Assembly: GCA_965603475.1 (NCBI GenBank) | Contig: CBFDDD010000002.1 | Span: forward strand, 57,531 to 121,530 | DNA: 64,000 nt | Origin: an uncultured Myxococcales bacterium | GTDB lineage: Bacteria > Myxococcota_A > UBA9160 > UBA4427 | Direction of reading: 5' to 3' | Shown here: positions 1 through 64,000 of the stretch, in pieces | Numbering within the stretch: position 1 is the first letter of the stretch | How the letters are laid out: every line of letters begins with the position of its first letter | Program-made: the position numbers and the translations under genes | Notes under the pieces: generated by a model | Told to the model about the DNA's origin: nothing | The model's input: the letters and a program-made list of their open reading frames with translations, nothing else | The model's database searches: none

Positions 1-308
1 TTCTGGCTCGATCCTGCGGCGATGACTGACGTTCTTGCACGGATCGAATAGGTGTCCGGCATCACACATCGCCCGGATAGGCTGCATATTCTTTGCTTTC
101 AGACGGTTAATCCCGGCGTGACCTACTGTCACAGTTGCATGTCCCGCCGTGAGCCCCCATTATCTCGTCCTAATCCCGAACGGCTGGTCGGGCGATAAGA
201 GAAGAGACAGTTAGTTTACTACGCGTACGTATTTACAGAAGATCGATGAGAAGGCCGGCTGTGTTTGATGCACGGAGCGGAGCTCGTCGTGGAGGCAATG
301 ACGGAATC

Positions 309-836
309 ATGAAACGACGAACTTTTACTTCGACTAACATTCGCTGGGTCCCCATTTTTCTCGCAGCGCTTCTCGCCTTCACGGCGGGATGTGCCTCGAC
401 GCCGGAACCGGTGGATGAGGAGCCGGGTGAGGCGGTCGATAGCGAGTTCAATGATGCTGCGAATCAAGCGCCCGAGGTCGTGGAGGACACGAATGTCTCG
501 AACAGTTCACTCAAGATCGCTCCTGTCTACTTCGATTTCGACAGGTCCGAGATTCGGTCCGAATTCGAGCCGATCCTGGGTAGCGCCGCGAGGGACCTCA
601 AGGATCGGAACGCGACAGTCGTGATCGAAGGCCACACCGACGAGCGTGGATCCGCTGACTACAATGTCGCCCTCGGGGAGCGTCGCGCTGGTGCGGTTCG
701 CAAGTACCTCTACAACCTGGGTGTCCCGATGAATCAGATGACCATCGTCAGTTACGGTGAAGCACAGCCGGCTGTGAGTGGCACGGGCGAGACCGCCTGG
801 CAACTGAACCGTCGCGCCGAATTCCGGGTTCGCTGA
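309..836 (+). CDS. pal: Peptidoglycan-associated lipoprotein (Pal/OmpA C-terminal domain)
   Basis: Lipobox FTAGC; OmpA-like motifs VYFDFDRSEI, IEGHTDERGSADYNVALGERRA and NRRAEF. Start placed at ATG 309 (MKRRTF...) rather than the ORF-track start at 246. Confidence 0.9.
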   Translation: MKRRTFTSTNIRWVPIFLAALLAFTAGCASTPEPVDEEPGEAVDSEFNDAANQAPEVVEDTNVSNSSLKIAPVYFDFDRSEIRSEFEPILGSAARDLKDRNATVVIEGHTDERGSADYNVALGERRAGAVRKYLYNLGVPMNQMTIVSYGEAQPAVSGTGETAWQLNRRAEFRVR

Positions 837-878
837 CCAGCGACGGAAAGAACCACAGACGGGGTTGGCCCGTATTGG

Positions 879-920
879 AGCCGGTAGGTGCCTTGGGGTG
901 CCTACCGGCTTTTTCGTTTT
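879..920 (+). terminator. Rho-independent terminator after pal
   Basis: Hairpin AGCCGGTAGGTGCC-TTGG-GGTGCCTACCGGCT (two G-U pairs) followed by TTTTTCGTTTT. Confidence 0.8.
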
Positions 921-1048
921 CCGACCGAGAACCGCCGAACTCCCTTGGCTCTGCCAGCCACGCGGTGATAACGTAGGTATCCGGGTGCAGAGCCGCGCCC
1001 GTAGAACCAGCCCGAAATCACTGCGACTCAGCAAGATGGAGACCCCCC

Positions 1049-2692
1049 ATGCCCCTTCACGGTGGAAAACTCGCGGCCAAGGCCCTCAAAGAAGCCGGCG
1101 TCGAAGTCATCTTCACACTCTCCGGCGGCCATATCATGCCCCTCTATGACGGGTGTATCGACGAAGGCATCAAGATCGTCGATGTGCGCCATGAGCAGGC
1201 TGCGGTTCATGCTGCCGATTCATGGGCCCGCTGCAATCCGGGCAAGATCGGCGTTGCGGCGATCACGGCCGGTCCCGGGGTCACGGACGGTGTAACCGGC
1301 ATCGCCAACGCCTGGCGCGCAAATTCTCCGATCCTCATCTTTGGTGGTCAGGGACCTTTCGAGAACCTTCGCCGCGGTTCGCTGCAGGAGATGGATCATC
1401 TCGGTGTGGTTCGCCCGATCACGAAATACTGTGACGCGATCTATGAGACCAAACGGATTCCGGAATACATCGAATTGGCGGTGCGCCATGCAGTGTCCGG
1501 TATTCCCGGGCCGGCCTATCTCGAGATTCCGATGGATATCTTCATGGGTTCCGTGGAGGAAGAGGTCGTCATCCCGAAGATTCGGACCGAGCCGCCGCGG
1601 CTATCGCCCGACCGGGTCGAGATCCAGAACGCGATCGATATCCTTCGTACGGCGGAGCGACCGATGTTGATGGCGGGAACCAGCGTCAAGTGGTCGAAGG
1701 CTGGCCCGGAGATGAACCGGTTCATCTCCGAGACGCACATGCCGACCTACACGAACGGCATGGGCCGCGGCAGCGTCCCGCCGGACTCGCCCGAATTCCT
1801 GAGTCGCTCGCGACGCGATGCGCTCCAGAAAATCGACTGCATCATCCTGGCCGGCACGTTGCTCGATTTCCGAATGCGTTTCGGACAGACCATTCCGGCC
1901 GATGCGAAGATCATCCAACTCGACATGGACGCGACGCTGATCGGTCAGAACCGTCAGACAGACGTTCCGCTCGTGGGCAACCTCGCCTGCTCCTTCGAGG
2001 GAATGCTCGAAGAGATGAAGAGCCAGAGCGTCCAGCTCGACTTTTCGAGCTGGCGTGACGAGCTGCGCGAGATCGAAATCGAAGCAGAGAAGAAGGTCGA
2101 GGCGAATCTCAATAGCGATGAGGTTCCGATCGATCCGCAGCGAATGTGTCGCGAAGTTCGCGATTGGCTGGAAACGCTGAACGACCCGATCGTCATCGGC
2201 GACGGGGGTGATATCGTGGCGACGGCCGCGAAGATTCTTCCAGTTCGTAAAGAAGGAGCGTGGATGGATCCCGGCCCGCTCGGGACTCTCGGCGTCGGTA
2301 TGCCCTTTGCGCTCGCGGCTCAGCTCGCCCATCCCGATCGGGCCGTCGTAATTGTCTACGGAGACGGCTCCTTCGGCTTCAACGGCATGGAATTCGACAC
2401 CGCCGTACGATTCGGTCTTCCGATCATCGGAATCGTCGGAAATGACGGCGCCTGGGGCCAGATGATGCGACCGCAGGGCGCAATCTATGGTTGGGATCGA
2501 CTGGAGGGCGTGCTCCTCAATCGAACCCGCTACGACAAGGTGGTCGAGGCGCTTGGGGGTCATGGTGAATACGTGACCGAGCCCGATAAGTTGCGGCCCG
2601 CGTTCGAACGGGCGGCGGCTTCGGGTTTGCCTGCGTTGATCAATGTCGACATCCGACAGGATCGCGAGTACAGCGGCGGGATCTACGTCTAG
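1049..2692 (+). CDS. Thiamine pyrophosphate-dependent enzyme, acetolactate synthase-like / 2-hydroxyacyl-CoA lyase (ILVBL-like) family
   Basis: FTLSGGHI, catalytic RHEQAA, DPGPLGTLGVG and TPP-binding GDGSFGF...GND motifs; GGAGA RBS. No small regulatory subunit (ilvN) is adjacent. Confidence 0.85.
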   Translation: MPLHGGKLAAKALKEAGVEVIFTLSGGHIMPLYDGCIDEGIKIVDVRHEQAAVHAADSWARCNPGKIGVAAITAGPGVTDGVTGIANAWRANSPILIFGGQGPFENLRRGSLQEMDHLGVVRPITKYCDAIYETKRIPEYIELAVRHAVSGIPGPAYLEIPMDIFMGSVEEEVVIPKIRTEPPRLSPDRVEIQNAIDILRTAERPMLMAGTSVKWSKAGPEMNRFISETHMPTYTNGMGRGSVPPDSPEFLSRSRRDALQKIDCIILAGTLLDFRMRFGQTIPADAKIIQLDMDATLIGQNRQTDVPLVGNLACSFEGMLEEMKSQSVQLDFSSWRDELREIEIEAEKKVEANLNSDEVPIDPQRMCREVRDWLETLNDPIVIGDGGDIVATAAKILPVRKEGAWMDPGPLGTLGVGMPFALAAQLAHPDRAVVIVYGDGSFGFNGMEFDTAVRFGLPIIGIVGNDGAWGQMMRPQGAIYGWDRLEGVLLNRTRYDKVVEALGGHGEYVTEPDKLRPAFERAAASGLPALINVDIRQDREYSGGIYV

Positions 2693-2752
2693 CGCTTTCG
2701 CTGTTTTCGCGATGGGCTTTGTGATTGGATCACGCCCGGAGGAGGATCCGCC

Positions 2753-5662
2753 TTGGAGTTTCGGGTCGAGCGTCGTGATCCCGCATCCATCGGGCTCGCG
2801 CTCGACGCTCTGGCTCCGTGGCTCGAGGTGGTTGGGCCCGTGGCGGTCGTCGATCTCGAAACGACGGGCCTGCCGGAGAGCCGTTCCGCCGAGATTCTGG
2901 AAATCGGAATACTGCTACTCGAGCCGGGTCAAACGACCGTTGGCGTAGCCAACTCGCTGGTGAGACCGAGCCGCGGGATTCCCAGCCTCGTGAGCCGCTT
3001 GACCGGGCTTTTCGACGAAGACGTCAGCGCCGCACCCACACTCTCGATGATTCGTGACAAGACGCGCGAAATCCTCGATGGGCGCGTGCTGGTTGCCCAT
3101 CAAACAGAGTTCGAACGGAGCTTCCTGAAGCGCGACATCGATTCGAGCTTTGGGACTGCCCTCTATCTCGACACCCAGGAGATTCTCTCCCTCACGCATC
3201 CAGACGCGCCGGATCTCAGACTGGAGACGTTCACGCGACTCTTGCTGGGTCGGGAAGAACGTCACCGTGCACTCGAAGACGCGGTCGATGCGGCTTGTGT
3301 TCTCGCCGAACTGGCGAAGCGGGCGAGTGCGGGCGAGCGCCGGTATCGCGAAGCAGGTCGCATTCTCGACCGACATCTCGATCGATCTCCCTGGAGTGCG
3401 TTGTTGACACCGAAGGTTGCCCGAGCGGACTCGGATTTCGACGCCGAGGACTTCGCCGACTATGCGAAAAACGCTGCATCAGCGGAGTCGATCGAGGTAG
3501 AGGATTCGGACGAACGATTCCTGCAGATCGGCGAGAGCGACGAGAAGCCGGTGCCATTCGAGGTCGATGCGATTCTGCAGGCCCTCGCTGATCCGGAACG
3601 CGGTGCTAGGCATTTTCCCGGGTACTACGTACGTGAAGAGCAGCTCGAACTTGCACGGGAGTTCGTGACCGTGCTTGCGGACGGTGGTGTCGCGAGGCTC
3701 GAGGGTGGGACGGGTGTTGGTAAATCCCTGGCCTATCTCGCAGCGGCGATTCCGTTTGCGGTCCAGCGCTCGCAGGAGGGCAGCAAGGAGCCCGTCGTTT
3801 TGTCGACGCGAACGAAACTCCTACAGGATCAACTACTCCAGAAAGACATCGCTGCAGCGGCGCGATTTCTAGGTTATCCGGAACTTCGTGCGCTCTCGAT
3901 CAAAGGTCGTGCGAACTACATTTGCGAACGTCGTCTGTCGGCGTCACTCGCTGAGGCCCGCGATCCCGGCCTTCTGGACGATCTGCTCTCGGACTACGCC
4001 CTGCTCGAGGCTTGTGCCCGTATCAGGCCGCACGGTGAAGTGGGTACGATCCCGGCCGCGCTCTTGCGGCGACATCCGAGACTTCGCGAATTGTTGCGGG
4101 CGAGTGTCGCGGCTCGGGCGGAGCAATGTTCCCGAGAACAATGCGCACACGAGCGCGAGTGTCCGTTTGGTCGACATCGGAAGTCATTGGGGAAGGCGCA
4201 TCTCGTCGTTGCCAATCATGATCTCCTACTGCGCTGGCCGCCCGACTACCCGAGCTTCTCTCACGTCATCATGGATGAAGGTCACGAGGTAGGCGGAGTT
4301 GCGGAAGAAGTCTATGCGCTGAGAATTCGGCCGGAAGATGTTGCAGAACGACTGGACGAGCTCTTTGGAAAGCCTGTTCGAGGCGGGCAGAGGCGTTATG
4401 CGAGTTCTGGACTCGTTGCACCGCCTGATTCGCGCGGCGAGGAGACGGCCCTACGTCAGAACCGACGCGACCTGATGCTAGAACTGACTGGCCTCGGCCG
4501 AACCATGGCGGATCGCGCCGACGCGTTCGGAGGCTCTGAACTACCGATCGATGCCTGGGAGAAGAATCCGACGGCCGCTGCGATCGCTGAGAGCGCTGCG
4601 ACACGGCTGGAAGCTCTGGCAGATCAAGCTGGGCGTGAGGGTCCGGCCCGGGACTCAGGGCGCGACGATGAGGCGGAGGAAGATAGAGAGGAGGACGCGA
4701 AGCGCGCGATCGGTGCGCATAGCGAAGCGCTCGTGGATGCCGCGCACGGATTGCGGACCGCATTCGGATCCGACAATCAAGCCTACGTGGGCGCCTTCGA
4801 AGGGCTGGAATCTCCATACGATCACTGGTCGCTCGTCCTGCGGCCGGTCGCACCCGGCGAGGCATTTCGAGAGCAGTTTCTCGGACGCGTCGAGAGTCTT
4901 GCGATCGTTTCGGCGACGCTCTTCGTCGGGGGCGACGATCATGCGGCGCTCGGTGAAGTCGGTCTCGGCGAGCGTGATCTTCCAGATAGTTGGAGCCGTG
5001 CTGTGGGTTCACCTTTTCCCTACGACCGTGCCATGCGTGTCGTGGCGATCGATGGCGGTGGGGAGCTCGTCGAAGAAACGGCGCAGACGCTGGCGATCCT
5101 CGCCCGCACTCTGGGTGGGCGAACGCTCGGACTCTTCACGAGCCTTGCCCGGATGCGCGAGACGGCTGATCGATTGAATACTCTGCTTGCGGGAGAAGGA
5201 ATCGAGGTTCTGCTTCCTCGTCGAGCGGGCGATGATCCCGGCGCACTGGTGGAACGCTTTCAGAAGGCGCGGGGGGGAGCAGTTTTGTTAGGCGCGCGTC
5301 GTTTCTGGCAGGGAATCGACGTGCGCGGCGACGATCTACAAGCCGTCGTGATCGAGAAGCTTCCCTTCGACGTTCCTACGGAACTCCGGCGTCGACGGGA
5401 CTCCCGTCTACGTGAAGCCGGGGAAGACCCGTTCACGCGCTCTTCGCTCGGACGAATGCTGCTGCATTTGAAGCAGATGATCGGTCGGTTGATTCGGAGC
5501 GAAACCGATCGGGGGATCGTCGTCATCGTCGACGCCCGTCATGACCGAGGTTATTTCCGTCGCCTGCCGGATGCGTTGCCGGACGGGACGAAAATCGAAA
5601 TCGCCCCGAGAGAGGATCTACCTCGAATCGCGGACGAGCTGGGACTCGGTGGATCGAATTGA
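2753..5662 (+). CDS. dinG: DEDDh 3'-5' exonuclease fused to a DinG/YoaA-family helicase
   Basis: N-terminal DLETTGL, AHQTEFE and HRALEDA; Walker A GTGVGKS; motif II DEGH; Cys cluster NYIC...CSREQCAHERECPF; FWQGIDV; QMIGRLIRS. TTG start with GGAGGAGG RBS. Confidence 0.88.
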   Translation: MEFRVERRDPASIGLALDALAPWLEVVGPVAVVDLETTGLPESRSAEILEIGILLLEPGQTTVGVANSLVRPSRGIPSLVSRLTGLFDEDVSAAPTLSMIRDKTREILDGRVLVAHQTEFERSFLKRDIDSSFGTALYLDTQEILSLTHPDAPDLRLETFTRLLLGREERHRALEDAVDAACVLAELAKRASAGERRYREAGRILDRHLDRSPWSALLTPKVARADSDFDAEDFADYAKNAASAESIEVEDSDERFLQIGESDEKPVPFEVDAILQALADPERGARHFPGYYVREEQLELAREFVTVLADGGVARLEGGTGVGKSLAYLAAAIPFAVQRSQEGSKEPVVLSTRTKLLQDQLLQKDIAAAARFLGYPELRALSIKGRANYICERRLSASLAEARDPGLLDDLLSDYALLEACARIRPHGEVGTIPAALLRRHPRLRELLRASVAARAEQCSREQCAHERECPFGRHRKSLGKAHLVVANHDLLLRWPPDYPSFSHVIMDEGHEVGGVAEEVYALRIRPEDVAERLDELFGKPVRGGQRRYASSGLVAPPDSRGEETALRQNRRDLMLELTGLGRTMADRADAFGGSELPIDAWEKNPTAAAIAESAATRLEALADQAGREGPARDSGRDDEAEEDREEDAKRAIGAHSEALVDAAHGLRTAFGSDNQAYVGAFEGLESPYDHWSLVLRPVAPGEAFREQFLGRVESLAIVSATLFVGGDDHAALGEVGLGERDLPDSWSRAVGSPFPYDRAMRVVAIDGGGELVEETAQTLAILARTLGGRTLGLFTSLARMRETADRLNTLLAGEGIEVLLPRRAGDDPGALVERFQKARGGAVLLGARRFWQGIDVRGDDLQAVVIEKLPFDVPTELRRRRDSRLREAGEDPFTRSSLGRMLLHLKQMIGRLIRSETDRGIVVIVDARHDRGYFRRLPDALPDGTKIEIAPREDLPRIADELGLGGSN

Positions 5663-5727
5663 GTAGTCGAGCTGCATTTTTTCTTGTGTCGCGAGAACAT
5701 CTTTCTGTATGGGTTAAAAAACCTACA

Positions 5728-5773
5728 CAATGGTCTGATAGTGATTGACGTAGGCTGACCATGGGTCATGCTT
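5728..5773 (+). promoter_or_regulatory. Candidate sigma70 promoter and operator(s) upstream of the fab cluster
   Basis: TTGACG at 5745-5750 with a weak -10 (CATGCT) ~16-17 nt downstream. Perfect inverted repeat TGACC-ATG-GGTCA (5756-5768) lies in the spacer; TGGTCTGA lies just upstream of the -35. Confidence 0.35.
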
Positions 5774-6038
5774 GGGAAGCAGGGGTGATGTACTTCAAGA
5801 ATTTGCGAGAGATTTGCAGTTCGGACCTCCATCCACCGCTATTTTCAAGCTCAGGCCTCGCTCTTGCGTGGCCTGTGGGCGACCGTTGCAGCCAGCCGAT
5901 CCGGCCCAGGAGGGGTGGGACCCGCCCGGAAAGCTGCGGTCGTCGTCGCCTGAGCTCCGCGAGATTTGAGCGCCTGCGACCGGGACTGTCGTCGAAGCGA
6001 GAGGCGAACCGAGAGGCGATCGGTTCAGCAAGCGCGAA

Positions 6039-7028
6039 TTGAAGGGGATTCTCTTGGGCAAGAAGCAGGCTACGAACGATTCTGGAGAACATTTTCCGAG
6101 CAACGAATGGGCATTGATTCTTGGTGGCTCGAGTGGGTTTGGTCTTGCGACGGCGAAGCGCCTTGCGCGTGCCGGACTGAATATCCTGATCGTTCATCGG
6201 GATCGTCGCGGAGCCATGAAGGCCATCCAGCCACATTTCGATGAGCTGGCCGAGTTCGGTACGGGACTTCATATCTGGAATGCCGATGCCATCAGTTCGG
6301 ACAAGCGATCGGAGACGATCGACTCGATCGCCGAGGCGATTGGACCCGACGGCCGCATCCGGGTGCTGCTGCACTCGATCGCCTTCGGGAATCTAAAACT
6401 CATCGCGCCCGAAAAACTCGAGAAACGCACGGCGGGTCCGAATCTCGCCAAGAGGCTCGGAGTCGATCCCGCGAAGCTGACCGAGATTGCCGACGAGCTC
6501 TTCGATGAAGGTGAGGACGGACTTCATCCTCTGACGTCGGCCCCCAGCTATCCCGATAGCTCTTACCTGGACGAGGAAGATTTCAGTCGCACGATCCTGG
6601 CGATGGGTACCAGCCTGCTGGGTTGGACCCAGGATCTTTTCAAGCGGGGCCTTTTCGCTCCTGATACTCGAATCTTCGGGCTGACCAGTGAGGGAAACGA
6701 GGTCGCCTGGCGAGGCTATGCAGCCGTTTCCGCGGCGAAGGTCTCTCTCGAGGCACTCTCCCGATCCATCGCGATCGAATTCGGTCCCTATGGCATCCGC
6801 TGCAACGTGATCCAGGCCGGGGTGACCAACACCCCTGCCCTTCGCGCTATTCCCGGCAGCGATCAGCTCAAGAGTCAGGCTCGACTTCGAAATCCCGGCT
6901 GTCGACTGACCACCCCTGAAGACGTCGCGGGCGTGATCTTCCTGCTCTCACAAGATGAAGCGAGTTGGATCAATGGCGAAGTCATTCGGGTCGACGGCGG
7001 GGAGCATATCTCTGGTGCGACGCGATGA
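6039..7028 (+). CDS. Enoyl-ACP reductase-like SDR (FabL/FabI type)
   Basis: Rossmann GGSSGFG; YX6K catalytic motif (YAAVSAAK); CNVIQAGVTNTPAL; first gene of the fab cluster. Start codon uncertain (TTG). Confidence 0.8.
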   Translation: MKGILLGKKQATNDSGEHFPSNEWALILGGSSGFGLATAKRLARAGLNILIVHRDRRGAMKAIQPHFDELAEFGTGLHIWNADAISSDKRSETIDSIAEAIGPDGRIRVLLHSIAFGNLKLIAPEKLEKRTAGPNLAKRLGVDPAKLTEIADELFDEGEDGLHPLTSAPSYPDSSYLDEEDFSRTILAMGTSLLGWTQDLFKRGLFAPDTRIFGLTSEGNEVAWRGYAAVSAAKVSLEALSRSIAIEFGPYGIRCNVIQAGVTNTPALRAIPGSDQLKSQARLRNPGCRLTTPEDVAGVIFLLSQDEASWINGEVIRVDGGEHISGATR

Positions 7029-7052
7029 TGACGGATAGCTGAGGGTACAGTC

Positions 7053-8048
7053 TTGAGCTTGAACCTGTTGGGATTGGGTCATTTCCATCCCGAGAACGAG
7101 ATAACGAATCAGTTCCTCGAGGACCTCGACATTGGCACCAATGACGAGTGGATTCTCGAGCGAACGGGCATTCGCAGCCGCAGAACAGCGCTGCCCCTCG
7201 ACTATATTCGGGAGACGCGGAACAAAGATCCGCGCGCCGCGGTCGAGTCCGCGGTGATCTCCAATGCCGAGTCCGGCGCTCGGGCCGCCGAGATGGCGCT
7301 TTCCCGCGCCGGAATTGCTGCCAGCGACGTCGGACTCTTGATAGGCGGTGGCTGCGCGCCGGATACAGTGACGCCTGCAGAAGCCTGCAATATCGGTGCA
7401 GCGCTCGGTGTCGAAGCACCTTGTCTCGACATCAACTCCGCGTGCTCGAGTTTCATTGCGGGTATCTACATGCTCTCGATGATGGATCCGACAAAACTGC
7501 CTCCGATCGTTCTGCTCGTCACAGCGGAGCCCATGACGGGGACAGTCGACTACAGCGATCGCTCTTCAGCCGTACTCTGGGGGGATGGTGCCCTCGCTGG
7601 GGTGCTGTCGACCAAGGAGACTGGGCGCGCGTCGCTCGTGGGCCAGACACTCACGAGTAATCCCGCCGGCCGAGAGAAAATCGTCATTCCTAGGCTCGGC
7701 CATTTTCGCCAGGAAGGTCGGACCGTTCAGAGCTTTGCGATTCGGAAAACCTCCAACCGCTATCTCTCTATGCGAGAGTCCTTCAGGCAGGACGATCGGG
7801 CCTTTCACTTCGTGGGCCACCAGGCAAATCTACGAATGCTCGAGTCCGTGTGTCGTCGCTGCGAGATTCCCAACGACCTCCATCATTCCAATTGTGAATT
7901 TTTCGGCAATACGGGGGGCGCAAGCTCCGGTGGCGTAATCTCCCAGAACTGGGACAAATGGACCCCAAGAGACGACATCAGCGTGGTTGGTGTCGGTGCG
8001 GGGCTGACCTGGGGCAGCTATCTGATGCGCTTCAATGAGGACGACTGA
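7053..8048 (+). CDS. fabH: 3-oxoacyl-ACP synthase III
   Basis: WILERTGIRSR; Cys-His-Asn triad (SACSSF, HQAN, GNTG); GVGAGLTWG. Confidence 0.9.
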   Translation: MSLNLLGLGHFHPENEITNQFLEDLDIGTNDEWILERTGIRSRRTALPLDYIRETRNKDPRAAVESAVISNAESGARAAEMALSRAGIAASDVGLLIGGGCAPDTVTPAEACNIGAALGVEAPCLDINSACSSFIAGIYMLSMMDPTKLPPIVLLVTAEPMTGTVDYSDRSSAVLWGDGALAGVLSTKETGRASLVGQTLTSNPAGREKIVIPRLGHFRQEGRTVQSFAIRKTSNRYLSMRESFRQDDRAFHFVGHQANLRMLESVCRRCEIPNDLHHSNCEFFGNTGGASSGGVISQNWDKWTPRDDISVVGVGAGLTWGSYLMRFNEDD

Positions 8049-8054
8049 ATAACG

Positions 8055-8648
8055 ATGCTGACCCATGCTGAATTTCTTGGCCGCAATGCCTTCACGAAGC
8101 CGGATCTGCTGGCCTTCGCCTACGGCCGTCTGATCGAGAACCCGCCGGAGGGGTTTCGGGCGCGTCTACCCTTGCCGCCGATGCTCATGGTCGACCGGAT
8201 CGACCATATCAGCGCCGACAAGAGCCGAGGCAAGCTGAGTGCCTCGCGCGATGTCCAGCTCGATGATTGGTTCTTTCATTGTCATTTCCTCGATGATCCG
8301 GTTCAACCTGGATGTCTCGGACTCGACGGAGTCTGGCAGCTGCTTGGCTTCTATTGCAATTGGCGTGGTGGAGTAGGGACGGGTCGCGCCCTAGGTTGTG
8401 GTGAGGTCGAGTTCTTCGGACAGATTCGGCCGCATGACGGAGTGATGCGCTACGAGGTTCAGGTGAAGCGATACACCGAGCTCAAGAATGCGGGAGCCTC
8501 GATGATCATCGGAGACGCCCAGGTTCTGATCGACGATGAGGAAATCTATACGGTGAAGGGAGCCCGGGTCGGGTTGTTTCGAGACATCGACTATCCGGAT
8601 TATCCCTATGAATCAAAGAATGCCCACGGCGGAAGGAACGAAGCATGA
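8055..8648 (+). CDS. fabA: 3-hydroxyacyl-ACP dehydratase/isomerase, FabA type
   Basis: LPLPPMLMVDRI; WFFHCHFLDDPVQPGCLGLD (His-Asp dyad typical of FabA); GRALGCGEVEFFGQI. Confidence 0.9.
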   Translation: MLTHAEFLGRNAFTKPDLLAFAYGRLIENPPEGFRARLPLPPMLMVDRIDHISADKSRGKLSASRDVQLDDWFFHCHFLDDPVQPGCLGLDGVWQLLGFYCNWRGGVGTGRALGCGEVEFFGQIRPHDGVMRYEVQVKRYTELKNAGASMIIGDAQVLIDDEEIYTVKGARVGLFRDIDYPDYPYESKNAHGGRNEA

Positions 8649-9373
8649 GCGATCAGCCTGTCGCCCTCGTGACCGGTGGCGGAACCGGAATTGGTGCAGC
8701 CTGTTGTCGCCAGCTGGCCGCCGAAGGCTTTCGAGTCGGCATCCACTATCGATCGAGTGAGGAAAAGGCCAAGAAGCTAGCCGCCGAGCTGGATGGTGCG
8801 TTTACGATCAAGGCCGATTTGATGGATTCGGAGTCTCTGGATGCGCTCGTGAAGGAGCTGAAAGAAGTGGCCGGCCGGATCGATGTTCTCGTCAATAACG
8901 CGGGATACAACATCAATGCGCCGATGCTCGCGATGAAACTCGACGAATACGATGCTGTGGCCAGTGTGGCGCGAGGCACCTGGTACCTGACGAAGCTCGT
9001 GTTGCGCCGGTTCATGTTGCGAAAGGGAACGGGGCGCGTCATCAATATTTCGAGTGTCGTGGGTCATACCGGTAATCCAGGCCAGATTCCGTATACGATG
9101 GTCAAGGCCGGCCTCGATGCCTTCACAAAGTCGCTCGCTCAGGAACTCGCGGGTCGCGATATCCTTGTGAACGCGGTCGCACCGGGCTTCATCGATACCG
9201 AGATGACGGAAGAACTACCCGAAGAAGTGAAGGAGGCGATTCTGTCCAAGATTCCCATGGGCAGAACCGGCAAAGCCGACGAGATTGCGGATGTGGTCGC
9301 GTTTCTGGCCACACGCGGAAGCTATGTCAACGGCAGCGTGCTTCACGTGAACGGAGGCATGTACGGTGGGTGA
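8645..9373 (+). CDS. fabG: 3-oxoacyl-ACP reductase
   Basis: TGGGTGIG, NNAG, ISSVVG, YTMVK and VAPGFIDTEM; ATGA overlap with fabA. Confidence 0.9.
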   Translation: MSDQPVALVTGGGTGIGAACCRQLAAEGFRVGIHYRSSEEKAKKLAAELDGAFTIKADLMDSESLDALVKELKEVAGRIDVLVNNAGYNINAPMLAMKLDEYDAVASVARGTWYLTKLVLRRFMLRKGTGRVINISSVVGHTGNPGQIPYTMVKAGLDAFTKSLAQELAGRDILVNAVAPGFIDTEMTEELPEEVKEAILSKIPMGRTGKADEIADVVAFLATRGSYVNGSVLHVNGGMYGG

Positions 9374-9824
9374 TAGCCTGACGAGGGAAGAAGTACTCGC
9401 GATGGTGCCCCAACAGGAGCCCTTCCGTTTCATCGACGAAATTGTCGAACTCGACGCGGAGCATATCGTGGCGCGGCATACATTCTCGCCGGACGCTGAC
9501 TTCTATCGTGGTCATTTTCCCGGCAACCCGATCACGCCTGGCGTGATATTGATCGAGACTGCGGCTCAAGCCGCAGTGGTTGCATTCGGCATCTATCTCT
9601 ACGCACTCGAGACGTCACGCGAGGATGTCGACAAATTGCTGACGATTTTCACGGACTGCAATATCGACTTTTCGGGCACGGTCCGGCCGGGAGATCGCGT
9701 CGAGACGACCGGACGAATCAAGTTCTTTCGCCGCAAGAAGTTGCGAGCGACCTTTGAGATGACGATCGATGATGGGACAGTCGTTTGTTCAGGAGAACTG
9801 TCCGGAATGGGAGTACCGAGATGA
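9366..9824 (+). CDS. fabZ: 3-hydroxyacyl-ACP dehydratase, FabZ type
   Basis: PQQEPFRFIDEI; GHFPGNPITPGVILIE (His-Glu dyad typical of FabZ); VRPGD. Confidence 0.85.
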   Translation: MGDSLTREEVLAMVPQQEPFRFIDEIVELDAEHIVARHTFSPDADFYRGHFPGNPITPGVILIETAAQAAVVAFGIYLYALETSREDVDKLLTIFTDCNIDFSGTVRPGDRVETTGRIKFFRRKKLRATFEMTIDDGTVVCSGELSGMGVPR

Positions 9825-11113
9825 GCGCGAAGGACGAAAGAACGCGCGTTGTGATCACGGGTCTCGGTGTAATCGCCCCGAATGCGAACGGGGTTGCCGA
9901 CTTTGATATGGCATTGCGCAAGGGTCAATCCGGGCTGAAGCACCAGGAGAAGATGGCCGAGGCGAAATTCGGCTGCACAGTCGCCGGGACTCCCGTTGGG
10001 GTGGACGCGCTTTGCGACGAAACCTTCACGCAAGAACAGCTTCTCGCAATGAACATGAATCAGCGTTATGCGAGTCTGGCAGCGATCGAAGCCTGGGAGG
10101 ATGCCGGTCTCGCGCGACCCACTGAAGATTCAGATGAGGTCGACTGGCGAACCGGAGCGATTCTCGGCACGGGTATCGGCGGAATGGACACGATTGCCGA
10201 AAAGGTCGTTCCGTTTACGGACGCAGGTAAGGTTCGAAGGATGGGATCGACCTGCGTCGAGCAGGTGATGGCGAGCGGAATTTCGGCTCGTCTCTCGGGG
10301 TTGCTCGCCCTTGGCAATCAAGTGACGACCAATTCCAGCGCATGCAGTACCGGCACTGAGGCGCTTTCCATGGGGATGGAGCGAATTCGCGCTGGGCTCG
10401 CGGATCGCATGCTCTGCGGTGGAGCCGAAGCGGCGAGTCACTACATCTGGTCGGGCTTCGACGCGATGCGCGTACTGAACCGGGGCTCGAACGACGAGCC
10501 GGAGAAGGCTTCACGACCCCTCAGCGCTTCGGCCGGCGGATTCATTCCGGGTTCGGGTGCGGGTGTCGTTCTACTCGAGAGCCTCGAGAGCGCGCAGGGT
10601 CGTGGCGCACATATCCATGCTGAACTGATCGGCTCGAGTTTGAACTGTGGCGGCCATAGAATGGGCGGCAGTATGACGGCACCCAATCCGACCAGTGTTC
10701 AACGATGCATCGGAGATGCGCTGGCCGATGCGGGCGTCCATCCCGATCAGGTCGATGCGATCAACGGTCATTTGACGGCGACGGGTGCGGATCCCAAGGA
10801 GGTCGCTGCCTGGGCAAAAGCGCTCGGACGGGCGCCGGGAACCCTGCCGCCGATCACGGCGACCAAGAGTATGATCGGTCATGCTCTCGGAGCGGCTGGG
10901 GGCATCGAATCCGTTGCTTCTGCTTTGATGGTGGAGCGCGGGTATGTGCATCCCAGCATCAATTGTGAGGATGTACATCCAGATATCGAGATGCACGCTG
11001 CGTCGATTCCGCATAGCGCACTCGACTTGCCAGATCTCGACATTCTGGTCAAGGCGGGTTTCGGTTTCGGAGACGTCAACGCCTGTCTGGTTTTCAAGCG
11101 CTACAAGGCGTAG
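9821..11113 (+). CDS. fabF: Beta-ketoacyl-ACP synthase (FabF/FabB family)
   Basis: VVITGLG; Cys-His-His triad (SACSTG, INGHLT, KSMIGH); GFGFG. Start at ATG 9821, overlapping the fabZ stop. Confidence 0.85.
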   Translation: MSAKDERTRVVITGLGVIAPNANGVADFDMALRKGQSGLKHQEKMAEAKFGCTVAGTPVGVDALCDETFTQEQLLAMNMNQRYASLAAIEAWEDAGLARPTEDSDEVDWRTGAILGTGIGGMDTIAEKVVPFTDAGKVRRMGSTCVEQVMASGISARLSGLLALGNQVTTNSSACSTGTEALSMGMERIRAGLADRMLCGGAEAASHYIWSGFDAMRVLNRGSNDEPEKASRPLSASAGGFIPGSGAGVVLLESLESAQGRGAHIHAELIGSSLNCGGHRMGGSMTAPNPTSVQRCIGDALADAGVHPDQVDAINGHLTATGADPKEVAAWAKALGRAPGTLPPITATKSMIGHALGAAGGIESVASALMVERGYVHPSINCEDVHPDIEMHAASIPHSALDLPDLDILVKAGFGFGDVNACLVFKRYKA

Positions 11114-11179
11114 CGCTCGTGCGACTCGTCAGAAGGCGAGCCGAAGAATTTTCTGGGACGAAGTATAGGAGTGGAAGTG

Positions 11180-11425
11180 ATGGAACAGTCGGAAGTCATG
11201 GAGCGAGTGGTCAAGATTCTCACACCGTGGGTGAAGGATGAGGCGGCGTTGGGCAAGGTCTCGATGGAGACCAATATTCTCGAAGACCTGAAGGTCAACT
11301 CGGCGCGACTCGTCGATGTCGTGATCGCCTTCGAGGACGATTTCGATATCGAGATCGCTGATGAGGACGTCGACCAGGTGAATACGGTCGGTGACGCGGT
11401 CAACCTTATCTCGGGGAAACTCTAG
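11180..11425 (+). CDS. acpP: Acyl carrier protein
   Basis: Small acidic protein, EDLKVNSARLVDVVIAFEDDFDIEI...TVGDAV; AGGAG RBS 8 nt before ATG 11180. Confidence 0.88.
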   Translation: MEQSEVMERVVKILTPWVKDEAALGKVSMETNILEDLKVNSARLVDVVIAFEDDFDIEIADEDVDQVNTVGDAVNLISGKL

Positions 11426-11510
11426 TCCGATATCGGACCTGATCGGGCGAGATGAACTGCGGGCGGATCGTGTGACTGTGGCCAGAAGACCAACAGTCAA
11501 GAATTCGGGG

Positions 11511-12239
11511 ATGGTGCGACGACACGCGCGGCAGCGTGTTATCAGCATGATTGCGGCACCGGTATGGCTTCTACTTCCAGTGCTCGCGCTCCGATTTTAT
11601 TTTCGATACCGGATCGCGAATGTCCAATCGGTTCGAGCGCAGTACAGGCGAATTCACGCCGAGTCGAACGCACCGATGCTGATCTGCGCAAATCATTTGA
11701 CGCTGATCGACTCCTTTCTTGTCGCATGGGCGTTGGGATCGGGGTTCTATTGGCTTCGCCACCCCGATGAGTTGCCGTGGAACACGCCAGAGAGCACGAA
11801 TTTCGGGAAGACCCGGATTTCACGGATGCTGATCTTCGTCATGAAATGTATTTCGATCACTCGGGGTGGTCCGCGCGAAGACGTTGGCGTTGTCCTCGAG
11901 CGCGTGAAATATCTGCTCTTGAATGGCGAGACCGCACTGCTCTTTCCCGAGGCGGGGCGAAGTCGATCGGGTCGCGTAGAGGAAGATGCTGCTGCCTGGG
12001 GCGTTGGTCGCGTTATTGGCGCGGTTCCTCGCTGCCGCGTGCTGTGTGTCTATCTGCGGGGTCGCCAGCAAGCAACATGGAGCGATACTCCAGCAAAGGG
12101 CGACACGCTGGATGTGTCGCTCGTATGTATCGAGCCAAAGAGCGATGCGAAAGGCGTACGTCGCTCTCGCGATCTAGCCAAACAAGTGACAGGTCAGCTG
12201 GTGAGGATGGAGGGAGACTATTTCGATGCTCGGCAATGA
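11511..12239 (+). CDS. PlsC-like (LPLAT) acyltransferase
   Basis: HX4D motif (ANHLTLIDS); FPEAGRS; N-terminal hydrophobic segment. Start uncertain (GTG 11478 or ATG 11511). Confidence 0.8.
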   Translation: MVRRHARQRVISMIAAPVWLLLPVLALRFYFRYRIANVQSVRAQYRRIHAESNAPMLICANHLTLIDSFLVAWALGSGFYWLRHPDELPWNTPESTNFGKTRISRMLIFVMKCISITRGGPREDVGVVLERVKYLLLNGETALLFPEAGRSRSGRVEEDAAAWGVGRVIGAVPRCRVLCVYLRGRQQATWSDTPAKGDTLDVSLVCIEPKSDAKGVRRSRDLAKQVTGQLVRMEGDYFDARQ

Positions 12240-12951
12240 CATCGTTGATCTCCGGGATTCCGATGCTCGTCCCGAGAGCTTTCGTGCGCGTTTCGACGAT
12301 CGCGTCTTCTCCGCCGAGGAGCAACGTGCGATCGCGCAAGATTCGAATCCTCTCGCGCGCCGCTGGGCCCACTGGGGAGCCAAGGAAGCGGCGTACAAAC
12401 TTGCGAAGCAGTTTGATTCGAGATTCGTGTTCACTCCCGGACGACTGGTCGCTCACTATGTCGACGACGAAAACAATGTCGCTTTGTCGCGCCGCGTCGT
12501 TTCTCGACTTGAACGGCGAGGCGAGCTTGAATTGCCATTCCCACTCCCGCAAGGAACGCGCATGCTGGAGTTGCGGAGCTTTGAAACCCCCGATCGAGTT
12601 CATGTCGTCGCTGTGCCCCAGGGTTCGGATTGGGGTGCTGTCGAAGTGGCTGTAGAGGCGCTCGACCGCAACTCGGATGACCCGAGCGTGGCGGTTCGCG
12701 CTTTGGCGATTCGTGGGATCAGCCGTAGCCTCGGCATAGCGCCAGGGCGACTCAGTATCGGTCGTGAGGGTCGAATACCCACTGTTGAACTCGATGGGTT
12801 GCGAACTCCCCTGTCTCTTTCGCTCTCCCATCACGGGGGTTGGATCGCCTATGCGATGAGGCTTCGGATGGACTTTCAAAACCAATCGATCTGGACCGAA
12901 GACCAGACAGATTCTGCTGCCCGAGCGGCGGGGGCGGTGTGGACTCCATGA
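12226..12951 (+). CDS. 4'-phosphopantetheinyl transferase (Sfp/AcpS superfamily)
   Basis: LGNDIVDL; WGAKEAAYK; C-terminal LSLSHHG; overlaps both neighbouring genes. Confidence 0.85.
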   Translation: MLGNDIVDLRDSDARPESFRARFDDRVFSAEEQRAIAQDSNPLARRWAHWGAKEAAYKLAKQFDSRFVFTPGRLVAHYVDDENNVALSRRVVSRLERRGELELPFPLPQGTRMLELRSFETPDRVHVVAVPQGSDWGAVEVAVEALDRNSDDPSVAVRALAIRGISRSLGIAPGRLSIGREGRIPTVELDGLRTPLSLSLSHHGGWIAYAMRLRMDFQNQSIWTEDQTDSAARAAGAVWTP

Positions 12952-15900
12952 CGAGTGAAAAGCCGGGTCTGCGGAAAATCGAACGTCTCGCGATCGTCAA
13001 TCGAGGCGAAGCGGCTGTTCGATGTCTTCGCACAGCAAAAAGTCTTCGCGAATGCGAAGGTGGCGGTCTCGAGATCATCGCGCTGTATACGCCGCCGGAT
13101 CGCGATGCGCCATTTGTGAAACAAGCCGATCGGGCAGTCCTACTACCCACGGAAAACGGCGCAGTCGCGGCCTATCTCGATCATGATGCGCTGCTCGCGG
13201 CATTGCGCGAGGTTGGAGCCGATGCTGTCTGGCCTGGCTGGGGTTTCGTTGCTGAAGATCCGGTTTTCGTCGACAGGCTGACGAGTGAAGGAATCGTGTT
13301 TCTCGGTCCAACTGCCGACGCTATGCGAATGCTCGGCGACAAAATCACTTCCAAGCACCTCGCGGAAAAGGCCGGTGTACCGGTTACGGAATGGAGCGGC
13401 GGCGAAGTCGTGGATGAAGCCGAAGCGCTCGTGCATGCCGAGCGGATCGGTTTTCCGGTCGTGCTCAAGGCGACCGCCGGCGGCGGTGGCCGCGGTATCC
13501 GAATGGTCGAGAAAGCGGGCGAGCTCGCCGATGCTTTTCGGTCCGCTCAGTCGGAAGCGGTATCGGCGTTTGGCAACGGAGCACTCTTCGTCGAATCGAT
13601 GGTTCGCGATGGCCGCCATATAGAGGTCCAGATCGCGGCGGACCGTCACGGCCATGCGCTCGCCGTCGGTTGTCGCGACTGTTCTGTCCAACGACGTCAT
13701 CAGAAGGTCCTCGAAGAAGCTCCGCCTCCCGGCGTTTCAGACGACATGATTCGGCGGCTGGAAGAGTCGGCCATTCGACTGGTCGAACACGTCGGCTATC
13801 ACGGAGTCGGTACTGTCGAGTTCTTGCTGACAGGTGATGATTTCTTTTTCCTCGAGGTCAATCCCCGCCTTCAGGTCGAGCATGGCATTACGGAGCTCAT
13901 CGCGGGTATCGATCTCGTCGAACTCCAGATCCGCATCGCACGCGGTGAATCGATCGCCGACACTAGGGTTCAACAACGGGGGATTGCGCTCGAGGCACGC
14001 CTCAATGCCGAGGACCCCGATGAGGGTTTCCTGCCTTCACCCGGTCGGATCGCACTCTTTGAGCCCGCCCTCGGACCGAATACTCGCATCGACTCCGGCG
14101 TCACGACAAATAGTGTTATTTCTTCGGAATTCGATTCTCTGATCGCGAAGGTGATCGCGAGTGGTGATGACCGGGCAGAAGTGATCGCGCGACTTTCCTG
14201 CGCGCTGCGAGATCTCGAGCTGGTTGTCGAGGGCGGTGCAACCAACAAGGGCTATCTGCTCGATATCCTCGCGAGTGACGATTTTCGAGCAGGCGGCGTA
14301 GATACCCGCTGGCTGGATCGTTGGGGCGAAGATCGACAGAGCATCACGCTTTCGCATCCCGTCTTGACACAGGATGCCCTTGTCGCCGCGGCGATTCTCG
14401 CCTATCAGCGAACTCGCGCGACACTGCGCACGGGAATATTCGGTGGACGAGGGAGTGGAGATCGCCTGCCTTCTTCCGAGGGTCAGCAGATCGATCTTAC
14501 TTTTGGCACGGAAAGCTATCGGCTCAAAGTCTACGCGATCGGCTCCTGGCGGTATCGAGTCCATCTCGAAGGTGCCGCCGTCGGTGCGACGATGCGAGAA
14601 GAGGGGGCACATGCCGGCCGTCTGATCATCGATGATCGTATTCGCCGCATCATCCACGACGTCAATGATCGGGGATTGCGTCTCGAAGTAGATGGTCATC
14701 CGTTGCGCTTCGGTTCGCAGACTGCAGGCCAGGTTCGCTCGAGCACGCCCGCCGTCGTCGTCGCCATCCAGGTTGAGGTCGGCCAGAGCGTTGCGGTTGG
14801 AGATCCGCTCGGTCTACTCGAAGCAATGAAAATGGAAATTGGATTCCAGGCACCGGTTGCGGGGACGATCAAAGAAATTCTCGTCCAGAAGGGACAGCAG
14901 GTCGCCGCTGGAGACCTGATTCTGGTCATCGAGGAATCGGCGACGGACGCAGAAGACGCGCCGGCACGTACCCGGCTGAGTCTTCCGGCCCAGGTCGATC
15001 CGCTCGCGCGGCTCTTCCAATCGCAGACTCATGAGGATGGTCATCGCGTGCTCGGAGCACCCGACCTGTCGGCTGCGGACCAGGCAGATCTTGCATCGCG
15101 GCGGGTCGCGATCGACGCGGCTCGGGAGGAGATCCGCCGGGTTCTTCTTGGCTACGACGCGAACCCAGACCGTGCCGAATTGCTCGCATCCTTTCTCGAA
15201 GCGCCTCTCCCGGAGACCATCTCGGAGAGTTTCAGTCGCGAGCTCGCAGAAATTCGCCATGAGGTCACGACCTTTGCGGATGTCGAACAGCTCTTCATCC
15301 GTTCCCCGAACGCCTCGATTTCGGGACAATCCGGACCTTCGAACGCCGCTCGTCTACGCATGTACCTGCGGCGGATCGAGGCGGAAGGGTCCGGGATCGA
15401 CGAGAGTTTTCTTGATCTCGTACGGGCAGCGTTGTCGCATTATGGTGTTTCAGACCTCGCCCCGACCGACGCACTGAGCCGTGCGTTGCTGCGTATCCTG
15501 ACGTGCCAGGTAGACAAGAAGCTTCGCCTCAGCCTGATCCTGGGGGTTCTTCGTCGAATTACGGTTTTGGCCCAGCGAGGCATCTACATGGGTGACGACG
15601 ACCGTCTCGCCCGCGCGCTCAACCGTATTGCACGCATGCGTCCCCAGGTAACGGATACCGTTGCTGATGCAGCACTCGAATCCGCCTATATGGTGTTCCT
15701 GCAGCCCGGCATCGAGGAGCGCGCGAAGCGGTCGTCCAGCACAGTCGAGGATTGGCTTGCCGCTGCAGAAGTGGACCTCATTGCACCACCGGCTGGTGTA
15801 TTGCTGGAAGTCGCATCGTCGCCACGACTCGTCTTCGAGAGAGTGGGTCGCTGGATTGGGGGTTCAGATACGAATCGTCGGGCCATCGCTCTAGCGGCTC

Positions 15901-18569
15901 ACGTGCAGCGTCGATATGCGCCGTGTACCCCCGATGCGTATAGAGCGGTACGCGTCGATGGAGAACCGATTCACTGCGTGGAGTACAAAGACAAAGGCGT
16001 CGTTCTGGCGGCGACGGGCGGAGCATCGGAAACGAGCCTATGGATGGATCGTCTCGTACGTGGAGCCGATTCGCTTCTCGATCGCGATCCGGAGACTCCG
16101 ATCGTTGCACTCGAGTATCTGATGCCGGCCGGCGACGAACTCGATTGGGACGAGGTCATGGGTGCGGTCCAGAAGGCTTATTCGGACAGGGAGCTTGGCT
16201 GGCGTATGACAATCGGTGTTCTGACACCGGATGGAGAAGGTGACGTCTATCGAACCCTCATTAGGCGAGGAGGTCGGCTCGAGATTGCACTCGAACATCA
16301 CGACCTACATCCGGAAACCGCTGGGCGGATCGCGCTCGATCGATATGAAGCTTTTGATCTAGAGCGACTACAGGCCGAAGAGGGGACCTACGCCTTCTAT
16401 GGCCGCGCACGCAATGTGCCGGGTGACGAACGTGTGATCGTGCTCGCGGACGCACGAGATCGTTCGCCCGAACCGGGTCGCGAACTCTATCACCATCTTG
16501 CGACCTTCGAGCGAGTCTTCAATCGCGCAGCCAGACGCCTCCGCACGGTTCTTCAGACCCATGACCCACGTCGCCGTCTGCAGTGGAATCGCATCGCGAT
16601 ATTCATCGCTCCGTCGATCTTCGTCGATCAGGAAGTCGCGAGTGATATCGCGAGACGGCTCGCGCCGGCGACTCGACATCTGGGCCTGGAAAAGGTCATC
16701 GTCAAATTGAATCGACTCGATCGGGAGAATCCAGACCAGCCCGCCGCGCCCTGGGAACTCGTGATCACGGACACAGGAGAACAGCTCGAAGTCGTCTGGC
16801 GAGAGCCGCATAGCACGCCGCTGGCGCCGACGCAGGAATACGAGAGAAGGGTTGTCGCCGCTCGCCGAAGAAAGCTGATCTACCCATACGAGATCGTGAA
16901 GATGCTCACGAGCGAGGCGCCCGACGGATCGCGTGCCGACGGGTCTTTCGAGGAATACGACCTCGACGAGCAGAACCCGACCCCGGTCGCGGTGAGCGTT
17001 GCGGATCGTCCCTATGGTCAGAATCGCTCTGCGGTCGTTTTCGGTCTGATTCGTACGCCCACCGAGAAGGTGCCCGAGGGCATGTTGCGCGTGCTCGTGC
17101 TTTCGGATCCAACCATGGGAATGGGAGCGCTTTCGGCTCCGGAATGCGACCGATTGGTTGCAGCATTTGATCTTGCAGAGAGTCTAGGCGTGCCCCTCGA
17201 GTGGGTACCTGTGTCATCGGGCGCGAAAATCGCGATGGATAGCGGGACCGAGAATCTCGACGCGACGGCCCGTGTCGTTCGCCGTATCGTCACGTTCACA
17301 CAGAGCGGTGGCATCGTGCACGTGATCGTGCAGGGCGTCAACGTGGGTGCGCAAAGCTATTTCGATGCTCTCGCAACAATGCTGACACACACGAGTGGTG
17401 TGCTCATCATGACGCAGAATGCATCGATGGTGTTGACCGGTCGTGCGGCACTCGAAGCGTCGGGTGCCGTTTCCGCTGAAGACGAGATCGCAATCGGCGG
17501 ATTCGAACGGATCATGGGTCCAAATGGTGAGGCGCAGTACTTCGCGCGAAATCTCGCCGACGCCTATCGCATCCTCTACGACCACTATCGATATACCTAC
17601 ATCGTGCCCGGAGAAAACGCTCCGCGTCCCTTCGTGACGACCGATAATCGAACGCGATCGGTCGGGGATTCGTCGATTGCGAGCGCTGATTCCGATGGAC
17701 TCGCAACGGTTGGTGAAATTTTCGACAATGAGACGAACCCGGGACGGAAGCGCCCCTTCGCGATGCGCGGCGTGATGAGCGCGTTGATCGATGTCGACGG
17801 CGGCCATCTCGAGCGCTGGAATGCCTGGGTCGGAGCGGAGACTGCAATCATCTGGGATGCACATGTCGGCGGGCACCCGGTTTCGCTGATCGGAATCGAA
17901 AGTCGCAATGTTCCGCGGGACGGCTACCGCCCAGTCGATGGACCCGAAAGCTGGAACGGCGGTACGCTGTTTCCGCAATCGTCGAAAAAGGTTGCGCGCG
18001 CGATCAATGCTGCGAGCGGAAACCGCCCGATCGTCGTGTTGGCCAATCTATCCGGCTTCGATGGATCACCGGAATCCCTACGAAAGATGCAGCTGGAGAA
18101 TGGTGCCGAGATTGCGCGGGCAGTCGTCAATTTCCAGGGTCCGATCTACTTCGTCGTCGTTTCCCGCTACCACGGTGGTGCGTACGTCGTGTTTTCCCAG
18201 GAACTGAACGACAACATGAAAGCAGCCGCGCTGTCGGGTTCATATGCATCGGTCATCGGCGGCGGACCGGCCGCTGCGGTGGTATTCGGACGCGAAGTTC
18301 GTGCGCAGGCTCTCGACGATCCCCGAGTGAAGGACAAGACCGAGATTGCTCGACGAAATCCGACCGAGATGAATAGGGCGGCGCTCGAATCGGTGCTACG
18401 AGAAGTCACCTTGGAAAAGCAGGCGTCGATGGCCGTGGAATTCGATTCGGTCCACACCGTCGAGCGCGCTCGTGAGGTTGGTTCGCTTTCCGAAATCTTC
18501 GAGCCTGCTGAGCTGCGGCCTCGCGTGATTGCGGCCCTGGAAGAGTCGCTTAGCGACGCTTCCGGTTAG
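12948..18569 (+). CDS. Single-chain multidomain acyl-CoA (acetyl-CoA) carboxylase: BC-BCCP-central domain-CT
   Basis: BC motifs (NRGEAAVR, GGGGRGIR, RDCSVQRRHQK, EVNPRLQVEH); biotin site EAMKME; CT motifs (SSGAKI, GVNVGAQSY, ANLSGFDGS, RYHGGAYVVFS). ATG 12948 overlaps the PPTase stop; 1873 aa. Confidence 0.9.
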   Translation: MTSEKPGLRKIERLAIVNRGEAAVRCLRTAKSLRECEGGGLEIIALYTPPDRDAPFVKQADRAVLLPTENGAVAAYLDHDALLAALREVGADAVWPGWGFVAEDPVFVDRLTSEGIVFLGPTADAMRMLGDKITSKHLAEKAGVPVTEWSGGEVVDEAEALVHAERIGFPVVLKATAGGGGRGIRMVEKAGELADAFRSAQSEAVSAFGNGALFVESMVRDGRHIEVQIAADRHGHALAVGCRDCSVQRRHQKVLEEAPPPGVSDDMIRRLEESAIRLVEHVGYHGVGTVEFLLTGDDFFFLEVNPRLQVEHGITELIAGIDLVELQIRIARGESIADTRVQQRGIALEARLNAEDPDEGFLPSPGRIALFEPALGPNTRIDSGVTTNSVISSEFDSLIAKVIASGDDRAEVIARLSCALRDLELVVEGGATNKGYLLDILASDDFRAGGVDTRWLDRWGEDRQSITLSHPVLTQDALVAAAILAYQRTRATLRTGIFGGRGSGDRLPSSEGQQIDLTFGTESYRLKVYAIGSWRYRVHLEGAAVGATMREEGAHAGRLIIDDRIRRIIHDVNDRGLRLEVDGHPLRFGSQTAGQVRSSTPAVVVAIQVEVGQSVAVGDPLGLLEAMKMEIGFQAPVAGTIKEILVQKGQQVAAGDLILVIEESATDAEDAPARTRLSLPAQVDPLARLFQSQTHEDGHRVLGAPDLSAADQADLASRRVAIDAAREEIRRVLLGYDANPDRAELLASFLEAPLPETISESFSRELAEIRHEVTTFADVEQLFIRSPNASISGQSGPSNAARLRMYLRRIEAEGSGIDESFLDLVRAALSHYGVSDLAPTDALSRALLRILTCQVDKKLRLSLILGVLRRITVLAQRGIYMGDDDRLARALNRIARMRPQVTDTVADAALESAYMVFLQPGIEERAKRSSSTVEDWLAAAEVDLIAPPAGVLLEVASSPRLVFERVGRWIGGSDTNRRAIALAAHVQRRYAPCTPDAYRAVRVDGEPIHCVEYKDKGVVLAATGGASETSLWMDRLVRGADSLLDRDPETPIVALEYLMPAGDELDWDEVMGAVQKAYSDRELGWRMTIGVLTPDGEGDVYRTLIRRGGRLEIALEHHDLHPETAGRIALDRYEAFDLERLQAEEGTYAFYGRARNVPGDERVIVLADARDRSPEPGRELYHHLATFERVFNRAARRLRTVLQTHDPRRRLQWNRIAIFIAPSIFVDQEVASDIARRLAPATRHLGLEKVIVKLNRLDRENPDQPAAPWELVITDTGEQLEVVWREPHSTPLAPTQEYERRVVAARRRKLIYPYEIVKMLTSEAPDGSRADGSFEEYDLDEQNPTPVAVSVADRPYGQNRSAVVFGLIRTPTEKVPEGMLRVLVLSDPTMGMGALSAPECDRLVAAFDLAESLGVPLEWVPVSSGAKIAMDSGTENLDATARVVRRIVTFTQSGGIVHVIVQGVNVGAQSYFDALATMLTHTSGVLIMTQNASMVLTGRAALEASGAVSAEDEIAIGGFERIMGPNGEAQYFARNLADAYRILYDHYRYTYIVPGENAPRPFVTTDNRTRSVGDSSIASADSDGLATVGEIFDNETNPGRKRPFAMRGVMSALIDVDGGHLERWNAWVGAETAIIWDAHVGGHPVSLIGIESRNVPRDGYRPVDGPESWNGGTLFPQSSKKVARAINAASGNRPIVVLANLSGFDGSPESLRKMQLENGAEIARAVVNFQGPIYFVVVSRYHGGAYVVFSQELNDNMKAAALSGSYASVIGGGPAAAVVFGREVRAQALDDPRVKDKTEIARRNPTEMNRAALESVLREVTLEKQASMAVEFDSVHTVERAREVGSLSEIFEPAELRPRVIAALEESLSDASG

Positions 18570-18576
18570 TCCCAAA

Positions 18577-19575
18577 TTGGCTGGACATGACGACGGGCGG
18601 CAGTCCCCCTCAGATTTGCCGCTGCGTTTCCGAGATCGGATTCTGCTGGGCCTTCTGTGGACGTTGACCGTCCTCTTCGAGCGAATTCCGATTGATCGCG
18701 CAGTTTCGCTGGGCGCGAAACTGGGACGGGGCTGGTACGGATTGGGTGGTCCACGGACCCGTCGCGTTCGTGATCAGCTGGAGGCAGCGTTTCCGGAGCA
18801 GGATATTTCCGATCGCGAGAACTGGGCGCGGGAGGTCTTCATTCATCTAGGTAGAGGGCTTGCGGAGCTCGTACTACTTCGGGGGCGCCACCGAACAGCT
18901 CTACTCGATCGCGTCCAGGTCGAGGGCCTCGAACATATCGAGGCGGCCGCGCGCCAGACGCCGTCCGGCGGAGTCTTGATCGTGACGGCGCATTTCGGAA
19001 ATTGGGAGCTCGCTTGCGCCAAGGCCGCGTCGATCGGAATCCCGATTTCGGTGGTCTATCGCCGGCTGCGCCAGCCTTTGCTCGACCGCGCCATGCTCGG
19101 GTTACGAGCCGCTTCGTCGGAGCTGCCGAGTGGGGCAGCGACGGTCGATCAGATCCCAATGGGCCGGGCGGGAATTCGGCTGGTTCGCGCACTCGAGGCG
19201 GGTCGCAAGGTGGTCGTTCTGCTCGATCAGGATGCCCGGCGCAGTGAGGGCGTCTTCGTATCCTTTTTCGGACGACAAGCCAGCACGCGCGATGGGCCGA
19301 TCTCACTCGCGACGAAGCGTGGGGTCCCCGTCGTACTGGTTTTCGTGCGACGTGATGAAGATGGGCGGGCACACAGGCTCCGAATCCAGCCTGCACTCCA
19401 GCTCGAGTCGGGATCGTCCGATGACGAGGAAGTCCTGAGGAGGAATGTTCAGCGCATCACGGCGGCAATCGAAGAGGAAATTCGAGCTTGTCCGGGACAA
19501 TGGATCTGGACTCATCGGCGCTGGCGAACCCGGCCCGCGCCAAAATCCGCGATGTCTGACCGGAACAGGGTCTGA
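18577..19575 (+). CDS. LpxL/HtrB-family (lipid A late) acyltransferase
   Basis: TAHFGNWEL (HX4E), LLDQD, VFVSFFG and PGQWIWTHRRWRT. Start uncertain (TTG 18577 used). Confidence 0.85.
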   Translation: MAGHDDGRQSPSDLPLRFRDRILLGLLWTLTVLFERIPIDRAVSLGAKLGRGWYGLGGPRTRRVRDQLEAAFPEQDISDRENWAREVFIHLGRGLAELVLLRGRHRTALLDRVQVEGLEHIEAAARQTPSGGVLIVTAHFGNWELACAKAASIGIPISVVYRRLRQPLLDRAMLGLRAASSELPSGAATVDQIPMGRAGIRLVRALEAGRKVVVLLDQDARRSEGVFVSFFGRQASTRDGPISLATKRGVPVVLVFVRRDEDGRAHRLRIQPALQLESGSSDDEEVLRRNVQRITAAIEEEIRACPGQWIWTHRRWRTRPAPKSAMSDRNRV

Positions 19576-19613
19576 TCGAAACAGGCCCTTCGAATCATAC
19601 GAGGTCTCTCGAG

Positions 19614-20363
19614 TTGGCTGTTCACCGATCCATACGAACTTCACACACGAGCGGTATCCTCGTCCTCTCGCTCTTGATCGGAGGCTGCGTCAATTCGAAT
19701 AGGCCTGTCGGTTCTTCTTCACTCGATTCCGAAACTTGTCCAAGTGCTGAAGCCGTCGTGAACCTCGAACAAGCCCAGCTCTTTCGAGAGGCAGAGACCG
19801 AACGCGCGACGCAACTCCTGCAAGAGATCGAAAGGCTTCATGCCGACCTCGAGACTGCCGAGGCCGCGCTCGTCGAAGCAGAGTCTGGTCTTGCAACGAC
19901 ACATTCCCGAGCGGATGCCATTTCATCCATCGCAGTGACACGCATCCAGGTCGAACGGGCAGCGTCCTCCGCGCCGTGGCGAGCGGATGATATCGCGATG
20001 GCGCGAACCAAACTCGAAGAGGCCGAACGTCAGGTCGAAGAAGATCGATTTGGTGTTGCTCTCTTCTTCGTTCACCGGGCACGTCGAGCCGCCGAATCGA
20101 TCCTCGACGAAGCGGACCTCGTACGGCGCGACGGGCACGTCCAGCTGATTCAAGCGCCCCGCGTGAACTTGCGGGCAGGACCGTCTACGAGCGAATCGAT
20201 CTTGTCTGTGCTCAGTTTTGGGACGCCCGTGTTTCCCCAAGCGCGTGAAGGCAACTGGGTACTCGTCCAGGTCAGCGGGGGCCCCGTCGGATGGATCCAT
20301 CGACGGTTGGTCGGTACACGATTCTCGACCGAGAGTGAGGCCCCGGCAGCGCTCAGGCCTTAG
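19614..20363 (+). CDS. Lipoprotein with coiled-coil region and C-terminal bacterial SH3 domain
   Basis: Lipobox LIGGC; helical Ala/Glu-rich middle; VNLRAGPST...GNWVLVQ...GWIHRRLV (SH3b). Confidence 0.7.
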   Translation: MAVHRSIRTSHTSGILVLSLLIGGCVNSNRPVGSSSLDSETCPSAEAVVNLEQAQLFREAETERATQLLQEIERLHADLETAEAALVEAESGLATTHSRADAISSIAVTRIQVERAASSAPWRADDIAMARTKLEEAERQVEEDRFGVALFFVHRARRAAESILDEADLVRRDGHVQLIQAPRVNLRAGPSTSESILSVLSFGTPVFPQAREGNWVLVQVSGGPVGWIHRRLVGTRFSTESEAPAALRP

Positions 20364-22077
20364 TGGTTGGGATCGTGTCTGGGATAGGCGATCGGGGCCC
20401 GGCGTCGGCTGCGACAACCCGGTTGCGACCCGTGTCCTTTGCGGTGTAGAGAGCGGCGTCCGCATCCTTGAAGAGCTGCTTGCGATCTTCATAGAGAGTT
20501 GCGACGCCGATACTGACGGTGAGCTGTTCCTTCTCGCTCGGCACATCGGTCAAGAAGGTCTCTTCTTCGACGGATTGACGGATCTTCTCTCCGAGTGCGA
20601 CAACGCCGTCGAGATCCGTATCCAAGGCGATCAAGGCAAACTCTTCCCCGCCGTACCGGGTCAGGATGTCGGTTTCGCGAACACAATGATTCAGGACCTC
20701 GGCCAGTCTTCTCAGAATCTCATCGCCGCCCGCGTGCCCCAACCGATCGTTCCATTTCTTGAAATAATCGATATCGATCAGAATCAGGGATAGCGGGTCC
20801 TTCGAGCGTAGACTTCGTTTGCATTCCGTCGCAATCGACTCCTGAAAGTATCGATGGTTGTGAAGCTTTGTCAGGCCATCTGTGATCGACAGTTGTTCGA
20901 GAACGAGGTTCACATCCGAGAGTTCCTGGTTTTTGACGATGAGTTCGTCATTGGCCACCTTGACTGCGTGGTGGCTCTTCTCGATCTCGCGAGCATTTCG
21001 CTCGAGTCCGCGGCTCATTTCGTTGAACGTTCGCGTTAGAACGTTCACTTCCTCGGAAGTGAGAGTCGTTTCGTCGATCTCGACGTCACGTTCGCCCTTG
21101 GATAGGCGTTCCGCGGCGTCGGAGAGCGCGCGGAGAGGTCTGACGAAGGAGCCTGCGATCCGAGAGGCGGCAAGGCTGACGAGGAGTACGATCGCCAGAT
21201 TGAGTCCCGCTACGCGACCGATCGAGCCGGCAACCGGTGCAAATGCTTCCTCGTAGCGCTGCTCGAGAACCAGGATCCAGCCGAAGCGCGGAAAGGGGAC
21301 CTGGGCTCCCACGACGTGGAGATTCTGCACATTGTCATAGTGTGCGACGCCCAGAACGGAGGGGCTGTCCCGATTCGAACTCGCCTCAGGGGCAACGAAG
21401 CGGGTCTCCGGATCGAGCCCAGCAGGTGGATTCAAGAAGCGCATGTTGCGATCGACCAGGAAGACGCTGGCGCTTTCGCCGATGTCACGACTGCGAAGCG
21501 TCGACAAGAGAAAATCGAGATTCATCACCGCAAAGAGCCGTCCAATCGATCGCCCTTTCGCGTCTCGCATCGGGGTCGAAGCAATCTGGACGAAGTGGCC
21601 ATTGATTCGCATCGCATCGCTGATCGCGTTGGTTTCCTGGCGCGGCGTGGAAGCGGAGAGCAGGCCCTTGGGCAGCGGCTTTTCGTCGCCGACCTGAATC
21701 AGGGACTCACCGTCGGAATTCGTGAGTACCAGCCGCTCGAATTGTGGAAAGCTGTCGAGCACGTAGCGCAGGTATTGTTCGGTTTCGTCGCGGGCCCGCA
21801 GAGCACGGCGATGCGAGGTACCAAGCCGAGGCGCGGACTCAGTCAGGATCGCACTGCTCGCAAAGACCTCGAGTTCTCGGGAACGGAGCACATACCACTG
21901 ATCGAGTTCGCGGGAGATGCGGTCTGCGGCCCGGGGAAACCTCTGATCGACCTTCTCGTGCAGAAAACTGCTGAGCGACTGCACCGAGATCCAGGACACC
22001 GTGAGTGCGCTCACGACGGTCGCCAGGAAAACGAGCAGAATGATTCGGCCAGCGAGACTGCGAAGGGGGTTGTTCAT
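20353..22077 (-). CDS. Membrane diguanylate cyclase (Cache-HAMP-GGDEF)
   Basis: Two TM helices flanking a periplasmic Cache-like domain; HAMP; TDGLTKLHNHR; DIDYFKKWNDRLGHAGGD; GGEEF with RxxD I-site (RETD). Confidence 0.9.
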   Translation of the reverse strand: MNNPLRSLAGRIILLVFLATVVSALTVSWISVQSLSSFLHEKVDQRFPRAADRISRELDQWYVLRSRELEVFASSAILTESAPRLGTSHRRALRARDETEQYLRYVLDSFPQFERLVLTNSDGESLIQVGDEKPLPKGLLSASTPRQETNAISDAMRINGHFVQIASTPMRDAKGRSIGRLFAVMNLDFLLSTLRSRDIGESASVFLVDRNMRFLNPPAGLDPETRFVAPEASSNRDSPSVLGVAHYDNVQNLHVVGAQVPFPRFGWILVLEQRYEEAFAPVAGSIGRVAGLNLAIVLLVSLAASRIAGSFVRPLRALSDAAERLSKGERDVEIDETTLTSEEVNVLTRTFNEMSRGLERNAREIEKSHHAVKVANDELIVKNQELSDVNLVLEQLSITDGLTKLHNHRYFQESIATECKRSLRSKDPLSLILIDIDYFKKWNDRLGHAGGDEILRRLAEVLNHCVRETDILTRYGGEEFALIALDTDLDGVVALGEKIRQSVEEETFLTDVPSEKEQLTVSIGVATLYEDRKQLFKDADAALYTAKDTGRNRVVAADAGPRSPIPDTIPTTKA

Positions 22078-22403
22078 CGGGTCCTTTGCGCGGAGGTGCC
22101 GACCCGCCACGCGTGATCAAATCCAAAGCAGGGCAGTGTTGCGTCGGTGATGACCGCCCCAGCCCACCGGTCTTTTCGGCCCACATCGGGGGTCGCTTGA
22201 CGGCTCGAAATAAGGTTTCCCCCCGGGACAATGATGTGGCAGAAAATTGCCGCACTCGGGTCGATTCCCTTTCCCTGTGTGGGGTTTGATTGCGATGCCG
22301 GGTACGCCTGTGTGATGATCTGGAGAGGCGCCGCCCGCCCCGATCTGTGGAGACACTCTTGCGAAACCCCGACTCGGACGCGTCGCCCCCCAACGCCGAT
22401 TCC

Positions 22404-23627
22404 GTGACTCATCGCCCGCCCCCGACCTTGGCGGATGTGCGTCGCTGGGTGACCGAGGTCGTTGCTGGAGTTCCCCTCGAACGCGAGCAGGCCGAGGCCC
22501 TCGCCGGTGTGCTTCGCGATGATGGCGTCCTGCCGATTCTCTGTGAAGGTGCGCTGGCGATCAAGCGAGCCCAGACGGCTGATCGCGTCACCGTATCGCG
22601 CAACCTGTTCATTCCACTGACGAATCTTTGTCGCAACCGATGCTCGTATTGCACTTTTGCCAAGCTACCCGAGGCGGACGATGCCCATACCTATAACCTC
22701 GAGGAGGTCGCAGAGACGATTCGCGGCGGTGTGGGAACCGGTTGCATCGAGGCGCTGATGTGTCTCGGTGACAAACCCGAGATCGCCTATCGAAGCTACC
22801 GCGAGATGCTCACCAGTCGCGGCATGTCGAGTACGACGGATCTGCTCGTCGAGGCCTGCCGGGTGACGGTCGAGGCGGGCATGTTGCCGCATACCAATGC
22901 CGGGATCCTGTCTAGAGAAGAGATGGCAAGACTTCGTCCATGGAATGCCTCGATGGGTCTGATGCTCGAAACGACGAGTCGCCGGCTGCGTGAAAAAGGC
23001 ATGCCTCATTTTCATGCGCCGGACAAAGAACCGGCTACGCGCATCAAGATGCACGAAGAAGCTGGCGAGTTGAAGATTCCCTTTACGACCGGCATGCTTC
23101 TCGGCATTGGTGAGAATGAGTTAGAGCGCGTCGATACGCTCCTGACCATTCGCGAGTTGGCGCTTCGATATGGTCACATACAGGAAGCGATCATCCAGCC
23201 TTTCCATCCGAAGCCGGATACGAAGATGCATGCGATTCAGTCGCTGGCCGATGATGAAGTCGTGGGTTGGGTGGCGCTGGCGCGACTGATCCTGCCGAGT
23301 GAAGTACACGTTCAGGCGCCTCCGAATCTAGGTTCGGGCATGCTGCCCCGGCTTCTCGGGGCCGGTGTAGATGATTGGGGTGGTGTTTCCCCCGTCACCA
23401 TCGACTTCATCAATCCAGAAGCCCCGTGGCCGGCACTTCGCCAGCTACGCGAGGCGACTGCCGAAGCAGGTTTTCAACTCTTCGAGCGAGGTCCGGTCTA
23501 TCCGGACTGGATTCTCGAACGTCCCGATTTCTTCGACCCGCAGATGCGGGCACTGCTGCCCAGATACGCCAACGACGAGGGCTATGCGCAGCGACCCAAT
23601 AACCAGTCCGACGAGGAGGCCGCTTGA
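22404..23627 (+). CDS. cofG: FO (7,8-didemethyl-8-hydroxy-5-deazariboflavin) synthase subunit CofG
   Basis: SRNLFIPLTNLCRNRCSYCTF (radical SAM CX3CX2C), LPHTNAG, SMGLMLE, QAPPNL, DDWGGVSPVTIDFINPEAPWP. Start uncertain (ORF open from 22290). Confidence 0.9.
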   Translation: MTHRPPPTLADVRRWVTEVVAGVPLEREQAEALAGVLRDDGVLPILCEGALAIKRAQTADRVTVSRNLFIPLTNLCRNRCSYCTFAKLPEADDAHTYNLEEVAETIRGGVGTGCIEALMCLGDKPEIAYRSYREMLTSRGMSSTTDLLVEACRVTVEAGMLPHTNAGILSREEMARLRPWNASMGLMLETTSRRLREKGMPHFHAPDKEPATRIKMHEEAGELKIPFTTGMLLGIGENELERVDTLLTIRELALRYGHIQEAIIQPFHPKPDTKMHAIQSLADDEVVGWVALARLILPSEVHVQAPPNLGSGMLPRLLGAGVDDWGGVSPVTIDFINPEAPWPALRQLREATAEAGFQLFERGPVYPDWILERPDFFDPQMRALLPRYANDEGYAQRPNNQSDEEAA

Positions 23628-23628
23628 A

Positions 23629-24891
23629 ATGTTCGAACAGCTCAACCATGCCGTATCCGATGATGTACGCGATCTTCTCGAAGGTGCCCTGCGCGGCGAT
23701 GAACTTTCGTCGGCCGATGCCGAACGGTTGCTCACGGTCCAGGGGTCCGATTTTCATGCATTGATCGCGGCAGCCGATGTCGCTCGCCAGCAAGATTGTG
23801 GAGACGATGTCAGTTACGTCGTCTGCCGCAATATCAACTTTACGAACGTCTGCTACGTCGGCTGTTCGTTCTGTGGGTTCGCCCGTCACAAGGACGACCC
23901 CATCGATGCGTTCGATCGAAGCCATGCGGAGATTCTCGAAAAGTGTCAGAACGCGATCGAACGTGGTGCGACCGAAGTCTGCATACAGGGTGGTATCCAC
24001 CCGAACAAGACCCACGAACACTATCGTGACATCCTTCTCGCGATCAAAGAGGTCTATCCCGATCTCCACATCCATGCCTACTCGCCCGAAGAGATCGATT
24101 TCGGACATCGAAAGAGCGGGATGAAACTCGAGGAGTATCTTCAGTGGTTGATCGACGCTGGTCTCGGAACGATGCCGGGCACGGCTGCAGAAATTCTCGA
24201 CGATGAGATTCGGGATATTCTGTCACCCAACAAATTGAAGACGGCGCGCTGGGTCGAAATCATCACGGCTGCGCACAAACTCGGATTGAGATCGACCTCG
24301 ACGTTGATGTACGGCCACATCGAGAAACCGCGCCACATCGCCGGACATCTCGACCTGCTACGCGAAATCCAGAAGGAGACCGGAGGTTTTACGGAGTTCG
24401 TACCGCTCGGTTTCATCCACGAACGAAATCTTCTCTACAACCTGCTTGGTTCGCGCCCCGGTCCGTCGATGCAGGAAGATCTTCGGATGATCGCGGTGTC
24501 GCGCCTCTTCCTGCGCCCCTGGATTACGAACATCCAGATCTCGTGGGTGAAAATGGGCCACAAACTCGGTCAGATGGCGCTCTGTGCCGGTGCGAATGAT
24601 TTCGGCGGAACCCTGATGGAAGAGTCGATCAGTCGCGAATCGGGCTCGGATTTTGGTGAAAACACGCCGCCCGAAGAATTTCGGCGATTGATTCGAGAAC
24701 TGGGTCGTACTCCAGTCGAGCGGACGACTCTGTATGACGTCGTCCAGCGCTTCGAAGATCCAGCGCTCGATCCAGAGTCGCTCGAGCCGGTCAAGGAAGT
24801 CGATTTGTCGGGCCCCGCCCGCTCGCGGCGAAAACTCGCGACCGCCGGATCGCCACGATCCACGGATGCGCCGACCGCCCTGGAGGCGTAG
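23629..24891 (+). CDS. cofH: FO synthase subunit CofH
   Basis: RNINFTNVCYVGCSFCGF, MPGTAAEILDD, STLMYGHIE, NIQISWVKMG and GANDFGGTLMEESISR; starts 2 nt after the cofG stop. Confidence 0.88.
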   Translation: MFEQLNHAVSDDVRDLLEGALRGDELSSADAERLLTVQGSDFHALIAAADVARQQDCGDDVSYVVCRNINFTNVCYVGCSFCGFARHKDDPIDAFDRSHAEILEKCQNAIERGATEVCIQGGIHPNKTHEHYRDILLAIKEVYPDLHIHAYSPEEIDFGHRKSGMKLEEYLQWLIDAGLGTMPGTAAEILDDEIRDILSPNKLKTARWVEIITAAHKLGLRSTSTLMYGHIEKPRHIAGHLDLLREIQKETGGFTEFVPLGFIHERNLLYNLLGSRPGPSMQEDLRMIAVSRLFLRPWITNIQISWVKMGHKLGQMALCAGANDFGGTLMEESISRESGSDFGENTPPEEFRRLIRELGRTPVERTTLYDVVQRFEDPALDPESLEPVKEVDLSGPARSRRKLATAGSPRSTDAPTALEA

Positions 24892-24935
24892 GGAGGCATT
24901 CGATGCCTTCCAGGTCGGTTTCAGGTGTAGGCTGG

Positions 24936-26738
24936 CTAGTCGCTGGTTGAATCCGAGCGCTTCAAGGTCTGGTCGACCCGCTCCGAGAGCGCTTCGACCT
25001 GATATCGAAGAGGTGCGTTCTCGAGAACGAGTCGCTCGACTCGTGTAATCGCATTGCGCACCGCAGGGTGATCTCGCCCGAGGCTTCGGCCGATTTCGGT
25101 GAAGGACGCGTCGGTATATCGATGCGCGAGGTACATCGCGAGCTGGCGTGGAACGAGGACGTCGCGACGGCGTGAGCGCCCAGCAAGCGCTTCCGGACGT
25201 TTTCCAAAGAAGGCAGCGACGATGCGGACGATCTCGCTCGTTGCGATGGTCTTTGGGGCGAGCGACGATCCCGCGCCCGATTTGAGCGCGATCGCTTCCT
25301 GGATCAGGTCGAGGTCGATGGTTCGACCGAGTAGTGAAGATGTCGTGACGACCTGGATCAGCAAGCTCTCGATGTCACGGACGCTTCCAGCGCTCGATTC
25401 GACGAGCAGATCGAGGCAATCGGCGGGGATATGGACGCCTCCAGCGGCTGCCTTCGAGCGCAGGATGTGTCGCCGCACGAGTGCGTCAGGCCTTTCGAGT
25501 TCGGCAACGAAACCGCGGCCGACCTGGTCACGCATTCGATCGTCGAGCCCCACGAGGTCTCGCGGCGCTTGGTCGCCGGTCAGCAGGACGCTTCCGCCCG
25601 CATCGAGTACGTGCTGAACGGTATGAAAGAGTTCGAGCTGGGTCTTGGCGCGCCCGCTGAAGAACTGGACATCTTCGACGATGAGCATCCCGATTGCACC
25701 GCGATAGCGCCGCTTCCAATCTTCGGAGTTTCCCAGTCGCATCGCCGACACGAACTCACTCGTAAACTGCTCCGCCGACGTATATACGACCCTCGAAGAC
25801 TGCTCGCGCGCGGCACTCGGTGCGAACGCCTGCGCCGTGTGTCCGGCGTGTCCGGGGTGTTGTCCGTGCCGTCTCGCTTCAGCCGCCGTCGCGCGAGCGA
25901 GATGGGTCTTGCCCATGCCAGAGTCGCCGCCGAGATAGAGCTGGTTGAGGCTGCGCTGTCGCCGTCGAGCAAGCGCCAGGGCCGCTTCGCGCGCGAGGGC
26001 GTTGCAGGGTCCGACAATAAAGCTCTCGAAGCTGAAAGGCAGTTCCTGCTGGCCGGCGCCGTTCTCGGTATCGAGTCCAGAGTCGCTTCGGGAGTTGCTT
26101 CCGGATTTGCGAGGGTGACGGGCTCTCGATCGCGAGTCGCTGCGGGTCGTTCCCGCGCGCTTTCGACTCTCAGGTTCGGGGACTGCATGAAGGTTGAGCG
26201 TTGCGGTTTCATCCGCTGTCACGATCAGGGGCTTTGCAGCAGATCCCGTCGTTCGATCGTCACCCGGGACGAGACTCGATTCGCTCGGTCTGGCCTGCAG
26301 GGCTCCTCCGCTTGCTATCGCGGCCTGCGTGACGCCGTAGGCAGACCCGGCGCGCGTCGAAAGCGCGTTCGACGCGACACCGCGCATTGGCATAGCCGTG
26401 GAAGTCTTCATGGATCGTTCGCGCTCGCCAGGTTGCCGGAACTCGATCGTCAGCCCACTTGCCGCACCGAACTCTTTCATGCATAGCAATTCGATCGAGC
26501 CCTTCTCCGCCCCAATCGATCCGGAGTTGGAACGAGCGGCGTGCCAACAATCGCGAATCACGTCGGCGTAGTGATTGCGAACACGATCGCGATGAAATGA
26601 ACTCGGACACCCGAGTACGACATGTCCGTCCGCCACCTTGACGGCAAGCGGTGCGATCCATGCGTCGAACGCAAATTCGGGGATTTCATCCTGGAGACGA
26701 CGCAAAGCGTCGCCCCAGACCTTGGGCGAAAAGGTCAT
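24936..26738 (-). CDS. dnaA: Divergent DnaA-family replication initiator (probable paralogue)
   Basis: Domain I (VW..AL..LQ...FDAWIAPL); long low-complexity domain II; FSFESFIVGPCN; Walker A GDSGMGKT; EDVQFF; SVRDIES; domain IV PRQLAMYLA...IG..GRDH. Several conserved residues are substituted (see findings). Confidence 0.85.
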   Translation of the reverse strand: MTFSPKVWGDALRRLQDEIPEFAFDAWIAPLAVKVADGHVVLGCPSSFHRDRVRNHYADVIRDCWHAARSNSGSIGAEKGSIELLCMKEFGAASGLTIEFRQPGERERSMKTSTAMPMRGVASNALSTRAGSAYGVTQAAIASGGALQARPSESSLVPGDDRTTGSAAKPLIVTADETATLNLHAVPEPESRKRAGTTRSDSRSRARHPRKSGSNSRSDSGLDTENGAGQQELPFSFESFIVGPCNALAREAALALARRRQRSLNQLYLGGDSGMGKTHLARATAAEARRHGQHPGHAGHTAQAFAPSAAREQSSRVVYTSAEQFTSEFVSAMRLGNSEDWKRRYRGAIGMLIVEDVQFFSGRAKTQLELFHTVQHVLDAGGSVLLTGDQAPRDLVGLDDRMRDQVGRGFVAELERPDALVRRHILRSKAAAGGVHIPADCLDLLVESSAGSVRDIESLLIQVVTTSSLLGRTIDLDLIQEAIALKSGAGSSLAPKTIATSEIVRIVAAFFGKRPEALAGRSRRRDVLVPRQLAMYLAHRYTDASFTEIGRSLGRDHPAVRNAITRVERLVLENAPLRYQVEALSERVDQTLKRSDSTSD

Positions 26739-27339
26739 TCAAACCAACTTGGAATAGAGTTGTTGAAAATCGAATCCAGAAAAGAATCGGCCCGAACTAG
26801 GTCAATCCGCTCGAACGAGGTCCCGAGGATCCCGCCCGATTTGGCATAGACACAGGATTCATGACTGGACCGACGATCTCCTCCTTGCCGATCAATTCGA
26901 TCGAGCAGGCGAAGTTCGAGGAAGGGCACCGCGGGTGAGCGGGGCTTACCGGCCTCAGATTCCAGGGTCTTGAGCTGATTTCGGGGGATTTCAAGAGGTT
27001 CAAGGGGGTCTCGCTAGATTTGAAGTCGAATCTTTTCGAGCAGCTGCGAGTAAACCATTTGTCTTCGCGATTGGCAATCATCTCCGATACGAAACGGGGA
27101 AGGCAGGTGACACATTTTCTAAACAGTCCAGATCGAGCCCAAAACACCTATTAACCGCTGTTTGCAATTCAATTTCCGGTGTGAATCAAGCATGTTCGGC
27201 GAATTTGCGAAGGCGCTTTCGACTCTGGTCCAGCGCAAAATGAACCAGTGTTTTCAGTATCTATATCGTACATATGCGCGTTATTTTGAAACTTAGCGTG
27301 AGAATGCTCGATTTTACGAAGCGTCAGACAATCGAGGAT

Positions 27340-28014
27340 TCAATTCGGCAGAGAAGTCGAGCCCGGCTCGCCCGCTGCGACCTCGGCGAGCCTGAAGCGC
27401 AACAAATCACCCATGATTTCGAACCGGGCAACGATTGAGTTGGCTTCGAGCAGTCGTTGACGTTCGATTGGCTCGAAGGCGAGCGACTGTGTGAGTGCAT
27501 TGATGAGACGTGCAGGTTCGAGTCGTTCGAAAGCCGCGATGGCCGGATCTTCTGCACCACTTCGACCGAGTCGCTGCACGAGACGTTCGAGATATTGGAG
27601 CAACTCGCGACGCCTTTGCTCGAGCAACTCGAGTGCTTTGGCATCCGGCGGCGTTTCGTCCAGCAACAACTCGACGCGTGCCGAGCGGTAGAGACGGTCT
27701 TCCCGACGTGCTTCTTCGTTGAGAATACGAAACCGGCTCATTCCGAGCAGTAGAATCTGAACAGTGCCGTCCGACTGTTCCTGGGCATGAACGACTCGAC
27801 CGAGACAGCCGATGTCGAAAGTGGCTGGATCACCTGTCATTTGATCGACACAATCAGGGCGTACGGTCACCATTCCGATCTGGTTCGAGCCCGCGAGTAC
27901 GTCCCGAGCCATCTGGAGATAGCGCGGCTCGAAGAGCCGGAGGGGAACCGAGATCTCGGGCAACAGCACGACATCAGCAAGCGGAAAGAGCGGCAGTGAT
28001 TCGATCTGATTCAT
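27340..28014 (-). CDS. Stand-alone Lon protease N-terminal (substrate-binding) domain protein
   Basis: LPLFPLADVVLLPEISVPLRLFEPRYLQM, IGCLGRV and GMSRFRI; no AAA+ or protease domain. Confidence 0.85.
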   Translation of the reverse strand: MNQIESLPLFPLADVVLLPEISVPLRLFEPRYLQMARDVLAGSNQIGMVTVRPDCVDQMTGDPATFDIGCLGRVVHAQEQSDGTVQILLLGMSRFRILNEEARREDRLYRSARVELLLDETPPDAKALELLEQRRRELLQYLERLVQRLGRSGAEDPAIAAFERLEPARLINALTQSLAFEPIERQRLLEANSIVARFEIMGDLLRFRLAEVAAGEPGSTSLPN

Positions 28015-28100
28015 TGCTGCGAAGCTTAGCCCTATAGACGTGGGTCAGCGTTGACGGATCGCGCAGAGGTCCCGAAACTCCCTGTTGGGGGTGGCGAGGA

Positions 28101-28577
28101 TTGGATCGCCGAACGAAGAAGGAACTTCTGGGCCGTCTGGAAGTCGATGCGCTGCGTATCTGCGCGCGCTTTCGGCTGCGCTATCGAGTACTCGAAGCGG
28201 AGCGGGCCAATGTAAAGAGCCGATACGGCATTTGCTTTTCAGATGGCACGATTCGGATTCGTCTGCGCCATGCCACTTCCGGCAATCCGCTCAAATACTC
28301 GAGCCTCGTGAATACATTGTGCCACGAGCTCGCGCATCTCAAGTATTTCAATCACGGTCCCGGATTCCAGACCTTCTACGCTGAAATTCTCGGTTGGGCG
28401 CGACGCGAGAGCATCTACCAACCCCGGGCGCTGAAAACGACTGCAAAGCGAATTGAAACGGACGCAATCATTCCCTTGGTACAAGGGCAGGAGGCCGTTC
28501 GGTTGACAGTCGATGAATCAGTGAACGCTGCGACGGACCAAGCCGCCTCAATGGGCCAACTCGAACTCTTCGAATGA
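28101..28577 (+). CDS. Zinc metallopeptidase, WLM/YgjP/SprT-like
   Basis: TLCHELAHLKYFNHGPGF (HExxH plus downstream His); preceded by IRIRLR...KYSS. Confidence 0.75.
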   Translation: MDRRTKKELLGRLEVDALRICARFRLRYRVLEAERANVKSRYGICFSDGTIRIRLRHATSGNPLKYSSLVNTLCHELAHLKYFNHGPGFQTFYAEILGWARRESIYQPRALKTTAKRIETDAIIPLVQGQEAVRLTVDESVNAATDQAASMGQLELFE

Positions 28578-28709
28578 CCGACAAGTGATCCGAGGGCAAT
28601 TCGAAATGGAGACTGTTGGAGTTTGCCGCCAGGAGGCATCTCGCAGGAGGCCCGCTATCGGCGCAATTAGATGCAAGTACAGTGGGGGTGGTGGAGCGGA
28701 GTGCGGACC

Positions 28710-28928
28710 CTAGCCAGCGTTCGAGGCGGTACGAAGCTCGTCGACTTCTTCGAGGTTATTGGGTCCTTCAACGATCTTGCAGTCGATCTCGTCGACTGCG
28801 ATCGACTTGTCGAGGATCTGACTGATCAGGCTATCGACGCTCAGTTCGTCGTACTCAGCCAGTCCGTCTTCCAAGTCGCTCTCCGAAATGGAGAATTCGA
28901 GTGCGAGCTTGATCTTGATATCGTTCAT
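28710..28928 (-). CDS. Small acidic hypothetical protein
   Basis: 72 aa with ATG and GAGGA RBS; protein-like composition; fills an otherwise empty gap. Confidence 0.6.
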   Translation of the reverse strand: MNDIKIKLALEFSISESDLEDGLAEYDELSVDSLISQILDKSIAVDEIDCKIVEGPNNLEEVDELRTASNAG

Positions 28929-29301
28929 CGTTCTCTAGTTCCTCGGCCGTAGATCTCGGCCTTCATCGTTTGTAGCTCGGATCGGCGACCCGAAGGGGAT
29001 GGACTCGATCGCCATCCATCATCGCTATCCATGACATCGTCGCCATCTGCTGACTGCCGACTGTGGCCGTCGGTCCACCCGGAATGACTCAGCCGAACGA
29101 CCGTGTACTCCCGGTCGCTGCCGTCGCCGATTGATCTTCGACTCTTCTGTCATCCGTGGCTTCGGCCAAAGCGACGGCCTGGCCTGCAAGTTATTGAAAT
29201 TGCTTCGGAAATTCTGACTGAGCGCGGAGGATACAACAAGCGGCGGGACGCGGCTATTGGTTTTTATCGCAATTTCGGGCCCTTACGGTCGAGATCGGTG
29301 G

Positions 29302-29784
29302 CTATGGATTCACTCTCGCCTGTCGCTCATCGAGCCTCGCATGTGCTCCGATGAGGACCATGGACGCAAAATGCACCGCCAGGAAGAGTCCGATCGAAAG
29401 CCGGTGAAGGAAGCGGAAGCGTTCGCCGCTCTCCACTGTACTCGCCGCGCCAATCGTGCTCGGGCTAACCGCTGCGATCTCGGGCGAAATCCAGAGCTCG
29501 CTGGCTAGACAAACGAGGGCTAATCCCACCGGCAATGCGATGACCCAGCCCCTGCGTCCCAGGGCAGCCGCGGCTCCAGCAGCCACGAACGCCGCGGCCG
29601 CGCCGCCGAAGTGAAGAATCGTGAGCAGCGATCCCGCGAGATTGCCGGCGACGTCTCCTGGAAGAACCTGAAAGGCGATTCGCGAGACGACGAACGCAAA
29701 AAAGGCCCATGAACCGATCCAGGCGCCGAGGCTGGTCCAGAGTGCGGAACGGAGAATCGTTTGTATGAGAATCGATTGGCTCAT
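29302..29784 (-). CDS. DUF4149/TMEM205-like four-TM membrane protein
   Basis: WIGSWAFFAFVVSRIAFQVLP...AGNLAG; F..LHRLS pattern; four hydrophobic helices. Confidence 0.7.
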   Translation of the reverse strand: MSQSILIQTILRSALWTSLGAWIGSWAFFAFVVSRIAFQVLPGDVAGNLAGSLLTILHFGGAAAAFVAAGAAAALGRRGWVIALPVGLALVCLASELWISPEIAAVSPSTIGAASTVESGERFRFLHRLSIGLFLAVHFASMVLIGAHARLDERQARVNP

Positions 29785-29795
29785 TCGCCTGAGAC

Positions 29796-31667
29796 CTAGG
29801 AGGAAGCCGCCGTGCCATCCTGGGGTTCGAGCGTCTCGGGGTCGAGTCGTTCGGACTGCAGGTGCTGGGCGGAGTCGTCATCGAGCAGGTCACTGTGGCA
29901 GGCCGCCTTGCGACCCTCCTGGCTCATCGAGGATTGGGTCTTCGTCGCGAGGTGATGAATTTCCTCGGGAGAAAGCACCCCACGCTGGGCAAGAATTTCG
30001 CGCTGTGCAGGATTGAGGGCGGCCGAAATTTTGGGTTTGTCCCATTGGTAGGACTCGTCCTTGCCCGACACGAAGAGCGAAATTTCTTTGCTGATGCGAA
30101 CAGAGCACCAGTCGTGACCGCACATCGCGCAAAAATCTGTATCGACATCGAGATCTTCGTCGTGATAGGCGCGAGCCAGGTCCGGGTCGAAAGAAAGTTC
30201 GAAATGTTTCTCCCAGTTGAGAGCGGCGCGGGCCTTCGTGAGTTCGTCGTCTCGATCTCGAGCGCTGGGAATTCCCAGTGCGATGTCGGCGGCATGGGCG
30301 GCGATCTTGTATGCGACGCAACCTTGTTTGACGTCATCTTTCTTGGGCAGGCCGAGATGTTCCTTCGGCGTGACATAGCAGAGCATCGAAGCCCCGTGAT
30401 ACGCGGCCGCAGTCGCACCGATCGCGCTCGTGATGTGGTCGTAGCCGGGAAAGATGTCAGTGACCAGCGGGCCCAGGACATAGAAGGGCGCGCCGTGGCA
30501 GAGCCGGCGCTGGAGCTTCATGTTGAACTCGATTTGATCGAAAGGCACGTGTCCCGGACCTTCGATCATGACCTGACAGCCATGGCGCCAGGCGCGCTCG
30601 GTCAACTCGCCCAGCGCCTGCAGTTCGCCGAGTTGTGCGAGATCAGTGGCGTCTGCAAGGCCCCCGGGACGAAGTCCATCGCCGATCGAGAAGGTGACAT
30701 CGTATCGGCGAACAAGTTCGCATATGTCATCCCAGATCTGGGACATCAGATTTTCCTGCTCGTGATGGATCATCCATTTGGCGAGCAAAGACCCGCCACG
30801 GCTCACGATTCCGATCAGTCGCTTGGAGACGAAGGGCAAATGTTCGCGACGCACACCCGCGTGGATCGTGAAGTAATCGACGCCTTGTCTTGCCTGGTCT
30901 TCGAGACGATCGAGCACGGTCATCGCGTCGAGCTCCTCGATCTTTCGGTCGAGGATCATCGAGTAGATCGGCACAGTCCCGATCGGCACCGTCGAGGCTT
31001 TGCAGATCGCGTCGCGCGTCGCCGTGACGTCGCCCCCGGTGGAGAGATCCATCACGGTATCCGCTTCCCAGCGCTGGGCCCAGTGAAGTTTTTCGATCTC
31101 TTCATGGGTTCCGCTCGAAATCGGAGAGGCGCCCATGTTCGCGTTGACCTTCGTGAGAGAAGCGCGACCGATCGCCATCGGGTCGAGTCCATTCTCGAGA
31201 TGGACGCGGTTGGCAGGGATCACCATGCGGCCGGCGGCAACCTCGTCGCGAATTTCTTCGGCCGTTAGATGGGGCTCGCGCTCGGCGACCCGCTGCATGG
31301 CCGGGGTGACCGTGCCCACTCGGGCGTGCTCGAGCTGAGTGATCGGCTCGAAACCTTCGGGCGGCGAAAAACTGTAGGCGTTGGCCGGAGAAAGGTCCGG
31401 ATGGACCGGTTCAGCCGTCCGCTCGCCGTCGGGCAGCGACCGCCAATCGGGCGGCATGAAGTCCCAGGCCGTCTTGTCCGAGGGCTTCGGCATGCCGGGC
31501 GTATCGGGCGACGAGAATGCGCGTGCTCCCCCGATCTCGGGCGGATTCGCAAAGCTCCCCGGCGTCGTGCCCTGCTGTTCGGAAGACGGATTGTTGCCCA
31601 TTGTCGGCAACCCGAATTTCGAGATCAGGTCATCGGTCGTATTCTTGTTGGTCTTGGTCTTGGTCAT
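29796..31667 (-). CDS. thiC: Phosphomethylpyrimidine synthase
   Basis: [54 protein letters not shown] and C-terminal [10 protein letters not shown] Fe-S motif. Confidence 0.95.
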
Positions 31668-31673
31668 GGTATA

Positions 31674-31795
31674 GGCCTTCCCTACGCGCGTATTCTGCTT
31701 TCACGCGGGGGGCCGCGCGAGCGAACACGAGATCAGGTTCGAAGGGTCTGCTCTCAGGTCGGCGCCCGAATCGAGCGCCCGACCACCCCCAGGCG
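31674..31795 (-). ncRNA. TPP riboswitch upstream of thiC
   Basis: Minus strand reads GCCU-GGGGG...CUGAGA...ACCC-UUCGAA-CCUGAUC...GCGUAGGGA-AGGC, i.e. all conserved TPP aptamer segments, with P1 GCCU/AGGC; ends 6 nt before the thiC ATG. Confidence 0.9.
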
Positions 31796-31837
31796 ATCAG
31801 TGAACAGGGTCTCAGCGTATCACGCTGGCAGCCCGAC

Positions 31838-32632
31838 TCAATCGCGAAGATCGCGCTTCTGATCGGAACCCGCTCGAGTGGGTGCGGAAGGTCCGGGCGC
31901 GGCGGGCAAGGGGGTATGGGTGGGACCCGGGCGGACGCTGCGCCAGGCGGCCGGGCCGATGTCCCAATCGATTGAACGAATGAGATCGCCCCTGCTGTCG
32001 AGCAGCCGATGTCGACCGACGAGACGGTCCGCTTCGACGTGAGCCTCGCTCTTGAGCCGTCCCCCGGCGGCTGTGGGGTAGAAACTTCGCGCCAGACCGT
32101 CTTCCCGCCCGGCCTGGTAGCGGGTTTCTGATTCGAGCGCGCCGTCGGGAAAATGCGTGCGCAGGGCGCCTTCCAGATGGCCCGAGTCGAAGTGGGCCTG
32201 GAACCAGACTGCGCCGCTTTCGTGGAAGATTTCGAGCTGGCCGGACCATTCACCCTCTTCCAGGAAGCCCTGGAGAAAGAGACTGCCATTCTCGTTCTGA
32301 ATCGCGACAGGCCCCGTCAAGCGAGATTCGACGTAATTGGCCTGGGTCCGCGTTCCCCCATTCGAATAGGTCTCCCAATACGGCCCGGTTCGGGTCGCGA
32401 TTCCGTTCTCGTCGTACCGCTCGCACCAGAAGGCGCGCACGTTTTTCGATGCTTCGCCCGCAAAGAGATCCGGGTCCGGCCGACCTGTGGCGAGGGTGGC
32501 TCCTTGCTCGCAGGCGAATACTGATTCCGCGGCGGGTTTGGTGGTGGAGCCGTCGGCCGAGGAATCGACCGCACGCGTGGACGCGGGAAATACGCAGACG
32601 AGCGCGAGCGCCGCGATTGCGGCGTGGATCAT
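31838..32632 (-). CDS. Exported MORN-variant repeat (YwqK-like) protein
   Basis: Signal peptide; repeated G.w..yyenG-type units (GPYWETYSNG, GQLEIFHESG, GALRTHFPDG, GLARSFYPT). Confidence 0.65.
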   Translation of the reverse strand: MIHAAIAALALVCVFPASTRAVDSSADGSTTKPAAESVFACEQGATLATGRPDPDLFAGEASKNVRAFWCERYDENGIATRTGPYWETYSNGGTRTQANYVESRLTGPVAIQNENGSLFLQGFLEEGEWSGQLEIFHESGAVWFQAHFDSGHLEGALRTHFPDGALESETRYQAGREDGLARSFYPTAAGGRLKSEAHVEADRLVGRHRLLDSRGDLIRSIDWDIGPAAWRSVRPGPTHTPLPAAPGPSAPTRAGSDQKRDLRD

Positions 32633-32738
32633 TCGACCGCTGAACCTGCCCGAAAAGACCGTCTCCACGGCGCTTCCTACGGTTGATCGGAAGGCTCGCT
32701 TGATGGTTCAGGTCGCGGGTCGCGCTACTGTGCGACCC

Positions 32739-33374
32739 ATGCCGGATCAGACCACCGCTCATACCCGATCTCCCAGACGATCGATTTTTCGTAGCTTGAT
32801 CACCACGACCGTCGCAGTCGCGATCACAGTCCTGACGGGCTGCGATCGAAATATCGAGCCGTACAAACCCGGCGAAGAGTCGAGTCCACCGGATCTGGCT
32901 CGAATCTTTCCGGGACCGGCTGGAGGGACCGCTGCCACCGAAACCGCGAATGCCGATTCAGGAACGGCGGATCGAAGCGCGCTGCCGCCGAGTCGGGCCG
33001 AAGGTTCCGCCGTGGCGAGCTCTGGCGGTGTGGCAGCGATCGAGGGTCGCATCGAGTTGGCACCGGAGCTGGCTGGGGCGCGGCCGGAGGCCGGCGTGCT
33101 TTTCGTGATCGCACGTCATCAGGGCACACAGGGCGGGCCACCACTCGCTGTGTTGAGGCTCCCCAATCCAGAGTTTCCCCTCGAGTTCAGCATCGGTCCC
33201 GAGAATGTGATGATCCCGAGCATGAGATTCGAGGGTGCGATCTCGCTTTCGGCGCGACTCGACGCGGACGGCAACGCGATGACGCGCGGAAGCGACGATA
33301 TCTCGAGCCAGGTCGAAGAACCCCTCGCGCCCGGTGCGACGGGTGTAAAGCTCGTCCTGAACGACCGGGGCTGA
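32739..33374 (+). CDS. Lipoprotein carrying a CcmI/CycH C-terminal-like Ig domain
   Basis: Lipobox VLTGC; IEGRIELAPEL...LFVIAR...GGPPLAV...FPLEFSIGPENVM...LSARLDADGNA matches the C-terminal domain of CycH/CcmI-type proteins. Confidence 0.65.
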   Translation: MPDQTTAHTRSPRRSIFRSLITTTVAVAITVLTGCDRNIEPYKPGEESSPPDLARIFPGPAGGTAATETANADSGTADRSALPPSRAEGSAVASSGGVAAIEGRIELAPELAGARPEAGVLFVIARHQGTQGGPPLAVLRLPNPEFPLEFSIGPENVMIPSMRFEGAISLSARLDADGNAMTRGSDDISSQVEEPLAPGATGVKLVLNDRG

Positions 33375-33393
33375 GTCCGGAGAACCGTCGCGA

Positions 33394-35505
33394 TCAGTCG
33401 CTCTCGCCCGGCGATGGCGGTGGCTGTGCTCCGAGCGAATCGAGCTTGTTGAGCGCGCCCGTTGTACCGGCGACGATGACGGTATCGCCTTCGACCAGGA
33501 TGTCGTCCCCGTGTGGAACGCGGAGATGGGCTCCACCCTCCGGTTTGCGAGACCGCACGAGCAAGACCTGAACCCCAACGCGTTCGCGCAACGCGAGTTG
33601 TCGGAGAGAGCTGCCCGTCACGTGGGGGGGTGCCATGATCTCACGTAGCTGATGGCCGTCGCCGAGATCGACAGTCTGGCCATGACCCGCAGCGCTCATG
33701 CTCGTCTGGAATCCGCCGGCAAGATCACGTCGAAGCTGCTCGCGATTGCTTGCCTCGATGACGTCCTTTTCGCGCACAGTGCCGACCAGCCGCTTGCCGT
33801 CGTCCGCATCGACGACCGCGAGCTCGTCGATGTGGCTCGCGCTGAAGATCTTCATCACGACCGAGAGATCGACATCGTCGGTCACCGTTGGATGCGCGGT
33901 ATCGACGAGGTCGCCTGCAACGACGACATGCTGGAGCGCGTCCTGTTCATAGATGAGGCGACGCAGTTCGAGCAAAGAGATTGCACCGAGGTGGTCGCCG
34001 TTCGGGCTCGAAACATAGAACTGAGAGTGATGGCTCTGGACGACGAGATCGAGAACGGTCTTGAAGTCGGCAGAAGCGGGCACCACCTCGGGGTCGGATA
34101 CGATCACATCGCGAACGAACAGACCCTTCAACACGTTCGGGTCCTTGGTTTCGAAGATGTCGATCCCCTGTCGTCGGAGTTTTGTCGTGTAGATCGAGTC
34201 GCGACTCAATAGCTGTGAGACGAGCGTGCTGATCACACAGGCCGTCATGAGGGCGGGGACGATGTCGATCGTCTGGGTGAGCTCGAAGATGATGATGATC
34301 GCCGAGACGGGTGCGTGTGTAGCCGCCGCGACGACGGCGCCCATCGTGACGAGGGCGTAGGCGCCGGACGAAGCGGTCGCACCCGGGAAATACTGCTCGA
34401 CGAGATTGCCGATGACACCGCCCGCCATCGCACCCATGAACAGGGAAGGGGCGAAAATTCCACCGGAACCGCCCGATCCGATCGTCACGGAGGTCGCGAA
34501 AATTTTTGCGAGAACGAGCGTTGCCATCAGTGCTGTGGGCAGCGCGCCCGAGAGCGCATCGGAGATCGTCGTGTACCCGACGCCGTAGACGTTGGGTAGC
34601 CAGATCGCAACCACCCCGACGATGGCACCACCCAGCGCCGCACGCGACCATTCGGGAAACGGGGTGTTGTCGAAGAAATCTTCCGAAAAATTAAGTGTTC
34701 GGATGAACGCTACGGCGACCAGTCCAGCCACGATGCCCGCCGCCATGTAGGGAAGCAGCTCGAAGGGGCTGACGATCTCGTAGTCCGGCACGAGGAACGC
34801 CGGATGATTTCCGATCGCATAACGCGTAATGACCGAGGCGAGGACCGAACTGATGACAATGGGCGTAAACTGTGTGACCGCAAAATCTCCGACGATGATT
34901 TCTGCGGCGAAGATCGCACCTGCGATTGGCGCGTTGAAGGTCGCGGAGATACCTGCTGCTGCACCGCAACCGACGAGGGTTCTGACACCGGCTGCGTTCA
35001 AACCGAGTTTTTGACCGATCGCGGATCCGAACGCCGATCCGATCTGTACGATCGGGCCCTCGCGGCCGACCGATCCGCCCGATCCGATCGAGATCGCGGA
35101 GGCGACCGCCTTGATTCCAACGATTCGCGCGCGGATGACACCGCCGCGAACGGCTACGGCTTTCATGACTTCGGGAACGCCGTAGCCTCGTGCTTCGCGA
35201 GCGAAGAAATAGATGAGCGGGCCGACGAGCAGTCCGCCCGCCGCGGGAATCGCAATTCGCCAATACCAGGTCAGCTGTTTCGCAGCCTCGAGAGGGTCGT
35301 GGGCCTCGGCCGCAATTCCTTCGTCGATGAGCAGGGCCAGCGCGTCGGGTCCCTCGAAGGCAAACGCCTGGACAGCACGAATCAGCAATCGGAAGAGCAC
35401 GGCGCCCAATGCGCCGGCAAGCCCGACGACCACCGCGGCGACGACCATGAATAGATGCCCGCCTCGTTCAAAGAGCTGGCTGGTGTCGGTGGAGGTCGTG
35501 GTCAA
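33394..35505 (-). CDS. ClC (EriC) chloride channel/transporter with CBS pair and C-terminal RCK_C (TrkA-C) domain
   Basis: GREGP, FNAPIAG, GGIFAPSL and SIYT; two CBS repeats; final RCK_C-like domain (GSSLRQLALRERVGVQVL...ILVEGD). Confidence 0.9.
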   Translation of the reverse strand: MTTTSTDTSQLFERGGHLFMVVAAVVVGLAGALGAVLFRLLIRAVQAFAFEGPDALALLIDEGIAAEAHDPLEAAKQLTWYWRIAIPAAGGLLVGPLIYFFAREARGYGVPEVMKAVAVRGGVIRARIVGIKAVASAISIGSGGSVGREGPIVQIGSAFGSAIGQKLGLNAAGVRTLVGCGAAAGISATFNAPIAGAIFAAEIIVGDFAVTQFTPIVISSVLASVITRYAIGNHPAFLVPDYEIVSPFELLPYMAAGIVAGLVAVAFIRTLNFSEDFFDNTPFPEWSRAALGGAIVGVVAIWLPNVYGVGYTTISDALSGALPTALMATLVLAKIFATSVTIGSGGSGGIFAPSLFMGAMAGGVIGNLVEQYFPGATASSGAYALVTMGAVVAAATHAPVSAIIIIFELTQTIDIVPALMTACVISTLVSQLLSRDSIYTTKLRRQGIDIFETKDPNVLKGLFVRDVIVSDPEVVPASADFKTVLDLVVQSHHSQFYVSSPNGDHLGAISLLELRRLIYEQDALQHVVVAGDLVDTAHPTVTDDVDLSVVMKIFSASHIDELAVVDADDGKRLVGTVREKDVIEASNREQLRRDLAGGFQTSMSAAGHGQTVDLGDGHQLREIMAPPHVTGSSLRQLALRERVGVQVLLVRSRKPEGGAHLRVPHGDDILVEGDTVIVAGTTGALNKLDSLGAQPPPSPGESD

Positions 35506-35571
35506 GGGGTGGCCTTCGATAGGAAAGCGCAGGGTAGCATTGCGAGTCGGTTCACGTGGTAGGCTGAAGGG

Positions 35572-36150
35572 ATGTCACGAGCCCCAAGCGATCCCGATTC
35601 CAATCCCCGTCCTTGGCGGATTCTCGCCGAAGACCATCTCCAACACTGCAAGGTCTTCGATGTCCATCGCGCCACGATGGAATCGCCGAGCACCGGCGAT
35701 CCCCATCCGTTTTTTCGGATTGAGTCCCCCGCATGGGTGAATGTCGTCGCGCTGACCGAGCAGGACGAACTCGTGATGGTCAGGCAGTGGAGACACGGCT
35801 CGCGGGCAGTGACCCTCGAAATTCCCGGTGGCCTCGTCGACCCTGGAGAGACACCCGCCGTGGCGGCCGCGCGCGAACTACTGGAGGAGACGGGATTTCG
35901 GGCCGGCCGACTGACCAGTCTTGGGTCGATCAATCCCAACCCCGCGCTCTTCGCGAATCGCTGCCACATGCAGGTTGCGCAGGGCTGTGAGCGAGTCGCC
36001 GAGATCCAGAACAGCGAGACCGAGGAGACGATCGTCGAGCTGCTTCCGTTGGCGGCGCTTCCCGAAACACTCCGCAGCGGCGGAATCGACCACGCGCTCG
36101 TCGTGGCGGCGCTCTATGCCTTCGAACTCTGGCGGTCGGGATCCGACTGA
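35572..36150 (+). CDS. Nudix hydrolase (ADP-ribose pyrophosphatase-like)
   Basis: Nudix box GGLVDPGETPAVAAARELLEETG; VRQWRHG. Confidence 0.9.
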   Translation: MSRAPSDPDSNPRPWRILAEDHLQHCKVFDVHRATMESPSTGDPHPFFRIESPAWVNVVALTEQDELVMVRQWRHGSRAVTLEIPGGLVDPGETPAVAAARELLEETGFRAGRLTSLGSINPNPALFANRCHMQVAQGCERVAEIQNSETEETIVELLPLAALPETLRSGGIDHALVVAALYAFELWRSGSD

Positions 36151-36533
36151 GCATCCATCCGTTCGAGCACGATCTCGACGAGCCGGTCGTCGTCGCCGAG
36201 AGGCAGGGTCGTTTCGATCGAGACGGTCGAATGTCGCTCTCGCGCGATCGCCACGAGTTGCGGGATCGTCTCACGCACGTGGTAGCCGATGCCCAGAAAA
36301 TGCAGATGCACGAGAATTCTGCTCGCGCCGCGTGAGACCAGACGGTCGATCGCCATGTCGAAATCGGGCTCCGCAAGTTCCATGTGCGCGTGTTCGACGA
36401 CCCAGTCCGGGCGTGCGCCGCCGACTCTTCTCGCCAGTTCGGCCAGGGGCGCATTGGCCGCGGCGCTTCGCGTGCCGTGGTCGACGATGAGGAGTCCGGG
36501 CGAACCGGAGGTGAATCGGGATGATCGGGGCAT
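36114..36533 (-). CDS. Short CbiX/SirB-family sirohydrochlorin chelatase
   Basis: LLIVDHGTR, AHMELAEP and GYHVRETIP (both metal-binding His residues present); single domain, 139 aa. Confidence 0.8.
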   Translation of the reverse strand: MPRSSRFTSGSPGLLIVDHGTRSAAANAPLAELARRVGGARPDWVVEHAHMELAEPDFDMAIDRLVSRGASRILVHLHFLGIGYHVRETIPQLVAIARERHSTVSIETTLPLGDDDRLVEIVLERMDAQSDPDRQSSKA

Positions 36534-36564
36534 CTTGAATTTCGCTTTCTTGCTGTATCGAACT

Positions 36565-36876
36565 CTACCAGTACAGGGCGCGAACCGTGAGATCGCCGCG
36601 CGGGCGGACCCGGCAGGCGAGGCGCAGCTCGGGGTCGATACGATTGCGCTCTTTGATCAGTCGCTCGCGATCCGTCTCCTGAGCCAGGCTGCCGGCCCCC
36701 TCGATGATCTGGAGTCCGCAGCGCGCACAGGCTCCGTTCTCGCCGCATGCGCTGGCGATCGGGAGGCCGACCTGCCGCGTGGCCTCGAGGAGCGTCATTT
36801 CCTCTACCTCGATGTCGATCGACCGGCCCGACGGCAGAAAGCGAATCGCGCATTTCATGATGCCGGAGTTTATCAA
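36565..36876 (-). CDS. 2Fe-2S ferredoxin
   Basis: CGENGACARC ... RLAC cysteine pattern. Confidence 0.85.
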   Translation of the reverse strand: MINSGIMKCAIRFLPSGRSIDIEVEEMTLLEATRQVGLPIASACGENGACARCGLQIIEGAGSLAQETDRERLIKERNRIDPELRLACRVRPRGDLTVRALYW

Positions 36877-36968
36877 GGGACCCGTGCGGAGGCGATTCCG
36901 TGAACGGGTTCCTCTGGGGGTGAAGCGCAGGATTTGGCGGCCCCTTTCATTGCGTTAAGTTATCCAGC

Positions 36969-37694
36969 ATGTCGACAGCGGCGCTTCTCGTCATTGGCAA
37001 CGAAATTCTCTCCGGCAAGGTTAGAGACACGAACTCCGCCTACTTGTCTGTGGAGCTTCGCAAGCTCGGCGTCGATCTCGAACGGATCCTGACGATCCCC
37101 GACATCATCGACATCATCGCCAGTGAGGCCCGGGCGATGTCGGAGACGTATGACTTCGTGTTTACGTCGGGCGGAATCGGTCCGACCCACGACGATCTCA
37201 CCATGGATGGAATCGCCAAGGCCTTCGACCTGGATATCGTGCTCAACCAATCCATGGTCGATCGTATGGCGCGCCATTCGAAGGCTCCGATCAACGATGC
37301 CATGAAGAAGATGGCGTTGATTCCAGAGGGTGCCGAAGTTCTCGATGTGGGCGGCCTCTGGTTTCCCGTTGTCGTCGTTAGCAATGTCCACATCTTCCCG
37401 GGCATTCCGGAGCTCTTCGAGAAAAAATTCGACTCGATTCGAGATCGATTTTCGGGAGTTCCTTTTCAGCTACGAAAGATCTACGTCCGAGAGAACGAGA
37501 GCGACATTGCCGAGACGCTCAATACCTTGCTGAAAGAATTTTCGGAGCTCATGCTCGGCTCCTATCCACGGATCAATGAAGAGGACTATCGCGTGCTATT
37601 GACGCTCGAATCGCGGGACCCTGAGTACCTGGCTCGCGCGACCGATACGTTGATCAGTCGGTTGCCCAAGGATGCGATTCACAAGATCGAATAA
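36969..37694 (+). CDS. Molybdopterin-binding/CinA N-terminal-like protein
   Basis: IGNEILSGKVRDTN, SGGIGPTHDDLT and FPGIP. Confidence 0.85.
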   Translation: MSTAALLVIGNEILSGKVRDTNSAYLSVELRKLGVDLERILTIPDIIDIIASEARAMSETYDFVFTSGGIGPTHDDLTMDGIAKAFDLDIVLNQSMVDRMARHSKAPINDAMKKMALIPEGAEVLDVGGLWFPVVVVSNVHIFPGIPELFEKKFDSIRDRFSGVPFQLRKIYVRENESDIAETLNTLLKEFSELMLGSYPRINEEDYRVLLTLESRDPEYLARATDTLISRLPKDAIHKIE

Positions 37695-37712
37695 CTCGTT
37701 CGTCGAGGCTGA

Positions 37713-38153
37713 TTGAGGAATATGGACGACTCGACGATTGTTCGTCTGCTTGCGTTCGTTCATCCCGCCTGGATGGTCTTGACCCTCGGATTGGCGATCG
37801 TGACTGCCCGGCTCGGCCTCGAAATTCGTCGAAGGCGAATGACTGAACGCCCTGTCGGCGGAGACTTGCGAGTTCGTCATCTCCGCTCTGGAAAACGGAC
37901 TCTTGTGATGGTGGGTATCGGATTCCTGGCTGGACCCATCTCGATGGCGCTACTTCGCGATCGAAGTCCATTCGATAGCTTTCACGGAATCCTCGGAATA
38001 ATCGTTCTCGGTCTTTTCGCATGGACTGGCTGGAGCGGCAGGGCGCTCGCCAGTGGTAACCGAGATGCGCGAGACATTCATCGAATCGCTGCCGCGTCGA
38101 GCGTAGCCGCCGCGATGCTCTCCGCGGTCGCAGGCTTCATACTCCTGCCCTAG
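37713..38153 (+). CDS. DUF4079-like four-helix membrane protein with conserved His residues
   Basis: HP.WM, R..H, SFHG and R..H spacing typical of haem-binding membrane proteins; family assignment from memory. Confidence 0.6.
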   Translation: MRNMDDSTIVRLLAFVHPAWMVLTLGLAIVTARLGLEIRRRRMTERPVGGDLRVRHLRSGKRTLVMVGIGFLAGPISMALLRDRSPFDSFHGILGIIVLGLFAWTGWSGRALASGNRDARDIHRIAAASSVAAAMLSAVAGFILLP

Positions 38154-38182
38154 GAGCCTGACCCCGGCCTCTCGATGACGGA

Positions 38183-38848
38183 TCAATCGTCGTGAAAGAA
38201 CTCGACTTTGCCGGTGGTGAGTGAGTACTCTGCGCCGACGATTAGCAGATCATTGGTCATGGTCAGCTGTTCGAGGATTTCCGATCCGTGTCGCAGATGG
38301 TTCACGGACACATCGACGTTTGCCCGTACGGCGTGCTGTACGAGGGAGCCCAGGTCGTTTCGAAGTTCGGTCTTCATCATTTCTTCGACCGAAGGCCGGA
38401 CGCGATCGACGATCGATCGGAGATTGCGCGATTGACTACTGCTGGGTTGCAGGAGTTCTTCCAGAGTCGCGCCGATCGCACCGCATTCCGAATGTCCAAG
38501 AACGACTACGAGGCGGGTGCCATAGCGGGCAGCAGCGAACTCGACGCTGCCGACTTGAGAGGGCGCAACGATATTGCCTGCAACACGAATGACAAAGAGA
38601 TCGCCCACCCCCTGATCGAAAACGATCTCGGCCGGCACCCTTGAATCCGAACACCCGAGAATGATCGCGAAGGGCTCTTGTGCTTCGGCGACCTCGGCTC
38701 GACGGGACGGACTCGCGTAGGTTTCGCGTAGGCCTTCGCCGGAAACAAATCGCTCGTTACCGGCACGCAGGCGTTCGAGGGCCTCTGTCGCGGAGACGGT
38801 CGTCAATTGGATTTCCTCTTTCTCGAAGTTCGGATCAGAGACTACCAC
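38183..38848 (-). CDS. Beta-class carbonic anhydrase
   Basis: CSDSRV, FVIRVAGN and GHSECGA. Start uncertain. Confidence 0.92.
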   Translation of the reverse strand: MVVSDPNFEKEEIQLTTVSATEALERLRAGNERFVSGEGLRETYASPSRRAEVAEAQEPFAIILGCSDSRVPAEIVFDQGVGDLFVIRVAGNIVAPSQVGSVEFAAARYGTRLVVVLGHSECGAIGATLEELLQPSSSQSRNLRSIVDRVRPSVEEMMKTELRNDLGSLVQHAVRANVDVSVNHLRHGSEILEQLTMTNDLLIVGAEYSLTTGKVEFFHDD

Positions 38849-38903
38849 CGCTTGATCGCGGCGCCTTGCGTTTTGGACGGGCCGCTTGCGTCGCTCGCGC
38901 TCA

Positions 38904-39101
38904 TCAGACCTGCTCCGACAATCGAAAGCGTCCGCTCAGGAGATTCTCGAGGACGATCTCGTGAATCTGTTCGGCGGTGAGTTTCTCCGTATCGACCGCG
39001 TGGGATTGAAAATCTCCGAGGTTCTCGAATGCAGAAACCATGTGTCGAACAGTGGCGCTCACGCCCGGACCCTCGCGTGTGCGGACGCGTCGAAGAGCCA
39101 C
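38904..39101 (-). pseudogene. Possible C-terminal remnant of an AAA/nucleoside-kinase-like protein
   Basis: RHMVSAFENLG....HAVDTEKLTAEQI...L..GRFRL resembles the C-termini of AAA_33-type kinases (from memory); no P-loop, and there is an in-frame stop just upstream. Confidence 0.3.
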
Positions 39102-39142
39102 AGACTTGCTAGTTCATCCTTTTGATCCACCTTGAACGGTGT

Positions 39143-39484
39143 TTAACGAGGGACCGGACATTCTTCTTCCTTGGCGTTGCAGCCCCATGCGCGGCGAGCG
39201 TTCTCCTGGTAGCGGCGTTGGGCTTCGAGAAGGCTGATGCGCAAGGTTTCGCAATCAGGGTGCGACGCGGAGACCTCGAGAACACAGTCGTCGTAGGCAT
39301 CCTGGGCAGACTCCACCGACTGAAGCTCACCCGAGACACATCCAGATGTGGTCAACGCGAGTGGGAGAATGACGAGAGACGCCGTGAACGCAAACGATCG
39401 TGCTCGAATGCGTCGCGACGAGTCCCGGGAAACGCTCCTAGGGACGTACTTCGTAGTACAGGTTGGCCGGGTCGTTGAAGTCAT
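39143..39484 (-). CDS. Small Cys-rich hypothetical lipoprotein
   Basis: Lipobox-like LTTSGC; four further Cys. The start overlaps the upstream methyltransferase by 47 nt, so it is uncertain. Confidence 0.45.
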   Translation of the reverse strand: MTSTTRPTCTTKYVPRSVSRDSSRRIRARSFAFTASLVILPLALTTSGCVSGELQSVESAQDAYDDCVLEVSASHPDCETLRISLLEAQRRYQENARRAWGCNAKEEECPVPR

Positions 39485-40517
39485 ACTCCTTGAATCGACT
39501 GAAGCCCGCTTCGGTCACCATTTTTTCGGCCACCTCGGGATTGAAGCCGAGCGTGCCGAGACCGGCGCCGCCGGGCTCTGACAGGGCCGAGGACATGCAA
39601 GCCGAGACCGAGAAGCCGTAGAACATCGCGAGCATCGGATTCTTTAGATTGTCCTCGAAGCGCGGGCTGCTGCGAATATCTTTGATCAGCCAGGTTCCGT
39701 CGGGAAGGATGGCTTTGCGGATCGCGGCGATCACGCGGGCGGGATGCGGCATGTCGTGAATGCAGTCGAAGGTGAGCATGAAATCGAAGCGTGGTTCGTC
39801 GGGCAACGACTCGCCTCCAGTGACGTGGAGTTCCACATTGGTCAGACCGTGCTCCGCGACCTGCTCGCGGGCGCGCTCGATTCCGTGAGAATTCGGGTCG
39901 TAGCCGACGAAGGTCGATTTGGGGTAGGCCTGGGCCATTGCGATGAGTGCGACTCCGGATCCACAGCCGACGTCGGCGACGACCGCCCCGGCCTCCAATT
40001 TTTCATGGACGCCATCGAGAGCGGGAATGATCTGGGGAACGAGGGCCATGCGAACCCAGGTTCCGAGCATGCGCTCGGTTCGATGTGCCGCGTTGGGGCC
40101 CATTTCCTCGTAGGAGAGTCCAACCCCGGTTCGAAACGCGTCGGCCAGTTTGTCGGCGATTTCGGGCGGAGTGCCTCCCGTGAAGGCACCGGAAGCGAAG
40201 GCGATGCTGCCCTCTTCATCGGCCAACACTGCGGCACCGACTGGCGAGAGTTCGAAGCGTCCGTCGTCTTGATAGTCGAGCAGTTGTGCCGCGGCCTGAC
40301 CGCGCATCCATTCCAGGAGCCAGCGTTCCTGGAGTCCCATGCGCGAAGCGAGTTCGGCGGGACTGAGCGGCCCTGCGCCTTCCATCTCCTGGTAGATCCC
40401 GAGCCGGTCTCCCAGATGAATCATCAGGGCAACCATTTCGCCCTGCTTATAGTTCCAGACGCGGAACGAATACGCTTTGAGTGCATCGGCATCGAGGGGG
40501 GGCTGGATCTGGCTCAT
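39438..40517 (-). CDS. Class I SAM-dependent methyltransferase with N-terminal winged helix (Rv2258c-like)
   Basis: LGDRLGIY, ERWLLEW, DVGCGSG, FDCIHDM and GLGTLG. Start uncertain (40517 or 40532). Confidence 0.88.
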   Translation of the reverse strand: MSQIQPPLDADALKAYSFRVWNYKQGEMVALMIHLGDRLGIYQEMEGAGPLSPAELASRMGLQERWLLEWMRGQAAAQLLDYQDDGRFELSPVGAAVLADEEGSIAFASGAFTGGTPPEIADKLADAFRTGVGLSYEEMGPNAAHRTERMLGTWVRMALVPQIIPALDGVHEKLEAGAVVADVGCGSGVALIAMAQAYPKSTFVGYDPNSHGIERAREQVAEHGLTNVELHVTGGESLPDEPRFDFMLTFDCIHDMPHPARVIAAIRKAILPDGTWLIKDIRSSPRFEDNLKNPMLAMFYGFSVSACMSSALSEPGGAGLGTLGFNPEVAEKMVTEAGFSRFKEYDFNDPANLYYEVRP

Positions 40518-40614
40518 GAGTGCTCCTGTCATTGCTTGGAGAAAGACTGTCGCACGCATCGGAGCGACGCGCTTGAGTGAGTCACGCCCCACCGGGGGGC
40601 ACCGAGAAGCCAGT

Positions 40615-41937
40615 TCAGGGACCGTCTCGGCGTAGATCAGCGACATATGAATTGCAGAAGACGGGCAGCGTCTTTGCGACTTGAATCGACTGCCTGGCTT
40701 GCCGGGCCTGATTCGGCAAGTGGATGGTCCCCTTCAAGACGCCGACGAGCCATTTCGCCTGTTGTTCAGAAACTGGCCAGAGAGAACAGATCACGCGAGT
40801 GAAGCCCACGAAATAGAGGTTGGGGCGCGACGGGTGTGCAATGCGCCGATAGAGCGCGAGCTCGTCGGCCGGACAACCCAGGATCTCGTCGTCTAGAAAG
40901 GCAAAGCCGGGTCGGTAGCCGGTCGCCCAGATGATGACGTCGGCATCGAATCTGGACCCATCCGTAAAACTGATCGTGGACTCATCGAAGGCCGCGATTC
41001 CGGGCCGGCTTTCGATGCGACCCGCTTCGAGAGCGGGAATGAATCCCTCGGAGAGAGTCGGTCGTTCGGCCCAGGGGCCAAAGGTCGGATTGGGCAAGTT
41101 CCAATCCGAGGGTCGGCCGATTTCCTGTTCGACCTTTCCGAGCGATCGTTGCATGACCGCCCTTAACAAGCGTATTCGAATGGCCTCCGGCAGCCAGCTG
41201 ACGATGCCCGGCAGCTGTTGCGAAGGGTGAGGTGCGTTCGCATCGAGCGGTTCCCCATGGAAGAGCTTGGGCAGGATATAGCGACCGGATCGAGCTGACA
41301 GTGCGACGTGTGAGGCGAGTGTGGGCCCGTCTTGACCGCCCGCGAGTTCCGTCGCGATTTCGGCTGCGCTCGAGCCCAGTCCGACGACGACGACTCGTTT
41401 TCCGCGGCAATCGATAGGCGTGTCGGGATCGAGATAGTCGGCCGCGTGAATCTGGTTTCCGGCGAATTGTCCCGGCGTCGGTGGATCGGGCCAGCGCCGA
41501 GTCCCGTACTGGCCCGTCGCGACGATGCATGCCCTGTACGCCTGGCGACTCCCGTCTTCGAGGTCGATCTGCCAGGCGGCCTCTGTGGTGGGGCGGGCGC
41601 TGATGACGCGACAATCGGTTCGGATTTGTTCGCGGAAACCGAAGCGGTCGACATAGGCGTTGAAATAGTCGAGCAATTCGCTGTGGCTGAGAAATTGTGG
41701 TGATTCGTCCGGGAAGGGGAAATCTGAAAAGGCCATCTTGGCTTTTGACGTATTCGTATGGAGCGAGCGGTAGCCGCCGCTCTGGCTTCCTTCGATATCC
41801 CAGAGGCCGCCAATGCCGCGGTTCGCTTCGAAGCAGTCGAAGGGGATGTTGGCTTCCCGGAGTGTCTTGCAGGCAGCGAGTCCGCTTGGGCCTGCGCCGA
41901 TGACGCAGACGCGGTCGCTTGTGATTCGTTCAGACAC
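40615..41937 (-). CDS. Flavin-containing monooxygenase (FMO family)
   Basis: VIGAGPSG (FAD), GGLW, LHTNTSK, IHAADY (FMO motif variant), GLGSSA (NADPH) and ATGY. Start uncertain (GTG 41937). Confidence 0.9.
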   Translation of the reverse strand: MSERITSDRVCVIGAGPSGLAACKTLREANIPFDCFEANRGIGGLWDIEGSQSGGYRSLHTNTSKAKMAFSDFPFPDESPQFLSHSELLDYFNAYVDRFGFREQIRTDCRVISARPTTEAAWQIDLEDGSRQAYRACIVATGQYGTRRWPDPPTPGQFAGNQIHAADYLDPDTPIDCRGKRVVVVGLGSSAAEIATELAGGQDGPTLASHVALSARSGRYILPKLFHGEPLDANAPHPSQQLPGIVSWLPEAIRIRLLRAVMQRSLGKVEQEIGRPSDWNLPNPTFGPWAERPTLSEGFIPALEAGRIESRPGIAAFDESTISFTDGSRFDADVIIWATGYRPGFAFLDDEILGCPADELALYRRIAHPSRPNLYFVGFTRVICSLWPVSEQQAKWLVGVLKGTIHLPNQARQARQSIQVAKTLPVFCNSYVADLRRDGP

Positions 41938-41996
41938 GACGTCGATGGTGGCAGATGCTGCGGGTTTGTGAACCCGATCGATTTCGTTGCGACCGG

Positions 41997-43085
41997 CTAG
42001 GCAATGACGTCGATGGCGCGTTGGCGTAGCCAGTGGTCTGCCAGGCTCAGACAAACCATCGCTTCGACCATCGGCACCGCACGTGGGAGCACGCAAGGAT
42101 CGTGTCGCCCGCCTGCTTCGAGGCTGACCGCCTCGCCCTTGCGATTGACCGTCTGTTGCGCGATCCGGACGGTCGCCGTCGGCTTGAACGCGACGCGAAG
42201 AAGAATCGGCTCGCCATTGCTGATTCCGCCCTGGATGCCGCCGGAGCGATTCGAGGTCGTTCGGGTGTGACCTTCGGAATCCCTGACGAAGGGATCATTG
42301 TGTTCACTGCCCGTCATCGAGGTTCCCCCAAAGCCAGATCCGATCTCGAATCCCTTCGCGGCTGGCAGCGACATCAGCCCCTTTGCGAGTTCTGCTTCGA
42401 GCTTGTCGAAGACCGGATCACCGAGTCCGGCCGGCACGCCGCGTGCGACGCATTCGACGACCCCCCCGACTGAATCGCCCCGCCGTCGCACGGAGTCGAT
42501 CAGCTCGTACATCTTGGCCGCCGCGTCCTCGTCCGGGCAGCGAACCTCGTTCGCGTCGATCGCTTCGAGGGTCACCGTTTCGGGGTCGACTTTCGAATCG
42601 ATGGCCTGGACCCTTGCCACCCAGGCGAGGACTTCGATGCCCGCGACCTCACGGAGCAGCTTGCGGGCGATCGCACCGGCCGCGACACGGCCGACGGTCT
42701 CTCGTGCACTGGCCCGTCCACCGCCCTGCCAGTTGCGAATGCCGTATTTTGCCTCCGTCGTATAATCGGCGTGCGAAGGGCGGTAGACATCGCGCATTTC
42801 CTCGTACGCGCTGGGTCGAGCGTCCTTGTTCCGCACCACGATTCCAATCGGGGTTCCCAGCGTGTGACCCTCAAACACACCGGAGAGGATCTCCGCTCGA
42901 TCGGCTTCCTGGCGCGGCGTCGTCAACACACTCTGTCCCGGCCGCCGTCGGTCGAGATCGCGCTGGATCTCGGCGACGTCGATCGGTAGTCGGGGCGGGC
43001 AGCCCTCGAGCACGACGCCGACCCCTCCGCCGTGGGATTCGCCGAAGGTCGAGATGCGGAAGAGATTGCCGAAAACGCTGCCCAT
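41997..43085 (-). CDS. aroC: Chorismate synthase
   Basis: [43 protein letters not shown] and GRHDPCV. Confidence 0.97.
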
Positions 43086-43299
43086 GGCTGGGTCTGCTCC
43101 GAGTGAACCCTCGCGGGTCGATGTGAGGTCGGCAGGGTACCGCTTGTCGGCTGGTATCGCAGAAACGGGGTGAAAACCGGTGCCCTTCGATATCTGGCCC
43201 GTTCGCGTCTAGTCGATTCCGTCTGGTCCGGTCACCCGGCCATTTTTCTCGGCATCTGATCGGTTACGTTCCCCGACGCAGCCCGATTCTGGAGGTTGG

Positions 43300-44508
43300 A
43301 TGCGCGAGTGGCTCTACGACGTGTTTCGCGAGCGTCCCTGGTGGATGAGCTTGACGATGACTTTTTGTGCGTTCATGGCGTTCTTGTATATGCCGTGGGA
43401 CATTTTCATGAAGCCGATGGCCGAGGATCAGGAGGTCTGGTTCGGCATCCTCTTCCATGGATTCTGGGCGAAGGTTCTGGCGATTCCGCATTGGTTCGTC
43501 TACGCGGCAGCGGTCTATGGATTTCGCCGTCGTCGTCCCTGGATGGCATTCTGGGCGCCCGCTTACGTCGCACAGGTCGCTTTCGGAATGTATCTCTGGA
43601 CTGCGATCAAGACGGGGGGGTTCAGCGGAGTTTTTGTCGGCCTGTTTCCGGCCCTTCCGTTCATCGGTTTGACCTACGCATTCTGGACTGCACGCGACTA
43701 TTTTGCCCCCCAGAGGCTCGGACTCACGGCTCGATACGGCGACTGGGCCCTCGTGACCGGGGCGTCCTCCGGCATTGGCGTCTCGCTCGCTCGCCTGATT
43801 GCGGCCGATGGCATGAAAGTCGTTCTCAGTGCGCGAAGAAAGGATCGCCTGACTTCGTTGGCGGCGGAGCTCGAACGGGATTTCGAGATCGAGACGCGAG
43901 TCGTCGTTGCCGACCTGGCGGAGCGCAGCGGCCAGGAAGTCCTTCTCAATTCCGTTTCGGATCTCGAAATCGGGCTTCTCGTCAACAACGCGGGGCTTGG
44001 CTATGCCGGTCGTTTCGATCTGCTCGACGGGGATCAGCTTCGTCGTCTCGTCTCGGTCAATTGTGAGGCGCCCGTCGTTTTGACCCACGCGCTCGTTCAG
44101 GGCATGCGTGAGCGCGGACGGGGTGGCGTGTTCTTTACGGGCTCGGTCGCCGGGCGTCAGCCCTTGCCGCTCCACGCCGTCTACGCTGCGACGAAGGCCT
44201 TCGACCAGTTCCTGGGCGAGGCGCTCTGGGGAGAACTTCGCGCGAGCAATATCGACGTCGTCGTGCTCGAGCCGGGGTCGACGGAGACCGAGTTTCAGGA
44301 AGTGGCAGGGGAAATCGCACATTCGGGCCACTCGGCTGATGACGTCGCGCGGATCGGCCTGGCAGCGCTCGGCCAGCAGCCTTCCGTGATTGTCGGATGG
44401 TTCAACTGGGTTCGCGCAAACGTAGCGAGTCGCCTGCTGACGCGTCCGATCGCGGTGCACGTCGCACATAACGTGGTATCTCAGCAAACGCCCGAGGATC
44501 TGCGCTAG
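43300..44508 (+). CDS. Fusion of an N-terminal multi-TM domain with an SDR oxidoreductase
   Basis: First ~130 aa form four Trp/Phe-rich hydrophobic helices; these are followed in frame by YGDWALVTGASSGIG, NNAG, TGS and YAATK. Confidence 0.8.
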   Translation: MREWLYDVFRERPWWMSLTMTFCAFMAFLYMPWDIFMKPMAEDQEVWFGILFHGFWAKVLAIPHWFVYAAAVYGFRRRRPWMAFWAPAYVAQVAFGMYLWTAIKTGGFSGVFVGLFPALPFIGLTYAFWTARDYFAPQRLGLTARYGDWALVTGASSGIGVSLARLIAADGMKVVLSARRKDRLTSLAAELERDFEIETRVVVADLAERSGQEVLLNSVSDLEIGLLVNNAGLGYAGRFDLLDGDQLRRLVSVNCEAPVVLTHALVQGMRERGRGGVFFTGSVAGRQPLPLHAVYAATKAFDQFLGEALWGELRASNIDVVVLEPGSTETEFQEVAGEIAHSGHSADDVARIGLAALGQQPSVIVGWFNWVRANVASRLLTRPIAVHVAHNVVSQQTPEDLR

Positions 44509-44988
44509 ATGGCACGAAACTATTGGTTGATGAAGTCCGAGCCGTTCAAGTACTCCTGGGACGATCTGGTCCGTGACGGAAAGACCTATTGGGATGGGGT
44601 CCGAAATTACGAGGCACGGAACAATCTCGCTGCGATGAAAGAGGGCGACCTCGCGTTCTACTACCATTCGAACAAGGGGAAGGAGATCGTTGGGATCGTG
44701 GAGATCGTCGCTTCGTCGTATCCGGATCCGACAGCCGACGATGAAACCTGGGTCGTTGTCGATGTGGCCCCTCGCGTGGCCTTCAGCGAGCCGGTTTCGC
44801 TTTCGATGATCAAACAGGATCCGAAACTCGAAGATATTCAGCTCGTCCGACGCGGAAGGCTGTCGGTCGTTCCGGTGACCGCGACCGAGTTCCGTCATGT
44901 CGCGAAACTCGGAAAGACGAAGATACCTCCGGAACGCACGAGAGCGTCGAAATCCAGATCTAGTTCCGTCGGAGCCCAGACTCGATGA
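44509..44988 (+). CDS. EVE domain (PUA-like) protein
   Basis: YWLMKSEP...WDGVRNYEARN...GDLAFYYHS...RLSVVPV. Confidence 0.92.
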   Translation: MARNYWLMKSEPFKYSWDDLVRDGKTYWDGVRNYEARNNLAAMKEGDLAFYYHSNKGKEIVGIVEIVASSYPDPTADDETWVVVDVAPRVAFSEPVSLSMIKQDPKLEDIQLVRRGRLSVVPVTATEFRHVAKLGKTKIPPERTRASKSRSSSVGAQTR

Positions 44989-45479
44989 GTTTGCGAAGCA
45001 TGACGTATTATTCGTTCTTGATGGTGCTTTTCGTGTTGTGTGGTTGTGCGAATTTTTCCGACGGTTCGTCGCGCGGGTCGGCAGGGTTTGCTTCCGATGG
45101 ATCGATGACCCAGGGAAGGATGGAGCTTCTCTTTGCGGACCAGGTCGAAGCGATCATGGGCCCGCCCGGTGCCATCCAGACGCGAATCGACGGAATCAAT
45201 GTCTATCTGATCAGCGATCCCGAAAATGATCGAATGCGCCTCGTGACTCCGATCTCGATGGTTGAAACCGTCGATCCACGTGTCAACGAAATACTACTGA
45301 GGGCGAATTTCTACAGCACGCTCGACGCACGTTATGCCGTTTCGGATGGTGTCATCTACGCGACGTTTCTGCATCCGATATCGTCACTCTCTCCCGAACT
45401 TCTCTCGTCGGCTCTGGCGCAGGTGTTGAGTCTCACAAAGACCTTCGGATCGTCCTTTTCCGGTGGCGAGCTTCATTGA
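44985..45479 (+). CDS. Hypothetical lipoprotein, YbjN/CesT-like fold
   Basis: Lipobox LCGC; DRMRLVTPI...LLRANFYSTLDARYA pattern; ATGA overlap with the EVE gene. Confidence 0.6.
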   Translation: MSLRSMTYYSFLMVLFVLCGCANFSDGSSRGSAGFASDGSMTQGRMELLFADQVEAIMGPPGAIQTRIDGINVYLISDPENDRMRLVTPISMVETVDPRVNEILLRANFYSTLDARYAVSDGVIYATFLHPISSLSPELLSSALAQVLSLTKTFGSSFSGGELH

Positions 45480-46042
45480 GCCCTACCCGGCAGGATTCGA
45501 GTGCCAGGAAATCAAAATTGGCCAAGAGCCTGGATCCCACCCGCGTCTACCACGTCCTCTTTCTTTGTACCGGAAATTCTGCGCGAAGTATTCTGGCAGA
45601 GGCACTCCTCGCGCGACTCGGCTCCCCACGCTTTCAGTCCTACAGCGCCGGCAGTCATCCGAAGGATGCTCCGCATCCGATGACCCTCGAAACGCTCTCG
45701 CGACTCGGATATGAAACCAAAGGATTCCGGAGCAAGAGTTGGGAAGAATTTGCCGGGCCCGGTCGTCCGAAGCTGGATTTCATCTTTACGGTCTGTGATG
45801 ACGCTGCCGGCGAAGCCTGCCCGATCTGGCCCGGCCAGCCGATCACCGCACATTGGGGTGTCCGCGATCCGGCCTCCTTCAAGGGATCGTCGGCGGAGAC
45901 GTTCGCGTTCTTCGAAGAGATTCACGACCAGCTGGCCGCAAAGATCGCCGCATTCGTCCGTCTCGACCTGGCTTCACTAAGCCCCCAAGAGCTGTCCGCT
46001 CAACTCGACGAAATCGGCAAGAATTCATCGGCAAACTCCTAG
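45476..46042 (+). CDS. arsC: Arsenate reductase, LMW-PTP/thioredoxin type
   Basis: CTGNSARS, SAGSHP, TVCD...ACP and HWGVRDP. Confidence 0.85.
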   Translation: MSPTRQDSSARKSKLAKSLDPTRVYHVLFLCTGNSARSILAEALLARLGSPRFQSYSAGSHPKDAPHPMTLETLSRLGYETKGFRSKSWEEFAGPGRPKLDFIFTVCDDAAGEACPIWPGQPITAHWGVRDPASFKGSSAETFAFFEEIHDQLAAKIAAFVRLDLASLSPQELSAQLDEIGKNSSANS

Positions 46043-46103
46043 CGCGAAAACCGCGCCGTGCCGAGCTCGCGTTCACAGCTAGAACGCCAGTGACGGTTTC
46101 GGC

Positions 46104-46589
46104 CTAAGCACCCAGCGCTGCGAGCGCGTCCGCGTACTCGTTCCAGCGTGTGCCTTCGTGCGCGCGAATCCATTGCAACTCGATCCGAGGCTTCGCTTGC
46201 GCGAGCGCGTAGAGTTCCTGGACGAGTTCGAGGTTCTTGATCGGGCCGCCCTTGCGTTTCCAACCGCGCTTTTCCCAGCCGTGCGCCCACTGATTGATTG
46301 TATTGACGCAGAGCTGGCTGTCTGAGTACACGATGAGATCCGTTTCATCGGGCAGCTTTTTGAAAGCCTCGATCAATGCTTTCAGCTCCATTCGATTATT
46401 GGTCGTGTCCGGCTCGCGGCCGTGACCCTTGGCAAGAATCTCGCCGTTCTGGACCCAGACCCAACCCCACCCGCCCGGACCGGGGTTCGGATCGCAGGAG
46501 CCGTCGGTGAAGACGCCCGTGTCGGGACCCCCGAATTGGGTGTCGAGTACTTCTTCGGGGGTCATCTGTCGCACGATACGTTTGGCCAC
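46104..46589 (-). CDS. rnhA: Ribonuclease HI
   Basis: TDGS..NPGPGGWG, TTNNRMEL, SDSQ, WIRAH and NEYADALA. Confidence 0.95.
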   Translation of the reverse strand: MAKRIVRQMTPEEVLDTQFGGPDTGVFTDGSCDPNPGPGGWGWVWVQNGEILAKGHGREPDTTNNRMELKALIEAFKKLPDETDLIVYSDSQLCVNTINQWAHGWEKRGWKRKGGPIKNLELVQELYALAQAKPRIELQWIRAHEGTRWNEYADALAALGA

Positions 46590-46651
46590 TGGCGATCGGG
46601 CTCCTGGAAATCGTTCGGGGTGGTTGGGGTGATTGAGGTAGGGCTGCGCGC

Positions 46652-47746
46652 TCAGGCGCTGGTCCGGAAAAAGATCACGTCACCATCGGAAACGATGTAG
46701 TCCTTGCCTTCGACCTGCATCGCGCCCTTCGCCTTGGCTCCCGCCTCGCCCCCGAGTTCGATGTAGGTCTCGAAGGGAATGACCTCGGCGCGGATGAAAT
46801 GGCCTTCGAAGTCCGAATGGATTGCGCCGGCCGCCTGGGGTGCGGCAGTCCCCTGGCGAATCGTCCAGGCGCGAATTTCCTTCGGACCGGCCGTGAAGAA
46901 CGTCACCAGTTCGAGTAGCCCGTAGGCGGTGCGAATCAGCCTATCGAGTCCCGGCTCCTCGATTCCCAGATCGGCGAGGAACTCGCGTTTGTCCTCATCG
47001 TCGAGCTCCGAGAGTTCGGCCTCGACCTTCCCGCAGATCCGAACGACCTCGGCGCCAGTTGCGCGGGCAATGGATTCGAGGGCCGCACTGTGTGCATTGC
47101 CGTCGGCGAAGGCGTCTTCGTCGACGTTGGCGACATAGAGGACTGGTTTGGCGGTCAGCAGGCAGGCCTCCCTGAAGGCCGCTCCCATGGAATCCGAAAC
47201 CTCGAAGGCGCGGGCGGGCTTTCCTTCGGAGAGATGCTCGCTGAGGGCTTCGAAAAACTCGAGTTCGGCGCGCGCGGTTTTGTCGCCCGACTTTGCGACT
47301 CGCCTAACACGGTCGACGCGTTTCGACACCGTTTCGAGATCGGCCAGACCCAGCTCGAGGTCGATCGTCTCGGCGTCTCGTGCCGGGTCGGTGTCCCCGT
47401 CGACGTGAACGACATTCTCGTCGTCGAAGCATCGAACGACATGGATGATCGCGTTGGTCTCGCGGATGTTTCCGAGAAACTGGTTTCCGAGCCCCTCGCC
47501 CTTCGAGGCGCCTTTGACGAGTCCGGCGATATCAACGAATTCGACCGTCGTCGGGACGACGGATTTTGAATGGACGAGGTCCTGGAGCTTTTCGAGGCGA
47601 ACGTCGGGAACGACGACGACGCCGGTGTTGGGCTCGATCGTACAGAAGGGATAGTTCTCAGCCTGGATGCCCGCGGCGGTGAGCGCGTTGAAGATCGTGC
47701 TCTTACCGACGTTTGGGAGGCCGACGATGCCGCAAGTGAGTGCCAT
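46652..47746 (-). CDS. ychF: Redox-regulated ATPase YchF
   Basis: GLPNVGKST, NYPFCTIEPN, DIAGLV, ANVDE and TGS domain (APQAAGAIHSDF). Confidence 0.97.
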   Translation of the reverse strand: MALTCGIVGLPNVGKSTIFNALTAAGIQAENYPFCTIEPNTGVVVVPDVRLEKLQDLVHSKSVVPTTVEFVDIAGLVKGASKGEGLGNQFLGNIRETNAIIHVVRCFDDENVVHVDGDTDPARDAETIDLELGLADLETVSKRVDRVRRVAKSGDKTARAELEFFEALSEHLSEGKPARAFEVSDSMGAAFREACLLTAKPVLYVANVDEDAFADGNAHSAALESIARATGAEVVRICGKVEAELSELDDEDKREFLADLGIEEPGLDRLIRTAYGLLELVTFFTAGPKEIRAWTIRQGTAAPQAAGAIHSDFEGHFIRAEVIPFETYIELGGEAGAKAKGAMQVEGKDYIVSDGDVIFFRTSA

Positions 47747-48128
47747 GGGAGGCGCATGTTCCCGAATTCACGAAATTCCGCCATGCCCGCAGGGCGATCC
47801 GGCCGAATGCAGCGAACGTAGGCTCTCGGCCGCAGGTCTCCCGACCTGCCGCCCCGTCAGAAATTGTTCATATCTAACGGGGCATTAGTTTCATGAGATT
47901 CAGATTTGGTTGTGGATTTGGCGGGGCGATTCATGAGATATTGCGAGTGAGGAGAGGGCAGGACGGCGGTTCGAGGCAGCGTCGTCCGGGTTCAGTCAGA
48001 TTGGACAGGAATGCGAAAACGGGCAGATTGCGCGGGGTCCGCAGGGAGCGACTGGACCGCAGGTCGTTCGGAACCCACGCGATTCGCATAGATGAGCGGA
48101 ACCGACTCTGGCTGTCCCTCAGAACTCA

Positions 48129-48218
48129 CCCGGCGGGGCTTGCGTAGCGGATTCGGACCGCATGAGATCCCGCCGGGACTGCCTCCTGGCCTCCCTGCCT
48201 CCCTGCCTCTCTGTCTCC
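48129..48218. repeat. Hairpin plus degenerate 8-bp tandem repeat in the dsbA-ychF spacer
   Basis: Stem CCCGGCGGG (48129-48137) / CCCGCCGGG (48169-48177), then five copies of ~CTGCCTCC (48179-48218). Confidence 0.5.
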
Positions 48219-48251
48219 GGCTCCATGATCTGGTCATGGAATCGATTCGGC

Positions 48252-49403
48252 CTAGTTCTCCTCGATCCGCGCCAGCTCGATATCCACGTAGCGACTGAGC
48301 TCGTTCGCATCACGGGCGCCCGTGAGTTTGATTCCGTTCAAGAAGAAGGAGGGTGTTCCGGTCACGCCCGCCTCTTGTCCGGCGACGAAGTCGGCTTCGA
48401 CGAAGTCTTTGTAGCGACGTTCTTCGATGCAAAGGTTGAACTCGTCGGCATCGAGACCGACCGCGGAACCGATTTCGGCTAGAGAGCCGTCCTCGAGTTT
48501 TCCCTGGCGAGCGAAGATTCCGTCGTGGTACTCCCAGAATTTCCCCTGTTCCTCAGCACACATCGCTGCCTCCGACGCCGGGCGTGCGAAGGGATGGATG
48601 TTGTCGAGGGGAAAGTGGCGATGGACCACTCGCACCTGGTCGGGATAGCGCTCTAGGACCTCCGCAAGGACAGGTTCGGCGCGGACGCAGTAGGGACATT
48701 GGTAGTCGCTGAAGGTGATGATCGTGACCGGCGCATCCGCAGAGCCACGGACCAGCCGGGTGGCCTCGAGTTCCTTGCGCGGCGGAGTCAGTACGATCTT
48801 CCAGGAGAGCGCTTCGAGCTTCGGGTCCAGGAAATCGCTCATGGCTTTCGCGCGGCGTTCCTTGAGTATCAGGTCCTTGATTGCTCCGGAGACGTCCTCG
48901 AGCTTTGCGCCGCGAAGTCGGCTCTGATTTTCCGAGTACCAGGCCGTGACTTCCTCGATCGTCGGATCCGGAACCGAGTTCGCGATCTCGTCGAGGAGTT
49001 CCTGCGAAGTCTTTCCTTGCTTCTTTGCTTCGTCTTCGATGACACGACGTTGAACGAGATCGCGAACGGCGGTCTCGCGCATCTCGAACTGACGCTCCTC
49101 GGGCTGTTTCAAGAATTCCTCGAGGAACTGATCCTTCATGTGCTCATCGATTTCGCTGATCATGATCGAACGGCCCTCGACGATGACGGCGACGGCTTCT
49201 TCCTGTCCGGAATCCGCCGAGGGACCGGCCTCGACGGAGCTGGAGTCGAGATCGCGTGGGCTACAGCCGGCCAGGACGAGCAAGCCAATCGAGGCCAGCG
49301 TCAGGGCGAGCATTCCGTTTGCGGAATTCGAGGCGCCCGGGGCCATTGGGGATATGTTGTTGCGAGAGACGAGAGTAGAGATCGAATTGCGGAGTTTCAT
49401 CAT
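48252..49403 (-). CDS. DsbA-like thioredoxin-fold lipoprotein with SurA-N-like region
   Basis: Lipobox VLAGC; FSDYQCPYC; HFPL; cis-Pro GTP. Start ~49403 (the ORF-track start at 49751 overlaps tgt). Confidence 0.85.
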   Translation of the reverse strand: MMKLRNSISTLVSRNNISPMAPGASNSANGMLALTLASIGLLVLAGCSPRDLDSSSVEAGPSADSGQEEAVAVIVEGRSIMISEIDEHMKDQFLEEFLKQPEERQFEMRETAVRDLVQRRVIEDEAKKQGKTSQELLDEIANSVPDPTIEEVTAWYSENQSRLRGAKLEDVSGAIKDLILKERRAKAMSDFLDPKLEALSWKIVLTPPRKELEATRLVRGSADAPVTIITFSDYQCPYCVRAEPVLAEVLERYPDQVRVVHRHFPLDNIHPFARPASEAAMCAEEQGKFWEYHDGIFARQGKLEDGSLAEIGSAVGLDADEFNLCIEERRYKDFVEADFVAGQEAGVTGTPSFFLNGIKLTGARDANELSRYVDIELARIEEN

Positions 49404-49426
49404 GCCGGGAGGATATGCGTTTCGTC

Positions 49427-50599
49427 TCAGCCTGGCTCGTTTTGATAGCGGCCGAGGAATTCTTGCGCGAAGGCTGCATAGTCGCCCCGAAGGATCGCGT
49501 GACGTGCGTCGGCGACGAGTCGCTGGTAGAAGGCCACGTTGTGGATCGAGCAGAGGACGGCCGAGAGGACCTCGTTGGCAGCAAAGAGGTGATGGATGTA
49601 CGCACGACTGAAGCCGCCCGTGCATGTGTAACAGTCGCATGAAGCATCGACCGGGAAGGCATCGCGCCTGTAGCGGCGATTTGTGAGTCGAATTCGGCCA
49701 CGAGAGGTGAAGACCGTCGCCGAGCGGGCGTAGCGCGTCGGAATCACACAATCGAACATGTCGATGCCGTATCCGATGCAGGCGATCAGATCTTCGGGGA
49801 GGCCGACGCCCATCAGGTAGCGGGGTTTGTTTTCGGGCAGCAGTGGCGCGGCATGCTCGGTCACCTGGCAGAGTAGCTCGTGGCCTTCACCAACCGAGAC
49901 GCCCCCGATCGCATAGCCGGGGCAATCCATGGCAATGAGTGACGCCGCGCACGCCTCGCGCAGCTCGGGAAACGTCGAACCCTGAACGATTCCGAAGAGC
50001 GCCTGGTCCTCTTCGCGTGCGTGGGCCTTCAGGCATCGTTCCATCCACTGGAGCGTGCGCCGAACGCCCTGACCGGCGAGTTCGCGTGTCGCGGGATAGG
50101 GCGTGCATTCATCGAAGGCCATGATGATGTCCGCTCCGAGCCGATTTTGGATCTCGATCGAGCGCTCCGGGGTCAGGTCCATGGTTTCGCCCGTGACTTC
50201 GTTCTGAAAACGAGCACAGCGATCGGTGATCTCGACGCCCGGCAGCGAGAAGACCTGGAAGCCGCCCGAGTCGGTGAGGATCGGGCCGGGCCACTGCATG
50301 AAGGCGTGCAGTCCGCCGAGCTTCTCGACGAGCGCTTCGCCCGGGCGCAACGCCAGGTGGTAGGTGTTGGCGAGGACGATCTCGGCGCCGGTATCCGCGA
50401 CCTGCGCCGGCGTCAGCGCCTTCAGCGCACCGTGGGTCCCGACCGGCATGAAGGCGGGCGTCTGGATCGCGCCATGCGGCGTCTCGACCCGGCCGGCCCG
50501 CGCGCGGTCGCTCGTCCTTTCGAGCTCGAAACGAAAGCCTCCCGTCGTTCCGGGTGCGCTGGTTCCAGCGCCATTCTGGTCGTCCGCCGATTGATCCAT
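49427..50599 (-). CDS. tgt: Queuine tRNA-ribosyltransferase
   Basis: FMPVGT, LANTYHL, TDSGGFQV, AFDEC, GIVQG, DMFDCV and Zn site CDCYTC...H. Confidence 0.96.
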   Translation of the reverse strand: MDQSADDQNGAGTSAPGTTGGFRFELERTSDRARAGRVETPHGAIQTPAFMPVGTHGALKALTPAQVADTGAEIVLANTYHLALRPGEALVEKLGGLHAFMQWPGPILTDSGGFQVFSLPGVEITDRCARFQNEVTGETMDLTPERSIEIQNRLGADIIMAFDECTPYPATRELAGQGVRRTLQWMERCLKAHAREEDQALFGIVQGSTFPELREACAASLIAMDCPGYAIGGVSVGEGHELLCQVTEHAAPLLPENKPRYLMGVGLPEDLIACIGYGIDMFDCVIPTRYARSATVFTSRGRIRLTNRRYRRDAFPVDASCDCYTCTGGFSRAYIHHLFAANEVLSAVLCSIHNVAFYQRLVADARHAILRGDYAAFAQEFLGRYQNEPG

Positions 50600-50720
50600 C
50601 GACCGCAGCGTAGCGGTCGCGACTCGCCAAGGCGCGATTCGTTGGCGGCTGTTTCCGGCGCCTCTGTAGACGGAGAGCCGTAACGGGGAGTTCTTCGATG
50701 GGCTGCTAGGATCCGCCCCG

Positions 50721-51641
50721 ATGCAGCCAGCTACGAATTTCGCGGATCGCCTGATCGAGCGCACGCGCGCTCTCGGCCACCCCCTTTGCGTCGGACTCGA
50801 TCCCCACCTTGCCCGGATTCCACCGCTCTTTCGTCGTGGATCGATGGCAACCGACGATGAGCGGACAGCCCTGGCGGTCGAGGAATTTCTGGCTGCCGTG
50901 ATCGATCGGATCGCGGGGCGAGTGGCGATCATCAAGCCCCAGATCGCCTTTTTCGAGCAGCTCGGTTGGCGTGGTATGCGCGTCCTCGACGGCCTCTGTC
51001 GACGCGCACGCGCCGCGGACATGATGGTCCTGCTCGACGCAAAGCGCGGCGACATTGGTTCGACAGCGGAAGGCTATGCCAGCGCTTATCTGGCCTCGAA
51101 TGCCGCGCTGCCGGTCGATGCAATGACGCTGAACCCGTACCTCGGTTTCGACACGATCGAGCCCTTCGCGCGAGTCGCGAGAGAAGCGGGTCGTGGAATC
51201 TTCGTGCTCGTCAAGACGAGCAATCCGGGCAGCGGCGATCTGCAGGACCGCGAGGTCGAAGGCGAACCCCTTTTTGGCCGTGTGGCCGACGGCCTCGCCC
51301 CGATGCAGAACGATCTTCTCGGATCGAAGACGGGCTGGTCTTCGCTGGGCGTCGTGTGTGGAGCGACCTGGCCCGAGCAGGCCCGCCGAGTCCGCGAGGC
51401 CCTGCCGAAAGCCTTGTTCCTGGTTCCCGGCTACGGCGCCCAGGGCGCGACGGCCGGCGCTGCCGTCGAGAGCTTCGTTCCCGGTCCAAACGGCCGCGAA
51501 GGCGGCATCGTGAACTCGTCACGGGCGATTTTGTTTCCCGAATCCGCCCGATCAGCGGACGAGGCTCGGGAATGGGAATTGGCCATCGATGTCGCGCTGG
51601 GCACGGCCATCGACGAACTCGCGACCGCGATCCAAAGCTAG
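50721..51641 (+). CDS. pyrF: Orotidine-5'-phosphate decarboxylase (subfamily 2)
   Basis: LCVGLDP, IKPQIAFFE, DAKRGDIGST, KTSNPGS, LVPGYGAQG and VNSSR. Confidence 0.95.
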   Translation: MQPATNFADRLIERTRALGHPLCVGLDPHLARIPPLFRRGSMATDDERTALAVEEFLAAVIDRIAGRVAIIKPQIAFFEQLGWRGMRVLDGLCRRARAADMMVLLDAKRGDIGSTAEGYASAYLASNAALPVDAMTLNPYLGFDTIEPFARVAREAGRGIFVLVKTSNPGSGDLQDREVEGEPLFGRVADGLAPMQNDLLGSKTGWSSLGVVCGATWPEQARRVREALPKALFLVPGYGAQGATAGAAVESFVPGPNGREGGIVNSSRAILFPESARSADEAREWELAIDVALGTAIDELATAIQS

Positions 51642-52381
51642 TCCCGGCGCGGGGGCTCTGCGTCGAGGATTGCTTCCAGCTCATTCATCATCTGGAAGAG
51701 CGATTCCTGAACGGCGGCATTGAGGGTTTTCGAGGCCTTCTCGAGAATATTGGCGTCGCTGCGATAGGTGTTCGCCGCCTCGAGATTCCTGAACCAGAAC
51801 GACTCCGCGCCGCTCGTATCGATCCTTCCGACGAACGAGCCGTCCGCGCGAGAGATCTCCGCGCCGAGTTTTACGAGATAGCGCTGATTAGAGAAGAGCG
51901 GAAAGCTCAACGTCCGGTCGTCGAAGGAATCCAGAACCAGTCTAATCACGTAGTCGAAATAGATCATGTCCGGAACGAGATCGAGACGCCGCACTGTCAC
52001 GACCTCGTCGAACATGCGTGCGAGCATGTCGCCGGCCATCTGGGAGGCGCCCGGACCAATGATGAACGTCTTCTCCCGGCGAGCGATCGGAATGGCGCGG
52101 GACCGTTTTCGGTCTGTCCAGAACTCGGCGTCCGCGAGCAGGACGACGTCACCACCTCGTTTCGTCAGCTTATCGAGGCCCGCCTTGTCCACATGACGGA
52201 TGAACCGCACGTCGACAGGCCCCTTCCTCGAACAGCCCGCCAGTAACACGAGGAGAGCGCATGCGATAGAAACGGCGACGAAACGCGATCGGCTCAAAAT
52301 TGGTTCCTCCAGGCCGGCGAGCTTATCGCATGCGAAACGCTCACGTGGCATCGGGCCCGTGCCATTGGGCGAACACGACAT
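51638..52381 (-). CDS. Hypothetical lipoprotein
   Basis: Lipobox LLAGC; globular, protein-like composition; fills the gap between pyrF and the GNAT gene. True start probably internal. Confidence 0.6.
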   Translation of the reverse strand: MSCSPNGTGPMPRERFACDKLAGLEEPILSRSRFVAVSIACALLVLLAGCSRKGPVDVRFIRHVDKAGLDKLTKRGGDVVLLADAEFWTDRKRSRAIPIARREKTFIIGPGASQMAGDMLARMFDEVVTVRRLDLVPDMIYFDYVIRLVLDSFDDRTLSFPLFSNQRYLVKLGAEISRADGSFVGRIDTSGAESFWFRNLEAANTYRSDANILEKASKTLNAAVQESLFQMMNELEAILDAEPPRRD

Positions 52382-53057
52382 CGACCTTTCGGCGGATCAC
52401 GAAGCCCAACTTCTGGTACAGACGCGTCGCGTTCTCGTTCGATTCGAGCACGTGCAGGAATGCTTCATCGCCCCCCGCTCGAATGGCATGGGCCACATTC
52501 AGGGTGAGTTCGCCAGCCAGCCCTTCCCCCCTTGCATCGGGATGGGTACAGACCGCGCTGATCTCGACATAGCCAGGCAGGCGAAAGCGCTCTCCGGCCA
52601 TCGCGAGCAGGCGCCCCTCCCGTCGAAGGCCGACATAACGACCCAATTCGGGGGTCCGTAGCAGGAAGGGTCCGGGTTCGGTCAGTTCCGCGAGGGCCAG
52701 CATTTCCGATTGATCTTCCGGCCCGAGCCGAACGATTTCGAGACCCGACGGTTCGGGAAGCCGATCGGCCACCATTTGCCAGCAGGGGCCCCGGAAGTGT
52801 TCTTCCCAACCGCTCGGCGGAGGATCGATGATATCGCGAAAGAGCCCGCAAAAGCCGTCGATGCCAACGCGCTCTCCGATGCGTCGCCAGATGGCCTCGT
52901 CGATCCGATCGACGGCGCTGAATACGCTGACCTCGGGGTCGAAATGGACGAGATCTGCGCTCGAGTGGCGTGCGGCAAATCGAGACAACGGACCGTTCAA
53001 CGCATGCCACACCGGATTGTCGAGGAGACTGTCGTCGCGGGGCGAATGTTCTGTCAT
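52341..53057 (-). CDS. GNAT acetyltransferase (FR47-like)
   Basis: LDNPVWHAL, PGPF, AMAGER, EISAVCTHPDARGEG and LYQKLGF. Confidence 0.88.
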   Translation of the reverse strand: MTEHSPRDDSLLDNPVWHALNGPLSRFAARHSSADLVHFDPEVSVFSAVDRIDEAIWRRIGERVGIDGFCGLFRDIIDPPPSGWEEHFRGPCWQMVADRLPEPSGLEIVRLGPEDQSEMLALAELTEPGPFLLRTPELGRYVGLRREGRLLAMAGERFRLPGYVEISAVCTHPDARGEGLAGELTLNVAHAIRAGGDEAFLHVLESNENATRLYQKLGFVIRRKVDVVFAQWHGPDAT

Positions 53058-53132
53058 GGATGGAGCATTGTCGTGCAGCGAAGCAACGGACGCATTAGCT
53101 TATTGAAGACCCCCGAACCCTCTGGAGCCCCC

Positions 53133-55244
53133 ATGACCGCCATCAATGAAGTCACCGACCTTCGCCTCGAAGGCGACATCGCCGTACTCACCCTCGACTC
53201 GCCTCCCGTGAACGCCCTCTCCGCCAACGTGCGGACAGGACTCTTCGAGGGCATTCAGGCCGCCGATGCAAATGACGATGCTCGCGCGATCGTGTTGATC
53301 TGCGAGGGACGTACCTTCATCGCTGGCGCGGACATCACGGAGTTCGGCGGCAAGGGACCGGCCGGTGCCTCCCTCACCGACGTGCAGTCGGCCATGCAGA
53401 ACGCGAAGAAGCCTGTGATCGCCGCGATTCACGGTACCGCCCTCGGTGGCGGACTCGAAGTCGCGCTCTGTGCACATTTTCGCGTTGCGGTGCCTTCCGC
53501 CCGATGCGGGCTCCCCGAAGTGAACCTCGGTCTGCTGCCCGGTGCGGGCGGAACCCAGAGACTTCCGCGCATCGTGGGTGTCGAAACGGCCCTGGCCATG
53601 ATGACGAGCGGACGACACGTCCCGGCGGCGGAGTGTCTCGAACTCGGACTCGTTGACGAATTGGTCGACGAAGGCGGCCTGCTCGAAGGTACCCTTGCTT
53701 TCGCAAACAAGGTTCTCGCCGAGGGCCGGCCACTTCGCAAGGTCGACGAGTCGAACGAGAAGGTCGAAGCGGCGCGCGGTCAACCCGAGATCTTCGAGAA
53801 GTTCCGCGCTGGCATCGCACGCAAGACGCGAGGCTTCCTCGCCCCGGAGTACAATATCCGCTGCATCGAGGCCGCGGTCAACGAACCTTTCGATGAAGGA
53901 CTCGCGACCGAAGGTCGGCTCTTCATGGAACTCATGACCGGAGAGCAATCCGCCGCACAACGTTATGCGTTCTTCGCCGAACGCGAAGTCTGGAAGATTC
54001 CGGACGTCCCGCGCGACACGCCGCAGATTCCGATCGAGCGCGTCGGGATCGTCGGAGCCGGCACGATGGGCGGTGGCATCGCGATGAATTTTGCGAATAT
54101 CGGCCTTCCGGTCATTCTCGTCGAACGAGAGCAGGAGGCCCTCGATCGCGGCCTCGGCGTCGTTCGAGCCAACTACGAACGAAGCGCCAAGCGCGGACGG
54201 CTCTCCGCGGAAGACGTCGAAGCCCGAATGAGTCTATTGACCGGATCGGTCGAGATCGAAGATCTGGCCGACTGCGATCTCGTCATCGAGGCGGTCTTCG
54301 AGAACATGGCCGTCAAGAAGGGCATCTTCGCCGACTTCGATCGTGTGATGAAGCCGGGGGCAATCCTGGCGACGAATACCTCGGCCCTCGACATCGACGA
54401 AATCGCGAGCGCGACAAAGCGCCCCGAGTCCGTCATCGGTCTGCATTTCTTCAGCCCGGCGAATGTGATGCGGCTCGTGGAAGTGGTCCGAGCCGATCAC
54501 ACCTCGAAGGAGGTCATCGCGACTTCGATGGCGCTGGCCAAGCGCATAGGCAAGATGGCGGCCCTGGTCGGCGTCTGTCGTGGCTTCGTCGGAAACCGCA
54601 TTCTCGCACCGCGTCAGCAACAGGCCAACGAACTCCTGCTCGAAGGCGCGATGCCCTGGGACGTCGACCGCGTGCTCTACGACTTTGGTCTCCCGATGGG
54701 CCCCTTCGCAATGAGCGACCTCGCGGGGCTCGACATCGGCTGGAGCAAGGAGACATCGAAAAGCGAAACGCTTCGTGACGTACTCTGCGAAATGGATCGT
54801 CGAGGCCAGAAGAATGGCAAAGGCTTCTACGACTACGGGGCCGACCGCAGTGCCAGCCCTTCACCCGAGGTCGAAAAGATCATTCGCGATTTTGCGGCGG
54901 GCAGAGGTGGCGGTAGCGGTAGCGGTAGCGGTAAAGAGCCGCGCGCGATCTCGGACACGGAAATCCTCGAGCGCTGCGTGTATCCGATGATCAACGAAGG
55001 GTTCAAGATCCTGGCCGAGGGAAAGGCGATTCGCGCTTCGGACATCGATGTCATCTGGGTCAATGGCTACGGATGGCCGGTCTACCGCGGCGGTCCGATG
55101 TTCTACGGGGAACAGGTCGGACTCGATCGCGTACTCGATCGTCTACGGGAACTCCAGAAGACCCACGGCGACGCCTTTGCGCCCGCGCCGCTGCTCGAGC
55201 AGATCGTGGCCGAGGGCAAGAGCTATCGAGAGTTGGGGTACTAG
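53133..55244 (+). CDS. Enoyl-CoA hydratase / 3-hydroxyacyl-CoA dehydrogenase bifunctional enzyme
   Basis: [44 protein letters not shown] and HFFSPANVM; GGAG RBS before ATG 53133. Confidence 0.93.
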
Positions 55245-55268
55245 GCTGCGGAGTTGTCCTGTCGATTA

Positions 55269-55657
55269 GGGTGCCAGGTGGCGCGGGTGGTAAAGCCCGG
55301 CGCTCGCCGGTCGGCTCCGGCGGGTGTTCCCGCATGATGCATCGAGGCGCGCAGTTACCGCCTGCGCCTCCAGGCTCCCACCGAGCTTTCCCACCCGCGC
55401 CACTCGGACGTTTGTGCCAGGACATTTCCGTAGGCTGGTTTTTGCGTGGCGATCGATTGCGCTTGGCCTTCGCATTCTGTTGTGGGCGAGGCTGGGGATA
55501 TCTCGATTCGAAGGCGGGTCGAGTGGCGCGGGTGGGGGAGCCTGACGGGAGCCTGGAGGCGCAGGCGGTGGCAATCAGCCCCGATGCATCATGCGGGAGC
55601 GACCGCCGTAGCCGACCGGCGAGCGGTAGGGTCCACCACCCGCGCCACCTGGCACCC
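55269..55657. repeat. Two inverted 138-bp copies of a structured palindromic element (REPIN/ERIC/MITE-like)
   Basis: 55269-55406 and the reverse complement of 55520-55657 align without gaps at 114/138 nt (hand count); the outer 23 bp are a perfect inverted repeat; each copy is itself closed by a 13-bp stem. Confidence 0.9.
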
Positions 55658-55694
55658 AAATTGGTTCCGCTTTTTCGCGGCCTGCTAGCCTCGT

Positions 55695-57410
55695 ATGTGC
55701 ATGCCGATCGCCGAATCCGACGCTCCGCCGTATTCCCTGGATGATTTGCAGAGCGCGCGCTTCCCGGAGCGAACGCGCCTCGTCTGCCGAATGTGGGCGG
55801 AGCAAATCGGAGCCATTCCGTTCATTGTTGTCGTGATGTATTGGGTCAAGTACCTGCTGCTCTTTGCGGGTGGCTGGGCCTTTTTCTGCTCCTTTTCGCA
55901 GGGCTATCCGGGCTTCACTTCGATTGGAGCCTGGGCCTTCACGGGTCTCGCGTTCCAGAAGGCAATTCTCTGGGCAATCGTCTACGAATCGGCCGGATTC
56001 GGTTGTTCGTCGGGCCCGATGAACGGGCGATTCTGGCCCCCCATCGGCGGCTTCCTGCATTTCCTTCGCCCGGGTACGACGAAACTGCCGCTCGTTCCGG
56101 GCATGCCGGTTCTGGGTGATGCACGCCGCAGCTGGCTCGATGTCGCACTCTACGCGGCCAATCTGCTCTTTCTGCTACGCGCTCTCGTCGCGCCCGATCT
56201 GACGATGTCGCTCCTGCTTCCTTCGTTCTTCTTGATTCCTTTGCTCGGCGTGGTGGACAAGACTCTTTTTCTCGCAGCGCGTGCGGAACATTTCTGGATC
56301 GTCCTCACCTGCTTGACCTTTGCGAGCGCGAATGATCTCTGGGTGCCGGCCTGCAAGGTCGTGTGGTGTTTCGTCTGGTTCTGGGCCGCGACGTCGAAGC
56401 TGAATCATCACTTTCCGTCGGTCATCATGGTCATGATGAATCAGGGACCGCTCTTCCCGAAGTGGCTCAAGAAAAGGCTCTTCGTGTCGTTTCCCGATGA
56501 TCTGCGTCCTTCGAAGGTCGCGACGGTGATGGCTCATATGGGAACCGTCACGGAGGTGATGATTCCAATTGCGCTCCTGGCGAGCCAGAGCATGCTCTTC
56601 ACCGGCCTCGTTCTCTTGGTGATGTGCGGTTTCCACGGATTCATTGCACTCAACAACCCGAGCGGCATGCCGATCGAGTGGAACATCGTGATGATCTACG
56701 GCGGCATTTTCCTGTTTGGATTCAATCCCGACGCGAGTGTGCTTGCCCTGGGCGAGTTGCCGCTTCTGGTCGCGTTTCTCGCGTTCTTTCTGGTTGTGAT
56801 TCCGCTCTACGGCAATTTCGTACCCCGGAACGTCTCGTTCCTGATGGCGATGCGGTACTACGCCGGGAACTGGGCCTACAACGTCTGGTTCTTTCGAGGC
56901 GATGCACAGAAAAAGCTGAACAAATTGACGAAAGCTTCCCTCACCATGCGGGAGCAGTTATCCGAGATGCTCGACGACGATGAGGCCGTCGAGACCGCGA
57001 TGATCATGATGCCCGCAATGCGGATGATGCATCTGCAGGGCAGGGTGCTCCACGAAGCGATTCCCCGCGCGTTCGAGAATATCGATGACTACGAGTGGAT
57101 GGAGGGCGAAGTCATCTCCGGTCTCGTGCTGGGCTGGAATTTTGGCGATGGCCACTTGAACGACCAACAGTTGCTCGAGGCGATTCAGGAGCAATGTGAG
57201 TTCGAAGAGGGCGAGCTGCGGGTCGTGATGGTCGAGTCCCAGCCGCTCTTCGGACGAACGATGGCATGGAAGGTCGTCGATGCTGCCACGGGTGTGATCG
57301 CCGAAGGGGAAGCGGAGGTCTCGGGGATGCGCGAGTTGCAGGCCTGGCCCACGGGCGACGCGGCCGAGGCATTCATGACCGGCGGGCTCCTCGACCCGGA
57401 ATCCGCCTAG
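55695..57410 (+). CDS. DUF3556-like polytopic membrane protein
   Basis: FQKAILW...GFGCSSGP...RFWPPIG...[19 protein letters not shown] and YAGNW resemble the actinobacterial DUF3556 family (from memory). Confidence 0.75.
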
Positions 57411-57413
57411 CGA

Positions 57414-58868
57414 ATGGCCACCCGTGAACTAGACGCAGTGGTCGTCGGATCCGGGCCCAACGGGCTGGCAGCGGCGGTGGCGCTCGCCGAGGCGGGCGTG
57501 CGCGTGCGCGTCTTCGAACGGGAAGACGAGATCGGCGGGGGTACTCGGAGCGCCGAGCTGACGTTGCCCGGGTTCGTTCACGACGTCTGCTCCGCCGTCC
57601 ATCCGATGGGCATTCTGTCCCCGTTCTTCCGCCAGCTTCCGCTGGCCGAACACGGTCTCGAATGGGTGACGCCGGCGGCGTCGGTCGCCCATCCGCTCGA
57701 CGACCGCGATGCCGTGATGCTCTACCAGTCCCTCGACCGGACGTGCGACGGTCTGGGGAACGATGCTGCAGCCTATCGGCGACTCATCGAGCCGTTGCTC
57801 TCGTCGCCCCATGATCTTCTGGCCGACATTCTCGCGCCGCTCCGAATGCCGGACGGACCACTCCAGATGCTGCGCTTCGGCATTCGTGCGATCTGGTCAG
57901 CGAATAGGCTGGCGCGAATGGCTTTTCGCGAAGAACCCGCGCGCGCACTCTTCGCGGGATGTGCCGGACATTCGATCCTCCCGCTGAGCCAGCCATTGAC
58001 CTCGGCCCTTGGCGTGATCTTCTCTCTGACGGGCCATGTTGCAAGCTGGCCGGTCGCGAAGGGCGGATCGGGGGCGATCACTCGCGCACTCGCGTCCTAC
58101 CTTTTGAGTCTCGGCGGGTCGATCGAGACAGGGGTGTCGATTTCGAGTCTGAAGGACATACCCGATGCGGGCGCAATTCTATTCGATACCGATCCACGAC
58201 AACTTTCGACGATCGCCGGCGCCGCGCTTCCCGCTGGCTATCGCCGTCGGCTCGAGCGCTATCGCTACGGCCCCGGCGTCTTCAAGGTCGACTGGGCGCT
58301 GGACGGTCCGATTCCGTGGCGCGATCCTCGCTGTCTCGAAGCGTCGACCGTCCATGTCGGTGGCGGACTCGACGAGATCTGCGCTTCCGAACGCGACATG
58401 TACCAGGGGCGCCACTCCGATCGCCCCTTCTTGATCGTCTGTCAGCAGAGTGACTTCGATCCTTCGCGAGCACCGGAGGGCAAGCGCACGGGTTACGCCT
58501 ACTGTCACGTTCCCCATGGTTCCAGCGTCGATCGGACCGACGCGATCGAAGGGCAGATCGAGCGTTTTGCGCCCGGCTTCCGAGACCAGATCCTGGCTCG
58601 TCATACGATGGATACCGGGGACTTCGAGTCCTACAACCCGAATTACGTCGGCGGTGCGATCACCGGTGGTGTCGCCGACCTGTTTCAGCTCTTCACCCGC
58701 CCTGTGGCGAGGCTCGACCCCTACTCGACGCCGAATCCGCGTCTCTTCCTCTGTTCGGCGGCGACCCCGCCGGGCGGAGGTGTTCATGGCCAATGTGGCT
58801 ACTGGGCAGCACAAACGGCGCTTCGAAGGCTCTTTGGAACGGCCGGCACGATTGCTGGAGAGCGCTGA
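57414..58868 (+). CDS. Phytoene desaturase-like FAD-dependent oxidoreductase
   Basis: [34 protein letters not shown] and [16 protein letters not shown]. Confidence 0.88.
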
Positions 58869-59011
58869 AGATCACTGAAGCGGGCTGACTATGCCTGACG
58901 ATGCCTGATGATGGCCCGATGATGGTCTGACGGTGCTTGGCTGCGCCTGACACGGACGCCTGGGAGCTTGTAAGATCCAGTCCCGATCGGACTCGACCCA
59001 AGGAGAACCGC

Positions 59012-60727
59012 ATGGCATACGATCTCGTGATTCGCGGCGGCAACATCATCGACGGGACCGGCGATCCTGCACACATCGGTGATGTCGCGATCCAAGACGG
59101 AAAGATCGTCGGCGTCGGGAGAGTCGAAGGCGGCGCCAAGCGCGAAATCGACGCGAGCGGCCTGGCGGTGACCCCGGGTTTCGTCGATATCCATACCCAC
59201 TACGACGGCCAGGCGACGTGGGATCCGCAGCTCGCGCCTTCCTGTTATCACGGTGTCACGACCGTCGTGATGGGGAATTGCGGAGTCGGCTTCGCGCCGG
59301 TGCGGCCGGGCAAGGAAGACTTCCTGATCGGCTTGATGGAAGGGGTCGAGGACATTCCGGGCGCTGCGCTGCACGAGGGGATGAACTGGTCCTGGCGAAC
59401 CTTCCCTGAATATCTCGACTCCCTCGAGCAGCTGAAGTTCACGATGGATGTCGGTACCCAGGTGCCTCATGGCTCTGTACGTGCCTATGTGATGGGACAG
59501 AGGGGGGCCGACAATGAGCCCGCGACGCCCGAGGACATCGAAGAGATGGCTGCGATCGTGAAGGAAGGGGTCGCAGCCGGCGCGCTCGGGTTCTCGACCT
59601 CTCGCACGATCGCCCACACGGCGATCACGGGAGAACCCGTTCCCGGGACCTTTGCTGCCGAGGATGAGCTATTCGGAATCGGCCGCGTACTCGGCGAGTT
59701 GGGGGAGGGGATTTTCGAAGTGGCGGGTGCGGGCGCGGCGGGCGAAGACATCGCCGCGCCGGCCAAGGAACTCGACTGGATGGTTCGGCTGTCCAGGGAA
59801 ATCCAGCGTCCGGTGACGTTCGCGATGCTGCAGGTCGATGCCGCGCCCGATTTGTGGCGTGAACTACTCGAGCGTTCGGCGGCGGCAGTCGAGGACGGTG
59901 CAGAAGTATTTCCGCAGGTCGCCGGCCGACCCTTCGGCTTGTTGATCGGTCATCAGACCGAGGTCCACCCGTTGGCGGCCTGTCCGAGCTTCGCGGCGGT
60001 GCTCGGGCTTCCGTTCGACGAGCGCATCGAGAAGCTTCGGGATCCTGAGACGAAGAAGAAGATTCTCGCGGAAGCGAACCCCGAGACTTCGATGCTACTG
60101 GCCCAGCTCGGTCGGATGTACCCGATGGGCAATCCGCCGAATTACGAGCCGAGCTACGAAGACTCGGTCGAGGCGATTGCGAAACGCGAGGGCGTGGACC
60201 CGATCGAGATGCTGTACGACCGGATGCTCGAACATGGCGGTCGAGAGCTATTCCTGGTGCCGCTGCTGAACTATTCCGAGGGCAATGCCGATCCGATCCG
60301 CGAAATGATGTACCACCCGCGCGCCGCTCTCGGGCTCGGTGACGGCGGTGCGCATTGCGGCATGATCTGTGATGCCTCGATCCAGACTTTCATGCTGACC
60401 CACTGGGTGCGCGATCGGACTCGCGGCGAGAAGATTCCGCTCGAATTCGCGGTGAAGCGGATGTCCAAGGACACCGCAGATCTCTACGGCCTGCGCGACC
60501 GCGGCACGATCGAGGTCGGCAAGAAAGCCGATCTCAACTTGATCGATCTCGATGGCTTGCGCCTCGAGCCGCCGGTCATGCTCCACGATCTGCCGGCGGG
60601 CGGCCGACGCTTCATGCAGAGGGCACGCGGCTACCGCGCGACGATCGTCTCGGGAGAAGTGACGATGGAGAACGACGAGCCGACAGGCGTCTACCCGGGT
60701 CGATTGATCCGAGGGCAGCAAGCCTGA
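59012..60727 (+). CDS. N-acyl-D-amino-acid deacylase-like amidohydrolase
   Basis: [33 protein letters not shown] and GDGGAH; AGGAG RBS. Confidence 0.9.
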
Positions 60728-60763
60728 GCCACCCTCGGATTCGACGACGCTATTGCGCGCGAA

Positions 60764-61783
60764 CTAGAAGAGGAAGTTCGCCTTTAGACCTGCGAAGGGA
60801 GCCGGGTCGTAATCATCATCCTTGATTCGTCCACCCGTCTTGCTCTCGACCCGCACGTTTCCGGCGAACGCCACACCCGCAAGAAAATCGATGGTGGTTT
60901 TCGGCGCGGGCTTCCATTTGACATTCAGGAAGAGGGGAACTTCGCTCTCCTGACCGACACCGCCGTCATCGTTTCGATTCGCACGGGGCGGGTTTCCTTG
61001 CACCCGGTTCTTGTCGTTGAGGCGATAGCGGCGAGTCTGGAACGAGATCCCGGCCCCTAGCGACACGTCCTCGCTGACCTGCCAGTTCAATTCGGTTCCT
61101 ACGCCGGGGTCGAAGACGGAGACCATCCCGATATTCCATCGCCAATCCTCGGCGAATTTCCATTTCATCGTCGGTATCGGGACGATGCCGACGGAATCCT
61201 CGAGGGCACTGAAGACGCCGACGATGAGGCCGATGGAAAAGTCCTGGTCAGGGTGGTAGTCGAATCCCATCACGACACCGCCGGTAATCGAATCTCCGTA
61301 GTCGGCGCCGCCTTCACCCCAGCTGCGGTAGATGGCTCCTCCGATCAGGCGCCATCGTTCATTCAAGTCGTGGCCGATGAGTCCACCCGCGACCATGCGA
61401 TGCACGTCATCCCATTGGTAGAAGGAGTTGCTATTTCCCCGAAAATTGTATGCGTGGAGCGTATAACCTCCGATAGCGATCAGGGACGTATTCTCGCCGA
61501 CGTCGAAACGATGACCCCCCATGAAAAATGCGTTGTCCCGGGACATGTCGGCCCCACCGTCCTCGACATCCGTCTTGAATTGATGGCCGTACTGGAGTGT
61601 GATGAAGCTCGGCGGGCCTTCCAGCTCGGCTGAAAGAATCGCGGGGATGTCTACGCCCTGGGCAGATGCGGATCCAGCGATTCCGCCGACGATCAACAGA
61701 GGTGCCATGGGAATGGCCAGAGCCAGGATCGCAACGAAGATCGCGCGTTTGAAGGTCTGCTTATGTTTCGGCAAATTCGACAT
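60764..61783 (-). CDS. Outer-membrane beta-barrel protein (DUF6268-like)
   Basis: Signal peptide; alternating aromatic beta-strands; C-terminal Phe (KANFLF). Confidence 0.7.
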   Translation of the reverse strand: MSNLPKHKQTFKRAIFVAILALAIPMAPLLIVGGIAGSASAQGVDIPAILSAELEGPPSFITLQYGHQFKTDVEDGGADMSRDNAFFMGGHRFDVGENTSLIAIGGYTLHAYNFRGNSNSFYQWDDVHRMVAGGLIGHDLNERWRLIGGAIYRSWGEGGADYGDSITGGVVMGFDYHPDQDFSIGLIVGVFSALEDSVGIVPIPTMKWKFAEDWRWNIGMVSVFDPGVGTELNWQVSEDVSLGAGISFQTRRYRLNDKNRVQGNPPRANRNDDGGVGQESEVPLFLNVKWKPAPKTTIDFLAGVAFAGNVRVESKTGGRIKDDDYDPAPFAGLKANFLF

Positions 61784-62089
61784 TTTGGATGAAGCTCCTT
61801 GCTTGCAGTTCAAAGGATTCGCGCTGGAAACGCCCCTACGAATTTCTATAAGTGATCGACCATGCCGCCATCATGTCAGAAGCGGAATGAGTGGATCGCC
61901 CGCACTTCAACTACATTAACATTAACGATATCAATCGATTGCGTAGTCAAGATGCCAGCTTGCATCACGGATTGTGCATCACGATCAATGTCCTTACCAC
62001 CCTCGCAGACCTATTTCAGTCGTCTCGCGGGTTTTAGGACGCAGTCTTCATCACGGATTGTCACAGACTGAGGCGAATAGGGACTACTA

Positions 62090-62500
62090 ATGCGACGAAT
62101 TGTTGCCTTGATTCTGGTGTTGCAGTGGGTTGCATGTGCGAGTCCCAAGCCTGTGCTCTATCCGAATGCCCATCTCGAGGCTGTCGGCGAGAAGGTTTCC
62201 CAACAAGACATCGACGCTTGTCTGGCGCTGGCCGACGCGGCGGATCTCGAATCGAACCAGGCCGCAGAGGCGGCCAAACACACAGCGGGTGGTGCGGCCG
62301 TGGGTACGGCGACGGGTGCTGTCGGCGGCGCGATCAGTGGGGGCGGGGCGGGCAAGGGTGCGCTCGTGGGTCTCGGGGTGGGATCGGTGGCGGGTTTCTT
62401 TTCCTGGATGTTCGGCAGCAAGAAGCCCGAACCCGTCTACGTCAACTATGTGAACATCTGTCTGAGCGAGCGCGGCTATCAGATCGTCGGCTGGAAATGA
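62090..62500 (+). CDS. Glycine-zipper lipoprotein
   Basis: Lipobox WVAC; GAAVGTATGAVGGAISGG...GLGVG glycine zipper; CL.ERGY..VGW tail. Confidence 0.8.
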   Translation: MRRIVALILVLQWVACASPKPVLYPNAHLEAVGEKVSQQDIDACLALADAADLESNQAAEAAKHTAGGAAVGTATGAVGGAISGGGAGKGALVGLGVGSVAGFFSWMFGSKKPEPVYVNYVNICLSERGYQIVGWK

Positions 62501-62529
62501 CCGGGCGCATGCGAAAGGCCGAGGCGAAT

Positions 62530-63114
62530 TCAGTCTGCACGTAATAGGAGGCGATCCCTCAGCGATTCGTCGGTGTATTCGCCGGACGCATAGCGTAGGG
62601 ATTTGCCCTGCACGACGAGGCTCTCGCGGTCGAACACGACACGGAGCCGATCGCTTCGTAGCTGGTATCCGCTCAAGATCAGTAGATCCTGACCGTTCGC
62701 AAAGGGAACCATGAAGGTGGCCAGCCGAGTCAGACCCTCGGCGAGACGCTCGACCAGGTTCGGGCGGAATTCATCGGGCTCTTCGGAGGGGTCGAAGAAA
62801 AAGCGCGGGACGGACAAGAGAAAGAGCGGGTCGACGCCCGGAATGATCTCCGAGGGAACGAAGAGGCGCGTATCCGTTCCTCGATGCCGCTTCCAGAGGT
62901 AGTCGAAGATCAGCGCCGAAGGCACATAGAACACCCGATCGGGCGGTCCGAGCGAAGTCATGACGTCCCCTCGGCGGTCCTGGCCGAGTTCGATCTCCTG
63001 GTAGCGGACGTGGCCGATGATGTTGTTCTCACGCACCTGGGATAGGTGGAGACGGCAGCCGCCGAGCATCGAGACGAGTACGATCCCGAGCGCAAGGCGC
63101 TTCGCGCGCGTCAC
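62530..63114 (-). CDS. Lipoprotein with BamE/SmpA-like motif
   Basis: Lipobox LGGC; GQDRRGDVMTSLGPPDRV. Confidence 0.6.
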   Translation of the reverse strand: MTRAKRLALGIVLVSMLGGCRLHLSQVRENNIIGHVRYQEIELGQDRRGDVMTSLGPPDRVFYVPSALIFDYLWKRHRGTDTRLFVPSEIIPGVDPLFLLSVPRFFFDPSEEPDEFRPNLVERLAEGLTRLATFMVPFANGQDLLILSGYQLRSDRLRVVFDRESLVVQGKSLRYASGEYTDESLRDRLLLRAD

Positions 63115-63536
63115 TTGTCGTCGTCGCCCCAGGGCGCGCCGTAGCGGGGCTTGTGCATGTCCAGTCGGGCGGCGATCTCCTCGACCAGACCGAAGTCGTC
63201 GAAGAAGATCACGACTTCGTCGTGGTTCACGTCCGTTCGCGCGCCGGAAAACAGGATCAGCGTAAAAAAGGTCGTCTTGCGGCGGCGTCGGGAGTATTTG
63301 TAGGCCCGTTCGAAGAGGGGGTCGTGTTCGAGATTCGAGTAGATGATCTCGTCCGGAGCGCCGAAGACCGAGGCGACGTCTCCACGCAGAGAGCCTCCGA
63401 CGACGATGGCGTCGACCTGTTCCTCAGTGAGGCTCGTCCCGTTCGTCGACTGGGATAGGACACAGCCGAGACTCGAAAACCCGACGAGTGCCGAGAACAG
63501 AAACAACCCGAGGACCGAACGGTTGAGACGCTTCAT
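63111..63536 (-). CDS. Lipoprotein with BamE/SmpA-like motif
   Basis: Lipobox SLGC; VVGGSLRGDVASVFGAPDEI...AYKY...VVIFFDDFGLVE. Confidence 0.65.
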   Translation of the reverse strand: MKRLNRSVLGLFLFSALVGFSSLGCVLSQSTNGTSLTEEQVDAIVVGGSLRGDVASVFGAPDEIIYSNLEHDPLFERAYKYSRRRRKTTFFTLILFSGARTDVNHDEVVIFFDDFGLVEEIAARLDMHKPRYGAPWGDDDK

Positions 63537-63631
63537 GATTGAGGTGAGTAGCAGAAAGTCGCGACGGACAAAGGTGTCACGCTCAGTCGACTCGAAAAGT
63601 TCGCTTGTCGAGGCGCCCGGTTCCATTACAT

Positions 63632-64000
63632 TCAGTTTGCGGCGAGCGTCGTTCTCGCGCGGGACTCGATCCAGCGCTTATAGCCGGCCGGGGGATAGAA
63701 AGTCAGCGTCAGCGCGGTCACGCAGGTGAGTCCGAGGAAGCTCTGGACGACCGCGACGGCGCCACGGGCGGGCGTAAACGGCTCATCCACCTCAAAGAGC
63801 AGGATGGACGAGACTTTTCCGACGACGACCAGCATCGCCGTGCCCGACCAGACCGACCAGAGCAGAAAGCGGTTCGTGACGACTGCGGTCGTGAGTCCGA
63901 GCGCTAGCTTGCGTACGCTGGAGCGGTAGTAGGCGAAGGAGTCTGCCATTGCCCAACCCAGCGCGACCACCGTGGTCGTGACGCCAAGCCAGAATGCGGG
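63632..64000 (-). CDS. Polytopic membrane protein, 3' part (open to the window edge)
   Basis: The frame stays open from 64000; hydrophobic helices; LALG...VVTNRFLLW; ends YPP..Y.RW. Confidence 0.6.
   Translation of the reverse strand, partial: PAFWLGVTTTVVALGWAMADSFAYYRSSVRKLALGLTTAVVTNRFLLWSVWSGTAMLVVVGKVSSILLFEVDEPFTPARGAVAVVQSFLGLTCVTALTLTFYPPAGYKRWIESRARTTLAAN

Follow-up and report, generated by a model that had tools for sequence, protein, structure and literature searches.

Is the lipid gene cluster at positions 6039–19575 of this stretch of DNA (the window, 64,000 nucleotides in all) the operon on which the cell chiefly depends for fatty acid synthesis, or is it a dedicated pathway that makes a specialised acyl chain? 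The initial annotation offered both as alternatives for what it took to be a self-contained cluster, and although its gene calls and its idea of an operon stand, neither alternative fits cleanly. The reading towards which we lean, without holding it firmly, is that the cluster is the main housekeeping fab/ACC lipid operon of an uncultured marine-sediment Myxococcota family, with a private KAS-ACP-PPTase and GPAT-like module embedded within it. On this reading the cluster does not work as a factory on its own, and it does not make a secondary metabolite.

Gene content of the locus

Eleven co-directional, tightly packed genes occupy the + strand, and the functions originally given to them are supported by Pfam and NCBIfam matches. 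They are listed here together with a downstream neighbour and the upstream elements.

5745–5818, +: putative promoter/operator elements, non-coding; TTGACG box, palindrome TGACC-ATG-GGTCA (5755–5767) and TTTGCGAGAGATTTGCA (5802–5818)
6039–7028, +: FabL/FabI-like SDR, enoyl-ACP reductase candidate (Pfam adh_short_C2, 1.4e-39)
7053–8048, +: divergent FabH-type KAS III (NF006829, 191.6 bits, cut-off 249; TIGR00747, 152.5 bits, cut-off 292)
8055–8648, +: FabA, 3-hydroxydecanoyl-ACP dehydratase/isomerase (NF003509, 200.9 bits, cut-off 124)
8645–9373, +: FabG-type 3-oxoacyl-ACP reductase (TIGR01830, 252.6 bits, cut-off 297.75)
9366–9824, +: FabZ-type 3-hydroxyacyl-ACP dehydratase (NF000582, 76.6 bits, under cut-off; His and Glu present)
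9821–11113, +: FabF-like elongating KAS (ORF from 9785; likely ATG at 9821, overlapping the FabZ stop)
11171–11425, +: ACP2, a second, non-canonical acyl carrier protein (TIGR00517, 49.5 bits, cut-off 70.45)
11511–12239, +: GPAT/LPLAT-family acyltransferase, "PlsC-like" (ORF from 11391, likely start 11511; Pfam Acyltransferase, 2.4e-8)
12226–12951, +: AcpS-like PPTase (Pfam ACPS, 2.3e-9, residues 2–59)
12948–18569, +: single-chain ACC, 1873 aa (ORF from 12840, likely ATG 12948; Pfam domains)
18529–19575, +: LpxL-family late acyltransferase of lipid A (Pfam Lip_A_acyltrans, 6.1e-41; HFGNWE motif)
19614–20363, +: SH3-domain lipoprotein-like gene (Pfam SH3_3; LIGGC lipobox), probably outside the pathway

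The junctions from gene to gene are +24, +6, -4, -8, -4, +57, +85, -14, -4, -41 (or less) and +38 bp, the last being that between the LpxL gene and the downstream SH3-domain gene. Catalytic motifs are intact in FabH (the Cys-His-Asn triad), KAS (Cys/His/His), FabA (His/Asp), FabZ (His/Glu), the PlsC-like protein (HX4D) and LpxL (HX4E), as is the ACP serine, and the motifs first quoted for this locus (EWALILGGSSG, INGHLTAT and LKVNSA) are all present in the sequences. Most of the cluster proteins score under their NCBIfam equivalog cut-offs. With a discrete KAS III, elongating KAS, ketoreductase, dehydratase and reductase, the cluster encodes a dissociated type II FAS, the reductase being only FabL/FabI-like: its best NCBIfam match is FabL (112 bits, under cut-off), its best PDB matches, B. 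subtilis FabL (3oic) and T. thermophilus FabI, align in two pieces, and it carries an insertion of ~90 aa at residues ~123–210. No FabT-type regulator gene lies in the operon.

The upstream elements are kept in 6–8 of the upstream regions of eight relatives, while the remainder of the 376-bp spacer is not conserved. They have no Rfam match. The operator-like motif occurs once in the genome, at this locus, and so does not point to a fab regulon shared with other loci.

Conservation and distribution of the cluster

We fetched 78 related loci, of which 69 had qualifying matches. At least eight of the eleven genes lie in the same order in 36 of these 69 loci, and all eleven do so in 20, an arrangement far beyond chance. 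The enoyl reductase gene is in the cluster at 23 loci, and also in families f12 and f2. Conserved flanks (a TPP enzyme, a DinG-like helicase and the SH3-domain gene), a composition like that of the flanks, and the identity of ACP2 across loci (71–98%, with a median of 91.6% the highest of any cluster gene) together indicate that the cluster has been inherited vertically under strong constraint. LpxL is among the least conserved of its products (median identity 56%). The SH3-domain gene, a conserved neighbour that probably stands outside the pathway, is syntenic in many loci and adjoins ACC in family f2. Every cluster-bearing locus belongs to a MAG of uncultured Myxococcota, some of these being labelled Deltaproteobacteria or Spirochaetaceae, and the resemblance to a Bacteroidota-type cassette, suggested in the initial annotation, finds no support. 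We found no paper in the literature that describes this operon.

Fatty acid synthesis genes elsewhere in the genome

The search for a separate fabD-fabG-acpP-fabF and accABCD set, proposed at the outset, gave a divided answer in the source genome (92.7% complete). A canonical yceD-fabD-acpP locus does exist, with FabD on contig C24 adjoining acpP (334 bits, cut-off 261), and outside the cluster there are also two canonical FabH above the TIGR00747 cut-off, a FabF-like KAS (438 bits), a FabI-like reductase, a near-canonical PlsC and two PlsB-like proteins. Thus the cluster is not the genome's only FAS II set. Moreover, since FabD (malonyl-CoA:ACP transacylase) is encoded on C24 and is absent among the cluster's eleven genes by Pfam and NCBIfam, the FAS system is complete only at the level of the genome, and to call the cluster self-contained was wrong. 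An accA-type carboxylase is missing from the source genome, none of 26 relatives has an accA match above cut-off, and fabG is absent from the canonical locus, which throughout the order takes the form yceD-fabD-acpP-fabF.

While FabH, KAS, ACP, enoyl reductase and PlsC are duplicated in the genome, FabZ, FabA, LpxL, the AcpS-type PPTase and this type of ACC are found in the cluster alone. The only matches to TIGR01750, here and in all 15 other genomes of the same genus, are the cluster FabZ and FabA, the latter matching the FabA of P. aeruginosa and E. coli at E = 1e-45 with its catalytic His and Asp kept. Among five other SDRs tested, just one, an aryl-polyene-type FabG2 on contig C6, scores higher than the cluster FabG, which on these scores is the genome's best non-aryl-polyene (housekeeping) FabG candidate. 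Similarly, the best PF03279 match lies beside the cluster in 14 of the 16 genus genomes, other matches being weak and aryl-polyene-type, and judged by this profile the genus has no true LpxL but that of the cluster. The source genome also encodes LpxC. Given that there is no accA, no second FabZ, FabA or true LpxL and no better non-aryl-polyene FabG, the cluster is unlikely to be a dispensable side pathway.

Some complete relatives differ: neither FabZ nor FabA can be detected in G021 and G025, which have a canonical fabD-acpP-fabF, and from G021 the single-chain ACC is missing as well. An unrecognised dehydratase may therefore exist in the order, and could exist here too.

The single-chain ACC

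The ACC is a single polypeptide of ~200 kDa, with the domain order BC (ORF residues 47–493), BCCP (632–697), central region and CT (1414–1846). The best PDB matches of the CT are to the ACC CT of Chaetomium thermophilum, yeast and human (~1e-15 to 1e-13), with weaker matches to bovine ACC2 and human ACC1, and with PccB/AccD5 at ~1e-7; by this measure the CT resembles eukaryotic ACC more closely than it does the beta subunits of bacterial PCC/ACC. The central domain has no Pfam ACC_central match by sequence. When its 711 aa were modelled with AF2 (pLDDT 83.3), the top 30 fold matches were all eukaryotic ACC central domains (E 1e-21 to 3e-9), and the modelled fold makes it a homologue of that domain.

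The protein has ~40% identity to Pseudonocardia homologues. A characterised actinobacterial relative, SACE_4237 of Saccharopolyspora erythraea, is a homodimeric multidomain ACC that is essential for de novo fatty acid synthesis, and its family has been reported only from Actinobacteria (PMC6491548). We also find the family in Acidobacteriota MAGs. By analogy with SACE_4237 (PMC6491548), the cluster ACC is predicted to be an acetyl-/propionyl-CoA carboxylase acting as a homodimer.

Single-chain ACC is found in 101 of the order's 121 genomes, which covers 54 of its 59 genera, and it always adjoins some fab genes, the subset varying by family. Other families show the combinations ER-FabG-ACC, FabH-ACC, FabH-PlsC-ACC and FabZ-ACC, without KAS or ACP2, and since every genome has AcpP, the enzymes in these combinations must work with the canonical carrier. 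The genome encodes three or four further acyl-CoA carboxylases, which could also make malonyl-CoA.

The second acyl carrier protein and its partners

ACP2 carries the invariant motif DLKVNSARLVD and is 32% identical to the genome's canonical AcpP, with whose Ser36 its serine aligns. Its helix II, the recognition helix, is changed, VNSAR replacing the ADSLD of AcpP, and it has neither the DSLD motif nor a score above the TIGR00517 cut-off. In the cluster KAS, HLTAT replaces HGTGT; it scores 297 bits against TIGR03150, under cut-off, and its best PDB match is FabF (1.6e-61, against ~1e-51 for FabB). KAS and ACP2 are both present or both absent in every genome examined, and the PPTase occurs in nine of ten ACP2-bearing genomes and none of six ACP2-lacking genomes of the examined set. 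Thus a private module is defined. The PPTase, the sole PF01648 match in the assembly, retains the motifs GNDIVDL, KEAAYK and LSLSHHG and has an internal insertion of ~130 aa. The PlsC-like acyltransferase shows an FPEAGRSRSG motif alongside HX4D, and its AF2 model (pLDDT 82.6) has a single significant PDB fold match, human GPAT1 (8e4y, E = 1.2e-5). It has a paralogue on contig C18, in addition to the PlsC and PlsB-like ORFs noted above.

Our assignment of an ACP to each enzyme, of an acceptor to the acyltransferase and of a substrate to the ACC is predictive, and on it the operon would work as follows. The eukaryote-type ACC would make malonyl-CoA, which FabD, encoded beside the canonical acpP, would load onto a carrier protein. 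The cluster FabG, FabZ, FabA and FabL-like reductase would supply the cell's reductive cycle, FabA giving access to an anaerobic route to cis-unsaturated chains, and the terminal LpxL would be the ordinary late acyltransferase for the cell's lipid A. The private module would comprise the FabF-like KAS, ACP2, the insertion-bearing AcpS-like PPTase, which probably activates ACP2, and the GPAT/LPLAT-type acyltransferase. It may build a separate acyl pool on ACP2 using the shared reductive enzymes, the chains then being handed directly to a glycerol-phosphate or lyso-lipid acceptor.

Alternative explanations

There are observations that count against a housekeeping role: the nearly complete canonical FAS set outside the cluster, the lack of FabZ and FabA in G021 and G025, the other acyl-CoA carboxylases, the scores below cut-off and the upstream motif unique to the locus.

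One alternative is that the whole operon is an insulated second synthase, working on ACP2 only, fed by its own ACC, and making a specialised acyl chain or lipid class. We regard this as possible but doubtful, and equally tentative is the detail it entails, namely that the chain is put in place by the GPAT-like enzyme and LpxL while a housekeeping FAS II, complete elsewhere, uses an unrecognised dehydratase and reductase and a two-subunit ACC. It would account for AcpP, FabD, two FabH, a FabF-like KAS, a FabI-like reductase and PlsC lying outside the cluster, for the divergence of ACP2 with its changed helix II and its co-occurring PPTase, and for the locus-unique regulatory motif. The other carboxylases encoded are compatible with it, and relatives that lack both the cluster and any FabZ match keep acpP-fabF, so another dehydratase may exist. 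However, the cluster has no FabD, and no other FabZ or FabA is found in any of the 16 genus genomes, whose only true LpxL appears to be that of the cluster. Nor is the nearly universal occurrence of ACC in the order like that of a patchy accessory pathway, and fabG is missing from the canonical locus. Furthermore, families from which ACP2 and KAS have been lost still keep ER-FabG-ACC, FabH-ACC and FabZ-ACC remnants, from which it follows that these enzymes are not tied to ACP2.

The initial annotation drew an analogy with the rhizobial acpXL/lpxXL-type pathway, in which a special acyl chain, for example a very long one, is made on an ACP of its own by dedicated elongation enzymes and attached to lipid A by the LpxL-like enzyme. 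The neighbourhood is indeed similar, with a dedicated ACP, FabZ, KAS and LpxL-family acyltransferase in one operon, but the analogy fails and we consider such a pathway very unlikely here. The cluster LpxL is, as far as profiles tell, the only true one of the genus rather than an extra paralogue; it is poorly conserved; there is one KAS, not two; and in other cluster-carrying families (f9, f10 and f4) LpxL lies elsewhere or is absent. Nor does the cluster consistently accompany lipid A synthesis, given that G023 (96% complete) keeps the cluster but has no LpxC match and no true LpxL.

Least probable of all, to the point that we give it almost no credence, is a horizontally acquired secondary-metabolite cluster of the aryl-polyene or flexirubin type. 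The similarities that could suggest one are a match of the cluster FabG to FlxB at 196.8 bits, under the cut-off of 340, and a weak ApeI-like Pfam match of FabZ; against TIGR01831 the same FabG scores 162.7 bits (cut-off 338.85). Against it, a separate aryl-polyene-type locus is present on C6, with FabG2 above that cut-off (358 bits) and its own KAS, ACP and LpxL-like genes, while the cluster lacks a KS/CLF pair, a glycosyltransferase and export genes of the LolA or MMPL type. Its conserved chromosomal position, its native composition and its restriction to Myxococcota MAGs also argue against acquisition.

Significance

On the housekeeping reading with its embedded module, an abundant uncultured order has reorganised a highly conserved bacterial pathway: it has a eukaryote-type single-chain ACC and no multi-subunit ACC, the fabD-fabG-acpP-fabF block has no fabG, and dehydratases and ketoreductase sit with ACC, together with the enoyl reductase in the source family. 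Together, ACP2, KAS, PPTase and the GPAT-like acyltransferase form a compact candidate for a FAS with two carriers, one acyl pool of which would be channelled to a particular membrane lipid. Even plain housekeeping would correct genome-scale metabolic models, in which these MAGs would otherwise count as devoid of ACC, FabZ and FabG. As members of the SACE_4237-type family are now seen outside Actinobacteria, in Myxococcota and Acidobacteriota, the proposal in the literature of an actinobacterial origin of eukaryotic ACC can be set against new lineages. It is a long shot, in our estimation, that the Myxococcota ACC, and not the actinobacterial one, is sister to eukaryotic ACC; if so, the operon, where this native, vertically inherited ACC lies with an acyltransferase whose one significant fold match is GPAT1, would point to a myxobacterial source of the entry enzymes of eukaryotic cytosolic lipid synthesis, which would fit syntrophy-type models of eukaryogenesis.

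Comparison with known systems

A close parallel in organisation is with the all-in-one housekeeping fab-acc operons of Firmicutes, in which, as proposed here, type II FAS enzymes and ACC are co-transcribed as a main operon, ACP and KAS III included. Here, however, a single 1873-aa eukaryote-type polypeptide takes the place of the four ACC subunits, the genes for FabD and canonical AcpP are found elsewhere, the in-operon ACP is non-canonical, FabT has no counterpart, and PPTase, GPAT-like acyltransferase, LpxL and FabA are included. A bona fide FabA beside FabZ, FabG, KAS and FabH recalls the anaerobic FabA/FabB branch of E. coli FAS II, from which the cluster differs in that its KAS is FabF-like and not FabB-like, its reductase is FabL-like with an insertion, and the adjacent carrier is not AcpP.

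The rhizobial acpXL-fabZXL-fabF2XL-fabF1XL-lpxXL cluster (PMC5613085) similarly encodes a dedicated second ACP with FabZ, KAS and an LpxL-family acyltransferase, but it serves accessory elongation in cells that also have a complete FAS and a normal LpxL, whereas FabZ and LpxL here are the genome's only ones, KAS is single, and the cluster persists in a relative without an LpxC match. The ACC itself resembles SACE_4237 in its BC-BCCP-central region-CT order, its size, the grouping of its CT with eukaryotic ACC and its eukaryotic-type central region, and differs from it in being near-universal in a Gram-negative Myxococcota order, where it lies inside a fab operon.

Gene content of the operon

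Eleven consecutive open reading frames on the + strand, spanning positions 6039 to 19575, were identified by means of Pfam and NCBIfam. The eleven co-directional genes described in the initial annotation are thus borne out, and the peptide strings quoted there are found in the cluster sequences.

Genes of the operon, identified with Pfam and NCBIfam
6039-7028, + strand, FabL/FabI-like SDR
7053-8048, + strand, FabH-type KAS III
8055-8648, + strand, FabA (200.9 bits against a cut-off of 124)
8645-9373, + strand, FabG-type reductase
9366-9824, + strand, FabZ-type dehydratase
9821 (likely start)-11113, + strand, FabF-like KAS
11171-11425, + strand, acyl carrier protein (ACP2)
11511 (likely start)-12239, + strand, PlsC-family acyltransferase
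12226-12951, + strand, PPTase
12948 (ATG)-18569, + strand, single-chain carboxylase
18529-19575, + strand, LpxL-family acyltransferase

The operon is tightly packed, its junctions being +24, +6, -4, -8, -4, +57, +85, -14 and -4 bp, an overlap, and +38 bp. Motif reading shows the catalytic residues to be kept in all of the cluster enzymes, as is the serine of ACP2, while FabA is the sole cluster protein to exceed an NCBIfam equivalog cut-off. The cluster had been described as self-contained; since it has no FabD, it is not.

The FabL/FabI-like reductase carries a ~90-aa insertion (residues ~123-210) that splits the halves aligned to B. subtilis FabL, together with a FabV-like GGSSGFG nucleotide motif, and could represent a subtype of enoyl-ACP reductase not yet described. 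It still lies beside the carboxylase gene in a family of the order that has neither the cluster ACP nor the cluster KAS (locus L096, family f2). At that locus the carboxylase gene is also adjoined by the gene for an SH3-domain protein which, in the window, is a conserved neighbour downstream of the operon (19614-20363, with the lipoprotein-type signal LIGGC).

The single-chain carboxylase

Pfam gives the domain order of the carboxylase as BC, BCCP, a 700-aa central region and CT. The BC part is similar to the biotin carboxylases of bacteria. For the CT part, the matches to eukaryotic ACCs (~1e-15 to 1e-13 for those of fungi and for human ACC2) are closer than those to PccB-type subunits (~1e-7). 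Searching the central region for Pfam ACC_central gave no sequence match, so its identity was settled by fold: for a model built from a 37-sequence alignment (pLDDT 83.3), all of the top 30 fold matches are to the central domain of ACC from yeast, human or Chaetomium (E = 1e-21 to 3e-9). The protein is a member of the same family as SACE_4237 from Saccharopolyspora erythraea, which was the first multidomain ACC described in a bacterium. Our literature search found no paper on a multidomain ACC in Myxococcota or on this operon.

Across the order, the single-chain ACC is found in 54 of 59 genera (101 of 121 genomes). Homologues of ~40% identity occur, without the fab genes, in Pseudonocardia and in Acidobacteriaceae MAGs. 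In Acidobacteriaceae and others (L060, L065, L067, L070, L072, L079 and L089) the 40%-identical ACC lies near KS-like long ORFs (24-25% identity) or FabH-like genes, and the single-chain ACC of Acidobacteriota may feed malonyl-CoA to polyketide-type loci.

Three or four further acyl-CoA carboxylases are encoded in the window's own genome, and typing of the other carboxyltransferases with NCBIfam gave generic sub-threshold mmdA matches only. A second single-chain carboxylase (C12:63412-66693; 1093 aa, BC-BCCP-CT) resembles the long-chain acyl-CoA carboxylase type, and most genomes of the genus have a homologue of ~1100 aa. One relative without the cluster ACP, G025, has a second single-chain ACC paralogue (C16:4762-8903, 44% identical) directly followed by a PPTase gene.

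Conservation and inheritance of the locus

The carboxylase was back-translated and scanned against one genome per species, which returned 78 loci; those at 53-88% identity all come from uncultured Myxococcota MAGs. Some cluster-bearing Myxococcota MAGs have records labelled Deltaproteobacteria and others Spirochaetaceae. The label "uncultured Spirochaetaceae" stands on several public MAGs with a locus identity of 60-82% (L014, L020, L022, L024, L050, L059, L082 and others), and is probably taxonomically wrong. Of the 11 genes, 36 loci have at least 8 in the same order and 20 have the full set; most of the remaining loci are broken by contig ends. Among the cluster genes, median identity is highest for ACP2 (91.6%) and lowest for the PPTase and LpxL (48.5% and 55.8%).

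The operon is real and conserved. Its flanks are also kept: genes for a DinG-like exonuclease-helicase and a TPP enzyme precede it, and the SH3 lipoprotein gene follows it. Its base composition is that of its surroundings. Together, synteny, conserved flanks and native composition point to a locus that has been inherited vertically and has kept its place in the chromosome, and we reject recent horizontal transfer. Among public sequencing runs, the stretch is present in marine-sediment and seawater DNA metagenomes and in a single run whose type is not stated; none of the runs holding it was identified as RNA.

Upstream of the operon, positions 5745-5846 contain TTGACG, the palindrome TGACC-ATG-GGTCA and the near-repeat TTTGCGAGAGATTTGCA and CGCTATTTTC. 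Of 8 relatives, 6-8 retain these elements, whereas the remaining stretch of ~200 nt up to the first start codon is not conserved. The elements probably form a promoter and an operator for a regulator. A shared fab regulon was tested for by seeking the palindrome and repeat across the rest of the genome; they are unique to the operon locus. The operon's 5' region gave no match in an Rfam scan, and sigma-70 promoters and intrinsic terminators scanned for between 5400 and 20600 were no more numerous than in shuffled sequence.

Fatty-acid genes elsewhere in the genome and the order

The window's assembly (5.19 Mb, 92.7% complete) was searched with curated models and tblastn. Outside the cluster, a canonical FabD is encoded directly upstream of canonical acpP, with yceD preceding. 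This acpP is divided over two contig ends (C24:1-111 and C58:29695-29802), joining C24 (yceD-fabD-acpP) to C58, which holds a 439-aa ORF and then ORFs that by eye are nrdR- and riboflavin-synthesis-like. Two further FabH, at 342 and 320 bits, exceed the cut-off of TIGR00747, and one of them is adjoined by a FabF-like KAS (438 bits). The genome also encodes a divergent FabI-like reductase, a near-canonical PlsC and two PlsB-like ORFs. An aryl-polyene-type locus (C6, ~54000-73500) has a FabG2 above its cut-off (358 bits, TIGR01831), a KAS, an ACP and a weak LpxL-like gene; a 612-aa hotdog-containing ORF and a PlsC-like gene lie there too.

The same genome search found no accA and, outside the cluster, no FabZ or FabA, no other true LpxL and no other PF01648 PPTase; no tested SDR outside the aryl-polyene-type locus matches the cluster FabG's score on the FabG model. 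Iterative phmmer and hmmsearch with the PlsC-like, FabZ, FabA, LpxL and PPTase sequences against all genome ORFs gave nothing beyond the tblastn matches, the profiles being too narrow for distant paralogues. LpxC is encoded, and thus lipid A is made.

In the 15 other genomes of the genus, FabZ- and FabA-type matches are again cluster genes only, and in 14 of 16 genus genomes the best LpxL match lies beside the cluster. Among the genomes of the order that were examined, none lacks a canonical AcpP (83-114 bits); the cluster ACP (40-50 bits) is confined to those with the cluster KAS, each genome having both or neither. Of 10 genomes with ACP2, 9 also have the PPTase with an insertion, which all 6 genomes without ACP2 lack. 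The canonical locus of the order is yceD-fabD-acpP-fabF, without fabG. ACC neighbourhoods fetched from eight genomes of six other families have fab genes adjoining the ACC in every case, the subset varying by family.

Variants of the ACC neighbourhood
ER-FabH-FabG-FabZ-KAS-ACP-PlsC-PPT-ACC
FabH-FabA-FabZ-KAS-ACP-PlsC-(PPT)-ACC
ER-FabG-ACC
FabH-ACC
FabH-PlsC-ACC
FabZ-ACC

It follows that orthologues of FabH, FabG, FabZ, the reductase and the acyltransferase stay beside the ACC after loss of the cluster KAS and ACP; in such lineages they can serve only the canonical AcpP.

Two relatives from the order, G021 and G025, and the less complete G016 and G020, have the canonical yceD-fabD-acpP-fabF without any FabZ- or FabA-type match. 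An alternative dehydratase was looked for in the canonical fab locus of G021, where spurious ORFs, owing to the high GC, were too numerous for a reading. The closed genome of a further relative, G022, has AcpP and LpxC and no FabF, FabZ or single-chain ACC.

A probable housekeeping operon with a proposed private carrier module

Most of the operon's parts are ordinary fatty-acid enzymes. With the canonical AcpP, FabD and FabF backbone encoded elsewhere, the cluster is not the sole synthase; with FabZ, FabA, the true LpxL and the best housekeeping FabG candidate confined to it, it is no simple accessory either. The two gene sets depend on each other: FabD has to be supplied to the cluster from elsewhere, and the remaining genome in turn requires the cluster's dehydratase and ketoreductase, probably its ACC, and certainly its LpxL. 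From this mutual dependence we consider it somewhat probable that the operon is the lineage's housekeeping fab/ACC operon, in which a private carrier module is embedded.

That the operon is instead an insulated second synthase strikes us as possible, though unlikely. It would accord with the near-complete canonical set and the other acyl-CoA carboxylases elsewhere in the genome, and with the conserved upstream TGACC-N3-GGTCA and TTTGCGAGAGATTTGCA being unique to the locus. The complete relatives G021 and G025, having fabD-acpP-fabF with FabZ and FabA undetected, also speak for it, as an unrecognised dehydratase may circulate in the order.

A rhizobial-type pathway dedicated to lipid A, the analogy drawn in the initial annotation, is very improbable, and we reject it: the cluster LpxL is the genus's only true LpxL, and another relative, G023, retains the cluster with neither LpxC nor a true LpxL detected. 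An aryl-polyene- or flexirubin-like cluster is likewise rejected, and the Bacteroidota-type cassette named in that annotation finds no support, all loci at 53-88% identity being from Myxococcota.

In the housekeeping operon that we favour, the private module consists of the FabF-like KAS, ACP2, the AcpS-like PPTase with its ~130-aa insertion, and the acyltransferase. ACP2 can be aligned to AcpP over its full length with the serine in register; VNSARLVD replaces ADSLDTVE, so that its recognition helix begins with arginine. The acyltransferase has the motifs HX4D and FPEAGR, and its model (pLDDT 82.6) matches a single known fold significantly, that of human GPAT1 (E = 1.2e-5). We suggest that the private KAS would extend ACP2-bound chains using the shared reductive enzymes, with FabA introducing cis-unsaturation, and that these chains would then be handed to a glycerol-phosphate or lyso-lipid acceptor. 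AcpP-bound chains would supply the ordinary PlsB/PlsC and Lpx routes.

Three features are unusual: a Gram-negative order has a eukaryote-type ACC among its core genes, the FAS II pathway is divided over two loci, and the private module joins an ACP, a KAS and a PPTase to a GPAT-like acyltransferase. In its logic, the operon is comparable to the pneumococcal fabKDGF-accB-fabZ-accCDA operon (PMC4996995).

Follow-up and report, generated by a model that had tools for sequence, protein, structure and literature searches.

An uncultured marine Myxococcota bacterium carries, within a FAS II operon, the gene of a single-chain acyl-CoA carboxylase (ACC) that is probably a catalytically intact, homomeric enzyme of eukaryotic architecture, providing malonyl-CoA to that operon in the place of AccABCD. 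Its activity, substrate, dimeric state and role as the main ACC are what we infer from sequence. A central domain in a single-chain ACC was for long seen as a eukaryotic hallmark, and to our knowledge the one bacterial example that has been characterised comes from an actinobacterium (2019). The genome comprises 208 contigs, at 92.7% completeness; the window referred to below is the whole analysed stretch of 64,000 nucleotides.

The carboxylase gene and its operon

The carboxylase is encoded in an 11-gene FAS II operon with tight gene spacing throughout. The first six genes listed, assigned with Pfam and NCBIfam, are the FAS II enzymes, which together span 6039-11113 (+).

6039-7028, + strand: SDR/enoyl reductase-like protein
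7053-8048, + strand: FabH-like protein
8055-8648, + strand: FabA
8645-9373, + strand: FabG
9366-9824, + strand: FabZ-like protein
9785-11113, + strand: KAS I/II
11171-11425, + strand: operon acyl carrier protein (ACP), AcpP-like with NSA in place of DSL (PF00550, 25 bits)
11391-12239, + strand: PlsC-type acyltransferase (Pfam PF01553, E 2.4e-8)
12226-12951, + strand: 4'-phosphopantetheinyl transferase (PPTase), AcpS-like with an insert of ~110 aa (Pfam ACPS, E 2.3e-9)
12948-18569, + strand: single-chain acyl-CoA carboxylase (P0001), 1873 aa (open frame, Pfam domains, >536 homologues)
18529-19575, + strand: LpxL/lysophospholipid-acyltransferase family protein, last gene of the operon (Pfam PF03279, E 6e-41; NCBIfam)

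The carboxylase frame is free of stops over its 1873 codons, and judged by its sequence an ORF of such length with such E-values cannot have arisen by chance. A longer version of the frame starts with TTG at 12840; the ATG at 12948 is favoured by its overlap with the TGA of the PPTase frame (ATGA) and by the alignment of homologues, which starts at about residue 10. The fab-cluster setting described in a first-pass annotation of this DNA was recovered with Pfam and NCBIfam, and its translational coupling of carboxylase and PPTase is seen in the ATGA overlap. What had to be corrected was the reading of the PPTase, which is AcpS-like rather than Sfp-like and acts on a carrier protein, not on the carboxylase.

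In a scan of positions 5500-20600, promoter and terminator consensus sites were no more numerous than in shuffled DNA, so the limits of the operon are drawn from gene spacing alone. Each of the 26 related MAG loci has kept the operon, and it is also present in a complete genome from another family of the same order. Apart from one gene in an aryl-polyene-like cluster, all FabA/FabZ-family genes of the genome lie in it, and in relatives, too, these genes are confined to the operon. Its PPTase is the only PPTase-like frame detected in the genome. The operon ACP, 88-98% identical in relatives, falls below the cut-off of the AcpP model; its orthologues reach 44-48 bits, compared with 101-114 bits for the canonical AcpP encoded elsewhere in the relatives. 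Canonical AcpP and FabD are encoded outside the operon. The operon ACP cannot be taken for the housekeeping carrier on the ground that a canonical AcpP is missing, since a truncated canonical acpP lies at the end of contig C58 and all relatives have a canonical acpP. A second, atypical ACP in the operon, with canonical AcpP and FabD elsewhere, hints at a specialised product.

Domain architecture and catalytic motifs

By sequence, the domain order of the carboxylase is BC-BT-BCCP(EAMKM)-central domain-CT on one polypeptide:

12978-14318, + strand: BC domain, residues 11-457 (Pfam; accC model 445 bits), ATP-grasp active site intact
14319-14732, + strand: BT-like linker domain, residues ~458-595, with inferred boundaries
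14733-14930, + strand: BCCP domain, residues 596-661 (Pfam Biotin_lipoyl, E 1.4e-15)
15000-16847, + strand: non-catalytic ACC central domain, residues ~685-1300 (profile A1, PF08326 in relatives, AF2/Foldseek)
16965-18542, + strand: CT domain, both lobes, residues 1340-1865 (Pfam PF01039, profile A2, tree, motifs)

Translation and Pfam bore out the first-pass description of a 1873-aa ORF with BC, an AMKM biotinyl domain, a long middle region and a two-lobed CT. Within BC, Pfam placed Biotin_carb_N at residues 11-126 (E 1.6e-31), CPSase_L_D2 at 131-336 (E 1.2e-61) and Biotin_carb_C at 349-457 (E 5.8e-30). BC carries the motifs GDK, KATAGGGGRG, RRHQK, EFL, EVNPRLQVEH and RLNAEDP, all of them conserved family-wide; we take them to correspond to numbered residues of E. 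coli BC. The BT-like linker is spanned without a break by the alignments with MCC-alpha (query 6-664) and with human ACC1 (query 143-642). EAMKM occupies residues 625-629 within LLEAMKMEI, with Lys628 (codon 14829-14831) as the predicted biotinyl lysine, and all 24 family members compared keep the biotinylation motif, two of them in a variant form, MMKM (L088) and AMKL (L078).

A pseudo-enzyme, retained as an inactive or regulatory scaffold, is scarcely credible: one family member, the Actinomycetota MAG L088, does have degenerate BC motifs, but in the carboxylase every checked BC, BCCP and CT motif is intact and conserved among relatives of 70-97% identity.

BC scores were higher against MCC-alpha (383 bits) and E. 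coli AccC (347 bits) than those of the whole protein against full-length yeast ACC (320 bits). Other carboxylase identities, including those that the first-pass annotation had named as possible refutations, were rejected. The best-scoring stretch of both the pyruvate carboxylase model (NF009554, 528 bits, cut-off 965) and the urea carboxylase model (TIGR02712, 476 bits, cut-off 1304) was residues 9-470, that is BC only, and both scores lie far under the cut-offs. The long-chain acyl-CoA carboxylase (LCC) of Mycobacterium avium subsp. paratuberculosis (4rcn) is likewise a bacterial single-chain biotin carboxylase holoenzyme; it differs in having ~1090 aa, no central domain and a PccB-like CT, whereas the carboxylase has a central domain and matches LCC in residues 14-471 (BC) alone. 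A separate LCC-like gene of 1093 aa lies on contig C12. Heteromeric AccABCD was also rejected as an identity, the carboxylase being a single chain and not separate AccA and AccD subunits.

The central domain

The middle region of ~700 residues has no Pfam match of its own, including ACC_central (PF08326), and phmmer with the central region alone found nothing in the PDB. With the family profile A1, the PDB matches were eukaryotic ACC central domains only (5i6e, E 7.7e-18), and PF08326 matches 19 of 24 family members. An AF2 model of the domain (pLDDT 79) was compared by Foldseek, and the best 31 matches were all yeast, human or Chaetomium ACC (E 5e-21 to 8e-8). Identity to eukaryotic ACC is 13-18%. 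Since single-sequence phmmer and Pfam gave no match, the homology is visible only with the family profile and the fold search; these profile and model comparisons show that the middle region and the central domain of eukaryotic ACC are truly homologous.

The CT domain

Pfam Carboxyl_trans (PF01039) matches residues 1378-1810 (E 3.2e-33) over profile positions 56-436 of 493, which covers both lobes. Both domains that the first-pass annotation had proposed to search for were found, the central domain through family profile and fold and CT through Pfam. The best 20 PDB matches of profile A2 were eukaryotic ACC CTs (3e-26 to 1e-16), and PccB types followed at 3e-10 or worse. In the CT tree, a split with support of 100/100 separates the carboxylase from the PccB-type CTs of the same genome, on long branches, and the sole actinobacterial row (L088) is placed inside the bacterial clade. 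The tree has very long branches and its eukaryotes are two fungal CT fragments taken from HMMER output, so it does not rank the bacterial clades by closeness to eukaryotes. The motifs SGAKI, GIESR, FPQSSKK, LANLSGFDGSPES and HGGAYVV are conserved. The CT sequence is thus of the eukaryotic-ACC clade, not of PccB or AccD type; together with the central domain, this bears out the eukaryote-like architecture proposed earlier.

AccA and the distribution of the family

No AccA (PF03255) was found in the genome, where only weak cross-matches (<=36.7 bits) to PccB-like genes occurred, and none of the 8 PF01039 matches is AccD-like. AccA was also absent from all 28 sampled genomes of the same class (0/28), which answers the question, raised with the first-pass annotation, of accABCD genes elsewhere. 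Besides several BC genes, the genome has at least 5 further CT genes of PccB type, and none of its other CTs reaches any specific NCBIfam cut-off. These other CT and BC genes could make a two-subunit ACC, which runs counter to a main-ACC role of the single-chain enzyme.

A homologue of the carboxylase occurs in 59 of 151 sampled Myxococcota genomes (39%) and in many Acidobacteriota. Central-domain ACC and AccA were found together in only 4 of the 151 genomes (Fisher p 1.3e-8; phylogeny ignored) and neither was found in 46, from which two-subunit enzymes evidently suffice in Myxococcota. Homologue and AccA occur together in Acidobacteriota (12 of 12). Because the p value ignores phylogeny and the relation fails in Acidobacteriota, the anticorrelation serves as supporting evidence only.

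Relation to known systems

The closest descriptions are those of SACE_4237 from Saccharopolyspora erythraea and of the homodimeric multidomain acyl-CoA carboxylases of actinobacteria termed 'group V' (Livieri et al. 2019, PMC6491548). SACE_4237 and the carboxylase are both chains of ~200 kDa with BC, BCCP, ACC central region and a CT grouping with eukaryotic ACC, and both are malonyl-CoA suppliers, proposed or shown, in a bacterium without a conventional essential ACC (PMC6491548). The likeness is one of description and not of sequence alignment. Unlike SACE_4237, the carboxylase belongs to a diderm host of the Myxococcota, its gene is coupled within a FAS II/ACP/PPTase/acyltransferase operon, and its central domain is too diverged to match PF08326 alone. 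Domain order is identical to that of eukaryotic homomeric ACC (yeast Acc1, 5csl; human ACC1, 6g2d/8xkz; Chaetomium, 5i6e-i), to which CT has its best PDB match and the central domain is homologous (profile E 8e-18, Foldseek E 5e-21); the carboxylase is ~350-500 residues shorter.

A homologous single-chain ACC, ~40% identical overall and 55-60% in CT, lies in the 'Type R' pfaA-(ACC)-pfaE cassette of Acidobacteria, where it likewise adjoins a PPTase and an ACP-dependent acyl-chain synthase (Shulse & Allen 2011, PMC3098273). There the partners are a KS-AT-CLF-ACPn-KR-DH megasynthase and an Sfp-type PPTase, in genomes with AccA, whereas the carboxylase here is encoded together with dissociated FAS II enzymes and with an AcpS-like PPTase, in a genome with no AccA. 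No PfaA-like gene was found in the window or in the loci of 26 close relatives, and the one megasynthase of the genome (contig C1) shows only 27-38% identity and does not lie next to the carboxylase. A reading of the ACC-PPTase adjacency across phyla as one inherited two-gene module finds no support, since the PPTase types differ.

The carboxylase is another bacterial multidomain ACC, of a type known since 2019 (SACE_4237). As the first-pass annotation had allowed for, homologues are indeed common; as to their having been described, we found no literature on single-chain ACC homologues in Myxococcota or Acidobacteriota beyond a passing remark on Koribacter (PMC3098273). Being of a known bacterial type and common, the enzyme is of interest without being new in kind.

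Proposed role and alternatives

Given the conserved operon, the FabA/FabZ genes and only PPTase located there and the lack of AccA, the carboxylase most likely makes malonyl-CoA for the operon, and the malonyl-CoA supply to the fab cluster suggested earlier fits this context. By family analogy, the BC domain would use ATP and bicarbonate to carboxylate the biotin on Lys628 of BCCP, which would swing over to CT. CT would transfer the carboxyl group to acetyl-CoA, giving malonyl-CoA, and probably to propionyl-CoA as well, as in SACE_4237, while the non-catalytic central domain may keep BC and CT in position, as in yeast ACC. The malonate would be loaded onto ACP by FabD, whose gene lies elsewhere, and be consumed by the FAS II enzymes of the operon. 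The carboxylase would in this lineage occupy the place that AccABCD has in most diderms. SACE_4237 is an essential acetyl-/propionyl-CoA carboxylase and the malonyl-CoA source for fatty acid synthesis (PMC6491548).

The alternative that survives best, and which we consider unlikely, is that malonyl-CoA is made only for a specialised lipid, such as an unusual lipid A or membrane acyl chain, built on the private ACP and processed by the PlsC-/LpxL-type acyltransferases, with an alpha/beta carboxylase elsewhere as housekeeping ACC. It is favoured by the atypical ACP and PPTase in the operon beside canonical AcpP and FabD elsewhere, by the several alpha/beta carboxylase genes, and by the distant homologues wedged, with a PPTase, into pfaA-like secondary-lipid cassettes of Acidobacteriota, Holophagales and some Myxococcota, alongside AccA (PMC3098273). 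Because the Acidobacteriota homologue coexists with AccA, the family can be accessory and pathway-dedicated. The operon here, however, cannot be purely accessory because it holds the only FabA/FabZ dehydratases of the genome and its relatives and the only detectable PPTase; the failure of the other CTs to reach a specific NCBIfam cut-off also counts against this alternative.

It is improbable that propionyl-, butyryl- or longer acyl-CoA, rather than mainly acetyl-CoA, is carboxylated to methylmalonyl- or alkylmalonyl-CoA extenders for branched lipids. SACE_4237 handles acetyl- and propionyl-CoA at similar efficiency (PMC6491548), and CT is so diverged from characterised eukaryotic CTs (only 61-96 bits) that its specificity cannot be read from the sequence. 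Its position in the ACC-type clade, rather than among PccB, LCC, MCC or GCC types, nevertheless speaks against such substrates, as do the restriction of the 4rcn match to BC and the ordinary FAS II neighbours using malonyl-ACP.

Significance

The architecture is intact and widespread, and in one marine Myxococcota class an enzyme of this build is encoded in the main operon for fatty acids, and no AccABCD was found. A more far-reaching reading, which we regard as doubtful, is that a eukaryote-architecture ACC took the place of AccABCD throughout the class and became fixed in its one FAS II operon, beside a private ACP and the only PPTase of the cell; that ACC and PPTase, as a unit of substrate supply and carrier activation, were repeatedly coupled to the acyl-chain synthase of the lineage, which is dissociated FAS II in this case but a megasynthase of PfaA type in Acidobacteriota and in some Myxococcota; and that, among surviving lineages, this large uncultured clade could stand closer than actinobacteria to the donor of eukaryotic ACC. 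Myxococcota are already under discussion as a source of eukaryotic sterol synthesis. An actinobacterial origin of eukaryotic ACC was proposed with SACE_4237 (PMC6491548), and the spread of the family in Myxococcota and Acidobacteriota widens the pool of possible donors. Compact one-gene ACCs are also attractive for malonyl-CoA engineering. Accessory use in Acidobacteriota, with AccA, and probable housekeeping use in this lineage, without AccA, form a natural contrast within one enzyme family.

Domain layout and genomic context of the carboxylase

The carboxylase gene (12948-18569, plus strand) is an unbroken reading frame of 1873 codons. Pfam matched three domains of the BC part (residues 11-457), a biotinyl domain (residues 596-661) and a CT (residues 1378-1810); the latter match covered model positions 56-436 of 493, so both CT lobes are present. 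The biotinylation motif LLEAMKMEI occupies residues 623-631, which makes K628 the biotinyl lysine, and the alignments of MCC-alpha and human ACC1 ran unbroken from BC through BCCP, which indicates a BT-type linker. The first-pass annotation had described a 1873-aa ORF with BC, an AMKM biotinyl domain, a middle region and a two-lobed CT, translationally coupled to a PPTase. Frame and Pfam matches agree with this description, and the coupling is seen in the ATG of the carboxylase, which overlaps the TGA of the upstream PPTase ORF (12226-12951) as ATGA. Eleven plus-strand genes, tightly spaced or overlapping, stand in a row here, the carboxylase gene being number ten.

Genes of the FAS II operon
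6039-7028, +, SDR/enoyl reductase-like
7053-8048, +, FabH-like
8055-8648, +, FabA
8645-9373, +, FabG
9366-9824, +, FabZ-like
9785-11113, +, KAS
11171-11425, +, 84-aa ACP
11391-12239, +, PlsC-type acyltransferase
12226-12951, +, PPTase
12948-18569, +, single-chain carboxylase (ACC)
18529-19575, +, LpxL-family acyltransferase

This order was the same in every one of 26 close relatives with sufficient flanking sequence (MAGs whose titles read Deltaproteobacteria or Myxococcota bacterium, with some mislabelled as Spirochaetaceae; central domain 71-86% identical). Non-lipid flanking genes (DinG, radical SAM genes, DnaA) were likewise retained there, so synteny at such distance mainly reflects relatedness. 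G127, a complete genome from another family of the same order, retains SDR-FabH-FabG-FabZ-KAS-ACP-PlsC-PPTase-ACC; FabA is encoded at another site in this genome, and the ACC is not followed by an LpxL gene.

The middle region is a diverged ACC central domain

When the ~700-residue stretch between BCCP and CT was searched alone, it gave no Pfam match and no phmmer match in PDB. A profile was then built from an alignment of this region with 23 homologues from public genomes; it matched eleven PDB sequences at E <=1.5e-8, every one a eukaryotic ACC, including the yeast central domain 5i6e (7.7e-18), human ACC1 (7.6e-13), the yeast holoenzyme 5csk and Chaetomium 5i6h. PF08326 (ACC_central) matched 19 of the 24 family members (best E 1.4e-24), but not the protein's own sequence in the Pfam search. 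An AlphaFold2 model computed from the same alignment (mean pLDDT 79, pTM 0.73) retrieved yeast, human or Chaetomium ACC as its 31 best Foldseek matches in PDB (E 5e-21 to 8e-8), aligned across ~700-800 columns, with the next match at E 2.5e-3. Taken together, the profile, the PF08326 matches of the relatives and the fold show that the middle region is a true ACC central domain, albeit strongly diverged, a point that the first reading had proposed to check; the family carries this evidence, whereas the single sequence alone does not.

The CT alone likewise found a eukaryotic ACC CT first in PDB (yeast 3tv5, 6e-16), with PccB/AccD5 types near 1e-8. The 20 best matches of the family CT profile were eukaryotic ACC CTs (3e-26 to 1e-16), compared with 3e-10 for the best PccB-type. 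In a maximum-likelihood tree of 24 family CTs, two fungal CT fragments taken from HMMER output and five PccB-like CTs of the own genome, eukaryotic and bacterial multidomain sequences were set apart from the PccB types (100/100), and the bacterial multidomain group formed one clade (100/99). Given its very long branches and minimal eukaryotic sampling, the tree is evidence for family membership but for no finer placement.

The BC scored as an ordinary bacterial BC (accC model 445 bits, E. coli BC 347 bits). The models for pyruvate carboxylase and urea carboxylase covered the BC part alone, far under their cut-offs, and the structure of the long-chain acyl-CoA carboxylase (LCC, 4rcn) matched the BC only; the kinship with these enzymes that the first-pass annotation had named as one outcome speaking against it was thus not found. 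Another single-chain carboxylase of the genome, 1093 aa long, is encoded on C12 (C12:63412-66693; L099:3413-6694, minus strand), with BC at 1-465 and a PccB-like CT at 598-1077, without a central domain and equal in length to the LCC 4rcn.

Distribution in Myxococcota

The family is a large one, with more than 536 clusters (90% identity) matching the central region. In an evenly drawn sample of 151 Myxococcota genomes from 119 genera, a central-domain carboxylase was present in 59 genomes (46 genera): 10/10 of the own family, 12/14 in the rest of the order, 4/4 in the rest of the class and 33/123 in the rest of the phylum. True AccA was detected in 50 of the 151 genomes, none of them from the class concerned. 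Both enzymes occurred together in four genomes and neither in 46 (Fisher p 1.3e-8, uncorrected for phylogeny).

Two genomes of the same order without the carboxylase (G021 and G072, family f4) also lacked the entire operon and FabA/FabZ genes. G082 (family f6, same order) had no FabA/FabZ-family gene and two single-chain ACC frames of 2438 and 2194 aa. A type I fatty-acid synthase may serve in all three.

Distant homologues accompany a pfaA-type cassette

Homologues of ~40% overall identity were found in Acidobacteriota (Terriglobia, Bryobacterales, Korobacteraceae), Holophagales, an Actinomycetota MAG and other Myxococcota. Nearly all of them immediately follow a PfaA-like megasynthase (KS-AT-KS/CLF-ACPn-KR-DH) and adjoin an Sfp-type PPTase (loci L039-L092; megasynthase, ACC, PPTase in e.g. 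L042:2-14398 and L040:3-13534). The cassette corresponds to the 'Type R' secondary-lipid cluster described by Shulse and Allen (2011), who mentioned in passing that pfaA and pfaE of Koribacter versatilis (Candidatus Koribacter versatilis Ellin345) have between them a gene for 'part of the ACC complex' (PMC3098273). Canonical AccA was present in 12/12 Acidobacteriota and Holophagales genomes tested, which argues from gene content that the single-chain ACC there is accessory and pathway-dedicated; in the same comparison AccA was absent from 3/3 Myxococcota-type genomes. In the Actinomycetota MAG (L088:6554-12268) the BC motifs are degenerate (VVDRISA, GGGRQQVR, RGHRK, KVNPRLQAAH) and the BCCP and CT motifs largely conserved; judged by these motifs, its ATP site is probably dead.

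Probable malonyl-CoA supply and the principal FAS II set

As for accABCD elsewhere, a point raised in the first-pass annotation, AccA was not found in the own genome (5.19 Mb, 208 contigs, 92.7% complete), where the ACCA model gave weak cross-matches to PccB-like genes only, and none of the eight PF01039 matches was AccD-like. FabA/FabZ-family genes were restricted to two in the operon and one in an aryl-polyene-like cluster, a restriction shared by relatives, among them two genomes assembled into one or two contigs. The operon PPTase has AcpS topology, not Sfp-type, with the motifs GNDIVDL at the N-terminus, WGAKEAAYK (50-58) and GRIPTV...LSLSHHG (~182-204) and an insert of ~110 residues between its two halves. 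No other PPTase was found in any reading frame of the 92.7% complete genome by motif and HMM search, which is of limited sensitivity. Together these findings make the operon the principal FAS II set of the organism, the genes for FabD and AcpP being outside it.

Of these two, fabD lies at the start of contig C24 (204-1172, minus strand) and a truncated canonical acpP (VELVMTLEETFDIEIPDDDAEK...) at the end of contig C58 (29704-29802, minus strand); C24 and C58 probably adjoin each other, which would give the arrangement fabD-acpP seen in G127. This acpP is followed by glyA-nrdR-ribD, not fabF. Two further lipid loci were observed. The aryl-polyene-like cluster (C6:63000-73600; L095, L096) contains KAS, an MMPL transporter, ACP, an AMP-ligase fused to an ApeI-type dehydratase and an LpxL-family acyltransferase. 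A row of canonical-looking FabH, KAS and Lipid_desat (PF10520, CarF/plasmanylethanolamine-desaturase family) at C52:13267-16219 (L097:4268-7220) may be a plasmalogen-related lipid locus.

From sequence, the enzyme is probably active and homomeric, presumably a dimer, and would carboxylate acetyl-CoA (possibly also propionyl-CoA) to make malonyl-CoA for its enclosing operon. In the main rival reading, which is distinctly less probable, the housekeeping role falls to a two-subunit carboxylase encoded elsewhere in the genome, and the single-chain enzyme serves a special lipid on a private ACP. The operon ACP carries NSA in place of the DSL attachment motif and scores under the AcpP model cut-off; it is 88-98% conserved among relatives, all of which encode a canonical AcpP off-operon (101-114 bits, against 44-48 bits for the operon ACP, below cut-off). 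The sole FabZ/FabA and the sole PPTase found lie in the operon, which blurs the line between this reading and malonyl-CoA supply to the principal set.

In type, the enzyme is that of SACE_4237 of Saccharopolyspora erythraea. This acetyl-/propionyl-CoA carboxylase, characterised in 2019, is essential and homodimeric; it contains a central region, its CT falls with those of eukaryotes, and the type was reported from actinobacteria only (PMC6491548). SACE_4237 was also tested for complementation of the accB(ts) strain L8. For the present carboxylase, use of a different substrate is unlikely. The BC motifs GDK, KATAGGGGRG, RRHQK, EFL, EVNPRLQVEH and RLNAEDP and the CT motifs SGAKI, GIESR, FPQSSKK, LANLSGFDGSPES and HGGAYVV are present in the protein and family-wide, and an inactive relic is very unlikely.

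The first reading had also considered that homologues might prove common and already described in this lineage. Common they are, but full-text searches of the literature turned up no paper on enzymes of this kind in either Myxococcota or Acidobacteriota, the Koribacter remark aside. The carboxylase adds no new mechanism; it adds a notable setting, a FAS II operon with no AccA, and a documented broad distribution, and in its class it would stand in for AccABCD.

Follow-up and report, generated by a model that had tools for sequence, protein, structure and literature searches.

The arginine finger of DnaA is the contact by which one protomer senses the ATP held by its neighbour, and underlies the ATP/ADP switch by which initiation is timed. 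It is treated as an invariant and mechanistically essential feature of the protein, and the box VII residue concerned (R285 in Escherichia coli) has been termed 'invariant' (PMC8287927). In the BUS strand-separation assay, DnaA proteins from H. pylori, S. elongatus and D. radiodurans unwind origins with ADP as well as with ATP, and some bacteria initiate independently of DnaA (PMC8287927). Sequence recognition resides in domain IV, where R399, P423, D433, H434, T435 and H439 contact bases (PMC7561715) and variation at positions 435 and 438-439 goes with box specificity (PMC5043019). Thermotoga maritima DnaA recognises a 12-bp box without most of the base-contact residues of E. coli (PMC7561715). 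A literature search for natural DnaA orthologues without the arginine finger, or for DnaA in Myxococcota, returned nothing relevant. Here we describe a whole order of free-living bacteria whose sole DnaA is without the R285 equivalent in most families, yet which keeps a recognisable predicted box-trio origin; the lineage is thus a natural experiment on whether the arginine-finger contact is required.

The window, a stretch of 64,000 nucleotides from the genome assembly of an uncultured Myxococcales bacterium, includes a gene that the initial annotation took to be a second, non-initiating DnaA beside a true initiator encoded elsewhere. Our comparisons indicate instead that it encodes the organism's only DnaA, most likely the working chromosomal replication initiator, a conclusion that we hold with good confidence. 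The neighbours named in that annotation, cofH and a Lon-N gene, are borne out by Pfam matches (CofH, CofG and a LON substrate-binding-domain protein), and the locus is laid out as follows.

22290..24891, plus strand: cofG and cofH, the FO synthase radical-SAM pair (Pfam Radical_SAM, CofH_C), convergent on dnaA
24936..26738, minus strand: dnaA, 600 aa, the genome's sole DnaA, orthologous to the class's LonN-linked DnaA lineage
26739..27339, minus strand: spacer 5' of dnaA, 601 bp, G+C 0.49, the presumed dnaA promoter or leader
27340..28014, minus strand: LON substrate-binding-domain-only protein, 224 aa (PF02190, 118.5 bits), co-oriented with and upstream of dnaA
28101..28577, plus strand: WLM/SprT-like metallopeptidase-domain protein, transcribed away from the LonN gene and belonging to the conserved locus

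The dnaA reading frame opens with ATG and its product has the four-domain DnaA architecture (DnaA_N, linker, AAA+ Bac_DnaA and Bac_DnaA_C), with the long domain II that had been remarked on earlier. Pfam places DnaA_N at aa 6-66, Bac_DnaA in two separate stretches and Bac_DnaA_C at aa 502-567, with scores of 53.6 (DnaA_N), 129.1 and 69.9 bits, every one above its cut-off. Residues were assigned by aligning the product with HMMER to DnaA chains of known structure (B. subtilis 8btg, T. maritima 2z4r, A. aeolicus 1l8q, and E. coli 1j1v and 2e0g), which give the following map, all on the minus strand.

26541..26738, minus strand: domain I, aa 1-66 (DnaA_N, 53.6 bits, and alignment to E. coli 2e0g)
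26040..26540, minus strand: domain II, about aa 67-233, a long low-complexity linker of ~170 aa
25269..26039, minus strand: domain III (AAA+), from alignment to B. subtilis 8btg and motif tables
25794..25862, minus strand: 23-aa insertion QHPGHAGHTAQAFAPSAAREQSS, aa 293-315, after the Walker A helix, genus-specific
25509-25547, minus strand: box VII LDDRMRDQVGRGF, with Gln405 at the finger position (codon 25524-25526), checked by translation
25050-25076, minus strand: domain IV recognition helix RDHPAVRNA, from alignment to E. coli 1j1v, checked by translation

Domain I keeps the equivalents of W6 and F46, while that of E21 is Ala (alignment to 2e0g); no Pfam family matches between DnaA_N and Bac_DnaA, and the DnaA proteins of relatives range from 583 to 697 aa in length. 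The genus-specific insertion interrupts both the ATPase domain and its Pfam match. Against the NCBIfam equivalog TIGR00362 the product scores 300 bits, below the cut-off of 343.9. An identity as Hda or HdaA, a regulatory inactivator of about 230 aa that consists of the AAA+ domain without domains I and IV and bears a clamp-binding motif, does not suit it: at 600 aa it possesses both of those domains, and its TIGR03420 score is 68 bits against a cut-off of 194.8. The genome itself contains no Hda-like protein. NCBI labels some of the relatives' proteins 'DnaA/Hda family protein' or 'hypothetical', so that genomes of the lineage can seem to be without dnaA.

By alignment to 8btg the ATP pocket is intact (Walker A GDSGMGKT, Walker B IVEDV, TGDQ and SVRDIE), and domain III keeps both the sensor I Asp and the sensor II Arg. 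Walker B has ED in place of DD (IVEDVQ against LIDDIQ in the reference), as annotated before. Positions V330 and R363, which correspond in this alignment to I190 and K222 of the B. subtilis chain, are kept as ssDNA-binding positions. We take B. subtilis K222, and V211 and R245 of E. coli, to be initiator-specific residues of this kind; for I190 of B. subtilis an ssDNA-binding role is described (PMC8287927).

Box VII reads LDDRMRDQVGRGF against LEDRLRSRFEWGL in the reference, an alignment which retains the R281 equivalent (R401) and makes Q405 the equivalent of R285, in agreement with the earlier reading of a lost finger. Arg occupies this position in 110 of 113 diverse, unrelated DnaA representatives. 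It is Gln in all six close representatives and throughout the genus, and among 26 more distant members of the clade it is Gln in 14, Arg in nine, Thr in two and Leu in one, most families of the order being non-Arg. Far from being peculiar to one divergent copy, the substitutions run through the lineage (120 homologues of 63-100% identity, plus 16 further families of the order). The DnaA clade has SH-aLRT support of 99, and its tree forces at least six changes between Arg and non-Arg at the R285 equivalent. In one subclade of the genus the sensor II Arg has also been lost, to Thr, and the ATPase cycle there may possibly be decaying altogether. When alignment columns were scanned for a basic residue whose presence tracks the loss of R285, and which might hold the filament together in its place, none was convincing; independent contrasts were too few.

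Recognition of DNA seems to have altered as well. Alignment to 1j1v upholds the altered domain IV signature (DHPAVRNA) given in the initial annotation: the helix RDHPAVRNA differs from RDHTTVLHA of E. coli by T435 to P, T436 to A, L438 to R and H439 to N, with a further change, P423 to T, upstream of it. Of the six base-contact residues, therefore, R399, D433 and H434 are kept and P423, T435 and H439 have become T549, P558 and N562 of the window protein. The T435 equivalent is never Pro among the 113 diverse representatives, whereas the helix follows DHP[AS]V.NA across the lineage.

Profile searches with PF00308 and PF08299 each returned one match in the organism's own assembly, in both cases this gene; the assembly is 92.7% complete in 208 contigs, with dnaA and dnaN on separate contigs. 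A tblastn search of the genome with the dnaN-linked copies of the sister order likewise matched the 24936-26738 gene alone. One DnaA per genome was found in 49 of 49 sampled genomes of the order, including closed, near-closed and single-contig ones, and 40 relatives each have a single full-length DnaA; within the genus, identity over domains III-IV is 63-100%. The arrangement LonN->dnaA<-cofH is conserved across the class, and dnaA orthologues share it in 21 of 21 loci compared at genus or family level and in the majority of the order's remaining families. Where same-genus genomes carry both genes on one contig, this locus lies ~80-130 kb from dnaN. The gene is therefore the sole dnaA, closed genomes of the order included, and is situated away from the skew switch.

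The 601-bp spacer upstream of dnaA contains no GC-skew switch. Boxes of the origin type, which would have pointed to autoregulation, show no enrichment there (12 observed, 24 expected). GATTCGA is enriched in the spacer. Enrichment of GANTC (CcrM-type) in the leader was considered and rejected, since such sites are frequent throughout the genome and the leader ranks no higher than the top 11.5% of windows.

The classical origin neighbourhood lies on another contig (C17), where dnaN is found next to yidC-rnpA-rpmH and gyrB-gyrA, with rpmH and dnaN divergent and no dnaA in the slot between them. The skew of C17 is negative to about 55 kb and positive beyond, with a G+C minimum at 55-56 kb, and that of the dnaA contig (C2) is positive over all 167 kb. 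In one relative (G003) the cumulative skew minimum is at dnaN and not at dnaA; in a closed genome of the order (G031) skew around dnaA and dnaN is too weak for placement of the origin. Adjacency of rpmH and dnaN holds in 30 of 30 relatives, and their spacers contain no remnant of a dnaN-linked dnaA (best E-value 0.9).

A match to the canonical DnaA box (TTATCCACA or TTGTCCACA, one mismatch allowed) occurs once in the window against 3.7 expected, and clusters of more than three per 600 bp are absent genome-wide and from the rpmH-dnaN spacer. A plain k-mer repeat search of these spacers recovered mostly single-copy conserved promoter or RBS elements and no obvious family of 8- or 9-mers. Inspection of the 135 nt proximal to dnaN revealed a conserved module at the skew switch, consisting of two predicted boxes, DnaA-trios and AT-rich DNA. 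In the organism itself the predicted origin is:

contig C17, about 55500-55600: TTGTCCGAT-CGG-CTGACACTT-T-(CTA)3...

A T[TC]TGTC[CG] box stands at -69 to -76 in 26 of 30 loci, and a box with at least five NTN triplets in 12 of 30, against 0.03 in shuffles; YTGTCS occurs 80 times against about 8.5 expected, and the composite box-trio pattern is nearly unique within the genome. A Bacillus control is identical in the order, orientation and spacing of the module. The predicted boxes, which we infer from conservation and architecture, are of TTGTCC type and not TTATCCACA. A new binding motif, as had been proposed, is thus plausible.

Within the same class, the sister order carries two DnaA genes, one linked to LonN and the other to dnaN. 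Its LonN-linked protein is the orthologue of the window protein, is encoded in the same LonN->dnaA<-cofH locus, and is complete, with an Arg finger. The dnaN-linked protein (family f13; for example G046:C3, about 2.11 Mb) sits at the ancestral rpmH-dnaA-dnaN position and also has a DnaA ATPase and domain IV, but is degenerate, being without a recognisable domain I and having a decayed box VII and sensor I. It reads DNA with a helix of canonical type (HHTTALHS, together with P423), unlike that of the window protein, to which it is just 25-29% identical, and it does not occur in the window's order. In the tree it occupies a branch of 1.6 substitutions, with placement support of 57/47. The predicted origin scaffold of the sister order is TTTTCCAGA/TTTCCACAG-trio. 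The suspicion of paralogy was therefore sound at the level of the class, which has two DnaA lineages with the window gene in the one not linked to dnaN, but the degenerate copy is the dnaN-linked one of the sister order. We infer that the window's order lost its dnaN-linked copy, the initiator role having already passed to the LonN-linked gene in the class ancestor. The class thus appears to record the displacement of an initiator, with a complete off-origin copy beside a decaying origin copy in one order, and the latter lost in the other.

The best reading of these sequence comparisons is that the lineage's initiator gene left the origin and then lost its ATP-sensing arginine, while the residues that read DNA seem to have altered in concert with the origin boxes. 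With a domain IV re-tuned by P423T, T435P and H439N, DnaA would bind the TTGTCC-type boxes that precede dnaN and then extend via its AAA+ domain onto the (3'-GAT-5')n trios, so opening the origin without the canonical contact between Arg285 and the gamma-phosphate. As to how the filament forms, we tentatively prefer an assembly largely insensitive to ATP versus ADP, in which case control must come from the amount or turnover of DnaA. A fuller scenario is unlikely to hold in every part: a relocated paralogue replaced the initiator (the dnaN-linked dnaA decaying in the sister order and being deleted here), the filament has no finger contact and is blind to ATP versus ADP, a new TTGTCCG-type box co-evolved with P423T, T435P and H439N, and the level of DnaA is set by the Lon-N-domain neighbour and not by RIDA-type ATP hydrolysis. 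Several points count against the initiator reading, namely the TIGR00362 score below cut-off, the lack of enrichment of the box motif upstream of dnaA, the derivation of the genomes from MAGs of uncultured organisms, the incomplete assembly with its separate dnaA and dnaN contigs, the weak skew of G031, the absence of canonical box clusters, the want of a compensating basic residue and the loss of the sensor II Arg in one subclade.

Filament assembly might instead have stayed ATP-dependent, with R401 (E. coli R281), R403 (position 283) or R408 contacting the gamma-phosphate in trans. This is somewhat doubtful but a serious contender, in that the ATP pocket is preserved, the window protein and most of the genus possess R401 and R403, and nearly all members of the order have Arg at one or more of positions 281, 283 and 285. 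No one substitute Arg is conserved across the clade, however: many families have A, C, G or V at position 283, position 408 is Arg within the genus only, two representatives (P0128 and P0141) have no box VII Arg whatsoever, and the co-variation scan offered nothing convincing; moreover, position 283 is already basic, alongside R285, in 76 of 113 ordinary DnaAs. That DnaA is retained solely as a DNA-binding regulator, with chromosome replication starting by a route that needs no DnaA, as reported for some cyanobacteria, seems improbable. Loss of the finger and of sensor II would then be decay of an initiator, and the lability of the finger position (at least six changes), the sensor II Thr of one subclade, the lack of an Hda-like protein and the precedent of DnaA-independent initiation in some bacteria (PMC8287927) are compatible with this; the lack of canonical box clusters would fit a DnaA-independent origin equally. 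Against it, DnaA is kept in 49 of 49 genomes of the order with domains III-IV well conserved in the genus (63-100%), the Walker A Lys, ssDNA-binding positions and domain I Trp and Phe are retained, and the predicted module of box, trios and AT-rich DNA at the skew switch keeps a constant spacing to dnaN throughout the order.

The original proposal, a second paralogue serving as a transcription factor or dominant-negative modulator beside a canonical initiator elsewhere in the genome, now looks very improbable. In its favour are the position of the gene away from dnaN, the lack of a skew switch there, the lost finger, the altered recognition helix, the score below the TIGR00362 cut-off, the incomplete assembly and the two DnaA genes of the sister order. 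It fails on the single DnaA: neither PF00308 nor PF08299 finds a second match in the genome, none of the 49 sampled genomes of the order has another DnaA, single-contig ones included, and the place beside dnaN where a canonical dnaA might be sought is empty in 30 of 30 relatives, with no pseudogene remnant. The substitutions, too, run through the whole lineage, an outcome that the initial annotation had itself named as refuting. In the sister order, furthermore, it is the dnaN-linked copy that is degenerate and the orthologue of the window gene that is complete.

Compared with canonical DnaA (E. coli; B. subtilis 8BTG; A. aeolicus 1L8Q/2HCB; TIGR00362), the window protein has the same four domains, Walker A, sensor I Asp and sensor II Arg, and shares the ssDNA-binding positions, the domain I Trp and Phe, and R399, D433 and H434 of domain IV; like canonical DnaA it is single-copy, and the predicted box-trio-AT-rich module upstream of dnaN in its lineage is laid out as in B. 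subtilis incC. It departs from canonical DnaA in its finger Gln, Walker B ED, three of six base contacts and 23-aa AAA+ insertion, as well as in its off-origin gene, its score below the TIGR00362 cut-off and its predicted TTGTCC-type boxes. T. maritima DnaA (2Z4R), a bona fide initiator, likewise has an H-P-x-V helix (SHPVVVDS), but retains the arginine finger (DRLVSRF) and a DD Walker B, unlike the window protein. The DnaA proteins of H. pylori, S. elongatus and D. radiodurans offer a precedent for weak dependence on the gamma-phosphate contact; presumably these still bear the arginine finger, whereas in the window protein the residue itself is gone.

The dnaA gene of the window and its neighbours are arranged as follows:

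24936-26738, minus strand: dnaA, 600 aa, coordinates confirmed by translation
27340-28014, minus strand: LON substrate-binding-domain-only protein (LonN), the co-oriented upstream neighbour of dnaA throughout the class
22290-24891, plus strand: cofG and cofH, convergent with dnaA; the longest cofH frame runs from 23371 and shares about 250 nt with the end of cofG, which extends to 23627; the actual start of cofH probably lies close to 23620

This gene encodes the sole DnaA of its genome, a conserved protein that has all four domains and in which the ATP pocket and ssDNA-binding residues are intact. Pfam places DnaA_N at aa 6-66, the Bac_DnaA ATPase in two stretches and Bac_DnaA_C at aa 502-567; the ATPase match is split because of a 23-aa insertion C-terminal to the Walker A helix, which is found in the genus only. 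The score against TIGR00362 (NCBIfam equivalog) is 300 bits, below the cut-off of 343.9. Substitutions were read from HMMER alignments to solved DnaA chains, and each of those listed by the initial annotation in Walker B, box VII and the DNA-recognition helix was confirmed. Walker B reads IVEDVQ where B. subtilis has LIDDIQ, and box VII is LDDRMRDQVGRGF as against LEDRLRSRFEWGL in B. subtilis, an alignment that places Gln405 at the arginine-finger position (R285 in E. coli numbering). The domain IV helix is RDHPAVRNA rather than the RDHTTVLHA of E. coli (T435P, T436A, L438R and H439N), and the P423-equivalent is also changed, to Thr. The Walker A lysine, sensor I Asp and sensor II Arg are all retained, as are the ssDNA-binding positions V330 and R363 (aligned with B. 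subtilis I190 and K222), domain IV residues R399, D433 and H434, and the domain I Trp and Phe corresponding to E. coli W6 and F46.

Among 120 homologues of 63-100% identity, the ED of Walker B and the helix DHP[AS]VRNA are almost invariant, and position 285 is almost invariably occupied by a residue other than Arg, Gln in nearly all cases. Of 16 further families in the order, 15 have ED in Walker B; over the same 16 the R285-equivalent is Arg in six, Gln in five, His in two and Thr, Ile or Leu in three. For a wider comparison, 1.84 billion cluster representatives were searched and the matches tabulated. Ordinary DnaAs (<42% identical) have Arg at the R285-equivalent in 110/113 cases and Pro at the T435-equivalent in none; the R285-equivalent is Gln in all six close representatives, and in 26 more distant clade members it is Gln (14), Arg (9), Thr (2) or Leu (1). 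With close and more distant representatives combined, the T435-equivalent is Pro in 22 of 32. A maximum-likelihood tree recovered the clade with SH-aLRT support of 99, Arg being retained in basal members, and required a minimum of six switches between Arg and another residue at the R285-equivalent. The sensor II arginine is replaced by Thr, with the finger also absent, in one subclade of the genus (ASVTEVESL; relatives P0101, P0104-P0111, P0117 and P0118; loci L019, L021 and L022). The arginine finger has been termed 'invariant' (PMC8287927), and our literature search found no report of natural DnaA orthologues without it.

The protein had initially been annotated as a degenerate second DnaA, a non-initiating paralogue. 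This reading fails for its own genome and for the order, since the substitutions are lineage-wide and occur in the only DnaA present. PF00308 and PF08299 each match the window dnaA alone in its genome (5.19 Mb, 92.7% complete, a fragmented assembly of 208 contigs from an uncultured bacterium). One full-length DnaA per genome was found in 40 relatives (24 of the same genus, and 16 representing further families of the order), where further matches were IstB-like frames of 250-380 aa. In a broader sample each of 49 genomes of the order had a single DnaA, one- and two-contig genomes among them. Records of these relatives are labelled as Myxococcota or Deltaproteobacteria MAGs; public MAGs of this Myxococcota lineage at loci L025, L028, L037, L038 and L039 were deposited as 'Spirochaetaceae bacterium', which looks like a mislabel.

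The arrangement LonN->dnaA<-cofH recurs in 21/21 loci at genus or family level, and also in the majority of the order's remaining families. In 20 LonN-dnaA spacers (26739-27339 in the window, and homologues at loci L024-L044) the heptamer GATTCGA, often as GATTCGAA, occurs 24 times versus 1.3 in shuffles, and may mark where a regulator binds within the dnaA leader. GANTC was also considered as a distinctive leader motif and rejected, there being nothing special about GANTC itself.

GC skew is positive over the full length of the 167-kb contig that carries the window, which excludes an origin at dnaA. The dnaN gene lies on another contig (C17) in a classical neighbourhood that lacks dnaA, with the atp operon, parB, parA, rsmG, jag, yidC, rnpA and rpmH on one strand, dnaN-gyrB-gyrA on the other, and 508 bp between rpmH and dnaN. 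Skew on C17 is negative at 1-55 kb and positive past ~58 kb, and G+C reaches its minimum of 0.51 at 55-56 kb. The divergent rpmH/dnaN pair is adjacent in 30/30 relatives. Distances between dnaA and dnaN are 80-127 kb in nine genomes of the genus with both genes on one contig; three genomes from the order at large, closed or nearly so, give 248 kb, 274 kb and 1.8 Mb. The cumulative skew minimum of one relative, G003, is at dnaN and not dnaA; in the closed genome G031 skew is too weak to place the origin. G+C is ~0.70 in these two genomes and 0.60 in that of the window, although the tool assigned them to the same genus or order.

A conserved module of boxes and trios, defined after PMC8287927, stands at the skew switch. 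A T[TC]TGTC[CG] box occurs 69-76 nt ahead of the dnaN start in 26/30 genomes; 3' of it come a second box resembling TTGTCAC, then top-strand runs of NTN triplets and finally AT-rich DNA. The typical run is CTACTACTAC, of which the bottom strand reads 3'-GAT-5', the DnaA-trio consensus. A box with at least five triplets is present in 12 of 30 loci (0.03 in shuffles), and YTGTCS was seen 80 times in 135-nt stretches of these loci against ~8.5 expected. Canonical DnaA boxes are absent from this module. The window's own genome (5.2 Mb) contains the composite pattern five times, with (CTA)3 only in the copy at C17:55519, within the following feature:

C17, ~54930-55600 (locus L063): predicted oriC, in the 508-bp rpmH-dnaN spacer; reads TTGTCCGAT-CGG-CTGACACTT-T-CTACTACTACTCTTATTC, then AT-rich DNA

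The predicted oriC coincides both with the switch in GC skew and with the lowest local G+C, and is flanked by yidC-rnpA-rpmH and dnaN-gyrB-gyrA, without dnaA. Alignment A1 of the rpmH-dnaN spacers also contains invariant blocks, GGAAGCGCG.GAGCTTACC ... CTGTCAATG and CGTGTTACTCTG, at columns ~315-360 and 465-480; the first block pair, which on the reverse strand resembles TTGACAG-N17-GGTAAGCT, is probably the rpmH promoter.

In the sister order (f13, same class), full-length DnaA-like genes number two in 27/32 genomes and three in one. Both copies were retrieved from seven genomes, where they lie 38-93 kb apart (loci L236-L249; for example at 2.11 and 2.15 Mb on contig C3 of G046). Copy L occupies the same locus as the window gene (LonN->dnaA<-cofH<-cofG), is 40-44% identical to its product and is complete as a DnaA: it matches all three Pfam domains, scores 343.0 against TIGR00362, and has ED in Walker B, intact sensors and the helix RDH[TS]SV[IM]YA. 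Its box VII reads LDxKLxSRMASGL, and the arginine finger is there in 7/7. Copy N occupies the ancestral rpmH<-|->dnaA-dnaN slot and is degenerate: DnaA_N gave no match, PF00308 reaches only 81 bits, sensor I has gone, box VII has become LIAPLHEQL or LIEPLRRRL, and 4/7 lack the sensor II Arg; its DNA helix is still canonical (HHTTALHS, with P423). The tree puts the L copies at the base of the window's clade (support 100) and groups the N copies in a separate clade, on a very long branch with a poorly supported point of attachment. N copies are missing from the window's order, and its rpmH-dnaN spacers contain no remnant of one. In other classes of the phylum DnaA is single and scores much higher against PF00308, at 185-240 bits versus 120-171 bits in the window's order. 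Historically the paralogue reading has some truth in it: the window gene comes from a DnaA lineage that is not origin-linked, and in the sister order this lineage is found alongside a copy linked to dnaN. It is, however, the copy at dnaN that has degenerated there. Copies L and N might act as a two-part initiator. In the sister order, the boxes of the homologous origin module are close to canonical, TTTTCCAGA and TTTCCACAG, and further boxes of the GGTGGATAA type stand at the end of dnaA-N, whereas the same position in the window's order reads TTTTGTCCGAT/CTGTCAC; judged from sequence, origin boxes and DNA-reading helix apparently co-vary between lineages.

We infer that the window DnaA is the initiator. 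It would bind TTGTCC-type boxes via a re-tuned domain IV, and from these would extend onto the trios; positions 423, 435 and 439 are among six base-contact residues (PMC7561715), and differences in box specificity are known to go with variation at 435 and 438-439 (PMC5043019). No single replacement arginine was found conserved across the clade and two representatives have no box VII arginine at all, on which grounds we tentatively favour, at somewhat under an even chance, an assembly that no longer reads the gamma-phosphate. R401 or R403 may instead have taken the finger role, a possibility that we rate as somewhat less likely. The R281-equivalent is retained in the window protein and is Ala at loci L021 and L022. 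For gamma-phosphate-blind assembly there is precedent in the DnaA of H. pylori, S. elongatus and D. radiodurans, which unwind with ADP (PMC8287927). No Hda-like protein was found in the window's genome; control might, speculatively, be exerted via DnaA amount or turnover, perhaps with the conserved Lon-N-domain neighbour.

The positive control for the module was the dnaA-dnaN spacer of a Bacillus with a DnaA 97% identical to that of B. subtilis, which reads TTATCCACA-TATTCACAA-GCC-CTACTAGTACTTCTACGA-AT-rich-dnaN. The module of the window's order has the same order and orientation as this control, the distance from box start to first trio being 22 nt, compared with 21 nt in the Bacillus.

Follow-up and report, generated by a model that had tools for sequence, protein, structure and literature searches.

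The question raised by the intergenic gap between a FadB-like gene and a DUF3556 gene, in the 64,000-nucleotide stretch of DNA analysed here (the window), is what kind of element fills it and how that element arrived. A preliminary description, made from the letters of the sequence, had seen two inverted structured units in this gap and had suggested either a repeat mobilised by a RAYT-type HUH transposase or a novel cis-regulatory RNA. The best explanation that we can offer, with a probability of roughly 0.85, is that positions 55245-55684 are a 440-bp non-autonomous MITE which was mobilised in trans by an IS5-family DDE transposase. Judged from sequence, it is a member of a MITE superfamily spread through this bacterial order, whose ends and CTAG target are those of an IS5-family IS. 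An IS5-family transposase would insert such elements at YTAR sites (mostly CTAG) and would duplicate 4 bp in doing so.

A repeat search of the window gave an inverted pair of arms of 142 nt each (55265-55406 and 55520-55661; 82% complementary, 113 nt between them), and an internal inverted repeat was also found within each arm. The arms hold two inverted hairpin units of ~136 nt (55271-55406 and 55520-55655) that are 82% alike, and both copies are identical over the outer 23 nt, GGGTGCCAGGTGGCGCGGGTGGT. The inverted pair of folding units with its perfect outer 23 nt and ~113-nt spacer, as originally described, is therefore confirmed, but the element itself is larger than the 55269-55657 assigned to it: it occupies the whole intergenic gap and exceeds those coordinates by ~25 nt on each side. 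The larger extent is bracketed by CTAG, at 55241-55244 on the left, where the tetranucleotide includes the TAG stop of the upstream gene, and at 55685-55688 on the right. Since these two copies lie just outside the earlier coordinates, the statement that no target-site duplication is visible has to be withdrawn. The parts of the locus are as follows.

52710..55244, plus strand: upstream gene for a FadB-like enoyl-CoA hydratase/3-hydroxyacyl-CoA dehydrogenase (ORF list; Pfam 3HCDH_N, ECH_1 and 3HCDH).
55242-55244, plus strand: TAG stop of the upstream FadB-like gene, inside the left CTAG.
55241..55244, no strand: left copy of the target-site duplication, CTAG, also the stop of the FadB-like gene (from the sequence, the (C)TAG before most family ends and the IS duplications).
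55245..55270, plus strand: degraded left terminal inverted repeat (GCTGCGGAGTTGT..., without the first CAG of the consensus CAGGCTGCGGAA(A/G)AAC), and linker to unit 1.
55271..55406, plus strand: hairpin unit 1, 136 nt, in which the basal stem covaries and the apex, containing GCATGATGCATCG, is conserved (covariance model, 144.7 bits).
55425..55437, plus strand: further, inverted copy of the terminal repeat, inside the element at the inner limit of arm 1 (TTTCCGTAGGCTG; cf. TTCCGCAGCCTG; inner-flank comparison).
55438..55487, no strand: central segment, partly conserved among composite copies (TTTTTGCGTGGCGATCG...; spacer matches on contigs C7 and C173, inner flanks).
55488..55501, minus strand: further, inverted copy of the terminal repeat, inside the element at the inner limit of arm 2 (inner-flank comparison).
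55520..55655, minus strand: hairpin unit 2, 136 nt, opposite to unit 1 in orientation (covariance model, 133.1 bits).
55656..55684, minus strand: linker and right terminal inverted repeat, reading CAGGCCGCGAAAAAGC on the minus strand and matching 13 of 16 consensus positions (end comparison).
55685..55688, no strand: right copy of the target-site duplication, CTAG (from the sequence, family flanks and the IS duplications).
55695..57410, plus strand: downstream gene for a DUF3556 membrane protein (Pfam DUF3556).

All five ORFs overlapping the element were without a Pfam match, and neither a transposase nor any other conserved coding capacity was found by this search in the 440 bp. A read-through or C-terminal extension of the FadB-like protein past its TAG was considered and rejected, since the frame runs for 31 codons before it closes and the linker is not of constant length (offsets from −29 to −32). 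On the downstream side, the real start of the DUF3556 gene is probably the ATG at 55701 (MPIAESD...), 12 nt past the duplication, orthologue N-termini being MPIADSD...; there is no exact match to this protein on record. Neither a Shine-Dalgarno-like nor a sigma-70-like site was detected in the start region (55685-55701), and transcription of DUF3556 may read through the MITE or may start inside it, possibly of necessity. Further upstream, the FadB-like gene carries an in-frame (GGTAGC)n run (54903-54935), of which a 12-nt length variant is present in metagenome contigs and at which word depth is very high because of its low complexity.

The unit belongs to a dispersed family. In its own genome assembly (5.19 Mb in 208 contigs, 92.7% complete, 60.7% G+C), BLAST gave ~31 matches to the 142-nt arm, and iterated nhmmer gave ~30 units at ~21 loci on different contigs, which bears out the earlier idea of a dispersed intergenic structured repeat of the ERIC/MITE type. 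Nine of these loci are pairs, all head-out and with similar spacing, and the remaining loci are single units; several units sit at contig ends, indicating that the repeats break the assembly. Identity between units in this genome ranges from 60-87% (mean 74%); about three subfamilies can be told apart, near-identical copies are absent, and the units differ from one another through indels and paired stem changes. When the flanks were aligned, conservation was seen to run outward for ~30 nt, to (C)TAG followed by CAGGCTGCGGAAnnnCGGAACCGAnnGG, and inward for ~35 nt, to ...TCGACCGCTTTCGAATCGAnnTTTCCnCAGCCTG, where it ends as an inverted copy of the outer end. Searches with a covariance model of the 136-nt unit showed that it is confined to the genus and abundant in its own genome only, with 1-3 copies each in 5 of 30 congeners. 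An exact-pattern scan of 185,579 species genomes for the unit core gave a single true relative, one further unit copy in a MAG labelled "Actinomycetota bacterium Sva-07", all other matches being due to chance. In another species of the genus (G020, locus L081, C9:43579-43713), a unit was observed just upstream of a SnoaL-like orthologue, and in the own genome the element lies downstream of the same gene (contig C19); this arrangement is either a coincidence or the result of a local rearrangement.

Each unit forms a long hairpin closed by GTGGCGCGGGTGG/CCACCCGCGCCAC, and folding reproduced both this closing stem and the copy-specific stem change that had been noticed by eye (AAAGC/GCTTT in copy 1 versus GGA..CCT/AGG..TCC in copy 2). 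Compared with shuffled sequences, the folding of the units gave z = −3.9 (copy 1) and −2.5 (copy 2), and the full element as a single strand collapsed into one giant hairpin (z = −16.6). In the consensus structure of 19 units, 95.2% of the cells were standard pairs and 18 of the 34 pairs showed double-sided changes; the covariation score was 0.373, versus 0.133 ± 0.012 for shuffled alignments (0 of 500 reached it) and 0.04-0.09 for slid partners, and in the basal helix 17 of 24 pairs covary. The differences between copies that had been described as covarying are therefore genuine compensatory changes. The same description had taken the G-U pairs as a sign of a strand-specific fold, but mismatches across the family were divided almost equally between G·T (14, wobble on the unit strand) and A·C (13, wobble on the opposite strand), and strand specificity is consequently not a property of the family. 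Conservation was higher in the apex than in the stem (0.84 and 0.75), and the apex core GCATGATGCATCG was exact in 24 units and occurred nowhere else in the genome. No T-tract was found after the hairpins, and no terminator-like or promoter-like site was found near the element; a permissive scan of Rfam 15 gave best scores of 22.9 and 22.4 bits versus gathering scores of 168 and 42.5. With wobbles symmetric between the strands and no Rfam match, the suggestion of a novel cis-regulatory RNA is not supported.

Since neutral decay at 74% mean identity would leave far fewer pairs, the complementarity of the stem is actively kept. We infer that this upkeep takes place either at the DNA level, by template-switch or gene-conversion correction of the palindrome, or by selection for a hairpin on both strands along with a sequence-specific apex, and we do not read it as the mark of a strand-specific RNA. 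Template switching and intra-element conversion are established ways in which quasi-palindromes become corrected, and long internal hairpins are not required by DDE cut-and-paste transposition. In three units (C46:~7270-7297, C120:4003-4030 and C53:22138-22165), part of the basal stem is substituted, at the same position, by a 28-nt segment, GAGCGCGAGCGATCAGCGAGTGCGAGTA. This segment was encountered twice more (C9:25918 and C121:9435), directly before an end reading CTAG and then CAGGCC... and beside GGTGCGGTGCGGTTTTCGCGAAGT, and it may be part of a second small repeat family.

The ends of the element reach much further than its interior. The family end consensus is CAGGCTGCGGAA(A/G)AAC, and most copies read (C)TAG and then CAGGCTGCGGAA... 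at their outer boundary. A 15-mer from this end, TAGCAGGCTGCGGAA, searched with one mismatch allowed, was enriched in many genomes of the genus (in one relative, 15 matches versus 3 for the reversed control) and throughout the order (for example 41, 44, 30 and 28 matches versus 0-2 for the reversed control). The matches bound elements of 31 to ~500 bp with unrelated interiors, the same ends and CTAG on both sides; the short elements begin with CAGGCTGCGGAA(G/A)AAC and end with ...GTTCTTCCGCAGCCTG. In other species, some MITE variants contain half a unit together with the core GCATGATGCATCG, and a single-unit element with CTAG on both sides is present in a relative (L092 in G013). Immediately behind a gene stop at another locus, L088 (minus strand of G025:C62, ~340-385), two CTAGs enclose a remnant of 31 bp, CAGGCTGCGGAAGAACTCCTCCCATCGCCTG, which resembles either a MITE with a collapsed interior or a footprint.

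Two of the order-wide matches turned out to be inverted pairs 1.3 kb apart, and the pair in genome G113 encloses a 369-codon gene, the 369-aa product of which scored 268.7 bits on NCBIfam NF033581 transpos_IS5_4 (cut-off 140) and matched Pfam DUF772 and DDE_Tnp_1. Homologues of this transposase were present in 18 of 193 genomes of the order, with ten identical copies in one closed genome, and the genus itself contains a degenerate copy (G014) and a fragment (G011). For comparison of ends and flanks, 18 IS copies were bounded; they measure 1,261-1,360 bp (1,061 bp for the degenerate G014 copy) and carry terminal inverted repeats of 16-18 nt, CAGGCTGC(G/T)GAA(A/G)AAC. Their flanks were CTAG/CTAG in 13 cases, TTAG/TTAG in 3 and CTAA/CTAA in 1, and since the latter two types are not palindromic, the flanks must have arisen by direct duplication of the 4 bp of a YTAR target. 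The 1,292-bp IS of G152 has exactly the terminal repeats of the MITE consensus, the degenerate G014 IS has them unchanged at its left end, and the IS ends of G113, G069 and G160 are one base off the consensus. Past the terminal ~16-18 nt, the window element and the IS have nothing in common, and the unit core GCATGATGCATCG is absent from the IS; for a MITE to share just its terminal repeats with its IS is the standard relationship. Neither tblastn nor a genome search revealed a homologue of the partner transposase in the own assembly (92.7% complete, 208 contigs). The six DDE_Tnp_1 genes of this genome were rejected as partners, as none bears these terminal repeats, and so were two CTAG-flanked IS5-family IS of G013 (888 bp and 1,200 bp), whose terminal repeats differ (AACGTATCTCATAAAC and GGAACCTCTGCAGAAC). 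Both of the latter are multi-copy (L108/L109 and L110/L111), and their different ends indicate that several CTAG-specific IS lineages coexist in the genus.

The CTAG target also accounts for the position of the element flush with the FadB-like stop. CTAG is 5.5-fold depleted in the own genome (3,350 observed versus 18,459 expected). TAG is an unusually frequent stop: among 2,787 conservatively chosen ORFs, 41% end with it, and 42% of those TAGs follow a C. Gene stops account for at least 14% of all CTAGs, a share that rises to about a quarter when the incompleteness of the gene set is roughly corrected for. At 14 of 27 intact outer ends, the stop of a long frame lies 29-32 nt before GTGCCAGGTGG and is the TAG of the flanking CTAG, or a TAA or TGA at that place. 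Ten frames reading into elements were submitted to Pfam, and nine of them matched (SelB, NuoN-like subunit, PPIase, SnoaL-like, DctM, YccV-like, MsrA, carboxyltransferase and transglutaminase-like); seven of these nine genes end at the flanking stop, and the other two end 36 nt (SelB) and 7 nt (DctM) before the element. Where the flank is used as a stop, it reads TAG, TAA or TGA, and the latter two can be reached from TAG via stop-to-stop transitions; at genes that end 7-40 nt before it, decay has often turned it into GAG, TGG or TAT. The element is probably flush with the upstream stop because tolerated insertions pile up on TAG stops: an insertion within a gene does not survive, and at a stop codon the stop is re-created by the duplication, so that stop-codon CTAGs dominate the surviving sites. 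The paired units lie between convergent genes (contigs C7, C19 and C27), where one end of the element is flush with a stop and the other lies 0-36 nt from the stop of the second gene, a geometry that fits the prediction for insertion into one stop of a tight convergent pair. In six convergent gene pairs of the own genome, a single CTAG serves as a double stop.

Insertions of this family can be placed in time to some extent. The SnoaL/PPIase convergent pair has a 35-74-nt spacer without the element in three relatives, indicating that the insertion there arose in the present lineage, at a junction that is too divergent to align exactly (~75% amino-acid identity). In the nearest relatives of the window genome, the DUF3556 gene has a different upstream neighbour, and no precise empty site for the window copy or any other copy of the 136-nt unit was recovered from relatives or metagenome contigs. 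In eight marine-sediment metagenome runs (2019-2025), every contig at the locus has the element and no flank-to-flank joint was found, at a depth of just 2-6x; the single metatranscriptome of the same sample gave no coverage. The ends of the window copy are degraded (the left one without CAG, the right one matching at 13 of 16 positions). Together with the 60-87% identity among units, the absence of the partner transposase from the assembly and the presence of the insertion in all metagenomes examined, these ends show that the window copy is a fixed, immobile fossil. Mobility of the 136-nt-unit subfamily is suggested by the ends and flanks that it shares with the wider superfamily and the IS.

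How the two arms came together, and by what machinery, can be weighed against two other accounts. In the preferred reading, each arm would be a small palindromic MITE consisting of terminal repeat, 136-nt hairpin and inverted terminal repeat, and two head-out arms with a short captured segment between them would have become one composite moving via its outer repeats. We consider it rather likely that the arms moved as such a composite, since orientation is the same in all nine pairs, part of the centre is conserved and the inner ends lack a YTAR duplication, the conserved sequence going on there as GCTC/GCCC...; the step is made uncertain by the arms, which do not cluster cleanly by their position in the composite and are no more alike within a composite than between loci. 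This last observation, the separate inverted terminal-repeat copy at the inner end of each arm and the CTAG-flanked single-unit element of G013 (L092) would all fit two independent insertions of ~200-bp single-unit MITEs, adjacent or one beside or into the other. Such a history is nevertheless quite unlikely, because all nine pairs are head-out with similar spacing around a partly conserved centre, their inner ends continue without a duplication, and nine chance double hits are implausible with ~21 loci in 5.2 Mb. As for the machinery, inverted doublets of hairpins with variable yet complementary stems, and a GTG(C)C start that loosely resembles GTRG, recall REPINs, that is, REP-type hairpin doublets moved as single-stranded DNA by a RAYT (Y1 HUH) transposase. 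To this mobilisation by RAYT/HUH, which the preliminary description had put forward, we give hardly any credence: Y1_Tnp (PF01797) was unmatched in the own genome and matched in control genomes, the units are 136 nt and not 20-40 nt long, and the terminal inverted repeats and 4-bp duplications are identical to those of the IS5-family DDE element. In the lack of a Y1/RAYT transposase gene from the genome, the REPIN reading was rejected. A PATE derived from IS200/IS605 was rejected as well; PATEs have subterminal hairpins and a partner Y1 TnpA but lack both terminal inverted repeats and a duplication, and here terminal repeats and duplications are present and a Y1_Tnp gene is absent. Nor did an integron attC-like reading stand, the copies being dispersed among housekeeping genes and occurring also in convergent pairs.

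A different matter is whether a host function has been added on top of the MITE origin. Stem pairing of 95% at 74% mean identity, along with the invariant apex GCATGATGCATCG, goes beyond what the MITE model alone explains, and the 136-nt hairpin might have been domesticated and kept for such a function, in which case it could stabilise RNA 3' ends, could serve as a terminator or insulator working in both directions between adjacent, often convergent genes, or could bind a protein at its apex. In line with this, pairing stays at 95.2% despite 60-87% identity, with 18 of 34 pairs doubly changed and covariation of 0.373 versus 0.133; the apex is conserved above the stem, and its core, exact in 24 units and absent from the rest of the genome and from the IS, recurs in MITE variants of other species. 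Copies directly behind stop codons would be co-transcribed with the gene before them, and DUF3556 starts 12 nt past the element without a promoter-like site nearby. These points are met, however, by the 14 G·T versus 13 A·C mismatches, unlike an RNA selected on one strand, by hairpins that lack a T-tract, a terminator-like site or an Rfam match, by template-switch correction, which can keep stems paired without selection, and by the CTAG target, which by itself accounts for the position after stops. On balance, we regard domestication as unlikely. Doubtful, too, on the sequence evidence at hand, is the more specific proposal that the hairpin with its GCATGATGCATCG apex is a selected strand-symmetric device carried on an IS5-type MITE and placed behind TAG stops. 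If it were true, the device could separate closely spaced, often convergent genes as a transcription insulator or terminator acting in both directions, or could form a cruciform between them that binds a protein, and the host or the element would keep the stem paired via compensatory change long after loss of the transposase.

Taken as an IS5-derived MITE, the element can be set beside several known systems. MITEPsy1 of Pseudomonas syringae is a 100-nt MITE derived from an IS5-family IS, ISPsy2, with CTAG or YTAA duplicated (PMC3189936), and it is similar in being short, non-coding and dispersed in many copies, in having an interior unrelated to its IS, and in its IS5-family terminal repeats and CTAG/YTAA-type tetranucleotide target with a 4-bp duplication. 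Unlike MITEPsy1, the window element is 440 bp long and consists of a pair of 136-nt hairpin modules in inverted orientation, both of which contain an extra internal terminal repeat, and its family is old, with extensively compensated stems and no transposase in the genome. Duplication of a CTAG target is known for IS5, as cited in PMC10379815. The IS5 group resembles the autonomous elements that share ends with our family (1.26-1.36 kb, one DDE gene, 4-bp YTAR duplications), whereas the window element has no transposase and only the ~16-18 terminal nt in common. With ERIC/IRU and YPAL of enterobacteria and Yersinia the resemblance is in build, a relationship in sequence not being expected. As reported by De Gregorio, Di Nocera and colleagues, these elements are imperfectly palindromic, measure 127-170 nt and lie in intergenic DNA that is transcribed, often shortly after stop codons; they form long RNA hairpins and have spread via transposition with target duplication. 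No transposase partner is known for them. The window family, by contrast, has an identified partner family, and its association with stops comes from the CTAG target. REP units are 20-40 nt long with a GTAG/GTRG head and no target duplication, and the REP/REPIN-RAYT system is similar to the present family in its intergenic, inverted doublets of hairpin-forming repeats; it differs in that here the RAYT gene is absent, terminal repeats and a target duplication are present, and the units are 4-6 times longer.

A striking feature of this DNA is thus explained in ordinary terms, which spares its pursuit as a new RNA or a new REPIN system. The element is of an ordinary kind and unusual only in its long, well-kept internal hairpins; what is notable is the nested hairpin build and the logic of stop-codon targeting. 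For annotators, these repeats account for many of the contig breaks in assemblies of the genus. For the uncultured marine-sediment lineage to which the bacterium belongs, the analysis adds a previously undescribed MITE superfamily together with its IS5-family partner, and it provides a clear example of a CTAG-specific transposon lying flush with TAG stops, in which a TAG that serves as a stop drifts among stop codons only. Finally, long hairpins that stay paired over deep divergence without strand bias help to separate upkeep of palindromes at the DNA level from selection at the RNA level.
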